A DNA stretch of 56,392 nucleotides, the filler included, from Sphacelaria rigidula (taxonomy: Eukaryota), in assembly GCA_964200075.2 (NCBI GenBank). It is 6 parts of 6 records of this genome, joined end to end, with 100 filler letters (N's around TTAATTAATTAA, not from the genome) between each part and the next. Parts side by side here need not be neighbours in the genome. Positions count along the whole stretch, not along the records: positions 1 to 9,316 come from CAXNAA020008765.1; 5 more parts are not named here. One strand, given 5' to 3'. The position numbers were made by a program, and so were the translations under genes. Positions 1-56,392 of the stretch are shown piece by piece (position 1 is the stretch's first letter; each line of letters opens with the position of its first letter). The notes under the pieces were generated by a model that was given only the letters and a program-made list of their open reading frames with translations, did no database searches and was not told where the DNA came from.

Positions 1-1637
1 GACCTGTCCGCCGCCGGTTATGTTCCGTGCGCGCCGGCTGGCGGTGTCGGTGGGGGGAACCAATTTCGATCGCTCTCATGGAGAGTTTTTCAGACCCATG
101 CTTTACCTTTTCATTGCGCTAGACCCAAAAAGAAATGTGGTTTGGAACAAGAACGATTAATAACACATTTGTCAACTCAGCCCGTAAGTCGTTCAATATT
201 GAGCGGGGATATGATTTTTGTCACGGAATGTGGAGCGGATGCCTAGTGTTTCCCGATCCCCAAAATTTGGGATTAAGTGTAGACTCGAATGAGCGGTAGC
301 ACGCGAAAACACTTTTGAAAATCGCTGACTACGAAAAAATTATTGACGTCTCCTATTTCAGCTGAAAACAAAGTATGTGGAGCAACAAAACGCGTGGACA
401 GGTGAAGTTTTCCCTGGGCAAGTCACGATCACACACACACGCCAGAACACAACGAAATCCCGCGAAGATGGGCATTTGCTTCAAGTTCTGGAACGCAGGC
501 CAAGAACGCTTGGGAGTAGTAATGGCACGAACAGAACCAGATGATGATGGTGAAAAACGACGGCGACAGCAACACGATGCAGAGCCATACTCGGAGGACG
601 GCCGGGGGGGGTTGTGCTCATGCAAAGGTTTATGTTGATGCATGCAGAGCTAGGACCCGTCAGCGCTACTATGAATAGTGACAGGCGGGAACAAACGTTT
701 TGAGAGTTATAAATACCTGAAGAGGGGAACACGGCATAAGATGATCGCGACATAAGTTTGCACGACTCGAAAATGCTCTACATTTGGCTGGGGGGGAGCG
801 ACACGGTTGGCAGCGGTAGTTCTTTCCACATTTACCATTCAGAGAAGGTAGATGCGAGTTTTATGTAGTTATGGTGTATGTCCGTGGTGTATGTCCGTAA
901 CCAATGTATCAAGAAATCGTCAACGAGGTATCGGCGGCGTTGGCCACGGGTGCAGAAGCACGGGGCAACCATAACAATACCTGGGGGGGAAAGGTGGGGG
1001 CGAGTCAGACAGAGAGAGAAGGAGAAGAAGAGAAATCGAGCGAGAGAGAGAGAGAGAGAGAAGGGGCGTCAGATGCGGCAAATAGCGTCGGAGGCGGGAG
1101 ATACATGGAACGGAGATTGGCGAAAAAACTGAAAATACGACAGTGGCATACCGGGGGGGGGCGGAGTGTGTGGTATACAAAATACAGAACGGACACACGC
1201 GGGGCGCGAGAAAAATATCAATACCCAGTTCATTCTCGAAGAACATCGGAGAAACGTGGTGGATCTGGGTTTGCAGAGTGGTCATCGCAAGGAGATGTGC
1301 GGGTATGAAAGAGCCGTTAAGACGAATGAGACGGAGGATAACGAGGTACAAGATGGGGGTCTAGAGACAGATGCGGCACACAACGAAACACCCTCCCACC
1401 TATGCTGTTCTCGTTTTTGAAGGGGCGAGATGTAGTAAAACGATACGGTGATATGATTGGGGAGAAGGGTGTGTGGTATGCACGGGATGGTGTACAGGCG
1501 ACTACAAGGGTCATGACCTCTCGTTCTCTCAACAAACATGGTTCGCCGCGACAGTGTCTATCGGAATAACTTCATGAAAATTCGGACTCGTGGAACTGGG
1601 GAGTGTGAAACGACCTGCTCCACGTCGTTATTTCCAT

Positions 1638-1715
1638 CCCCCCCTTCATGCGATTCAATGGTCAAACGACTAAGGCAAGCAACAAATGAGTACGCCCCCC
1701 CCCTTCATGCGATTC
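1638..1715 (+). mobile_element. Extremely 5'-truncated (~40 bp) LINE 3'-end insertion flanked by a 19-bp target-site duplication
   Basis: CCCCCCCTTCATGCGATTC occurs at 1638-1656 and again at 1697-1715. The insert AATGGTCAAACGACTAAGGCAAGCAACAAATGAGTACG matches 9417-9485 and the 3' end of the LINE RT at 17878-17950. Confidence 0.8.
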
Positions 1716-1719
1716 GCCA

Positions 1720-4700
1720 AACACATCACGGCGCTTGGAGCTTGGTGATTGCAATACTGGTCCGGCGAAAACCCGGTGTGCGCCGTCTCGGTCTTACGAC
1801 TACAGCATGCAAAAACATGAACACATCCCCCTGCTCGGCCATATAACAACCCTACGGTGCGCCATTGCCTTTCAGGTGCAACACTGGACGCAAGTGAAGA
1901 TCATTGCCCCCACTTGGACATGTGGTGGAGGTATCCTTAGTCCGATCACGAAGGAGGTCGCACAACGAAGTCGCAGGGAAGTGGATGCACAACCGGCGCA
2001 CTTTTGTGCCCTCGCCGGTGCATCCTAATTTCCAGGGGACATTACATCAGCCATTTCATGGCACAACCGTTGCGGCGGTACGACTGATACCACGGGGTGA
2101 CCTTGATGCGCCTACTGGGTGTACTGGGGTGGACAGGGAGTTGGTGCCTCGAAGTATCACACACTATACCCTCAGGGGAAGCATTTTTGTCGGTGGTCTT
2201 CCCAGATGACAACGGTGCGGTGCTTCGTTGAAACTACGTGCAGTCTTAGCGATCTCTCTCCCTCTCTATTATTTCTCTGCATTTACAATGGGGGGGGTTC
2301 GGGTCAGCGAGGGGTGAATAGTGGCTTGGCAGCCTTGTAGAAATCCTCTCACGCATCTGAATTGCCCCGTCGCTGTGGTCAATCATGCAGGAGGTTCTTC
2401 CCTGGACAGTACAGGAAACCCGTAGGGGAAGGAGGTTACATTAGTCCAACGGATGACCAAGAAGCGGTGGCGTTCGGGTAAAACAAATGTGTTGCATCGT
2501 GCAAGTGGTACGTTCATAGAGGGAATGGTCTACCGGCGGTTATCAGCAGATTGTCCGTGGTCAAGTTTTTTTCACCGGATAATCGGGATTGATTTGCCGC
2601 TCTCACCATTTCCTGAAGGTGTTGAATGCCTGGATAAGCAGAAAGACGGCGCTTCATGGAACGGGGACGCGTGTTTGAACACCTCTGACTCGGGTAATAT
2701 CGCGGTAAGGTCGATATATGGTCGATACGTCAAGAATCGCAGCCTAAGGATATCCCTCTGTGCATCGCACTTTATTCTGTGCCGAGGGTCCGAATTATTT
2801 GCATGAGGTCACGTCAAAGCCCACAGAAGCTCGCTTTGACTATAAAGACACGACGCTTTATAGCGACAGGCATTCAGCGGTACAGTCCCGACGACTGGTG
2901 AGCTGTGGATGTCAAGGTTCGACTTAGTGCGCATAAGTGGAACCGATAGCAGTTGGGGTTGGTTCTCGAACAAGGACGGGTGTGTTGCGAGTTCGCGGCG
3001 CGTTCCCTTCCGAGGCTCGTGTGCTCGAGGCAACGAATGCCGCAGCGTCTGCATCGGCAGCCGAAGGCGGGAGCGCCGTTAGCTGGATACGCGTCGGGTT
3101 CAAGGTCAGAAGTTCGTCCTGGTCGTCATACTACATTGGCGATAATGTCGATTATGATGCAACAAGGAATTCATACCGCGTTAGTATGTGCTTAAACCTC
3201 GGGTCGTACAGGAGGCCCGACGAGCTAGCTCGGCAATAGCCGGCATTCATCTAGAAGCGATTCAACGAGAATGTTCGTGCAGTGGCGCAATGATGCCATA
3301 TACGCGTGCTATATTGGGGCATTGGAGGGAATTAAAAAAGCGACGTCAGTGCATGAGGTACCAGAATGCTCCAGCGCGGTCAACGGTCTCAATACGGGAT
3401 GCCCGCGATCGACTTTAAACGTTGGGAACAGCACCCAGTACCATTACGCAGTTCCTCCGAATTTACGACTATATTGGAAAGGCAAATGCAAAAACTAAAA
3501 GGGAGAAACTGAAGGATTGATCACAAAAATATGTATAGGTTTGTGAGCAGGGATGTACAAATGCACATGACTGATCGGGAGTGAGCGTGATTCCCACACA
3601 GGAGACAATTTGCGTGCGTGGTCGAGCAGGATGCATGAGGAGCGGCACTTCCACGCCCACATTTCTTTTGGTTGCGATTTTTGTTCGCTTACTTCCTCTG
3701 TCTCATAAGTTAGGGTACCTATGGGCAATACGCTGTCTGGGTACAACCGTGCTAGTGAGGATAGTATTGTCGGGTTTCTCAGAAAGATTAAACAAATACG
3801 AATCTAAAACAAAAAAAAACAGAGTTCTATTCCTTCGCCTCAAATGGGTTAAAACATACCCTATTTTGGCCTATTTTGGGAATATTTTTGAGAATGTTTT
3901 TTGAGAATGTTCTTGAGAGTTCTCGAGAAATACAAATGGTCCAAATTTAGTACCCTACGTGCCCACTACACCATTCTGGCGATGGACTCGCCCCTCAGCA
4001 CACCCCCACCTCGCAAACGGGGCGCCGAGATATCAGTTGGTGACCGATACGCAATGGCGACAAAGGTTTTCGACACTTTCTTTCCCGTGGGAAAGGCGTG
4101 AAATACGGCCATTTTTGCGCCGACTGATTTGTTTTCGGCCGTTCGTCCGCATGGTTCAAACAACGGCTGCAAGAAAAAAACACATGTTTTTTACTCGAAA
4201 AATGCCGAAGATTTCAACAAAAAGATTGAAAAACAGATCGGACACGGTTGAGGGCCCGTACCATTTCAGGTACCCTAACTTATAAGATAGAGGAAGTATT
4301 TATTTATCATAGCTTGGTGATACGTATCTTGTTGAAGCATATGGTTCAGGTTCATAACACGCTTTAACCCTCGCTGGCAATGGTCCTGCAGCTGGATCTT
4401 ACAGGGCTTTCTCAGAGATTTCGACGGGCAAGGTCATGACATGAGGGGTACGAGGAACCTGAGGTCAACAGCTAGTTCACGGCACACTGTGGAATGTGTT
4501 CGCAACGAGTATGATGAGCTCTTTGACCACAAGGGTGGGTCATCTGGATCAATTCAAATGAGAATGATCCGATTTAACAAATAACCGATCCAAACAGTCA
4601 ACGGGCTATCCCATTGACTACCAGCATCGTTTCTGAACACTTTCACCGGCTGATGGTCCAGGGACTCCAACACTATGGACGCGGGAGCGGTGTGCGGGTT

Positions 4701-5480
4701 CCCCGATCGTCAGGGAATGCTTCCGAGATAAACCATGTGTGTTTTCAGGAAATTTACAGGTCAGTCAGCAGGTCTACAGACGGGTGAATTTTCCAGTTTG
4801 ATTGATTTGGTTGATGGAATGATCCATCAAGTTTCCCTACAGATCGCCGAACATCGCCCACCTGGACCTGAAGCCGATTTTACCATTTCACTATATCAAC
4901 CGTAGGCGCACGAAAGAGACGGTGCTTTTTGTTTTCTCGGCAGTCTTCGACACCTACCCAATCCCTATCGTGCTGCAAAGAGCTCCGCACTGGTGTTGTA
5001 AAATACTGAGCAGAGATGAACCACCATACGTGTGTGCTGTGTACAAGGGAGGGCGAGGGCAACGTACTCCTGTATTGCTAATATCTAGATGCTGATGAAA
5101 CAAGTCTGTCTGTACGGTAGAGCAGCAGCGGGCACCACAGAGTATGATTGAATTGTTGTGTCATGCAGCGTGATATCGAAACACGAAGGAGGTGCGCCAT
5201 CAACGCGTTGAAAGTACCTAGACTGCTCAAGCAAGGCGGGAAGGAAGTATGTGTTGTGACTCCCTCGCAGCATTGGTGGTCGCCAGCGTGCACCACGTAC
5301 TTACGCGTGACAGCAGGTACAGCCCACTCGACACAAAGAGATTGCACACTCAGGTGGCTTGCCAACAAAAAACGGTCTGGGGTCCCCAAGCACTAATTTC
5401 CTTCAAATTCCCATCATTCCTTTTCTCAGATAAATTGCCGTACTGCGCCACTTGGAAGACAACACATCTCGAGCCAAATT
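1720..5480 (-). mobile_element. Highly degenerate non-LTR retrotransposon (LINE) ORF2 relic, APE endonuclease then RT, interrupted by a MITE
   Basis: Minus-strand translation has many stops. APE-like remnants: VAQYGNL..KEISAWGPQTVFCWQAT (~5440-5350), AMFGDL* (~4855, GDFN-like), PSCHDL (~4440, SDH-like). RT-like remnants: LTYRPYIDL (~2720) and GQFRCVRGFLQGCQ (~2365-2325). Boundaries are approximate. Confidence 0.45.
3692..4296. mobile_element. Tc1/mariner-type (Stowaway-like) MITE, 605 bp
   Basis: 29-bp TIRs CTTCCTCTGTCTCATAAGTTAGGGTACCT (3692-3720) and AGGTACCCTAACTTATAAGATAGAGGAAG (4268-4296) with 2 mismatches. TA flanks both sides (3690-3691, 4297-4298). No transposase ORF. Confidence 0.85.
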
Positions 5481-5934
5481 TGACAACGGGCGATGTTGGA
5501 CGATCTGAACAGGGCTGGCGGTCAGAGGATCGAGAAACAGACGAGGCAGTAGAGCAGATACAGGAAGGCGAGGAACAGGCGGTGGCCTGGCAGCTGAGCA
5601 ATTTCGTTTGGACGCCGTCCTACTGTCTGGTCGAGGACCTGGGTGCGCACAGGGGGGTTAAATGAATACACCATCACCATCGCCTGCACTCCGCAGATGC
5701 AACCAAGGAACTGGTTCATCCCCTTGCCCACGAACTTGTCTCTTGGTGATCGGGGCTTACTAACTGCGGGCCCTCCTACGGGCAGTACGTGTGGATCTTG
5801 AGTGGATACGGTACTGACATACAATACAGTCTGTGCGCGCTAGGACGGGGCGGAGCCTCACAGATTCTTCAAGGACGACCCCCTAGATTAATACTGCCCA
5901 TGAACACGCCGACCACGAGGAGAAACTGCGCAAG

Positions 5935-6200
5935 TCGGACAGCTCGTGAGCTAGCTCACCTGTGAGCTGTAGCCCACTTGTCGTCAAACATGTGCAGATG
6001 ACCTGCGCCCGATAGCTCGTCCAGGACAAACATACGTTGCTGATGTGGCTCTCACAGCTCACCCCTGACCAGACATGCGTAGCTCATGCAACTCTCATAG
6101 CTCACCCACGGAAAACATGCGTAGCTCATGTAGCCCTCATAGCTTGGTAGGGAGCTACGCTGAAAAAGAGCTAGCTTGGGCTACCGGGAGCTGATCTGTC
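5935..6200. repeat. AGCT-rich degenerate ~43-bp tandem repeat
   Basis: Units of the form ACATGCGTAGCTCATG..CTCATAGCT at ~6073 and ~6115, with further decayed copies on both sides. Confidence 0.6.
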
Positions 6201-6724
6201 TGATGTGTGAAAACCTTTAACATAGTTTTGCAATACTGACTTGATTGGGTGATTTCTTGTAGTGCATTAGCTGATCTCTCAGGGACCCAGGCGCGGCCTC
6301 AAGATAGATGTACCCAAGGGCAGCAAAACAGAACGCTTACTTGAATAAAAAAGCGGAAAAAACAAAATATACGTAAAACGAAATGGAACTGGAAAAAAAC
6401 AAAACAAGAACAGAAACAAGGTCCCACCAAGCAGAGAGAGGAAATGCACAAACAAGCTAGGAAGGAATGTAGGCATGTATATATAACGCGAAACGACTCA
6501 AGATCGAACAAGATTGCAACCAGAATCGTAGCTTCGCCACAAAGCTACTGTCGAAGCCACCGATCCCTGCTGAAAGGGTATTTTGCTTGGATTTTGGACT
6601 GCTGACAACAACGCCCATTGGCGACACGTTGTGGCCTAACTTGGGCGGCTGCTTCACTGGGATATAGTCGACAGCATGGGAGCACCGAATCTTAGTCAGC
6701 GGTCCCGTGTAATAGCAGCAGGGG

Positions 6725-9230
6725 GCTGTCGCTACCGCCTCACCCAGGTGTGTAGCCCGCGAGCAATGTGTGGATAGGCCCAAGGGTATTGTGCCCGATC
6801 TCGACGGTTCAGAGGTACAACGGGCTAACTTCGCCGCATTCACCTTTTCAGTCGACGTTGGCCAATAGGACCAGCGAACAACGGGAGCACAAGTCGGCCA
6901 CACGTCGACACATGACTACGAGGTTGGTACCTAATCAGCTCTCACCCGAGCTTCCAACAACCCCGCACGGTTGTGGAGCGTGGCGGCCAAGCTTGGGTGC
7001 TCCGGGCCGAGAAGCTTCTCCTGCATCGCCTGGCACTGCTCGTAGAGTGCCTCGGCCTCGGCCTTTTTGCCCTGCAATGTAGTACACGACGCAGAAGCAG
7101 CATACAGCAATCAGCATACGACCTACAACGGCAGCGAGACCCTCACGTCACTGCCCCGCTGAGGTGTGCAGTCAGCGAGCCATGTGTGTACAGGGTCAAG
7201 GGTACTGTGCCCGATCTCGACCGCCCAGAGGTATGGCGGGTTGGTATTACAGTATTCATCATATCAGCCAACACTGGCCCATATCACCAGCGAACAACAT
7301 GACGACACACAATGTCGTGCACGCGTCGACACATGACCACGACAAAGTTCCATCTGTTTTCACCTGAGCTTGCAACAACCCCGCACGGTAATAGAACGTT
7401 TTGGCCAAGTCCGGGTGCTCAGGGCCGAGAAGCTTCTCCTGCATCGCTTGGCACCGCTCGAAGAGTGCCTCGGCTTCGGCGTACGCGCCCTGCAATGTAG
7501 TACACGACGCAGAAGCATCCTGCCATGGTCAACATCGGACCCACAACGGCTGCCAGAAGCTCGCGCCACTACCCCGCCCAGGTGTGCAACCGGCGAGCGA
7601 TGTGCGTACTGGATCAAGGGTACTTTGCCCCATCTCCACGGCTTAGAGGTGCGACGGGTTGGAATTGCCGCGTTCACCCTGTCAGTCGACCTCGGGCCAC
7701 AGGACTAGCGAACAACGCGGACACCAACATGTCGCTCACACGTCGACCCACGACTACGACAAAGTTTCAACGACTCTCACCTGGGCTTGAAACAAGCGCG
7801 CACGGCTACCCATCGTTGCAGCCAGGTCAGGATGCTCTGGGACAAGAACTTTCTCCAGGATCGCCTGGCACCGCTCGAAGAGTGGCTGAGCCTCTGCGTA
7901 CTTGCCCTGTAATATAGTTCGCGATGCAGAAACATTCCAGAACATACAACGTCAGACCTCCGTACAACGGTGGCCCCAAGCTCGTGCCACCGCCCCTCCT
8001 AGGTTTACAGCCATCGAGCGTCATGTGTGCAGGGCCGAGGATACTATGCCCGATCCCGACGGCTCATGGGTGCATTGGGTTGGCCACGCCGCACTCACAC
8101 TGCCATTCACCGTTGGCCAACAGAACCAGCGAAGAGCATCAACACCACACGACGCTGATCACCCGTTGACACACGACTGCGATAGAGGTACAACACTAAC
8201 CTGGGCTTGCAACAACCTCGCATGGTTGTGGAGTGTGGCGGCCAAGTTTGGGTGTTCCGGGCCGAGAAGCTTCTCCTGCATCGCCTGGCACCACTCAAAA
8301 AGTGGCCCCGCCTCGGCGTACTTGCCCTGCAATACAGTACACGACGCAAAAGTAGCCTGTAACAGTCAACGTCGGGCCTACAACGGCGGAGAAACGCTCG
8401 AGTCACCGCCCCGCAGGTGTGAAATCGGCCTCCGATGCGTGCAAAGGCCAAGGGTACTAGGCCCGATCCCGATGGCCGAGAGGTACGAGGGATTGAACTC
8501 CCCGCATTCACCCTCTTGATCAACACAGGTCCACCAGCGAACAGCATCCAACACCCCACACAGCCCTTCACACAAACACACGACACCGAAAACGTTCCAT
8601 CGGCTCTCACCTGAGCTTGAAACAAACCCGCACGGTTATGGATCGTTGCAGCCAAGGTCGGGTGCTCGGGGCCTAGAATCTTCTCCTCGATCGCCTGGCA
8701 CCGCTCGTATAGTGGCTCAGCCTCAGCATACTTGCCCTGCAATGTATTATACGAAGAACCAGCCTAGAGCAGTGAACACCAGACCCAAGACCGCCGAGAG
8801 ACATATGCGCTACAGCCTCAGTGAGGTGTTCAGCCGGCAAGTTATGTGTGTACAGGGCCAAGAGTACTCTGCCCGATCTCGACGACTCAGAGGTACAGCG
8901 GACTGGTCTCACCGTACTCACACGGTCCGCTCACGTTGGCCAATAGAATCAGCGAACAACATCGACACCACACGAAGTTCACACGTCGACACACGTCTAC
9001 GAGGGAACTCCGTCAGTTTTTACCTGAGATTCCAACAACCGCGCACGGTTACCCAGCGTTACCGCCACGTGTGGGTGCTCAGAGCCGAAAGCCTTTTCCT
9101 GTATCGCTTGGCACCGCTCGTACAACGCCTCAGCCTCTGTGTACTTGCCCTGCCATGTAGACACGCGGCATAAGCATTATGTTGCAGTCAACGTCCGACC
9201 TATTGCAGCAGCAAGGACACTTCCTACGAT
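6725..9230. repeat. Tandem ~415-bp exon+intron unit, about 6 copies
   Basis: Exon spacings are 418, 417, 420, 410 and 413 bp. Introns share blocks such as AGGTGTG, GGCCAAGGGTACT.TGCCCGATCTCGACGG, GTTGGCCAA..G.ACCAGCGAACA and CACGTCGACACA. Confidence 0.9.
6946..9149 (-). CDS. Six TPR-repeat exons (42 aa each) of a probable NB-ARC-TPR / kinesin-light-chain-type TPR protein; partial gene
   Basis: Exons in transcription order: 9149-9024 GKYTEAEALYERCQAIQEKAFGSEHPHVAVTLGNRARLLESQ; 8736-8611 GKYAEAEPLYERCQAIEEKILGPEHPTLAATIHNRAGLFQAQ; 8326-8201 GKYAEAGPLFEWCQAMQEKLLGPEHPNLAATLHNHARLLQAQ; 7906-7781 GKYAEAQPLFERCQAILEKVLVPEHPDLAATMGSRARLFQAQ; 7489-7364 GAYAEAEALFERCQAMQEKLLGPEHPDLAKTFYYRAGLLQAQ; 7071-6946 GKKAEAEALYEQCQAMQEKLLGPEHPSLAATLHNRAGLLEAR. 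Each is exactly 126 bp, phase 0, stop-free, with a CAG acceptor and GT donor. The NB-ARC part is not in the window, so that assignment is inferred. Confidence 0.92.
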
Positions 9231-9316
9231 ACCCCCCTCCCCCCCCCCCCACCCCCCTCCCCCCCCGGCATCGCGAGGCGCGAGGGGGGCGGAGCGAAGG
9301 GGGAAAGGAACACAGA

Positions 9317-9416
9317 NNNNNNNNNNNNNNNNNNNNNNNNNNNNNNNNNNNNNNNNNNNNTTAATTAATTAANNNNNNNNNNNNNNNNNNNNNNNNNNNN
9401 NNNNNNNNNNNNNNNN
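9317..9416. other. Artificial contig linker (N44-TTAATTAATTAA-N44); also at 18733-18832, 28148-28247, 37563-37662, 46978-47077
   Basis: Identical 100-bp spacer with stops in all six frames. The flanking contigs are 9315-9316 bp, consistent with a size-sorted concatenation. Confidence 0.98.
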
Positions 9417-9485
9417 TCGAAAGGGATGCGTGGTCAATGGTCACACGACTAAGGCAAGCAACAAATGAGTACGCCCCCCCCCCCC
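9417..9485 (+). mobile_element. LINE 3' terminus with C-run tail at contig start
   Basis: TCGAAAGGGATGCGTGGTCAATGGTCACACGACTAAGGCAAGCAACAAATGAGTACG followed by C11; near-identical to 17878-17950. Confidence 0.8.
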
Positions 9486-10248
9486 ATGCCTGACACTCAA
9501 TTGGGTGACTTTTAAATATACTGAAATGGTGTACCGCGTGGCAACTGTTGGCGCTGGCCAGGGCGTAATCTCCTGCTAGTCATATGCATGTGAAATTGTC
9601 TCAGAGTTGGGTCGCTCATCTCCGAGAAAGAAATCTGGTCTCGGCACCAGGGAAACGATTTGCGCCTTCCGCATCAACAAGCGATGGCCGACACAAATAC
9701 GTCGCCATGATTCAGGACGCCTCAAAAACCTCTTTGGTTGTCCTGAGGACCTGCGGCGCGTCAAGGGTTAGGACCAAGGTTATTTCTCCCCCAGCGGGTC
9801 AAAATGTCGAAATCATATGTCGCTGTACTTCGATTGGAATGAAGCAGAAAAAAAAAATGATGATGATGAAAAAAATCCTTCGGAGGATGACGCTAGTTCA
9901 CAATAACTAGTGTCTTTGAGATACCTTGTTGGGTGTATTGAGGAGCACCGGTATCGGAAAAGAGGGGCAAGGAAGGAGTGGCATGCCTCTTTCACCGCCA
10001 ATCACCGCTTTCCTCTGTCTCCCGTGAAATACCGAAGACATATGTAGCTATACAAGAATTGGAATTAAGTACATTGGGGAAAACATAGGAAATCGTATAG
10101 AGGATGGCTCTAGTTTACACCAACCAGAGCGTTCGAGATATCTCACTGGTTGTTCCGAGGAGTACCGGTTTCGAAAAAGGGGGGTAAGGGACTAACAAGC
10201 CTCATCCACTGTCAATCATCAGTTTACTCTGTCTCCCGTGTTCACCAG

Positions 10249-10494
10249 GCTGTAGAGGCGTTAGATCCAGACCGCGATGTCGACGGCTTCATCGAAAGGC
10301 GTAGGAACCCAGAGAACGCGCCCCTGTACGGAGTTGCCCTGTGCCTCCTCGATTGGGCCATGGTGGACTCCGGTCGGGATAGCATCGCAAAATCACAAAC
10401 ACAACAGCAGCAAAAGCAGCAAGCCGAGAAGCGGCAAGGTGGTGTTGGAGCAGGAGAAGCAGCCAGGAGCATCGACAGTCGGGGCGTGGGTGAG
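10249..10494 (+). CDS. Isolated internal exon; its start resembles the C-terminal end of an F-BAR/FCH domain, followed by a Q-rich linker
   Basis: Polypyrimidine tract plus CAG, then AVEALDPDRDVDGFIERRRNPENAPLYGVALCLLDW..QQQQKQQ.., then GTGAGC. The F-BAR resemblance is by eye only. Confidence 0.55.
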
Positions 10495-11762
10495 GTGAGC
10501 GGCGGCGGCTTTCAAAGCGGGAGTTAGTTTTATCTGTCGTGGCGATGAAAATGCGTCCGTGTGGAACCAACACGACAGGCAGATTTTTATATGCATGGAT
10601 AGTTTCTACCGCAGCAGTACTTGGCACTGCTTGTGCTTCTGGGGGTGAGACCGCCGCCATCTGGGAGGTGAAAACCTTAGGCACGTACTCAAAACAAATA
10701 TTGTTGCAGGTTGGAAATGCTCACGCTTGATGCCTGTGTATTCTTGTGGGTGTCTATCCTGTCCTTGTAATTGAATGCACGTAAATCCAGGCACTCCGGG
10801 AGGACCTCCACGATGGCGCAGAGGGGGGTCAATCGGGTAGAAGCCCGTAGGCAGAATCCTTGATGCATATTTATTCATGGATGCATATTATATGTTGACG
10901 AACTGGAACAGACTGGAACGAACTGGGACGAACACAACAACTGAATACTGTGGGGAAACCCAACCGCGCAAATCGGCAAAACTCATCTCCCTTCCCAGCC
11001 ATCAATCACACGAGCGCAACATAACCACACATCCTATAATTGCGTCAAACACCATAATCTTACATGGACACACAAAGTACCATAATCGTGGTTGTTGCTA
11101 CACACCACAAGCCACCGTGCCTACACCAGGAATTATCATGTGTCACATGAGAGGTATTCTCATTTTTCGCCCAATTCAACCGTCGCAAACAGTACCTGCA
11201 CTTATTGACCGTTTATACCCGATCCTCAACCGAGGTACATACCCGATCCTCAACCGAGGTACAAACATACTCCAGGCAAATCCAATCAACCATGTATATC
11301 ATACTTGAGTGTGAGTATATTCGATTACCCCTGCCCCCTGCCCCCCGTCCGAGCATATTGCTCGTTGTCTTTCTCGTCAAGCGTTGGAAATGTGCATTCA
11401 AGTCAGGTACACGTGTACTCAACGGTAGAGACAGTGGATGCAAAACAGACAGCGAACACTGTCAGTGAAAAATTATACTCACGGTCTGTGTGGGCAATAC
11501 CGTTATTCCAGTATCAGTTGATCATGGAAAATGGATTGATACCACCGCGGAAACAACAGCATATCATAAGTTCAACATCAACGAACGGCGGACACAAGCA
11601 TTCCCATTCCGCTGCGGCTTGCAGCCGTACGTGGTCTTGACCAACCGATAGGCTTGGTCAAGATCTATATACTGCACACCAGTCATTCCCTGGGGTGTTT
11701 CTATTTTGCAGACACGCACTCGATATCCAAAACCGAAAGCAGGCCTACCTTGCGTACCAACG

Positions 11763-11971
11763 CGCGGTCAGGTGGAAATAATATTTCCGCGAACTATTTG
11801 TTTCGTTTTCCTCACGTCACCGACCTATATCCCATTTCTGTGTAATGGTACCCTCATTACACACGGTGCGGTCAGGTGGAAATAAAAAATCCGCGATCTA
11901 TTTGTTTCGTTTTCGTTACGTCACCAACCTAAATCCCACTTCTGCATAATAGTACCCTCGTTACACACGGT
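11763..11971. repeat. Two-copy ~105-bp tandem duplication
   Basis: GCGGTCAGGTGGAAATAA...TATTTGTTTCGTTTTC...TACCCTC.TTACACACGGT occurs twice in tandem. Confidence 0.85.
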
Positions 11972-11999
11972 ACTGTGTACCGCATATGCACTTACTGGT

Positions 12000-14394
12000 A
12001 CAGGGCGTTTGTCAGCTTTGTGTATCTCTCACGTTGCATGTGAACTACTGCGCATTGCTCAGCTTTTGCATACGACATAGTGATTTCACTTGACCCTTCC
12101 GGAGTGGGTTACGTCTGTGTCAAAAGCGTTGGCGCAACGTTTGGAGGGTTGCACAGCTGTTCTTAGCCAGTACCGTTACTTGATTTGCCATATTCCGGGT
12201 GACCGTAACGCATGGGGTGACTTGCTTACGCGTTGGGTGAATATTCCGGCTTTGACTGAGCGCGCTGTGGCTATGTATGGTCCGTGTGCACCTGATGACT
12301 CGATGCCGTCCGAATCTGTTGTCCGCCTGGCGAAACGAAAAGACCTTGGGGCCGAAGATGCGGATGTGTAATCTTTCGAGTGGGACGTTGGTACTGCTAT
12401 CTTGGACAATGAAAGTATGTTTCATATGCATGTGCGTGGTCGAAACGTTTTGTAGATTCCGACTTCTGACAAGCAGTTGTAGGTACGTCTGATGATTTGC
12501 GCGCACACGCGCGACGCCGGGCATTGTGGTGTGGCTGCGACGCTCGTGCGCTTGCAAGCGTTTTGTGTGTGGCAAGTGATAGAAACTCATGTGCGCGAAT
12601 TTTCCCGCCAGTGTCGTTTCTGTGCTAACTCGAGGGCGGGCGATGTTGTTCCCCGCCCGCTCGGCGAAACGGTCCATGGGACCACGCCAAATGAAGTCGT
12701 TCATTTTGACTTCTTGTACGTGGGCAAGAGTGGCCCGCTAGCTTCCCAAGGTTTGTCTGAGGATGCTAGGTTTCGATACATTTTGGTAATCATGGATGAT
12801 TTAAGCAACTTGGTGACTCTGGAACCAGTAGCAGTGTGTACTGCTGAATCGACCACTGCAGCTTTGCTGAATTGGTGCAAAACTTTGGGGGTGCCACGTG
12901 TGTGGGTGAGTGATACCGCCACGCATTTCAAGAATGCAATCTTGGCCCGATTGCGGGAGGCTTTGCGGTAGCGTATTCTCCGTGGTCTAACGGTACGTGC
13001 GAACGCATGGTCAAGGGTAGTTCGTGCTCTTCGCTCTTTTCTTCTCAAGCAGCGTAGAGCGGTTTCCGAGTGAATGGACGTGTTACTGGCGGTGCAATGG
13101 GTGCTTAATACACCGTATCGTCGTCGTTACGATAGTACGCCGTACCACGTGATGTTTGGTCGTGCCCCTCGGACGTCTTTCTCGGTGCTGGCGTCTTCGT
13201 CGGCGGGGAATGGAAGTGTGATGTTTTGGACGATGTTCAAATTAAGAGTGCATTGCAAGGAGTCTTGGACTTGCAAGAACGTTTCCACGTTCTAGTACAG
13301 GAACGTGTTGCCGCTGAACGTGCGCGTCGACGTGAGGGGTCCTCGTCGGGGCTGGAATTGCCGAAATTTGAGGTAGGCGACCATGTCTTGTATGCACGCG
13401 TGTGTCGTCCGGGTGTTACGCCCAAGTTGATGGCGACGTGGACTGGTCCATGGAGAGTGGTTGGTGCTCACCACCTGCACGTGTTTGAGATTCAGAACAT
13501 CTTTTCGGGTCGTGTTCAGACCGCCCATGTAGCTCGACTGCGTTTTTATGCAGACTCGCAGCTTCATGTTACGGCTGACGTTAAGGACGTGTTCCAGCAT
13601 GCTCTCAATCAGGGGTAATTTCAGATGGCTGGTCTTGTCCGAGTGGTAGAAGCAGATGATCGTTCGTTGATCGTGTTGGTCGACTGGGTTGGTTTCGAAG
13701 TTGAGGAGCATACGTGGGAGCCTTTCAAGGATATTTCTGAGGCCGCTCCTGAATTTTTCACGAAGGAGTTGCGTAAGTTGCGCGTGATTCGCGCCCTTGC
13801 TGCTCGCATTACGAGTGAGTTTGGGATTCACTTGGGAATTACTCATCGTTTTGGCTTTTTTTATGTGTCAAGCTTGTTGATGGATTTCCGTCCAACGCGC
13901 TTTGGGGGTGCTGTGACGAAAATACGCCGTTACGTTGAGTTCGTAGTGATGATATGGATTATGACTGGGGTTACAGAGATTCTGGATGGTTCTGGATAAT
14001 GAACGGGCACACGGAGGTGGTATTTGCGTGTCTAGAAAGCTGGTGCCTTGTAAGGTAACACCTGAATGATGGGAATGTTGTAAAGGCTGACAGCTGAAAC
14101 TGAGGCCAGTAAGACTGGGGAGTCCCTCAACAGCAGTGATCCAGCAGTTCTTCCGCTGGTTGGCGTACAAAGAACAGCATCCAAGACCAGATTTCGCAAC
14201 TTTCGTTCATGCATGAAAAATGCCATTTTCGATCAATACAGCACCCAATCTGATCGAACCTGGCTCGTCAGATAATCAGCTCCCACCCGTGGGGCAGGAC
14301 TCACCGACATGTTGATACATACCCTCTTCAAGCGTCAACGTTCGATCTACTCCGTTGGCTGTGATGTAGTGCACAATCTCAGCCGAGTTTCACA
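12000..14394 (+). mobile_element. 3' part of a decayed Ty3/Gypsy chromovirus-like LTR retrotransposon (RNase H end, integrase, chromodomain, probable 3' LTR)
   Basis: YRYLICHIPGDRNAWGDLLTRW (RNase H end); HHCC motif AH..AGH..CRFC; VHFDFL..VWVSDTATHF (integrase core); WTGPWRV (GPY/F); LVDWVGFEVEEHTWEP (chromodomain). Frameshifts and stops are present. Confidence 0.9.
13912..14394 (+). repeat. Probable 3' LTR of the Gypsy relic
   Basis: Begins TGTGA after a short G-rich tract (GGGGG) and ends TCACA. No second LTR is present in the contig to confirm it. Confidence 0.5.
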
Positions 14395-14755
14395 TGTAGC
14401 TCGATGGAGGAATTGCAGGAAATGTGACTGGGTGTAAATCAATGCATCACGAGATCAGTGTTCGCCCGTCATAGCAGCAGAAGCACTCCACTACATGCTT
14501 GTCCACTTCTATTTTTCGAACCGCGCGACGTGGGCAGGCCTGTTCGCAAGGGACGTGGTGGACAAGTCAGTTGCACTACACGCACGAGAGCAGCGCATGA
14601 CAACCAAATCACGCCGCCGCTAGGGCAATGAACAACTGAAAATGCCTGTATAGTTTGTATATGGGACGGGGGCATGATGAGAGACAAAAGCGCCATCATC
14701 GCATGTAACCAAACCTGACAACGAATAACCGCATCGAAAGCATAATTGAGCTCAC

Positions 14756-15020
14756 CCATCCCTATTATTTTGATCCTCTCCTCCCTCTCTCCCAATTTCA
14801 TCTGACGGCTCTTGCCCATCAGCACCATCCCCACCGAACCCCTCGCCCCCTTCCTCAACATTCATTACGCAGCTTGCTGATCCCTCCAAGATAGCAACGT
14901 CTTCCGGCCGTGCCAACATTGAGAACATTGATCGGATTTCCTGCAGCTCCTCATCCCCTACACCGCTTTCTGCGAGCATCGGGAAACGGGAGAAAAAGGA
15001 GTTATATAATGTACCGCCTG
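14756..15020 (-). CDS. Possible exon of an unidentified gene or element (acidic/Gly-rich)
   Basis: Open frame GGTLYNSFFSRFPMLAESGVGDEELQEIRSMF..., bounded by CAG and GTGAG. No recognisable family. Confidence 0.3.
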
Positions 15021-15786
15021 CTGCATACAATCATGAACAGCCGTAAACCCTGAACGTCAGGCGTATCATTTCACAGGTGAGCGATTTTGCGGCGACAAGA
15101 TTTTGGATCAAGACAACAAGGCCTTGAGTCACAGATCGTGTGAGGACGAGTCCACTTTTGAGGGGTGATGGAATGAAGCTTATATTGTACATGCAGCTAG
15201 AGCTGGGCTTGGTTCCAGTGTTCGAGTCCGAACGTTCCTGCCACTCAACTGTCGAATGCGAGCTTTTCACCCATCTGCAGCTCATACCCACGCTACTTCC
15301 CATTTCTCTTCCATAAATTCGACAAGCCAAGTACTCTCCTGTGCAACACAACCAATGCCAGACTATGAGCGGAAAGTATTGGCGCGCAAATGATTCACCG
15401 CCTGGCTTTGTATTTTCTTGAGCAAAACAAATGAGGTGAGGTGTGGGAAATAACCACCCCTCCACGTAAAAAAGACAGTGGAGGAGAAAAATAAGGGAAT
15501 ATAACAACGTTTTCAGAGCAAAGCGCTGATTGAGAGTGGCTTCGGTCATTTGCTTCCACCTAGCCATTTTTCATTTCGTGTGCGCTTTTCTTTGCCTCTA
15601 TCACAGCTACACGTCGATATCCTACTCAGGGATATCAAGGGCCGCAGTGACGAACTACTACAGAAAGCATATCGGGCCTCGTGAAGGGGCATTTCGGAAC
15701 TGGAACGACTCATTCACTAATCGACCGCCTTTCACTCTCAAGCGTATTCTTTTGTCTCAATCTCACGGAAAAGTTGTTATATGTTG

Positions 15787-17950
15787 AGATGTAGTGAATA
15801 ACGCAAATGAAGATTTCGATGGCAAGATGAAACATTTGTGGGTAGGGATAGAAGGGATTATGGGAAACAAGCCAGGAAAGAGAAGCAAGGAGATAGCCAC
15901 ACTAGAGACGTAGAAAGGCGAAATGGTCAGTAGTTCGAAGGGGAAGAGAGAAGTACCATAATACTAGAGCACTACCGTAAACTAGGACAACCAGAAACTA
16001 AGAAGAGGTTAGACACGGAATTTGAGAAAAAATCAACGAGTGGGCAGAAGCAAATATAGGGGCATCAAAGCGGCAGGATGGTGGCTCCAAAGAATTGCAG
16101 AGAGAGTTCGCCAGGAATGGAGTCAAGGAGTGCGCAGCTAAAGTCAAGAAGAGAAAGACAGCCGAGGCAGGCGAAATAGTGAGTGAATTACCAAAGTACG
16201 GGGGGGGGGGAATGATAAACATCATGGCTATGCTTAAAAATCGGATGTGAGAAAATGAGTACACACCCAAGAGATGGAAAGAACGAATACCAGTGAACCT
16301 CTTCAAGAAAGGAGACAAGGCTGACCCGAAGTATTATGGAGGGATAACGCTACCGAGTACCGTAGGGAGAACCATCATGTAAGATTCTCAATGATGGAGT
16401 GGGAACGATGCTAAAAAAGGGAGAAAATATCAGCAAGGTGCAAGCAGGTTTTAGACCAAACCGTAGTTGCGTAGTAGACCATATGTACACATTAGGCAAG
16501 ATTATTTAAGATTGAAAAGACGCCGGGCCGACGACGTACTGTTTCTTTCTAGACGTACAGAAGGCCTATGACATACTATGGATAAATGGCCTGTGGAAAA
16601 CGTTGTGGGAAACTGGGTTCGGAGGAAAGATGTGGGGAATGGTGAAGAAGATGACAAAGTATGCCAGTACTATGATGCTATGCGGGGAAACATCATTTTT
16701 TTTTCATGTTCTACGTGGAGTTGCACGAGGATGTACGATATCACCCACTTTATTCAAAGTATTCATCAATGACCTGATGATAGCAAAAGAAGCAGAAGAA
16801 GTCAAGGTGGGGGAGAATACGGGATCAGGATTGATGTTCGTGGATGATTTCGTGGGGATATCAGAAACAGCAGAAGGATTGCACAAGCAAATAGAGAAGG
16901 CGCTATAGCGGAATATACTAGGAGATTGAGAGTGACGGCGGACGTTAACAACTGCGGGGTACTTGTATGAAACGAAGATAAAAAGAACCCGGTAGAGTTC
17001 AAATGGAAGTGGGGAGAAGAGGAACTGCCGATCGTAGACTAGTATACATACCTTGGCGTGAATATATAAAAAACCTGTTTTCGGATTGCACACATAAATT
17101 AAGTAACAGAAAAGGATAAAGCACCGATAGGCCAGATGGAGGTGACCCTACGAGATTCGCACATGGCTACTAGGATTAAGAGGTGTATTCTGGTTGATGT
17201 GATTGTACCGAAGGAGTATGCACGGCGTATTGAGAGCAGGGTTGGGATTGTACCCGCTTAAAGCAAATAGAGACATGAGAAAATTGAAACAGCAATATAG
17301 CGTAAGGAGCATCCCAAGGACGACATTGCCAGCAGTAGTTGGTATGATCGCGTGGAAGAAAGTGACGAAAGGGCAGGCCGGAAAAAATGGCATAGCGTGG
17401 TCGAGAAAGTATAGAAGGACGTGGGAGGAAACCAAGACAAGATAGTGTCTACAGGTGAATACAGGGGGTACAAGACAAAAGTAAGAGGCATGATAGAAAT
17501 AAGGGATATAGAACCGCTCGGACGGGAAGTAGACGAGGGAGAACACCTGACGACACACGGCGGGTTGAGAGAGGGGGTAGGGGTGAAGACATACCTGCAT
17601 GGCGCAATGGACTCCGCGAAAAAAATTGGAGCTACGATTTCCGGTTGGGGAACTGGACCTGCCAGAAAGGAGAAGGAGGTACCAGTAGTCGAGTGGAGGA
17701 GGGAGTAGGCGTACAGAATTGCCCCTGTGGCGATGCAATTGGGAGTAGAGCTCATATAATGGCAGAATGTGAATTAGACTTAAAAGGGCGGGGCGTGTCA
17801 GAGGGAGAAATGTAGGAAGTAAACGAAAGTGACACGTTCGAAGGCCTCTCTATCAGGAGTAGGAATGGTGCTCCGTCTCGAAAGGGATGCGTGGTCAATG
17901 GCCAAACGGCCAAGGAAAGAAACAAATGAGTGCGCCTCCCCGCCCACCCC
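15787..17950 (+). mobile_element. 5'-truncated degenerate LINE: reverse transcriptase and C-terminal CCHC, ending in a C-rich tail
   Basis: LFKKGDKADP..GITL, QAGFRPNRS, FFLDVQKAYD, RGVARGCTISPTLFKVFINDL, LMFVDDFVG, YTYLGV, CPCG..SRAHIMAEC. Numerous stops and frameshifts. Confidence 0.93.
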
Positions 17951-18377
17951 AGTGTCTAGATACGTGGCTGAAGAACAGAGTTCTAGAATCAAAAGTTCGG
18001 GGACGAAGTACAGGATGGATGCAGCTACTGACGTGTTTGGTATTGCACGGGAAACTGAAACTGTGTTGTGTCGATGTTGTAGCTCCATGGATAAAGCGTA
18101 CTCATGGCAAGCGGCAACCTTTTTATTTTTTGTTCGTTGTCTCGTGTACTCCGGTGTGTCCAGATTATTTTCCCTATGCATTCGAAGATTGAGCCGGCTA
18201 GTCCGTAAAGCACCCAGAACGAAAGACCTTCAATCGAGAAAGGTAGAATACACAACAGATTTGCGGTCAAGAGAAACTGCGCATGAAATAAGACGTGCTA
18301 CAGCACAAAGGACAAAGCACAAAGCACACCAGCTGGATCATGACACATTCTACGATAGCCCCCCCCACAACCAGCCC

Positions 18378-18440
18378 GGCGAGGTCAATGGTCGTATGAC
18401 TATGGCATGCATGATCATGAGTACACAACCAACCCAAACC
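18378..18440 (+). mobile_element. Short 3' fragment of a related LINE subfamily; further copies at 28056-28147 (-) and 47078-47160 (+)
   Basis: GCGAGGTCAATGGTCGTATGACTATGGCATGCATGATCATGAGT followed by a C-rich tract. Flanks CACAACCAGCCC / CACAACCAACCC may be a decayed TSD. Confidence 0.7.
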
Positions 18441-18617
18441 TGCCAAGAAGAAAATAGTCATACACCGCCTGGTGTATGATTTCAGGCTGCAAAAAGCGCC
18501 TCATATGAGCGACATTGGCGAAAACGAAACCAAGCGTTCAAATTGCCAGTTGCTCGTTTTGCTGTCTTTTTTCATTTCGATTCACGTATAGATTTTGCCT
18601 CCCCAAACCAGCCACTT

Positions 18618-18630
18618 TGTGTGTGTGTGT

Positions 18631-18661
<31 letters not shown>

Positions 18662-18669
18662 GGGGGGGG
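18618..18669. repeat. (GT)n microsatellite joined to poly-G
   Basis: Read directly from the sequence. Confidence 0.95.
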
Positions 18670-21489
18670 AGGCCGTCGCTGTGGATTACGCGCACCGCCG
18701 GGGTGAGGACCATGAAGCCCTTGGCATCGACCNNNNNNNNNNNNNNNNNNNNNNNNNNNNNNNNNNNNNNNNNNNNTTAATTAATTAANNNNNNNNNNNN
18801 NNNNNNNNNNNNNNNNNNNNNNNNNNNNNNNNATGCACGATATCGTGCTATTTCACGATAGTAATGCTGCCGGCAAAAAAACACTGCCCTGTCTGTACTG
18901 TCTGTCCCTGGTTTTACGGTCGTGAAAAGGATGCATGGAGTGCTGCAGCAGTTATGCTGTTGGCACTGTACTGTACATACAACATTGGTAACTACTTTTG
19001 CCCTGACTACACTACGCTTGTATGCGAGGAGTGTGTGATGGAGCACTGACTGCACCGTTGCGGGTGCCGTGTGCGAGGAATGTGTGATGGAACGACAAAT
19101 CGCAGACTGAGAAAAGTCTCTGCGAATCGCCATCGATTCGCAGAGAGATTCCGCAAAACCCCGTTGTCTGCGATTTGTGGCTAATTTCAAGAGGCTTTTT
19201 TCATGAAAAATGGCCCTATAAGGTCGCGTTCTGAAAAACGTCTCTGGAGACTGATCAAAATGACTTTATTTCGAAACGTGATCATCACTGCGATAAGAAC
19301 CAATCTCACTCGCTAAACTTCAGGGTACGGGGCGCGCACAGAATTCAGAATTGCAAAGGTGGGACGAACAAACATCAAAGAATAGCCCCTCCAGAAGTGT
19401 GCACCACCTGGTCGATTAGGACCTCACTTGATTTGAGTATAAATATCAATATTCGGATCTTTAGACGGGCTGACAAGCCTCAACCGCGCCTCGCGTGCGC
19501 AGAAGACGTTTTCGTCAAATCGGTACCTGCGGCGCCGTTTTGAGGTCTGCCAACGCCACACTCAATCCAGGAGACGCTTCACACCCCCCTCGCACGATGA
19601 TTTTCGGTATGCCTTGGGTTGGGGTCAGGGTTGGGGTTAGCGTTGGGGTCAGCGATATTTAAAAAATATAGTTCCGAGAAAATTCTTCATCGACCAAGTG
19701 AACACAGCTCAAGAAAAAGGAAGAGCGTGGCTCGGAACAACAGTGACAAAATGTACGGAACAGAATAACGGCTGCAAGTGTTCGACCTTGTTGGAGAAGT
19801 CCCGAACGAGCGACAGCCATGTTCGATCGAGATGCCCCTCTCTTCGACGATCACTCGTGTACTGTACACAACTGTACTGTGCTACCTGTGCCGTGCTCTA
19901 CTGTGTCGAGTGCGTTCACGACGACCAAAAGCCACCTGGCTGCGGGACTCTCACAGCACGTGGGCAAGATACGAGCATAAACGTGCCAAAACAGGAAACA
20001 AGGTGACAACTACTCTACGCGTGCTGTCTCTAGTATATTTGTATGATCAAACTATCCCAGTACATACAGTCCATTACACGTAGGAAAACAGACGACACAA
20101 GTGACATCAGAGGTGATACCCAAATCCTCCTGGTGATATAAAATACCAAACTGATCCTACCGTCCATTTGAATCACTATATTCACTCCGCACTCACTCTG
20201 ATACACTCCCTCACCTCTGCAAAAGTTGATATTGCAGCGCTGCTTCGCTGCTTCCCGCTATCAGCGTCGCCCCACTGTTTTTTTCAACCGACTTCTCCTC
20301 GCTTTTCAACATGTGTGTATATTTGCTCAATACTCTGTGTCCGGACCCGCAGTGGAGTTTCGGAGATTAGCTACAAATAAAATAGTATGACACACTCAAA
20401 CATAAACTCTGGCCACAATCAATCCGGCAGAAGAACTGCAGGGTGATTGATTTCTGCCGTGCGACATGACAAGCATCGTCAGAAATACTTTGGATGCACA
20501 CGGTATATCCTCTCTGCGAGCAGTCGCGTCCATGCGATAATCAATGGCAAGGAATGTTGATTATCCTCAAAAAGCTGAAGCCCATTTTTTGACCGAAGCG
20601 TGTGTGAATGTTTGTGAACGGTGACAGCGCAACGTACACCCGCGCGACCAGGTGTATCCTTCTTTGGTCTCTCTCGTGCCCTTAGATTATCGACGCCACC
20701 ACCATTGTTACTAGCTGGTGTACTGTACTCTATTGTTGTTCAATGTCCTCTCGAAATGATGTTATCCGCAGTAATGTGCAATCCTTCCGCGGTGAGGTAC
20801 CATCATTGAGGGGAGATCGGAGTAGAGTTCGGGATGATACTGTCGTACGTAGTAATACAATTTTCAAATATATGTGGAACGAGATCTACGAGCCGGAGGC
20901 GTTGTGAAAATCGGACATGCGTAACGCACGGATTCCACAGATTGGGGGGTCCACGCGCAGGATCCAATCACATCAAGGGAGTAGCGGAAACGGGTGTCGA
21001 CGGTTGGTCCTTTTGACGCCTGCCGCATCAACTGCCCGTTCACCGTTCACGAGCATCTCGCGTTGTGTAGATGCTTGTATACTGAGGAGGGTATCTGGTC
21101 ATTTCAGCCTTCAGTATATGGCTTGATCCAACAGAAACAAGATACTGCTGCTGCTGTGCACCACACTCGTCCGGCCCAAGTATACACTGCATTGTCGCCG
21201 TGAGATCCATTCGCCGTTTTCACACAGTCAAAAGTGTACAGACCACAATTGCATCATCACCGGACCAGGTGTTACTAACGATGGCGCCCTTGCTGTTGGT
21301 GACGGAGTCTACGGAGCAGTTATTACATAGATAAAGCAGCTGCTCCGGTCGGCTGTCAACGAGCGCAGGCAACGCCGTTGTTGCAGGTATCGCTCACGAA
21401 GATTCCACAGAAGTGAGTGGAAGGAGCAACGTAGTCTCGCATCAACGGCGACACCGAGGCGAGGACACAAGTTGCACTAGCGTCGAGTA

Positions 21490-24400
21490 ATGGGCGTGGC
21501 GAAGCCTGGTAGCTGCGGTGGAGAGTTACTGGTGGTCATCGATGTGCAGAGCAAAAAGCAGGGCGCAGTCAAAGAGATATTCGTTCGGGATGGCGACAAC
21601 GCGTACCGTTTGGCCGAAGACTTTGTCTTGAGGTGAGGCTACTCTCTTGAACACCAGCACGATCAAAACTGTGGTGGAATCGAAGGGTGTTAGCAAAGAG
21701 GGCACAGGTATATTGCCTCCCAGTCGCCACTCTCGGAAAAAAAGACTGAGACGTGTGCTTTGCGCGGCAGACCCCGACCTGTCCGTCTTTCACCTAGATG
21801 CAACAACTCCTCCCGTTCTCCGTGTTACTGCGCAATGTACCACTCTGGTGATACTATTATACAACATAGCTGCTCTATCTATGTAATAACTGCTCCGTAG
21901 ACTCGGATGGAAGAATCGTGAGGAAATGCGCGTCGAAAAGATGATGGGGAAAACGTTCCTCACCGTAGACTCGTGTGCGGTTTAGAGCACGTTGGTTGCT
22001 AGCCACATAATTTCTGAATTCCAAGCTGTGGTCTTTTTCTCGTACCCTCGACGAACTCTTAGATTTCAGCAGTTCGCCCGGATTACGAAGTGTACAGCCG
22101 ACACACCCCAAAAGAAACTTGAAGCCCTCCCTGTAGAAACAACATGCCATCCACGCCGTCGATCCGACAATATCCGACGAAGTTACAGCAGTTTTTTCAA
22201 AGTTGGCAAATTGACCAAATCGTGTTTTGTTTTGTGAACAACAACATAGTATTCTTTACGAGTATCACTTGCTGGATGTAATCGGACTGATAATCTAGAC
22301 GCGGCATGAGCCATACTACGATAGCGGGGGGGTGGGGGGGTGGGGGGGGGGTAGTTTGGACCATTTCTTCCACGAATTTTCACTTCAAATTGTCGTTGAA
22401 AGCAGGAAAGGATGATCGAACACGTTTCTCAACGATAAGCAACGCTCATTCATACTGCTTGCCACCGTTTTTTAATACAAGCGCACCGCGAGTTTGTCAG
22501 GCCGTCTGACACATCGTCGAGCTCTTTTATTGGTGGAATCAATTCCCCCCCTATCGTAGCATGACTCGCACACTGTCCCCTCTAGTAAGGGCTTTAACCT
22601 CTCTCAAGGTGCGCGGGCTGAATGGCCCATCTTTCAGGTCAAACCTAGTGGATAATAGGATGTGTCGTCCAGGATCTGTAAAACGATCACGATCGAGATT
22701 TCACGATAACGTTGTTGAGCGCAGTACAGTGTTGGGTGAATTACTCGACTTTCGTGGCGCGCAGATAACACAAGTCGTGACTTCAACTCGCGCCCCGAGA
22801 AGGTGGATCATAATACGCAGAGCGAAGGCAGATAAATAGGCATATCAGCCGGACGAAGGGCTAGGCATGCACGCCAAACTAACACACGAATAACTTCGTG
22901 TAGCACACGCCCCTACTCGGAGCGGCCGGCGATGGGAGTGTGCTCAGTATACGACGTGAGAGGAATCTACTTCGTAACGATTGCCACCAAGGGGCGTTGT
23001 TAACTCCTTGACCGCCGAAGGAGGTCCTTTGTGAAGTCAGCATCCTTTTCAGTCCGATTCATGAATGGATCACCTCCGGCCGTCAACGGCTGAACGGGAC
23101 TTTTTTTTCGGACGTTTTCGATTTTTTCGGAACAAATTTAATTTTGTTCCGACTTCTCCAACAAACGAAATTGCTGGAAAAAAATCCGACGCCAGATTTT
23201 CGGAGTAAATCTGCAGTCAGTCTTGAAAACTTTGAGTGCCTGACCCGGCGAAGAATTTTTTCTCCCACGTTTTTCGGGGAGGAGTAATTGTTTTGGAAAA
23301 GTTGGAGATTTCCTCTGGAAAAGAAGTCCCATCAATAACGCCTACCCTTGGAGCACAGGGGGACTTGCTTTCACCACCCACTCGCCGTAGTCTGTAGTAT
23401 TTTCGGGGGCAAACAAGCGGTGGATCCCTCGGTAAGCATACCTGTCCGTCGATGAGAAGCATGCGTGCTTTGGCTGCCCACCCCATGCCATACCGGCCTG
23501 GGTATCCAGCACATGACGGGAGCGATGGGCCCTGTGACCACTGACACAGTGCTTGCTGTGGCCGGTGTAATCCCAACACACCCCGCTCCTACACAGGCGT
23601 CATACCGGGAGCCATGCCGGGCGGTGGAATCGAGATGGTGCTCGAACACTTTTTTTCGCAAACGTTTCTGCAGGCATGTGGTGGGACTCTATCACCAGTA
23701 GTAGTAGTGCTAGCACTAGCACTAGCACTACTACTACTGCTACTACTACTACTGCTGCTACTACTGCTACTGCTACTACTACTGCTGCTGTTACTACTAC
23801 TGCAACTGCTACTCCTACATGTGGCTGCAATGTTTGTGATCAGCACATGTGACATACTGAGTGTCAGATCGAAGATTTTACTTTTGGGTGATTTTACATG
23901 ACGTCGCTATATAACAGTTTACACCCATCTCAAACAGGCTTCTTGGCTGCTGGTAAACCACAGCTGCTCATGAGGTACGCAACAGTCACGTAACGTCCTT
24001 CCGTTAACGCCTAACAACTCGTGCACACCCAAACCCAGCATCCCGCAAACGAAGCAGCACGGACTTGGCCTGCACCATGTTCGAGCCGTGGGTTCCCACA
24101 TACTGGCCAAGGTTCGAGAGACCGGCTTCAGAACAGAACCCAACGGCCAGTGTTTTATGGCACCCGTCACGGCACAATCTACCAGCCCGTTGACACATCT
24201 ATGTCCCATGGGCGATACTACTCTAAACGACGGCACTCCTTCTGTCGCGACGACGTTGTCACCGCCCCGATCACGGGCGAATGCGAGTCAGCAGCGGTGT
24301 CGATCCAGAAGGTGAGCTTGTGCCCTTCTGTATGTGGTGGATGATGCTGTGCGTGTTCAAAGGACAAGGGAATCATCACACGACGCCCGCACAGCGAGTG

Positions 24401-26942
24401 TCCCAAGATAGGACGGTGCGAAGCTATACGGTTGCGCCTCCAAGGGCTCCAGTTATTAGTTGGTCGGGAAATAAGCGTGTAGTCGATACGCCGTTGAGGA
24501 AACGTTTTCGCTCCTGCTAAAGAGACATACTCCAGACGGTATCCCTAGTTGTTTACTTTATACTAGGTATTACGAACACCTACATAGAGCTGTTGCTTCG
24601 GGAAAGCTAAGCATGCCGCCGCGCTTGTCCCGCTTTCAAAATGCAGCAATATCAGCGATGAAGATACCCCTCCGCGACCAGAAGATATCGAAGGACGATC
24701 GCAGCAGACGAGTCTCCGCGGAGCAATTCTTCAACTCCAACGAAGACCGTCCGTGGAGGAATGTCGACATATTAGAGGGCACACTAGCGAGCGGGATATC
24801 GGTAACCCTGGGGGCATTGAAATTCGGTCAGAGCGACGCCGACGCCGCCGACGCCCGTGGCCTCGAGAAGTGGGGGGTCCTGAGGAGCGGCGGCAGGAAC
24901 ACCGGGAGGAGGAGCACCAAGAACAGCAACGATATGGTGATGTTAGCAGTGCCAACCTCCAGCGGAGGCCGTCCTCGGGATCATGGAGTGGAGAGTACAT
25001 TGGCGGTGACGATCACGACAATGATCACCAGCGACAGCAACATCACCATCAGCAGCAACAACAGCGCGAGGTGTGGGAAAATGGGGACGGAGAGGAGGAG
25101 GACGAAGGGGGAGCATGGATGCGTCATTACAGGGGAGGAGAGGAGACCAGAAGGGATTATGACGAGGGCAGAGTTGTGGAGGATGCGATGATGGTTCCAC
25201 CGTTGTCCGACGGAGAAGAACCAGGAGAAGTAGAGAGTGGCGAAGACTGGAGAAGTGACTGTTCTGATCTGGGCAGTTGGGTGGCGCAACGACCAGAAAG
25301 TGGGCACGGCGGTAGCTGTGAGGTCGGTGACTGGGAAAGAGCGGGCCGTGGCAGTGACGGTAGAGGCGATTGCGCTCGGAGCTACGACGACAGCAACCAC
25401 GATCGGTAAACCGTAAGGATAGATGCTAACGTAAAAGAGCGGGATGGTATTGAATGATCGCGAATGGCATCGTCACCCCAGTAGCGTAGATCGGGTTGAC
25501 AATAACACCGCGCTGGCCGTGACCAGGGTTCGAGTTGAAGTCTACTAATCGCCAGGAAACAGTGAGGCCACAGAGATAAATATGATAGTGCCGCGACCTT
25601 CAAATACCAATATTCCTGTCCAAAGAAAAATGTAATGACCTACGAGAGCGCGCCGCGAGACTCGAAAGATCGCCGCAAAATGAACGGAATGACTGTGCCG
25701 ACGGCACGAGTATGACAGTCGGCCGCTCCCTAAAGCTGTCGCCTGAGCAGTCGTCTGAGTATACTCAGGTCACAGCACACGCCAGGAGAGGAATTTTTGT
25801 CGTGGAGCTGAAGCATAACCTGGGGGAAATAGGACGAAACCTCTATGCACCCTCACAAGTGTTTATCTCGATCTAGCAGGCGCCGAAGATCCCGAACCGA
25901 CCGCGATGACGTCCGGTGGTGGGGACCGGGATCCGATGATGGCGAGGGGGTGAGTCAAACGGTGACATGGCCACGCCCTGGCGGGGGTTTCGGCGTCGGC
26001 CAGTTTAGGTTGGGTTGGCGAAGTCGTGGTGCCGCCGGACGGAGGCCTGTCTGTCGAGAGGCAGTTCGGCAGCTGCATGTCTCGGAAAGGCTGCACCGGA
26101 CGTCGGAGACCATCGCAAGGAAGCAGGAGGCCACGAGACAGCGTAGGAGGGACCTCATGCAAGCAAGAGTGAGTGAGTCGGAGCGCTTTACTGTTGTTGG
26201 CTCGACTATCAAGAACAATGAAATTGGCGCAGTGTGTACCATACACGACTCATATTTTGCAGTAGTGGACAACCGCTGTTTTTACCCCTTCCTCGTGTCA
26301 CAAAGGTCTCCGCGGACCGTTCGCATTGGGTCGACAATACGTGGATGAATTGCCCTGATAAACCAAACACTCTCCACACGCGAGTAAAATCCTTCCAACG
26401 CTACGAGAGAACCTGATAGATTGTGGTATCGTATAACTGCACGTTGTTCCACACGTCCGTTACAACTATTCCTCAACTACTTGACCGTTCGTTTTCCTCT
26501 ACTATGCCCCTCCCCCGCCGTCGCCGTACGCGGCCACGCAGCTGGTCGTTGCCTCGACTGGACGTTTGAACTTGTGCCCCAAGACTCGCGCGTTCACAGA
26601 TAACAGCCCCAAGTACAAGTACGGCGGCCGCTCCGGCCGTGGAGGACACGGATCCAAGGAGCAGCAAAGCTATCTCGACGCGGGGGACAGGATGTACTCG
26701 GAGTGGGAGGCATCCCGCCGGAAGGAAGAGCGGCGACGAGAGCTGGTGGCGGAAGGAGCCAAGAAGCGGAACGGAGAAGCGTGGTGCTGTCCCAAGTGCG
26801 GAGTGGAAAACAGGTGACGTCGGTAGTCAGAGGTTGGGAACCGGAAAGAAGAGGGTGTATTTTGGGGGCAGGCGGCGGGTTGTTCGTCCGTTCTTGTTAT
26901 GGTTGGGGGCTAGGGAAGTGGATACGAGAGGAATAATGACAG

Positions 26943-26994
<52 letters not shown>

Positions 26995-27905
26995 CATTAA
27001 TTGATTGATTAATTGATTAATCGATTAATTGATTAATTGATCCATTGATTGATTGATTCATTGATTGATTCATGGTCGCACTGTGACTGACCCCCCAGGG
27101 GTCATGATCCAGTCGTGGTCATTATCCACATGATAGATGTACCCGAGACAAAACAAAACTGAAACACCTGTTGAAGAAAAATCAAGGAAAAACGGAAAAA
27201 AAGGTAGAACAGCCCAACAGAGAGTAGTGGACAGAGAAGAAGAAGAAAAAAGATAGCATGAAAAGAATATATATATATATGTAAAAATGACCGGCTTCTG
27301 CCGCATGACTTGGGTGGAAAAGGTCTTGCGCAGAAACCGCACCCATACTCACTGGTAGAAAACAAAAGGCCGTGTGAATAGAAGGGCGGTGTAGAGCCAC
27401 TGCGTAGCAACTCGCCGCTGCTGTTCGACGACAAGCATGGGGGCGGAAATTCATTGCGAGTGGTCGAAAATTGATGTTTGGTCTCCCTGGAGTGTGAATG
27501 CCCGTGAGCACTTATATTGCGGCGCTACACATTCCACGTCATAAACGCCTGAACCCCTGAAAACTCGAGTCGTATCCGGGTGCGAAACAGAGTCCCCTCT
27601 TCGTTGCCGGCACGACCAGAGCGCAAGATGACACATGCCAAACGATAACGGGGATAGCCGTACCGGCGCAAGAGCTGCGGCCCGATACATGGTACCTTGA
27701 AACCCCCGAAAAGCTCGGGAAAACAGCGGCGGCGGTGACGGCGGGTACCGCTACGGGAAAGCAGGACGACCGCAACCGCAGAAACGATGGGGGCGGCGTC
27801 AGCAGCGATGGACTAAGAAGGTGTGGCAGAGCGAGACCCCCGTTGTTCAAGCCCACGTCGCTTGCGAAACCGGGCAACAGCAGCGCGACGAGACCCACGG
27901 GCGAG
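21490..27905 (+). CDS. Six-exon hypothetical protein, 3' incomplete: small N-terminal beta/alpha domain, long low-complexity region, RanBP2-like zinc finger
   Basis: Exons 21490-21632, 24039-24311, 24647-25405, 25880(or 25877)-26168, 26542-26813, 27620-27905. All introns are GT-AG with mutually consistent phases (2,2,2,0,2) and no stops. N-terminus MGVAKPGSCGGELLVVIDVQSKKQGAVKEIFVRDGDNAYRLAEDFVL..HGLG; later WCCPKCGVENRAQDDTC. Confidence 0.75.
23698..23818. repeat. (CTA/CTG)n microsatellite (intronic)
   Basis: Read directly; it produces spurious poly-L and poly-S ORFs. Confidence 0.95.
26947..27300 (-). mobile_element. Retroposon 3' end with (AATC)n tail; diverged copies at ~6240-6470, 30742-31000, 47690-47920, 52550-52780, 55640-55760
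   Basis: Shared core (G)GGTACATCTATCATGTGGATAATGACCACGACTGGATCA, preceded by a pyrimidine-rich segment and followed by GTCAGTCA and ATCA repeats. A long (ATTG)n tract lies at 26947-27070. Confidence 0.65.
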
Positions 27906-30484
27906 GTGAGCCTCACCAGATAGGAAGTACTTCAGATAGTGAGTGTCTGGGAGGGCTCGCTTGTTAGACCGAAAGGGAACCACTGTACATCAAACCGTCC
28001 TTAGAACCTGTTTCTCGGATCGGTCTGTGGTGGAGGGTGTGGGGGAGAGGGAGGTGCGCGCGGGGGAGGGGGGGGGGGGGGGGACTCATGATCTTGCATG
28101 CCGTAGTCATACGACCATCGACCTCGCATCCCCTCAAAACCGGGACGNNNNNNNNNNNNNNNNNNNNNNNNNNNNNNNNNNNNNNNNNNNNTTAATTAAT
28201 TAANNNNNNNNNNNNNNNNNNNNNNNNNNNNNNNNNNNNNNNNNNNNGTCCTATTTTAATCAACCATGAAAACATGGGATTTGCCATCTGTACGTAGCAT
28301 CCAAAACCAACAACTGTGAAGACGGTTTGATACCCGCTGGGACTCCCTGAGTTGCTTTATCGTCATTGCGTTCGCCCCTATGAAAAATAATATCGGCACG
28401 CAGTGCTGTCCACACATTGTTGAAACCTTCATGGTGTGTTAGCTGCGTCGTCTTGAGTCAAACGAACAAGCCGCTTCTCAAACCTATCATTTCTATCCTG
28501 TAGTTGTCGCATGCTATTGTGAATTCGAGCACTCTGCGACAAACGCGGTGCGATCTGCGCTGCAGAGTGCCTGAACAGTTGTACTGCTGCATACCGTGTT
28601 TTAGTCTGGACAATTTTGGGGTGGGATCAAAGTGCTGTCGAAACAATGAAGGTTGAAACAATCGTCACGTGACGACTGCGCAGCTGTCTGTTGCGTCTTC
28701 TCTGGTACTTCTGGTGTAGTCGGAGGCTGTAATCTGGGAAGACACGCCAGGCGGGTGCGTGCAGGTTGGGGCAAACAAACTGAGCCATCACGGAGCTGCT
28801 GTATCATCCTCGGTGATCGATGGTAGCAGCTGCCTGTCTCGCAGCGGCGCAATGTGTGGGCCAATCAAAGCTAGTGTTGGACTCATGTTGAACTCGTTTT
28901 TCTCATCTGAGTGAAGAAAGGTGCCCACATTTTGGTGTATTCAGATATTCTGATATGTCAGAAAACCTTTCCACTCAAAATTCTTGCCCCTCTCTGTGGG
29001 CCCAGTGCCGTTAGTTACACCGTTACATCATTACGCCAATACAGCACTACACGACTACCATTGTAGCTTGCGACTTCAAGTGACTCAGCACAACTCCGGC
29101 CTTCTCGGATTTCTCGATCCCTTGCAATGTTCCACCCTACTTAGAGTCACACACGCCCAGCACACGCCCAGGCGGTAGCATGGTCGCACACGGCCTTTTT
29201 GTGGGCCATGCGCATGGTTTCGAACCTGTCAAAGCTATCCCTGCTGAATCCATGAGCGTCGTTGTTTGGAGGATCTCCCTGCCCGTCTCCCTCATGTGTG
29301 CCTGTGTGCGGGGAGGTTTTCTAATGCCAATGGAGTGCTTCATTTCCTGTCATGTATTGTCATGTATTGTGAAAGAACCCGCTTTTATTCTCCGCATGCA
29401 CAAAGGGACGTATTCGTGTCCAAGCCGTCAGATGACAGCATGGCAGCAGTAGAAAAGTCAAGAAGGCTCGAACGGCCGGAACGTCAGGGACCCCACTGAT
29501 GGACGTGTTACAGGTAGATCAACATTTGATGTGAATAATTGTATACGCTATTGCGAAAAAATACCGTTGTCCGAACCTGAAAAAATACCCTCAATCTGTT
29601 CGGGGATTTCTTCTTATTTTTGTGGTGGATAGCCCGTGACAATGCGGACGGCGGACATCCCCTTGAAATTACAGCTGGCTGTCTGCGGATGAAAACACGT
29701 TGGGGTTACGTGCAGTGCTTGTTGCTTTGATGCATCTAAAACCATGGGTAGAAACTCTGAGGCCTTACCCAATCTACCCGAACTCCGGGTAAAGTAAATA
29801 CCCGGATATTATACCCGACCTGCCCTTGGCCTCTTCGGTCGAAAAAATGCGGAGGAAAGGTACAAAGAAAGAGCCACTAGACTCCTATCTTGCAGACCAC
29901 CACGCCAGATACCACCCGTTAACAGAACTATGCAAACCCCACACACTTCATTCTCAGCTACCACCGCAACCCTGCAGCATAGAGCACTAATTGGGCACAG
30001 GTATCCATACACTGCAGTAGTTGGGTATGATATGTTTATTCAATGTTGGCGAGAACTTGAGCATCTTTCATACCAGGGATCGGTGACAGAACTGTGTGGT
30101 GGGGTAGACGACCGACTTGCGTACACTCAACAGTGTAGGTAGTACAAAGCTGCACGTTGTTCAAGTCCTTTTCAAGTCGCACTGTAAGCGGATGGCACAG
30201 ATGGTCCTGCGCTGCCTACACGGCACGTTGCCCGCTTCTCTTTTACATCCTACTGTATGAAACACGCACACACTCTCAGGGACACTGAATGTATGAATCC
30301 AGCGCAGACAGTAGAGGACTGTACTGTGGACAAGCGAACAAGTATCGCTTCACGAATTTCACCGTCGGTTCTCGATCGAAAGCTTGCATATTCGCTTGGA
30401 CCCAACTCGCGAGAAATGAACGATTTCGCTCAAATCAATTCTACCGCACCATTTTAACGATGAAAAAATTGTGTGCAGAGACAT

Positions 30485-30680
30485 GGCCTTACCCAATATT
30501 TGGGTCGAGTACCCAATCTACCCATAAATTGGGTAGAGTACTTGAGGCCGCACCCAATCTACCCAAAATTTGGATCGAGTATCTGAGGCCGTACCCAATC
30601 TACCCAAACCTTGGGTAGAGTAGATCCACAGTTTTTTTACCCGAGTATTCAAAAGTACATACCACACCCGACCTGCGCTT
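30485..30680. repeat. TACCCA/TGGGTA ~40-bp tandem-repeat element; shorter copy at 29745-29828
   Basis: Units GAGGCC.TACCCAATCTACCCA...TGGGTAGAGTA. Both copies end in ACCCGACCTGC(C/G)CTT. Confidence 0.7.
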
Positions 30681-31989
30681 GAAATGCTCATGTTAACCCC
30701 AAATGTGTTTGAGAAATGGCACGACCTCTTCGTGCGTTTGTTTTGACTGATTGATCGTGGCACATCAACTGATGCCCGCGGGATATTGATCCAGCTGTGG
30801 TCGTGGTCATTACCCACAGGATAAACATACCCAAGGTACTACTGAAAACACAGCGGCAACACTCGCTATTAGTACCAATGTAAGTGGTAGTAGTAGTAAT
30901 GGAAACCCGACAAGGGAAGGACTGAAGAGGGAAGAATAGGAAAGGGACAAGTATAACAGCAATAACCGGTCCCGATGAAGAGAAGGACGAGGAAAATTAC
31001 AGTAACAACATGGACTATGTGTACTACCACTCCCCAATCGGATCTGTTTCGCTTACGATGGAGTATGACGACCGGGAAACTGGTGTGAAGAAGCTGAACG
31101 TCGGCGCATCGCAAACGAGGTAGACAAGACGTGAATCTGATACTTGCACTGCTTATCGGGCTGTGCAACCATGTTCACATGTTGCCTACTCTCGCGGGCC
31201 GAACGGTATGATACAAGTTATGATACGAGCATACAAGGCTTGATATACCCTGATGAATACCCTTTCCCCCCTTGAGACAGACCCCTTGCACGCCCATAAC
31301 GCGACGCCAGAGCATGGTCATTACTTCTAACCGCTGATGTTCCCTATGCATCCGAACTGCCCCAACGTTCATCTGCGCGAAATATGTTCACCCCTTTTTT
31401 CCAGTTTGAGGCGAGAAGTGTCTACACCCGTCGTTCATTTACGGCGAAAAATCATCATTTCATCCCTCGCTGTCATTTCATGAGTCTCAAAATTCGCATT
31501 CGGAAAGTCAACACTCTGTGTCACCAGCCGTCGAAAAACTTGACCGTTTTGTTCATTTATTTATTTTTTTGCCGTCGATCTATCCTGTTTTTTGATGCTG
31601 TCCGTCACTTGGCGCTCTAGCGTTTTGAATGTGTCCTACTTGCTGTCATATCAATGTGGAGCGAGATAACGGCAGGTCCTTCTCACTACAGGCTGGGCCG
31701 CCTAAGAAGCGGATTTTCATTCAGCCGGTTCTAACTGACGATCTATTGCGAGTCGTGCCTACTATGACACATCACGGTAATCTGCAAATCAACGCGCGTC
31801 TTTCACTTCGCGTAGCACTGCGATCTGATAAGTTACCATCAAACGAAACATCAAACTGTAGTCAGCTGCGAAGTAGAGAGAGTTGAGGGTGTGATGTGCG
31901 GCGGAATTAGGGGGGAAAACGGCTGAAATGACATTTACGGTTACAGTCGGTTGTGCCGCGGCTGCAAAGTGACGGTGCTGCACAAGTTG

Positions 31990-32830
31990 TGGTCATACAA
32001 CAATGCATGTCGTACTGTACCCGCGCAGGGTCTGAGATGGCACGCAGACGAGACCTCCAGAGCCCCAAGGCGTCGGGCTTGTAGAAAACGTCAAAGTTCC
32101 GGTTGAGGTTGTTGTACTCTAAAAGCAAGTGAACCGGTTCTCGACAGAAAAACCCGATTTCACTGCTCAATTTTAAGTCGTTTTCCATGGAATTTTGACT
32201 CGATTTACATTAGGTATATGTGAAGCCCCTACCGTTTCCCCCTCTTTTATTTTAGTTTTTCCTCGCACGTTATTGGTGATCTACATTTCGGAACATTTTT
32301 ACTGGGACAAAAGCGTCGACAACCGATTGCAAAAAAAAATGTAAAGGGGGGACAAATGGGACTTCACAACATACCCCATGCGCATCGTGTCAAAATTTCG
32401 TCGGAAAATACTTGGAATTGAACAGCAGCTGATCCATCTCCACATAGGAACCAGTCTTCGACCCGAACACGCGATTTAGCAGCTCAATTTTGGATCGTTT
32501 TCTATGAAACTTTGACACGATGTACAGGATGTATGTGCAAAGACTTCACCTTCTGCCCCCTACATTTATGTATTCTTCTCCGTAAGTTATCGGCGATCAA
32601 ACATTTCAAAACAGTTTATCTCGGAACAAAATCGTGAAAAACTCTCGGAAAAAAAAAGGGAAACATATAGGGGGCCGAAGATGGAGTCTTTGTACATATG
32701 TCTTGTACATCGTGTCGAAATTTCAGGGAAAACGACCCAAAATTGAACTGCTAAATCGCGTGTTCACATCCCTGCCCGCGTCTTCGGCGGCCCATCCTGT
32801 ACTGTATGATATGAATCACTGCAGGACTAC
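31990..32830. mobile_element. Non-autonomous foldback/MITE-like element containing two tandem palindromic units
   Basis: IR pair 32467-32562 / 32666-32764 (high identity), a homologous more diverged IR pair within 32160-32430, and a weak outer IR at ~31990-32050 / 32770-32830. Confidence 0.6.
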
Positions 32831-33243
32831 CGCCACCCATCTCCATGCCATGTCCAAATCTGTTTCGGTTTGAATGGAGGAAAAGGCAATTTCGACTGAA
32901 GATACCAACGTCCCACAAGACTAATGCTATTCATGGTGTTGAAGTGTTGAAGTGTTGAAGTGTTGAAGTGTTGAACGGCGTCGGCATATGTTGAAGAGTC
33001 TGGAAGATGTTTGAGATGTTTGAGATATTTGAGATGCCGTCGGCAATAGTCGACGAGCCGCTCTACTGTGACACATGCTATGACATGTTGGCTGCACGTC
33101 GCTACATGTTGATCCTGCTTGAACTCACGAATGAGTGAGGCCAAATGCTATGTGTCTGCTTGTGTCGAGAGGTTTTGGCACATGTCGAATTGTACTCTGA
33201 TGGTGACTTGGCGTGAAAAATGTGTTCGTGCCTGACACCACAG

Positions 33244-35687
33244 TTCTTGAAACAAACGATGGGCGTAGAAGAAGGTGACCCTCAAGCAGCCGTGAAGACT
33301 GAGCTCAAGCAGCTTTTCGGCAAGCTGTGCAACAAGCTGGACGCCCTGTGCAACTTCCACTACACGCCCAAGACAGTGATCCCTGAGATGAAGGTAAATC
33401 GGCTGTACAGTGCATGAACAGTGCTTGTGTGGTCAGTATATCAGGACAACATACGTCCGTTTGAATTCTCCTCCAAAGATACGCCACCGAAGTGGGGGCC
33501 TAGATTGATGATGTAGCTGTGGAGCATGCTGCCTAGGTAGGCCTGGTGCATGCTGAACGGTTATGTGCTTAGGATTACGGGTTTGGCCACTCCCTTGACC
33601 ACTCGCTCGACCACGGGTGGAACCTGAGTGGTACTGGTAACAGAAACAGAAACATTAGGGTTAGGACTAGGACTAGGACTAGTAGTGGAGTAGTAGTATA
33701 ATAGTATCTCGTTGACTTTTATTCATCTCTGTACGGGAGAACGCTCGCATCTCGATGCCATGTGCCATGTGCCATGAGGTGCTCTTGTGTCATACGAAGT
33801 ATTGTGTTGTATGTAGTGTTGAGCGATTTAGGTGTTGACACTAGATTCTGAGTCGACAGTCATCATTCTCTCACCTCTTCGTACATGGCGGGCATACGAG
33901 GGCGCTGAGGACACTGCAAAACGGTGATGTGAGATGGTTGGAACGTCTGACAAAGGTGGTATTTCCTGTGTTCATCGCGTGTGTGTGTGGCTCATCCCGT
34001 GTCGGGCCAGGTGCAAGCGGATGTGGCAGCGATCGCGATGGAGGAGGTGTTGCCATCCTCAGTTGCTGATGCCGAGGCGCTAGCCCCTGAAGAGATATAC
34101 GCGAAGAAGAGAGGAAGAGACGCCAAGTTCTTGGAAGGTGTTTTTTGCTTCCTACAGCCAAGTGGATGAAACATGCTGCTGTGGGCGGGACGCGTTGTTG
34201 TATGTATTGTAGGAGGATGACCAGTGGTTTTACTGGTTGCAGCTTGCAGCCATGTTGGGTCATGGGTACGATATATTCCAGATGGTGATACTGATACTTC
34301 GTGTATACATATCCTGGATAACGTTGCCTGTTGTTTGTACTATTCCAAATGGTGCTTATGTCTTCCGTCAAGGGAGGCATGTGCCTCATGGCATGATGGC
34401 TTTTCTCACGTCATATATGTTGTGCTGCGCTATGCTGCACCTTACTCACTACGTGCCGTGCCTCTGCTTGTCTGCCTGGTTGTGCTGCTCATTGGACTCT
34501 GTCCGGCTCTGTTCACCTCTGTCCGGCTCTGTCCGGCCAGCCGAGGAAATGAACCAGGTGGACAGAAAACGTGTCCGGTCGTCTAAGAAGGCCGCTCGAC
34601 GGAAGGCCAGGCGGCAGGTGAGGGGTGAGGGGTGAGGCTTCACCGCATCTGCATGCTATGTACGTACCGAGCATGGACGCAATCTCTTCAGGCCGTCACG
34701 TGTCGCTGTTCACCTTACATGCCAGCTATTGGATGAGTGTTGCTTGTTGGTCCTCTATATATATTTGCCCTTAAGTACGGCGATGAGCTTGTACTTTGGT
34801 AACGCGGCGGATCTACTTGAAACTTTTTTACCGCTACGATTGCTGCAGTACCGTGTGACCCCGTTTAGATGGCGATGGCGTCGGATTATCTTCGCGGTTA
34901 CAATATGCAGCCTACCCACTTTTTTATTTGCGAGTACTGAGTGGAGGTTGCGATTTGAGGTGTGTGGTGGGGTTTGCTCTAACTTTGTGTACAGGTGGAG
35001 ACGGAGAAGAAGTTGGTGTCCAAGCTCAACCCAGGGCTGGGTAATAAATACGAGAAGTCCAAGATGCTGAAGGATATACACAGCGCCAAGAACGTGACAA
35101 CCCATACAGGTGCGCTGTCTAACCCTCAATCCTCAGCTTGATGTAGACGCTGCTCATGCTGCTGGGGGGTTGTGGAATGCGCCCACACAAGAATGTCTAG
35201 TTTGTACCTACAGTATGATACGAAGGCCACCAGTCGTGTTTATCGTCAGTATGAAACACGAAGAGTCGAGCGCCAAGCTATGGTTTTCGCTGACCAGATG
35301 TTGTTGCGTTTTTACTGCATGCCGTCAGGTGACGAGTCCGCGGGCCGAGAATTCAGCACATCGGCCAAGTTCTTCACACAGCTTGAGGAAAAGGTGAGTT
35401 CTGCACCAGTGACGAGTCATGGGAACGGCATGGAAGTTCGTTGACGAATAAAGCGTAGCTTAGCGTGGCATGCTGGTTTGTGTTGTCATGCAAGCTAAGG
35501 AATGACTCTCATGCTCTATACAAGTATCGGTTGGCATAGGTTCATTCCGTCTCTTCGCCTCACGTGTAGTTGGGCCAACTCCGGTGCGTGTCAGGTCAAA
35601 GCTGGGGTCAAGTCTGTAGGGCAGGAGAATGGCAGAGCGGATGGCAAGGGTGGCAAGGGTTCAAGAGCTGCTCACTACAGACTCTGA
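33244..35687 (+). CDS. MPP10: U3 snoRNP protein Mpp10, last six exons
   Basis: Exons 33244-33393, 34011-34137, 34541-34617, 34995-35109, 35329-35393, 35595-35687 (stop); GT-AG and phase-consistent. Motifs LFGKLCNKLDALCNFHYTPK, AIAMEEVLP..LAPEEIY, STSAKFFTQLEEK and C-terminal AAHYRL* are typical of Mpp10. Confidence 0.93.
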
Positions 35688-36891
35688 TCCGATTCCCCTC
35701 ACGACTGGCACGTGCCACATAACATTCAACATTCCTGGCTGGATCCGCAGGGGCATCGGAGTATGACACCCTGTTCGCTCTCTTTGCGGGAGTGGACGGA
35801 CCATCACTCCGTCACATGCTTGTCCTGTTCTCGTTTGCCTGGTGGGCTGACTCACTGACTGACTGAACGACTCGCCTACTGTATGTATGCGGTGTAGCTC
35901 TACCGCGCTTTCGCGAAAATTTTGTGACCGAGAGCGCAAGATCTATACCGGCTCGCAGGAATCTTGGATCATGATTTCGCCGCGGGGACGTAAGCGTGTT
36001 TTTGACGCTCTAAGCTTGCTACCTCGTATCAATATGCGGCTTTGTCGAAAGATGATGGAATTTTCAGGCCGCATAAAACGGTTTCCCGCATTTTTCACTC
36101 TGATGTCGGTCGAATCACGAACTCCGCCAGAACTGTGGCATATTACTTGGATCGGTCGTGATTCCATCGAGAGCGGAATGGACCATTGGCCGCCGATATG
36201 CTATTAGTATCTTCTCGCACACACTTGTACAGCAGGTAATCACTCCGTTTATTCGTCTGTATATCATGTACAATCGGAGTACAGATCGCTGCCGATCAAA
36301 GTGTGACGGCGTGCGTTTTCGCCGTGTTTGAACACGTTTTTTTGTAACTTCCTGCTTTCTAGGTAAAAATTGTGAAAACTGTGCCACCCCCTCAGAAGAC
36401 CCATGCTCTCTTGATGGGACGAAGCGTTGATTGTCTCTTATTATAATACGCTACGAAACTTCATATATGAGCAGTTCAAAAGAAGAACTACCGTCGTCAG
36501 GGTGCGGCGGTTTTTGAACAGGAGGACGTGCCTCTAAGTGCTACGGAACACGTAACAAAGGATGCTGGAAACATACTCCTTTGGACTAGTCATCGAGTTT
36601 TCGAGCGCCCCTTGTTGAGTATCTGAGAGTCATACTGTTGCGCCGGCGACGACCGCCGTCGGCAAAATGATCCAATACGGCGACAGACGCCAGCGATTTT
36701 TGAAACGCAGCATCATTCAGCAGTCTGCTGAGATACAATATCACCAGAGTACAGCACCACTACAGTACAGTCGTCAGTTGGATAAAATGGATGCCCCACA
36801 AAGCAGCTGCACCCACTCACAACGGGGGTTAGGGTCAGTCCCACGCTTGGGGTTGTTTCGTCAGTAGCGCCCATGCGAGGCGCTTCATCCA

Positions 36892-37562
36892 GTCTGAACC
36901 AGCTATCACGCCTCGTATGGCCACTTCCGCCGTGGCTGTGTTGAGAACCAGTTTCGCGGTGAGGCTGTCGAACAATACTACTGTAGTGCAACGCGCTTGC
37001 GAAATTCGAGCCGTTTTTATTTATTTATTCAGAACCCGCATCAGCTATCGTTTCAATATCTCCCCTCTGGGTGTCAAAGCGGGTCTGAACTAGCGACGGA
37101 AACCGCTGGCACCCTCTCCCTCAGGTATGTTTTGTAACAACCGTGGGGGTATTTGAGGAACATCGCTCGGAATGAAACATGTAGAAAACTTTCCCTGTTC
37201 AAAATCGAAATTTCCTTGCTTGAACGCTTTATACCCGTTAAAATGGACGACTGCTTTCCAAGAAAACCATCCGTTATATCAGGATTTCCCCTGGACGCTA
37301 ATCCTATCCCTGCGAGGTTGTCACAAATCACATCTGAGGGGGAGGGTGCCAGCGGTTTCCGTCGCTAGTTCAGACGCCGTTTGGGACCGTCAGGAGGGAT
37401 ATTCAAACTTCATTTGATGCGGGTTCTGAAGTTGAAGAAACGGCGCGAATTTCGCAAGCGCGTTGCACTACAGTAGTATTGTTCGACAGCCTCACCGCGA
37501 AACTGGTTCTCAACACAGCCACGGCGGAAGTGGCCATACGAGGCGTGATAGCTGGTTCAGAC
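36892..37562. mobile_element. Long near-perfect inverted-repeat (foldback) element cut by the contig end
   Basis: 36892-~37043 is the reverse complement of ~37415-37562, near-identical over ~120 bp. An inner IR lies at ~37073-37125 / 37332-37388. Confidence 0.8.
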
Positions 37563-37662
37563 NNNNNNNNNNNNNNNNNNNNNNNNNNNNNNNNNNNNNN
37601 NNNNNNTTAATTAATTAANNNNNNNNNNNNNNNNNNNNNNNNNNNNNNNNNNNNNNNNNNNN

Positions 37663-39260
37663 CTCTCGTCGAATTTCGTGTCATCGATCACGTCGATACT
37701 GTCCCACAGGTATTCCTTGACTAAAACCCCTACCCCCCCCGCTCCCCTGCCCTTGTCCTTCTGTTCCTTCCGCTCCTTCCCAATCCATGCGTACTCTTCA
37801 ACTTTGCACCCTATTCATCTCCCCCCTTTCTCTCAAGACTCTTGGATTCCTACTATGTCTAGGTCGCGCTTCCTTACTTGTTTGAATATCTCTGTTCTTG
37901 TTTTAATATCTCTGTTCTTGTTTTAATATCTCTATTCTTTTGCGCTCGTCTGTGGCGAATGCACACACGTTCCACGATCCTATTCTCAACTTCCTGTCCG
38001 AATCATAATCTTCTGTCTTGTTGTCTCCTACCCTCTTCCCGTGTCTCTTACTTCTACTTCCCCTTGCTTGATTGCTCTTCCCGTTTCTCGGATGATCCTT
38101 ATCTATTTGCTTCGGCCCGCTATGTCCCCTCCCCTTCCCTTTCTGGATTCTTACCTGTTCCTGCCTCTCTTTCCCTCCGTTTGCCCGTGCACTACGTCAT
38201 GGGTTTGCTATTCCGTTAGCAATGCATACTCTCCATCCTACCCTTCTAACCCATGCCGATACCTCACTTGTTTCTATCATTTCCCACTCCTTGCTCGCGC
38301 TCTGTTTAAGTGTGACTCGGAAATGTTCCCCCTTCTTTTCTATTTTTCCTGTTGCCAAACAGTATAACCCAACTTCATCGCATTTCGTTTCAAACTCTAT
38401 TCTCGTCATGTCGCTACAGACTCCAAATATCAGCCCTACTAGTATTTTACCCGACCACTCTTTACTCCTCCATCTCCCCTTCCTTACCGTCTCTCTCTCA
38501 ATCTCCTTCGAAAGAATCTCCAGCTTGTTCGTTTCAATTGTATTGTTGAGGTATCTTCAACGCACTGGGACATCCCAATCCTAGTACTCTTTGGGGGCCT
38601 GGTTCCTTTCAGTTCTTCTGCTGGCTCACCGACACTAAATAACGCCTCCAACACGGGCTCGTAGCCTGAAGCCAAGTTCAACACCTTTGACACAAGTACC
38701 CCACGTTTTGTGTCAGGCGATCTTCACGGTATACCATCCAGGCGTCCCACGATCGTATCTTCTCTTCTTGCCCCGTTGCTGTTCTGGTTACTCTCCTCCG
38801 GGGGAGTTATTTTCACCGTATAAGGTTCAAGGACGGCTTTCATAACAGAAGGTCCTACTCACATCGGTATGTCCCGTACACCACTTTTCCACTCCGTGTA
38901 TGGTTCACCATGGGTCGCTAGTTCACTGATGCTTCCGAGTAGGCCTTTGCTGCCGATCGCTTGGTCAACGATTCCCCCACACTTTGTGCCAACTTCTATC
39001 CTTCAAGATCTCAAAAAGTCTACGTACCGCTTGGTGCTCCTTCTCGTACGTCATGTGGTCGGTCATCGGTAAGGTGTTTATTTCATGAGTGCCGTAGGTC
39101 TTGACTTTTATGCCATGCACTGTCCACCCCTTCCCTTCACTAGGCGCATTTTGCACCCAATGGCGGAAATTCTGGAAATGGCTGACCAGACTTCTACCGC
39201 CTAATGGGAACCGGTAAGGTTTTACGGGTATCCCACCACGAGACCCCAACCTCCATGTGA
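37663..39260 (-). mobile_element. 5' part of a degenerate LINE: long upstream coding region running into the APE endonuclease
   Basis: Minus strand reads KLRIGSWNVCAF (~37990-37955), DLDIVGIQES*E and GRGAGGVGVLVKEYL up to the contig edge. A 20-bp triplication at ~37884-37932 shifts the frame. About 420 codons of interrupted frame lie upstream. Confidence 0.85.
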
Positions 39261-39484
39261 ATTTGACATGGAGGAGGTAATGACCCTACCCTATCCGTAC
39301 TGGTTATATATTCTGTACTTTCGGTTTGTATGTAAGGTGGTCAACCTTCACGCTATTACTAACATGTCAAGGTTTTGGCTTTATTCTTGTCTCACGTTTG
39401 TTATGATATTGGGGGGGAGAATCTCGGCTGTTTCCAGACTTGATATGGGACAGTAGATCTGTTCTTTTCGCTATTCCTCGTTCC

Positions 39485-39753
39485 TGTTCGGGCTGTGTTA
39501 TTGCAGGTAAAATGATGCTATGTCCGGTCTGTGTTACGGTAAGTCAAATATGAAGGATGGTCAGCTACTCTATTCCATGTCTATGTCCGGGCTGTGTTAT
39601 GGTAGGCTAAAGGAACAGGATGGTTAGTTACTCTATTCCATGTCTATGTCCAGGCTGTGTTATGGTAGGCTAAAGAAACAGGATGGTTAGTTACTCTATT
39701 CCATGTCCATGTCTGGGCTGTGTCATGGCAGGTTAAAGAAAAAAGGGGATTAG
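39485..39753. repeat. ~61-bp minisatellite, 4-5 copies
   Basis: Unit GGCTGTGTTATGGTAGGCTAAAG.AACAGGATGGTTAGTTACTCTATTCCATGTCTATGTCC. Confidence 0.9.
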
Positions 39754-40115
39754 TGTGGGAGATATCCCCTTGCAGTGACATATCAGAGACTGATGTTACA
39801 CATGTACACAGACCGAAGGCAAACAGGTACGAGGTAGGAACGTTCCGGAAGGACAAGATTGCCCGAGGACCCTGTAATGCCAACGAAACTAGACAACTCG
39901 GGGTGATGCCAGGAAGAGCCTAATATTCAGGACGATCCAACATCCCCCGAGGAACTCGGTCGCCTCCAGCGACCACTCTATGTCTGACCCACTTCTTGCC
40001 TACATCTCACAAGAGGAAACCATCGTCAGCTTCGGAGTTCCTTCGGCATCAGGACGACATCTCTTGGGACAGCCTCTGCCTCAGTCTGTTCCCCCTTTGA
40101 TACGTCCTCCTTACA
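39754..40115 (+). repeat. Putative 5' LTR (362 bp)
   Basis: TGTGGGAG...CTCCTTACA imperfect terminal inverted repeat. It starts where the minisatellite breaks off and is followed by a PBS. Confidence 0.6.
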
Positions 40116-40116
40116 C

Positions 40117-40138
40117 TGGCGACACCAGATTAGAACCC
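40117..40138 (+). promoter_or_regulatory. Primer-binding site complementary to a tRNA 3' end (Ser-like, tentative)
   Basis: TGGCGACACCAGATTAGAACCC begins 1 nt after the LTR CA. Its reverse complement GGGTTCTAATCTGGTGTCGCCA resembles a T-loop plus acceptor stem plus CCA. Confidence 0.65.
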
Positions 40139-40176
40139 AAGTAAGACATCTAATAGTTGGGCACACGTCTTTCACG

Positions 40177-41988
40177 ATGCCGAGAAAAAAGTCCGCCCAC
40201 AAAAAATCCACCAGAACAACTACTCAGGGAAAAGCCACCGCGAAGACCCTCCAACAGTCAACCGCAACCGTCACACCATCAGCTTCCACCTCGGCGGCGG
40301 TTTCGGCAGAGTCCAGAGGCGCAGCACAGTCAGTAATACCTGCGCCGACCGACACAACTCTGCCAGCTCAACGCCCGTATAGCCACGAGGAGGAAAGCGA
40401 CAGCGACAACTCGGAGGACTCCGAGCGGAGCACCGATATCCGTCAGGTATCCACCGGCAGGTTTGATGTCCTTCGCGACCCCACCAACCTATCCTCATCC
40501 TCTACACAAAACCCTATGCCACAACCCACCGTCAAAGAAAAGGCAGCAGAGCTCGCTTATAGGGCGTTGGAGAGGAGTGACGAGGAGGGCACGGAACCAG
40601 CTCCGTGGGTGATGCAAGCTTTGGGGTTTTCAGTACCGCAGGAACAGGGAGTTTCACAGGTATCGAAATCGGGCAACCCAGTAGCGTCGGAAGTAGAACA
40701 TTCAAGTGACAATACGATGCTACAAAACAATACCAGTAAACCCCAGGATAGTGTCAACGATCCAGTCGATAGTTTCGAAGTCGAACTGCCTAACACTACG
40801 CCGATCCAATCCACAGAGAGCTCAGGGACTTTGACGTTAGATCCGCCAACAAGCCTCACTAGCGTACAAGAAAACAGCCACAACATAGAGCCTCTGTCCA
40901 GTTCAGTGCTGACTCCGCCATCGACAAGCCATAGTCGCAACATGAGAACTCAAAAAATTTCGATGAAACAATCGGATCTTCCACCAACGTTAATCCTAGA
41001 GGGAAAGCGGAGTGAGGACGTACCAGCAATTCTTGATGCGTTCCTCAATCGAGTTAGGATTCATGCCCCTGACGATTGCACAGAGTCCACAGTACAACGG
41101 CATGCCATAAAACACTTACCACTTATTCTCAGAGGATAAGCAGAAAAGCTATACACCCCTCTCGGAAGCGGAAAAGTAGAGTGGCGTCCACTAGCCGTGC
41201 TGCAGGACCTCAAATCAAGAGGAGAAGATACCGCACCCATCGCCCCGAAAACATGGACAGAATGGGTAGCGGCCTACACTCATCGCTTCTCTCCACCAAA
41301 CCAACTAGCACTGTTAGCCCGTGCGATAGCCGATCTGAAACAAAAGGAAGATCAAAACGTAGACGACTATGCACTGGAGTGTACGACCTCGATGGACAGA
41401 TTCGTGACCGAGGCCTTGCGGGTGAAATTCCCTGGCCACGACACGCTTCGTTTCATAATAGACGTGATCACAACAGCAGCATTTGAGACCGGGCTCAAAC
41501 CCCATATCAGAGTTGAAATGGTGAGAGAAGATAGTACGCTCGACTTCCAAACTGCGACAGCACGAGCGAAAAAACACGAACAAAACAATCTTCGCACATG
41601 GCCAAACCAAACGGGAGACACTCCCCATGTCTCGGCCGCAACTGTAAATTCCCCACGTCCACAGCTAGCGGAAATGATAGCCGATCATGGCGCAATCCTC
41701 ACGGATCTTCAGTCGCAGTTGAAAGCGATCAAAGGAGAGAGAGGGAGAGCGGAGAAACGGTCTGCTAGCAGAGACAGGAGCGCGAATAGATCAGGGGGAG
41801 AGTTGAAAAAAGTACGCTTCAAAGACAGTAACGATAAGAGTACATCCAACGACAAGCAGTTGAGCGGTAAAACGAAAAAGTCGGTCCGTTGTGAGTACGC
41901 ACCATGCAGGTACAAAAACACACACGAGACAGCAGATTGCCGCCTTATGCAAAGCCATGTAGAGTTTGCCAAAAAATACAAACCGTGA
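40177..41988 (+). pseudogene. gag: Gag (frameshifted at ~41135-41195)
   Basis: ORFs 40177-41139 and 41197-41988. Capsid-like segment WTEW..RFSP..LKQKEDQNVDDY..FETGLKPHIR; C-terminal CEYAPCRYKNTHETADC knuckle. Confidence 0.85.
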
Positions 41989-42099
41989 AGGCGCCCAAGA
42001 GAGGACCCCTCGTCTGATCAGGGCAAAAACCGTAAATCCTTACGTAGAAAATCGAGGGAAACAGAAAGATGCGAAATCGTCAACCCTCTGGCTCGTAAG

Positions 42100-45000
42100 A
42101 TGGGAGAGTTTCAATTTTCTGACAGTGCGACAGACCAACCACGGAGAATGCGTAAGAGGTCCCGGGTAGAGGTCAACCATGTACGGGATGAGCACGAGCA
42201 GGAGCGTAGCGGCAAAGAGCAGAGTACAAATAGCGAATGCGTAGAACAGACGCAACGTATATTTTTGGCTCCGCAGGCGGCTTTTGTGAATAGCTCACGG
42301 CAGAAAAATAAAAAATCGAAACACCAATCTTCGTTTTCAAACCCGATCCTAAATGATCACTGTTACGGCTCTTACAACGCATCTTCGCTTGCCAGATATA
42401 CAGTTGCACCTTTAGCACTGTCCTGCGCATCAACCCGTGTGAGAGTCACAGCCAGAGTAAACGGCACTTCCGCTGAGAAAATCACAATTGATTCTGCAGC
42501 AGACGTGCCCTGTATCAGCAAAACGTTCATCGACGAACACCCGGCCATAATGGCAGCTGATATAAAACCAGTACCGCCAGGATCGATAGACCTCAGAAGT
42601 GCGGACGGCTCACCCATGAAAATTCTAGGTTTCATACGTTTTGAACTTACGTTAGGGATAAAAACCCTACCAGTAGAAGCGTTCGTTTTACCTAACCTAG
42701 GGCCAGATTACCTTTTACTGGACAATTCAGTCATGAGTGCTTTCCAAGCTATACTCGACTGGCAAGCGGAAGAGCTAACATTCCGCGATTCCAGTGTAAA
42801 GGTCAAAGCATCGCATCGAAAACAACGGCGTTCACAAAATACAACACACCCCGGAACGACACATTGTTCTGTAGTCAGTGTGAACTGTTCTAACGCTGTC
42901 CCAGTTTTTCTCACGAAGAAATGCAATGTGCCCCCGCAGAGTGAGATGGCCGTATTAGTTGAAACGGAAAATACCCCGTCAAGAACAACAGCAGCCGTCG
43001 TAGAGCCACGCATTATAACCGAAGAAGACATTCGATCAACCGATGTACCCCAAGCGTTCACGCGCATCATCGTTGCAAGGACGGTGTCCACATTTTCGGC
43101 AACAAATAAAACGGCAATGGTACAAATCGCGAATCCGTCAAATCGACATGTGAACCTGAAACGTTATACGATTTTAGGCTATATCACCCCAGTACGAGAA
43201 ACAAAACCAGCTGCAGTCAGTGCAATGGCGGGAAATAAGGTGTCAGAGAGAAAAAATGCGAAAGAGGAAATACGTCCGGCTTTACGCAAAGCTTTCGAAA
43301 ATACGACTTTCCCCCCGGAACAATGCTCTCAAATACTGGATCTTTGCGCAAAATACCGTTCTGTGTTTTCACTTAATCCGCAGGAGTTGGGCTGTTGTAC
43401 TTTAGATGAAGCACGTTCTCCGCTCAAACCTGGGACTCAGCTGGTAGACCGAGCACCATATAGAGCAAACCCCAGAGTGCAAGACGCAATCGACAAATGC
43501 GTCGACCAAATGGGAAAAGAGGGTATAGTCGAACAACGCCCAAGCCCGGGGGGATCAGCGGTTACAATAGTCGCAAAAGCAGATGGAAGAGCATCATTTT
43601 GCGTGGATTATCGAGCAACAATAAATAAAAACTTGATTCGCAAATCATGGCCCATGCCAGCTATCGAAAGTCACATAGATACAGTAGCGGGGGCGAAATC
43701 CATGACAGTTTGCGATGCACAAAGTGCGTTCCACCAGATACCAGTAGCGGAAAGCGAAAAAGAGGAAACAGCGTTTGTATCTCAGAAGGAGGAATGGGTG
43801 TTCAACCGGTTACCATTTGGTTTAGCGTGTTCACCCTTCATCTTCTCACGCATAATGGCACTAGCATTTGCACACTTCGGACTTAAGAGTGGCTTACTAG
43901 TGTATATGGATGACATAATTTGTTGTTCATCAAGCTGGGAGAGTCATCTCACCCTACTAGAAAGCACGTTCCAAGCACTGCAAACAGCAGGCCTTACACA
44001 AAAGCCGACAAAAATCCAATTTGGTCCAAAGCAAGTCAAGTATTTGGGTCATGTACTGTCCGCAGATGGCATCAGAGTGAGTGATGGAGGAATAAAAGCT
44101 ATCCTCGACTTGCCGAAACCCACCAATATTGAGGAGTTGAGATCAGTACTCGGTACAATAAATTCCGTACGGAAATTCATACCAGACTTGGCTACAACCA
44201 TAGCACACTGGTAGATCCCACAAAAAGAGGGGCGGCAAAACAAGTGTCGAAACTCTGGAATACTGAACATGATGAAGCCTTCGAGAAAATTAAAAAAATG
44301 ATGACTGAGGCACCCGTCCTTCATTTTCCAGATTTCACGAAAGACTTCATCATAAACGTTGATGCTTCAGACCTTGGGGCCGGGGCCTACGTCTCCCAAA
44401 GGAAAGGCAAAGACGAGGCGATCGTAGCATACTTCAGTCAACGTTTCAACGACGCCCAGGCCCGCTATTCGCCCACCATGAAAGAATGTTACGTGGTCGT
44501 ACTAGCGATTCAACATTTCAGAGCTTTTCTCTGGGAACGTCACTTTACGTGTGTAACGGACCATGCCGCTCTTCGATACTTGTATGCGATGCAGGATACA
44601 AGTAATATGTTGACCCGATGGGCGATCGCAATGCAATCGTATGATTTCACGGTCAAACATAAACCGGGGAAACTTCATGTTATACCGGACACCCTCTCAC
44701 GGCTATTTGCGTTTGAAAAGCGACATGAAACAGAAATGAAGCCGTTGCTTGCGCCGATATGCTGTAATGTCCCAGAAGACCCTGAGTTACAGATAGCTAA
44801 GCCACAACATCAGTTCCAGATTTCAGCTGAAAAGCTTGACAATTTGAAACCGTTGCAAAGTGATCGAGAGTTATTCACCGTGAAATTAGTATACGTAAGC
44901 GCAGCGAACGTCTTCACGTCAATCAACCACAAAAAATTGCGAGAAGAGCAAGCACTAGAGTACGGTCCCTACATCGAATATATCACGGAAAAAGATATTC

Positions 45001-46554
45001 CGATACCAGAAAAAGAATCGCTCACATCGACGTCACAAATATGCAGTACATGACGGGATTTTATTTAAATCTTACTTGCAGAGACACTTGAAAAAATGAA
45101 GCACACTTTGTGACCAACGTGTGCTTCCTAAGACCCTAATAGGCTTGGTGCTACATGCGTAACACGACCATGCACTATCAGGAGGCCACTTAGCATTCAA
45201 GCGAACATACGACAAAATCCGACCGAAGTATTATTGGCCATCAATGAACCGCGATATCAAGGATTGGTGCTTAAAATGTTAGAGTTGCCAACGCCGAAAG
45301 ACGCCCCGCCGGCAAAAACTGCCAATGGGACACATTCCAGTAGAGAGGCCATATGAACGAGTGTCGGTTGATCTGGTTGAATACAAAACGGCTTCAATGT
45401 CCAACGCCGGAGTACTATGTAAATACGTACTGGCAGTAATTGACCACCTCACAAGGTATGCTTTGCTCATTCCAGTCCCGAATAAACAAGTCACGGCGAT
45501 AGCCAAAACCGTTATCGACAGAGTTTTTACAACATTTGGCATCCCAATGAAGCTCCACAGCGATCAAGGGGCCGAGTTTGAGAACAAATTAATATACGCA
45601 CTGCAACAAGAGTTAGGTTTCGATAAGACACGTATGACCCCACTACGTCCGCAAGGCAACTCAGTGTCGGAACGCGTCCACTCCACTATGCACATGATGT
45701 TATCGATGCATATGTCAATCGGAAACACAAACTGGGCATCCATGCTTCCATTCGTCCAAATGGCGTACAATACCTCTTATCATAACACAGTACAAGAGAC
45801 ACCGTATTTTCTGTTGTTTGGAAGACAGCCCAGGTTGCCAGTGGACATGATTCTCGGCATACCAGAAGAGAGCCAAGCGGCGACACCCGAGGAATTTTCC
45901 AAGGAAACACGGGAGAACCTACAGTTTGGATTTGAAATCGCGAGACAAGCCTTGCGAGAAAGGTCGAACGAGCAAGAAAACAAAAACAAACTAAAATCTT
46001 TCCCAGTGTTTAAACCGGGGCAAAAAGTACTCTTGTATCGACCATTTCAAGACTCAGAAGGACCGAATCCCAAACTCCAGTTACCATGGAGAGGTCCATT
46101 CGCGATAAACGAGAGGCGATCGCCGATTGTATACAAAATCAAAATAGGCGACGGCTCCAAGGAGAGAGCAGTACATCTCGCTCACCTCAAGAAATATCAC
46201 CCGCGAGACACCGCACCAGCACCAGACTTTGATAGGTTAAGTGAGCTGTTCTTAGGTAGACAGATACCTCCACCAGTGATAGACCAACCAGACGGAACAT
46301 TGCCCACAATAGAACGCTACACCGTCAAAAAAGTGGTAGGTCACGCGCCAGGCCCAGGTCGGAAGAGTAGCCACAACTATAAATATCGGTTGAGACTAAA
46401 AGGTTACGGCCCAGCGGCTGACCTGACCTACCGTGCGGATGAAATACCGCAATGCAGACATCTCATTGATGAATACCGTCATGACAATGGGTTAGCTGAA
46501 CGCTCACATCCGGATTCGAAATCCAAAACTACAGGGAAACGGAAACGGACGTGA
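42100..46554 (+). pseudogene. pol: Pol polyprotein (protease, RT, RNase H, integrase, chromodomain) with frameshifts and stops
   Basis: ITIDSAA (protease); CVDYR, LPFGL, VYMDDII (RT); VDASDLGAG and TDH (RNase H); VSVDLV, LHSDQGAEF, NSVSER (integrase); WRGPF; YTVKKVVGH..YRLRLKGYG (chromodomain). Breaks at ~44214 and 45053-45281. Confidence 0.95.
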
Positions 46555-48646
46555 CTGCTCAACAGACTGTACGAGCGCCTTAGCAACACGCTCAAGGGTT
46601 GAACAGTAGCCTGGGGTCAAAATTCGGAGATTAATGAGAGTCAACAACGTTAGAACAATACGGACATGAGCGGAACGAGATCTGACATGTCAGCGGTGTC
46701 GGAGGTGAAACTTCCCAAGGAAGATCACCTCTCAGCAATGGGGGTAGTTGCTGACAGGAAGTGAGGGTCATTTTTGCGATGTTTAGCCAGAAGCGCAATG
46801 CTCACAGACGGAAAACATCGTACCCACCGCTTTGTTACTAACGCAAGGACGTAGTCCCACGCAGGTGTCAGAGGAACCGAAGGTGTCCCAGTACCCGGGC
46901 GTGAATAACCCAGGCGCCCGTGGATCGATAAGTGTCCCAGTGCCCAGTCATGTAGACCAGCAGAGACAACCAGCACCNNNNNNNNNNNNNNNNNNNNNNN
47001 NNNNNNNNNNNNNNNNNNNNNTTAATTAATTAANNNNNNNNNNNNNNNNNNNNNNNNNNNNNNNNNNNNNNNNNNNNTCCGTGCCGGCATTGTAGGGATG
47101 CGAGGCCAATGGTCTAATGACTATGGCATGTATGATCATGACTACACCCACTCCCCGTCCGGGTGTCGTCACATTTTTTACTGGGTATGCGGTTCGTCCG
47201 CCCCCTTCCGCCGGTCCGCTTCTCACGCCAGTCCTGGGTTCCAGCAAGACCTACCCACCTGTCCAACTCCAATCCTCGAGAACCTCCACAAACCAAGAAA
47301 CTATTGCACGTATACCCACAGTCACAAGGAAGGTGGAGTGTTTCCGCTATCCTTGGGCCTCTCTCGCATCGTTAACAGCGCACACGCCTTTTTGGCGTAG
47401 TAAGTGATCGCTAATCATCCAGAGTACGGACCCAAAAAAGCAAAACCAATTTGGAAAATAGTTTTTGGCCACATGAGCATACACACACTTCAGCGTATCC
47501 CCACGCACAAAAAGAGAGATATCACACACAGCAAACACGCACGAATGTGAAGCAAGTGATTGTCGTCGACAGACAATTGTGGGGATGCTTCTCTTCTATA
47601 TAGTATTATCCCCCCTCCTTTATAAGACTTTTGTACCCATTTGACCTGAAGCCATGGTGCAGAGGCTGGCCATTCCCGACTTCATTTCTGTATTTCATTT
47701 ATAAATGTGAGTATACCTAGCTTTTCTCCGTTCCTTCCCTTCCCTTTTTCTGCTTGTTTTCGTTCTTGTTCTTGTTTTCTTTCCCATTTGTCGTTTTTGT
47801 TCTTCAGCGTACTCTGTTTGCTCTCGTTCTTTTTCTCTCTAGCGAGCGTTTCCATTTTGTTCAGCCCGGGTACGTACATTCTCTGGATGATGACCACGAC
47901 ATGAATAGGTCACATCACATTATGTTACATCAAATACCACATCCCTCGGAGATCATTTCATGTGCGACAACGGATCAAGTAACCAGTGGAAGCAATGGTT
48001 GTTCTGTCGCTACTCGACGAGAACAACTTTGTCGAGGTACAGTACTCCAACCTTTTTCGCCGACCACCCTTTTTCACATGTCTTCAGCGTATGTTCACTT
48101 AACAAGGCGATACTCTGAGCAGTTGACTTTCCCCGTGACTTTGTGAGCTCTGCTTGCTATTTAATCGCCCACCAGTGTTCTTATCCCCAACCAAAATCTC
48201 ACGATTTTGTATTGCCCGCTTTCCTTCATGCGACTCTTTTAACTTGCTGCGTTTGATCGGGGCCGGGATATGAAACTGGAACCTTCTGCTCATCAAGCCC
48301 GTATCGGTAGAGTCATTTCACCAGTGTCGCCATGATCGATGTGAAAGGGCCACTACCCTTGACGGATGCTTACGACCATGGCAATATTTCCCATGTTTGT
48401 AGTACCGTTATGGGGGTGGATGAAGGCCTTACCGACCAAAAAAAAATATATGAACGCGGAGGGATGTTGAAGACGTATTGAAGACGCCATTGACTGGTCG
48501 GACCTGCGCCGAACCTCTGCCGAACAGAACACACGCTCCACCCGAAGAAGTTACCTAGGTTTTGTATGCGACAGCTGTAATTTTTTCATCACATAGTCCT
48601 CGAGACAGGAATCAAACTGGCCTATGGCACTTGACAGCCCCCCGCA

Positions 48647-48828
48647 CACACACTAGATCTATTCAGTGCCGCGGCGGATTTGCTTAGTTTGCCACAGCGG
48701 ATCCGAAAAGCCCCCGAACGTTGAAGAAACCGTGTTTTTTAGTACATTTTGGCGGTTTGCGAAGTGCTGCGGGCTCCGCGGCACGCGTTACGGAAAGCCG
48801 CCGCCCCACTGAACAGTTCTGGTGTGTG
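48647..48828. mobile_element. Small MITE-like element with ~35-bp imperfect TIRs
   Basis: Left end CACACACTAGATCTATTCAGTGCCGCGGCGG versus the reverse complement of the right end CACACACCAGAACTGTTCAGTGGGGCGGCGG. Confidence 0.6.
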
Positions 48829-49406
48829 GGAAGCGCACACATCAAACCACAGTCCAATCCTTTCCTTCGTTGCCGAGATATCTGCGTTGAAAGATGAGCA
48901 CAACAACATACTGCAACAAGAAGGGCACAACAACAACACGAGCAGCAGCTCCTATCCTTCTGTTGTTGTCACCCTGTGCACAGGTGGATAGCAACGTCAG
49001 TCACAGGGTTGTTGTAGAATGTACTACAGCAACAGTACATTTCGTATGGGCGCCGTCGTCATTTCGAGTGACGTGTGTACTTGTGATTGATACTGATTGG
49101 CTCATGTAGGTTTCATTTCTTCTACATTCAACTAACCGTGTAGTTGATCGGTCCATTTTCCCTGTATATAGTGCCCAAAATCGGGTCCCATTCACCCCCA
49201 TAACTGTAGTATCTGTCTATGTCATGTAAGGAATAGTAGTGACGGGACTAGAAAGGGCCGGCCCACGTCTGCGACCACGGGTTCGAAGGCTCGGACGAAT
49301 GTGGGGAAATACCACCACCACCCCCACTACTACTACTACCACTACTACTAAGTACCTCGAACCATGCGTTGCTCTGCAGAGAAAAAAAAAGAAAAAGAAA
49401 ATTTAC

Positions 49407-52400
49407 CATTTCCGTATTTGCATCCGTTCACGAGCGCAACCGCCTCCTCCAGTGTTTCCACAGTGACGCAGCACAGCACCGGCCCAAACACCTCTTCGTC
49501 ATAGGCAGGGATCCCGGGTCCCACATCTCCCGCCAAAATTGTGGGCGCCAAGAAATTACCTTCCTCGTATCCTGCCACTTTGATCCCTCTGAAATCCAAA
49601 ATTAGTTAGAATCACGTGTACAGGGCAGTGTCGAACAAGGGAGTTGCACAGACAAGGATGGCAGGCTCCACAAGTCAATTCGGAGCGGTGTTGCGGAGAG
49701 GGAAGGGGGGGAGGGGGGGAGGGGGGGGTACCCACTGGAAGGGTAGGAGGAGCGGGGGATATGCCATGTAAATTTTTAACATAATTCGAACATAAAACAG
49801 CGGCATGAACAAGGGTATCCGTAAAGTTGAAAAAGCCTCAGCCCCTAAACCGGGAATTTTGCATTTTTTCTGGGGGTGGGGGAAGGGGGGGGTACTCATT
49901 TGTTGCTTACCTTAGTCATTTGACCATTGACCATGCTTCCATTTCGAGACTTTTCCGGGGGGGAGGGGGGTTCAAGGGAATATCGTGCGCCTCCTGAGCG
50001 TAGGGTTAATATCCAACGTAGATGTGTCGTTGTTCAGGGTTCATATGTCGCGATTATTGCGTAGGATATGGAATAACCACACTGTATTCAAGTAATTATG
50101 AGCGGCCACGATCAATCCGAGTGATTTCTTTTCAATTCTGAATTCAAGTAGTTGATGTACCTGTGTGCTGAATTGAACCAAAGAAATGAGATTTTTGTAG
50201 TGTAATGTGTATTGGGTCCCCACTGTGTGGAGTTCACGGTGGCCACTTCATAATCAAGAGATCCGTTCGTAATTATACCTAGTCGAAGGAACTTGTTTGC
50301 TCATACTAAAGTCAAGCTTGGCTTCTTCCGCCCCGGGTTTTGAGGCAGCAAGGTGGCGATGGCAATTTTCCTGGGTGCATTTTGAGTACCTGCATTGCCC
50401 CTGCACGCAAGCAGCAGCTGTTTGTAGCAAAATTCTAGATTGTACAGCAATGCATGGAGTATCGCTAAGCAAAAACAATAGCAGCAACAGTACCTTTACA
50501 AAGCAACAACAGAACGGGGCGCGCTCATGCAGACCAACGGGCTCCCAACTACCCCTCCAATGCACCAAGTCGATAAATTTCCTGGGGTGGGTACAGGCTG
50601 CATGACTATACCGTTGTGTTGCCTCGCATTTTACTGCGACATCGGGCCCACGAGTCTGGGTAGCTTATTCCCCACTGAGGTCGTGGCAACTGCTCCACTA
50701 AAATTATCAAGCTACTGTCAGGAAGCAGAGGTTACACCGTACTTCTCGTAAATGTACAGCGAACGGGAGAAACAATTCAAACTTAGACCCTTAAAGTTCT
50801 GTACTTTTAAAAAAAAACCCTATGCCTGAAAGCTGTGACAGTCCCCTCCTTTTGGGGGTGGGTGGGTGGGTGGGTCAGTGTGTGTGTGGGGGGGGAAATC
50901 CGAGATTCCAGTCTACGGGCACCCTTGGAGATCAACAGCGCTTTCCCATTGTGAGGGACTGATGGTGCTAAACTCCCCAAACCTATTTCAAAGTCAGGGT
51001 AGGGACTGGGAGAGGAGGGGATTGGAAAAAAGGCAACTTCGATGTGGCAACGGACGCACATATTTAGACACGTTCGTACCGTCACGTAACGGAGACGTCC
51101 AATACTGTCACTGCACCAAGGAGAAAGTTCACCTGCCATCAAGGATCACATCGGCACCAGCTTTTGCCGATTCCTGAATCAGCCGCTCCGCCCTGGCCAA
51201 AGCATCTGGGCTGATCATTGGGCCAACGTCCGTGCCCTCCACCCATCCGGCGCCAACCTGTCTTTGCACGCGGAAAAAGGGCGAGCACAAGAGCTAGCTG
51301 CGGTGTGACGCGAACACATTTGAAATGGCTTCAAAGGAACGTAGAACGTGAATTCGAATATTCACGCGTTCGAGGGGCAAAACGACAGAGCACGCCCGTT
51401 TTGCTGCGTACAGCATACAATGGAGTAGAATAGAGTAGACTGGAATAGAGCAGAATCGATTCGTCACTATGTTCTCGAAAATACTTCAGTAGAGTAAGAA
51501 GAAAAAATAACAACGTGAAAACAGAAAAAAATCATGTGAATATAGAGCGGGAGGGGAACGCATACACAAATAAAATGAATCATAAGTAGGAGCACGAGAA
51601 AGCAAGTTACCTGCTCAACATGTTCTGGGCCGATATAACACGAGCTCATGTGACGGAAAAGAGAACAGCAACAGGAACACCTACAACGGTGACAACAATA
51701 ATAAGAGCTGCTTGAACCATGTAGTCGGTTGCGACCACCGTGTTATACCATACATGTACATGTACATGTACATGTGCAGGGGAAGGGGAAGGGGAAGGGG
51801 AAGGGGAAGGGGAAGGGGTGCTGACTATCAAATACTGTCAGGTTTGTTCAAAATTAAAATGACACCACTTTCCCTCCCCCCCAACCTAATTCGTAAGCGC
51901 GCCGCTTTCCAAAAACACAAGCGCTGCATTTCGAGACATGCCATGGGATGTACCCTCAGTCGATGGAGGCGAGACTACTGGAAGGCTGGCAATTGCAGCT
52001 ATCCGACGATGTAAGTCTTGTTGTCCCAAGAAGGAGGGTTGCTCTGGTGGCAAATGTATTGGAAAGATACCCTCCAGAACAGGGTATCACTTTTTGCGAA
52101 AGAATTGAGAACCGAGTTTTCAGCACCAGCAGGCAAACCTAGTCGTGTTGAAAAGACCGGAACATGACTCGGCATGGGATCGTTTCAGTTTTTTGTGGGT
52201 ATTCGAAGCTAGCGACTTTGAGATTTGGCCACTGCAGCAGCATGCTACACTGTCGGATGATCGGACACAAGGCATGACTCGATTGCTTCTTTTCGAACTG
52301 TAGCGCTCGTCCATGCGACATGAGGGGGTCCGAACGGTAACATTGTTATAATAGTGTCAGCATTTTCCCCGTCAAAACATTCACCAAACTCTGGTGCAGA

Positions 52401-55312
52401 CGGTACATGTGACAAATAGATATGACCCAATACCAGAACAAAATAAATTATCGGGAAGTATTGACGAGCTTCGGTTTCCTCCTCACCGTCAATTTGGCTC
52501 ATACATACTACGTCGCATGGATTTAAATATGTGGCGAACTATTCACCAGGATTGATTTTCCCTCCTTTAGGTACGTCTTGTCTTCTCCTTTTGTCGAGTT
52601 TTCTTCAGCGAGCGTTTATGTTTTGTTTCATTATCCCCATCTTTACTTTATCTAGTCTCTTGGTCGACTTTCACTTCCCTTCAGCGATTGGTTCTGTTAT
52701 CTTCACCTTGGGTGCGCCTGCGTTATGGATAATGACCATGGCTTGATCTCTCCGGGATCAGTCAGTCATCAATCTGCGACAATGACCCAATCACCAATTG
52801 ATCAACGATGGATTCCGTGCAGTTTTGGTTTAAAGAAAAAATCCAAGGCTTGGGTAAACATCTCAAGAGCTCTTCGTGCTTTCGATTTATGTTTTTTTCC
52901 CCGATGATTTCACCCGCCTCTAGAGTCACGTTCCGTATCGATCGTTGCATGGGTCTCGACCTTTTGGGGGCAAAATGGACAGGCCGCAGTCATGAGTCGC
53001 CGAAAAATCCGACGCTTCAACGAATAGGCCGACTATGCTTCTTAACTTTTTTTGTTTTCGATCGATCTTACATTTGACTCTCCCCTGACTCACTCATGTT
53101 GTGTTCGAATCTGTCAAAAAAAAAATCGGTTAGTTCGATTATCGCCCGAGACCACAGAAATATACTTGGAAGGTAACCGGCATGTAGTACCATTATCTAC
53201 CCTGTCTTACAGAGAAAAATGGCTCACCTGTCAAGCATGTACATCTGCGCAACAATCTAAAGCCTGTGTTGGATGAGTCCTAATTGTGGGCAAGAATGGA
53301 CGGCTCGTACTTATTACCGTAGTGCTGTACAAAACCTTCAGTTTAGACGCCCCTTCGACGATGTCCTCGATCCACTCACGAGCCTTCCCCACCAAGACCA
53401 CCACCGAGAGTGCCATACATCTCTGCCCGGCGGCCCCGAAGGCAGCTCCAACTATCGCGTTGACGGCAGCATTCCTGTAGCAGGGAATGACAATACATGG
53501 AACAAAATCAGCAGAACCCAAGGTTATCGGATCCCCCCGACGTCATTTTGCCAGCTCGATTTCATCGAGCAGCAGGAGCCGGTGCCAATGAAGCAACGGA
53601 CCTAGCAATAGATGTTGGCGAGAGCTCGCCAACGGTACAGCTTCAGATCGGTGTCATTATGGGCAAGCGTCGTCATCGTCGAGGAAATTTAGTTCGACAA
53701 CGATACTAGGGACTGCCATGACCATGACCCTTAATTGTACGGGACAACTGCAACTAGGGGTGGGGCAGCCCTAGAGCACCTGGAGATTGATTAAGGTTCA
53801 TATCTTGTGGTAGGATGATCTGCGTTTTACAGAACGATCGTCGATCAGGCCGAACAAGGCACGCGGCGACGGGTTCTGATCAGTTCAGGGACTTCGCTGC
53901 AAACACGGGATCGTAAAAAATAACGCACACAAGGCATTCATGGTTTCATTATACCTCTACTCCGTGTAATTACGACCACAAGTCAATCGCTACGTGGCCT
54001 GTGACTTATACTCTGCGGTGTCATACTTCCTAGCGTACATCATATCGTGCATGTCGTGTAAGTGTACATCATGTAGTGTGATTGGAACAGAGAAGAAAAC
54101 AGAGAGCGCAAAACAAAAGCAACCCGTCAAAAACGTCTATTCCTCGCATGGAAGTGATTTCGAGCTCACTATCCAGAACTCCATTGCATCTACATCAACG
54201 TCGAAATTCACATCAAACGTCTTACTCCGTACTCGCAATATCTTGTTTTGAAGGTAGTTTTTTTTTGTATGAGACGTTCGCGTAGGTACATTGGGGTCAT
54301 GGACAGCGAGCAGCTCACTGATGCAGTAGCTTCATTCAAGAAATATAAAACAAACTGACGAACAGCTATTTGTTGAACGCAAACTCTCCAAAAACGCCAG
54401 AGATTTTCGTTCTAGACTTGTGCATGAAAAACTTTGCCTGTCGGCGTCCGGCAGGATGATCCCGTGATTTTTCGCCCCCATGTTAGACTGGACACGTTTA
54501 CCGTTCCCGGTGCCCCGAGCGAAGATATGCTCTCCCGCCTGCGAAGGAATAAAAGAAGAGAGGAAAAAACAGAGAAGGAGAAAAATAAGCGAGAAAAACG
54601 CCAAGAGGGAGAACAGAATGCGCTCAGCACGACGGATTGCGAGCGAGCCGTGTCTAGTCAACTCGTCGACTCCCAAGGATTTCGGAGATTCCGTGCAGGA
54701 TCAATGGTGTATTTTGGAATCAAGTCAGAAACGAGCGTCGTATCGGAACACACGGACTCACTGGAATATGACGACACGCTTCGCAGTTAAAATGGGTTGA
54801 GCTTGGGGCCGCGTGCACGCACAGGGATGACAACTCGCCGCATGTACAGGCTTAGGTCATGCATTACCTCAAAAACGTTGCACACTCATGACATTAACCC
54901 TCGGGAATGAAAGGGGACATACTGGAGTACGACAACTCTACAGTGTAATCAATAAAACAGGTACTATGAGTAACACCCATCTACATCAGGACGCAGACAC
55001 CGACTGGCACGATGATTTTATGCATATCTCTCCCTTGGCACTTGACCAAAGCGCACTTCGGAATATTTTCACCGCATTCGTCACAATTGAATGAGCCGTC
55101 ATTGCCATGTAAGCGGATACCGATGAACTTGATTCGCTATGACAGTTCACCATTCTCTTTCGGTCGCGACGCCAAAACTTGGCCGTAATAAAGACAGCGA
55201 CAGTCATGAAGACCGACCTGGTTCCCCCCAACAAAAGATATAGCCTTGATGTCCGGTGCATCACAGATGAAATTCACCGCCTCCCGCCCCCCGTGGATAA
55301 TGTTCAGAACAC
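49407..55312 (-). CDS. ALDH6A1: Methylmalonate-semialdehyde dehydrogenase (ALDH6), five internal exons
   Basis: Exons 55312-55218 (GVLNIIHGG..DIKAISFVGGNQ), 54538-54438 (AGEHI..KRVQSNMGAKNHG), 53474-53336 (GAAFGAAGQRCMA, catalytic Cys), 51257-51133 (DVGPMIS) and 49588-49407 (EEVFGPVL..YGNG). Phases are consistent. Confidence 0.96.
51750..51818. repeat. (TACATG)n and (GGGGAA)n microsatellites (intronic)
   Basis: Read directly from the sequence. Confidence 0.9.
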
Positions 55313-56392
55313 CTGCGGTACACGAAACGACCCCACAAAGTCGCACGAAACCCCTCCAAGGTCACATACGTTCCGCAAGATCAAAAGATCACATGTTCGC
55401 AGGTCTACCAGTTCGCAAGCTCACAAGATCAAGACTTGACATGTTTGCATGCTTTCAGGGATAGTGTCGAGTCTGGGATCTCTGTCGCGTGTGACAGCCG
55501 GTCTGAGCGATCGGAACCATGAGCCCAAGAAAAGTGCAAACGATGGTCCAAGTGTATGTGCGGGCTTGCTGGTGAGGATGCTGGGTGCGCCTTTGAAACG
55601 AAAGAAAGATGTAGCATCGCCATGCTATGTATCATGTAAAATATACCTTTCTGTATCCTTCACTTTTTCGTCAGCGAGTGTCTCCATTTAGTTTTATGTC
55701 GATTACATCCATCATGTGGGTAATGACCAAGGCTGGATCATCACTACCTGGGGGGGGGGGGGGGTGCTTTCGGGGGTATTGCCCGGTTTTTTTTTCCCCC
55801 TTTTGAGGTTAAACACACAAGAAGGGTTTTCATATTTTTGTNNNNNNNNNNTTTTTTGTTATTACCGTTAATGGGGGGGGAAAGCACGGAGGTTGTATTC
55901 CCCCTGTGGGGGGGGGGGGGGGGTCTGTTCGGGGTAATGACCCGGTCTTTGTTCCACCATATGCAGATGAAACACACAGAACGGATTTCACGAGTTTGCT
56001 ATCGATGCACATGCAGGAGGAAAACGGATTTTGGATTGTACATCATCTCCCGAAAATCGATTCTCTCTGTGAAAGACATGGATCGAGTAGCGCATCGCGT
56101 CTGACGTGTCCAACGGTTTCAAGAAAGAAGCAGGTGGACGTCCAAGGGTACAGGGCACTGTACAGCAGACTTCGCTTCGACTCCGGCCAAAGTACAAGCC
56201 CCCACATTCTAACATTCTAACCGACACCGCGCCGCGGTGATCCAACCGGTCGTGCACATTCATCAGCACTGGTTCGGGGAGAGTTTGTGGGATCGAATCT
56301 CAAGTGCAGAATGTTTCGGGAATGAGGCGACAAGAGTTAGCGAGAAAACCGACATTTGATAAACGTTGACGGACTGCGGGGAAGCTGATAGT

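Follow-up and report, generated by a model that had tools for sequence, protein, structure and literature searches.

A tandem array of one-repeat TPR exons in the brown alga Sphacelaria rigidula, probably the 3' end of an NB-ARC-TPR-type STAND gene

In the available text of Zambounis et al. 2012 (PMC3341825), 126-nt exons encoding 42-aa TPRs are described at 13 of 24 Ectocarpus NB-ARC loci, together with inactivated TPR exons that lie on the coding strand within the introns of such loci, and stress is laid on a highly dynamic shuffling of the TPR exons. The same text also describes other repetitive TPR loci, pseudogenes at 5 of the 24 NB-ARC loci and high birth-and-death rates. For brown algae more widely, the accessible part of PMC11378527 cites Teng 2023 (Plant J 114:246) for the shuffling of exons and alternative splicing in NB-ARC-TPR genes, and states that there are no reports of somatic recombinant loci. 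As far as these two sources extend, the summary given in a first-pass annotation of the DNA studied here, which covered NB-ARC-TPR and ROCO-LRR architecture and the proposals of shuffling and splicing, is accurate, and the one-exon-one-TPR layout, the intronic dead TPR exons and the proposals of shuffling and alternative splicing have all been published before (PMC3341825; Teng 2023, as cited in PMC11378527). A role as pathogen receptors of brown algae has been proposed for the family but never demonstrated.

Here, we describe one more example, found in a window of 56,392 nucleotides (the whole stretch of DNA analyzed) that consists of six unrelated ~9.3-kb chunks of the Sphacelaria rigidula assembly. 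The array is probably the 3'-terminal TPR sensor part of a brown-alga-type STAND gene on the minus strand, most likely an NB-ARC-TPR gene, and the new detail that it offers is a readable duplication unit, composed of a live and an already-dead exon, with measurable age and selection.

Anatomy and reading frame of the array

A scan for 126-nt open stretches bordered by AG and GT recovered six intact TPR exons on the minus strand, spanning 6946-9149 (E1 to E6; Table 1), each with 42 codons, without a stop, and each encoding one 42-residue kinesin-light-chain-type TPR. All six have a CAG acceptor directly 5' and a GT directly 3', and because they begin with a GG. codon after AG (6/6) and end with CAG (5/6) or, in the last exon, CGG before GT, all are phase 0-0; being symmetric and of equal length, they keep the frame in any subset. 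The first-pass annotation had described six intact phase-0 126-bp exons of one 42-aa TPR each at ~415-bp spacing, all of which are present, and its count of 64 subsets is correct as 2^6 for symmetric phase-0 exons, an arithmetic figure with no observed use. The strand was absent from that annotation.

Start-to-start steps from E1 to E6 measure 413, 410, 420, 417 and 418 bp, Tandem Repeats Finder (TRF) reports a period of 418 bp over 6743-8754 (4.8 copies, 70% matches, score 1198), and a separate repeat search returned six copies in register. E1, the array's first unit, is the most divergent of the six exons; the intron upstream of it resembles the array introns over only ~55 nt (9161-9202) and is then followed by a poly-C tract at 9232-9264 (TRF).

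Pfam models TPR_12 and TPR_10 match all six exon peptides at E<=0.001, with bit scores of 37.5 for E1 (curated cut-off 30.1) and 32.6 for E2. When a single 45-aa brown-algal TPR was compared with the 56-kb window by tblastn, the six exons matched at E 1.5e-14 to 5e-11, and the best match outside the array locus had an E of 1.2. The aligned exons have GKY in four of six, residues E5-A6, L9, Y/F10, A36 and L38 in every copy, and a terminal Q in five. Open reading frames antisense to the array (7890-8516 and 8520-9170, plus strand) and seven others in the same chunk match no Pfam family.

Introns nearly as conserved as exons (67% against 78%) might suggest a non-coding satellite or RNA-gene array with accidental open frames. 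We give this reading practically no chance, and regard it as already refuted: variation is highest at third codon positions (0.224, 0.127 and 0.317 at positions 1, 2 and 3), TPR_12 matches all six exons, Rfam gives no match at E<=1 over 1-9316, and the covariation term of the intron consensus fold is unfavorable (+1.73). An intronic snoRNA or other RNA gene was dropped on the same Rfam and fold results.

Table 1. Positions of the array's features along the window, with the basis of each
Feature	Position	Strand	Basis
E1, TPR exon, 42 aa, phase 0	9024..9149	-	AG/GT, open frame; TPR_12 E 2.8e-9 (best of the six)
E2, TPR exon	8611..8736	-	AG/GT, open frame; TPR_12/TPR_10
E3, TPR exon	8201..8326	-	AG/GT, open frame; TPR_12/TPR_10
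E4, TPR exon	7781..7906	-	AG/GT, open frame; TPR_12/TPR_10
E5, TPR exon	7364..7489	-	AG/GT, open frame; TPR_12/TPR_10
Last coding exon: E6 TPR (6946-7071), read-through codons and stop	6931..7071	-	translation, contigs
Intron I1, 287 nt	8737..9023	-	exon scan, unit alignment; contig joint spans I1
Intron I2, 284 nt	8327..8610	-	exon scan, unit alignment
Intron I3, 294 nt	7907..8200	-	exon scan, unit alignment
Intron I4, 291 nt	7490..7780	-	exon scan, unit alignment
Intron I5, 292 nt	7072..7363	-	exon scan, unit alignment; contig joint spans I5
Intron 5' of E1, its 3' end	9150..9316	-	repeat family D6, TRF; N run from 9317
Likely 3' UTR	6400..6930	-	U6 alignment; contigs followed down to 6400
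Dead TPR exon in I1, LYLRAIEIGEKTLGP subtype, in-frame stops	8836..8919	-	E 3.4e-7, single HSP, 57% identity/28 aa; TGA at R position
Dead TPR exon in I2	8447..8524	-	E 3.7e-4; TCG at R position
Dead TPR exon in I3	8016..8108	-	E 0.012, weakest of six; TGA at R position
Dead TPR exon in I4	7592..7681	-	E 3.7e-4; TAA at R position
Dead TPR exon in I5	7174..7257	-	E 3.9e-5; TGG at R position
Dead TPR exon in terminal intron-like copy	6758..6847	-	E 1.2e-6, 53% identity/30 aa; TGA at R position

The live-plus-dead unit and its age

The array consists of tandem copies of a ~418-bp unit, every copy with a live TPR exon and a dead one. The latter lies at the same position in all six intron copies (tblastn), is of a different repeat subtype from the live exons, and is detectable at the protein level only, DNA-level similarity between live exons and introns being no higher than in shuffles (best scores 16-24; shuffle mean ~19). 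Two or three dead exons retain a CAG acceptor. The codon of the conserved arginine is a stop in four of the six copies, and the set of codons (Table 1) would fit a single CGA>TGA change in an ancestor that preceded amplification; since the nonsense codon is common to the copies, the dead exon would have died before the unit was amplified. We propose that repeated tandem duplication acted on a unit in which one exon was live and the other, of a different subtype, was already dead. The unit probably goes back to a two-exon A-B period with short introns, and its copies would since have accumulated differences slowly while purifying selection acted on them.

The units are old and under purifying selection. 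In the unit alignment, mean identity is 77.7% among exons and 66.9% among introns, with pairwise differences of 15-28% and 25-39%, respectively, and even the closest pair reaches at most 85% identity in the exon and 75% in the intron. Mean dS is 0.64 and mean dN 0.19, giving a ratio of means of 0.29 for these six short exons (pairwise dN/dS 0.15-0.64), and the intron Jukes-Cantor (JC) distance is 0.44; by this pairwise measure on six short sequences, an excess of amino-acid change among the cassettes is absent. Exon similarity correlates with upstream-intron similarity (r 0.62, a value reached by 6 of 120 permutations), which, as weak evidence, fits plain unit duplication. This copy of the array looks old and stable, with no active reshuffling.

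Transcript-like contigs, exon order and the gene end

Assembled contigs from several sequencing runs provide a view of exon joining. Among the runs that contain the sequence, one is labelled algae metagenome and the others carry a coded organism name. None is recorded as RNA; the RNA nature of runs X6-X9 is guessed only, and they are hence called RNA-like here; X1 is a DNA run. Clean joints in the RNA-like runs connect neighboring exons only, in genomic order, and both are absent from X1: E1-E2 (8735->9023, skipping 287 nt, with CT..AC ends on the plus strand) and E5-E6 (7070->7363; found in X6 and X7, it skips 292 nt and again has CT..AC ends). The E5-E6 contigs have 5 other letters in 76, on the E6 side, which makes an allele or a close paralogue their possible source. 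X6 record 12 (541 nt), the contig with the E1-E2 joint, covers 9023-9152 with 0 other letters, is joined to E2 and continues ~387 nt further upstream of E1; a piece exactly two 126-nt steps further upstream along this contig resembles E6, a likeness that points to probable additional TPR exons upstream. Matches free of other letters also cover E2 (X6 records 14 and 15) and, at E3, positions 8256-8329 (X7 record 23). In X6-X8 the intron bins of I2, I3 and I4 are without cover and no joint is listed across them, which counts as no evidence.

At the DNA level, the exon bins reach depths of 240-2400 where the baseline is 55-75, so that many paralogous exons share words with the array; 1-7 other letters are present in most RNA-like pieces, and one 1050-nt contig of depth 115 is clearly a paralogue's. 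These observations would suit a silent or decaying pseudogene remnant whose exon RNA signal comes solely from expressed paralogues. We consider such a remnant quite improbable, as six frames and twelve splice sites are intact despite a dS of 0.64, pieces with 0 other letters lie over E1, E2, E3 and 6400-6885, and the contig with the E1-E2 joint agrees letter for letter with the most divergent exon over 130 nt. The word shares of three further runs (X3 0.65, X4 0.59, X5 0.28) are uninformative on strain differences or exon order.

The contigs also bear on the suggestion of the first-pass annotation that the exons are diversifying cassettes, with subsets or orders of E1-E6 actively combined by alternative splicing or somatic recombination into receptor variants. 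Equal-length, symmetric phase-0 exons would allow it, both the available text of PMC3341825 and Teng 2023, as cited in the accessible part of PMC11378527, propose it for the family, and four RNA-like joints depart from genomic order or the simple model (7062->7780, 7047->7363, 7493->6987 and 8330->6987). Each of these four, however, comes with 8-37 foreign letters or with sides of 18-35 nt, and they look like joints between exons of paralogues; one of them, for instance, has a G-K-Y start where E6 has G-K-K. No clean exon-skipping joint occurs in the RNA-like contigs, a search that is a weak test for combinatorial isoforms because contigs drop rare variants. In X1 the exons stand in the reference order, and the listed pieces are free of other letters. 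Both of its internal joints carry foreign letters, and one of them, 7093->8361, which does not fit the simple model, has a depth of 2603 against the baseline of 55-75; this indicates repeats elsewhere and suggests tens of related intron copies. Any two units differ too much for a recent exchange, dN/dS is low, and PMC11378527 states that somatic recombinant loci are so far unreported. Active diversification is thus unsupported by the divergence, selection and neighbor-only joints of this array, and we judge it very unlikely.

A joint variant of this idea, in which the array and unseen upstream exons would be a substrate for combinatorial diversity, with rare skipped or reordered E1-E6 isoforms or somatic variants invisible in collapsed contigs, and in which the conserved dead exons, some with a CAG acceptor, would be regulated poison exons tuning receptor level, is speculative and has a very slim chance indeed. 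If true, skipped or reordered variants of E1-E6 would amount to adaptive-like variation in a brown alga.

Under the preferred reading, a TPR sensor part in a fixed order, the exons spliced in genomic order would yield a continuous TPR solenoid. At its end, E6 is followed by four read-through codons (V R A D) and a TAG stop at 6931-6933, with the GT donor at 6944-6945 intact and apparently unused, and the region 6660-6930 (on through the read-through codons to 6945) aligns with the array introns as a seventh copy, one that is not spliced. Unbroken RNA-like contigs of depth ~4, on which the 3' UTR reading is based, run over 6400-6885 (X6 record 9, 0 other letters) and 6400-6955 (X7 record 16). 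An acceptor-like CAG (6657-6659) with an immediate TGA (6654-6656) was set aside as an alternative end, since contigs cross 6660-6885, and reach 6955, without a break. P0002, P0004 and P0071, the closest homologues, end right after an ordinary TPR; many full-length family members have a distinct C-terminal cap repeat (..LLERALSIR.K.LG..HP.T..), which tblastn with brown-algal proteins did not find within 6.9 kb downstream of the array. We infer that the array is the gene's 3' end, where E6 would read through the unused donor to the TAG and into a 3' UTR.

Relatives of the array and comparison with known systems

Brown-algal proteins head the matches to a profile built from the six exons (Ectocarpus spp., Scytosiphon, Sphacelaria, Pylaiella, Choristocarpus and unnamed EukProt entries), and among 34 brown-algal or EukProt matches picked by name from 120 matches listed, 20 carry PF00931 (NB-ARC), upholding the earlier assignment of the exons to the brown-algal one-exon-one-TPR class. 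Joined in silico, the exons align at 73% identity over all 252 aa to residues 573-824 of the 1108-residue P0002 (EukProt g8218.t1), which has NB-ARC at 162-405 and 12 TPR_12 stretches, at 71% over all 252 aa to P0004 (EukProt g6974.t1), whose N-terminus aligns to the NB-ARC region of P0002 (38.6% over 249 aa), and at 67% (alignment of 249-252 aa) to P0008, a named E. siliculosus NB-ARC and TPR repeat-containing protein. ERCQA-type repeats like those of the array occur in at least five copies in six brown-algal proteins, four of them with PF00931, and in 11 copies in both P0002 and P0004. The gene's own protein is absent from a collection of 5.8 billion proteins, where the best identity to E1 is 79%, and an exact 30-mer of E1 has 0 matches in metagenome contigs.

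Within the window, tblastn with 10 brown-algal proteins (8 NB-ARC-bearing) gave no match outside 6752-9184, and the array chunk ends at 9316, 167 bp upstream of E1. This would agree with a locus that has TPRs only, or with a gene fragment truncated on its 5' side, with no NB-ARC upstream, like the repeat-only loci proposed as shuffling reservoirs. TPR-only loci exist, because 14 of the 34 picked matches, some marked partial, list no PF00931 (P0001, for instance, has 1916 aa and TPR only), and the repetitive TPR loci, pseudogenes and gene turnover in the available text of PMC3341825 also lend weight to this reading. It is nevertheless unlikely in our view, given that four of the six ERCQA-rich, closest proteins bear NB-ARC and one more has an NB-ARC-homologous N-terminus, that six exons and their splice sites are all intact, and that a spliced, perfectly matching contig continues upstream. 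In the NB-ARC-TPR gene that we favor, further 126-nt exons would lie upstream of the chunk edge and an NTPase domain, if present, still further upstream, and the TPR solenoid would, as is presumed for this family, bind the ligand of a nucleotide-switch receptor.

By profile, the closest solved structures are kinesin light chain TPR domains (7ai4, 3nf1; best E 1.5e-24) and a Podospora TPR (4y6c), all of the 42-residue TPR_12/TPR_10 type (E 1.5e-24 to 1e-16), a likeness of repeat type only, which does not speak for shared function or orthology. P0002 and P0004 are the best protein matches and share the ERCQA-type repeat and the ordinary-TPR end, but belong to another gene and species, 79% being the highest identity of any match even when one exon is taken alone. 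According to its citation in the accessible part of PMC11378527, Teng 2023 concerns the same gene class and the same shuffling and splicing idea as the first-pass annotation. Brown-algal LRR-ROCO genes also have one repeat per exon and dead repeats in introns (PMC3341825 and PMC11378527, in their available parts), but with 72-nt LRR exons, another repeat and another NTPase; with the queries used here, no LRR was seen at the present locus.

The Ectocarpus NB-ARC-TPR genes, as described in the available text of PMC3341825, share with this locus the 126-nt phase-0 exon that encodes one 42-aa TPR plus linker, the consensus fragments GKYxEA[E/D]PL[Y/F] and LxNxAxLLxxQ (also given as LxNRAxLLxxQ), and intronic dead TPR exons on the coding strand, here in six of six intron copies. 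The present locus differs in being seen without NB-ARC, on a chunk that ends just upstream of E1, and in being built of a regular 418-bp unit that bears one and the same dead exon in each of six copies; the array is old, and purifying selection acts on it. The age of the units and the selection on them favor a slow history of tandem duplication over ongoing shuffling, and temper the 'highly dynamic' picture for at least some arrays.

Live exons and their relatives

The 56,392-base window is built of six pieces of 9315-9316 bases, cut by five linkers (44 N, TTAATTAATTAA, 44 N), and its order does not imply adjacency of the pieces in the genome; the TPR array lies within piece 1 (1-9316). Using a scripted scan of the minus strand for AG, 126 open bases and GT, we recovered six live exons, E1-E6, each preceded by a CAG acceptor, opening with a glycine codon and followed by GT immediately after its last base. 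Because they lie on the minus strand, which the first-pass annotation leaves unspecified, the gene runs from high to low coordinates. All have 42 codons and phase 0 at both ends, with start-to-start distances from E1 to E6 of 413, 410, 420, 417 and 418 bp; Tandem Repeats Finder reports a 418-bp period across 6743-8754, and a repeat search of the window returns the array as six in-register copies. Pfam TPR_12 and TPR_10 are matched by all six exon peptides, and differences among the exons fall mostly at the third codon position (0.224, 0.127 and 0.317 per site at positions 1, 2 and 3), as expected of coding sequence. The first-pass annotation's six intact 126-bp phase-0 exons, each encoding one 42-aa TPR at ~415-bp spacing, are therefore borne out, with a measured spacing of 410-420 bp.

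Elsewhere in the window lies a Ty3/gypsy-type LTR retrotransposon that is broken, its ORFs falling in different frames; a 383-aa ORF just upstream of it (39988-41136) has no Pfam match.

Coordinates of linkers, live exons and other features in the window
Feature	Position	Strand	Detail
Linker	9317-9416		N44-TTAATTAATTAA-N44
Linker	18733-18832		N44-TTAATTAATTAA-N44
Linker	28148-28247		N44-TTAATTAATTAA-N44
Linker	37563-37662		N44-TTAATTAATTAA-N44
Linker	46978-47077		N44-TTAATTAATTAA-N44
E1	9024-9149	minus	AG/126 open nt/GT scan
E2	8611-8736	minus	AG/126 open nt/GT scan
E3	8201-8326	minus	AG/126 open nt/GT scan
E4	7781-7906	minus	AG/126 open nt/GT scan
E5	7364-7489	minus	AG/126 open nt/GT scan
E6	6946-7071	minus	AG/126 open nt/GT scan
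Retrotransposon (position of whole element): gag	41140-46551	plus	PF03732, 3e-5
Retrotransposon (position of whole element): reverse transcriptase	41140-46551	plus	PF00078, 6e-24
Retrotransposon (position of whole element): RNase H	41140-46551	plus	PF17919, 8e-32
Retrotransposon (position of whole element): integrase	41140-46551	plus	PF00665, 3e-10
Tandem repeat	11764-11971		104 nt x2, 87%
Tandem repeat	39518-39741		63 nt x3.6, 87%; just upstream of retrotransposon ORFs
Tandem repeat	26945-27070		(TTGA)n x31

A profile built from E1-E6 was searched against the longer proteins of a 5.8-billion-protein collection. Among the matches listed, the top ones are brown-algal (Ectocarpus species, Scytosiphon, Sphacelaria, Pylaiella, Choristocarpus and EukProt entries), with bacterial CHAT-TPR proteins ranking after them. 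In the 34 brown-algal or EukProt rows chosen by name among the 120 matches listed, PF00931 (NB-ARC) is present in 20 and missing from 14. Joined in script only, for alignment to homologues, the six peptides align end to end with two EukProt proteins, P0002 (73%) and P0004 (71%), and with P0008 (67%), annotated as an E. siliculosus NB-ARC and TPR repeat-containing protein. P0002 carries NB-ARC at residues 162-405, then twelve TPR_12 stretches; Pfam found no NB-ARC in P0004, whose N-terminus aligns with the P0002 NB-ARC region at 38.6% over 249 residues. Six brown-algal proteins have at least five ERCQA-type repeats: four with NB-ARC, P0004 itself, and one that is a partial model. The nearest solved structures by profile are kinesin light chain TPR domains. 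The family assignment of the first-pass annotation is probably right, and a predicted NB-ARC in the gene bearing the array is fairly likely.

A unit of one live and one dead exon

Alignment of the six units shows that the introns are repeated as well as the exons, at a mean pairwise identity of 66.9% versus 77.7%, and tblastn with brown-algal proteins gave matches inside the array introns. Proteins of Ectocarpus, Pylaiella and Scytosiphon conserve a 45-aa repeat of the LYLRAIEIGEKTLGPDHPDLA subtype, and this single repeat finds a match in each of the six intron copies, always in the corresponding position (E values, scored as single matches without sum statistics, 3.4e-7, 1.2e-6, 3.9e-5, 3.7e-4, 3.7e-4 and 0.012); its best match outside the locus, in the 56 kb searched, has an E value of 1.2. 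These intronic TPR relics contain stops and frame breaks, and their conserved-arginine codons (TGA, TCG, TGA, TAA, TGG, TGA) form the pattern that a single CGA-to-TGA mutation in the ancestor, and drift thereafter, would produce; the second exon had therefore already died by the time the unit was amplified. Each relic starts ~105 nt past the live exon and leaves ~195 nt (126 + 69) to the next one, a spacing suggesting that the unit may once have held two 126-nt exons with short introns. No remaining likeness between live exons and introns was found at the DNA level.

Pairwise dS among E1-E6 is 0.28-1.12 (mean 0.64) and dN 0.13-0.25 (mean 0.19), giving a ratio of means of 0.29; the Jukes-Cantor distance of the array introns is 0.44. 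Comparison of all six units revealed no near-identical pair, the top exon pair reaching 85% and the top intron pair 75%. The array thus has the look of a tandem duplication that is old and has been maintained by purifying selection rather than shuffled recently, and it lends no support to the proposal of a diversifying system. Exon similarity tracks that of the upstream intron (r 0.62, reached in 6 of 120 permutations) and not the downstream intron (r -0.31), which hints weakly that each exon was duplicated together with the intron upstream of it.

Transcripts, paralogues and the ends of the gene

Part of the array stretch is present in 9 of the 11 sequencing runs listed. Four small runs are guessed to be RNA, none being recorded as such; three of these (X6-X8) and X1, the best DNA holder, were compared with the locus, all as contigs. 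X1 covers the stretch with no letters differing from the locus in the listed pieces. A joint from 8735 to 9023 in X6 skips 287 bases with CT..AC ends and removes exactly the E1-E2 intron, and one from 7070 to 7363 in X6 and X7 skips 292, also with CT..AC ends, and removes exactly the E5-E6 intron. Neither joint occurs in X1, which, for runs guessed to be RNA, indicates the presence of spliced RNA. The contig joining E1 and E2 (541 nt) has no mismatch to E1 and extends ~387 nt upstream, where a piece exactly two 126-nt steps further up is similar to E6 (7 of 74 letters differ); these contig coordinates point to at least three further 126-nt exons upstream of E1. Contigs with the E5-E6 joint carry 5 other letters and so could represent an allele or a paralogue. 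An RNA-like X8 contig (record 25; 1050 nt, depth 115) matches the E6 end (6945-7017) with 2 other letters and continues into a different TPR exon, suggesting a close paralogue more strongly expressed than this locus.

The RNA-like runs also contain four non-collinear joints (7062 to 7780, 7047 to 7363, 7493 to 6987 and 8330 to 6987), each with short sides separated by 8-37 foreign letters. Other exon orders of this locus would be an unlikely source, but one retaining some small probability; the foreign letters, read out, are ordinary TPR exon starts and ends that differ from this locus, and we take the joints as paralogue transcripts. In X1, depth in exon bins is 240-2400 versus a baseline of 55-75, and a joint from 7093 to 8361, linking the 3' ends of two array introns across 12 foreign letters, reaches 2603 against the same baseline. 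Many related exons and intron ends must therefore lie elsewhere in the genome, these families probably numbering tens of copies.

On the 5' side of E1, only ~55 nt (9161-9202) resemble the other array introns, followed by a poly-C tract and the piece edge. This poly-C/CCCCCCT tract (9232-9264; X1 word depth 3e4-3e5, many loose ends) is low-complexity sequence breaking contigs. Downstream of E6 stands a seventh intron copy (6660-6945) with no seventh exon after it; tblastn with brown-algal proteins found no TPR likeness below 6752, and ORFs in 1-6915 have no Pfam match. Past the E6 donor the frame stays open for four codons (V, R, A, D) before reaching TAG at 6931-6933. The closest homologues, P0002, P0004 and P0071, end right after an ordinary TPR, and the distinct cap repeat that terminates many other family members is absent at this array. 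Unbroken contigs in X6 (6400-6885, 0 other letters) and X7 (6400-6955, 7 other letters) support E6 as part of a terminal exon with 3' UTR and argue against splicing at 6945. A 42-nt unit repeated 3.1 times (6012-6144, 75% matches) lies downstream of the gene, possibly within its 3' UTR.

Comparison with published NB-ARC-TPR loci

Passages of Zambounis et al. (PMC3341825) describe a TPR domain of 42-aa exons (126 nt) in 13 of 24 Ectocarpus NB-ARC proteins, with inactivated TPR exons within introns on the coding strand, and successive phase-0 exons of equal length as almost restricted to TPR and LRR families; somatic recombination is presented there as the authors' hypothesis. In a passage of PMC11378527, Teng et al. 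2023 is cited for NB-ARC-TPR exon shuffling and alternative splicing, and somatic recombinant loci are described as unreported so far. As far as these passages go, both the class and the hypothesis of the first-pass annotation are thus already in print, and what this locus adds is only its tidy live-plus-dead duplication unit. It resembles the Ectocarpus NB-ARC loci, as portrayed in those passages of PMC3341825, in its 126-nt TPR exons and in the dead TPR exons within its introns.
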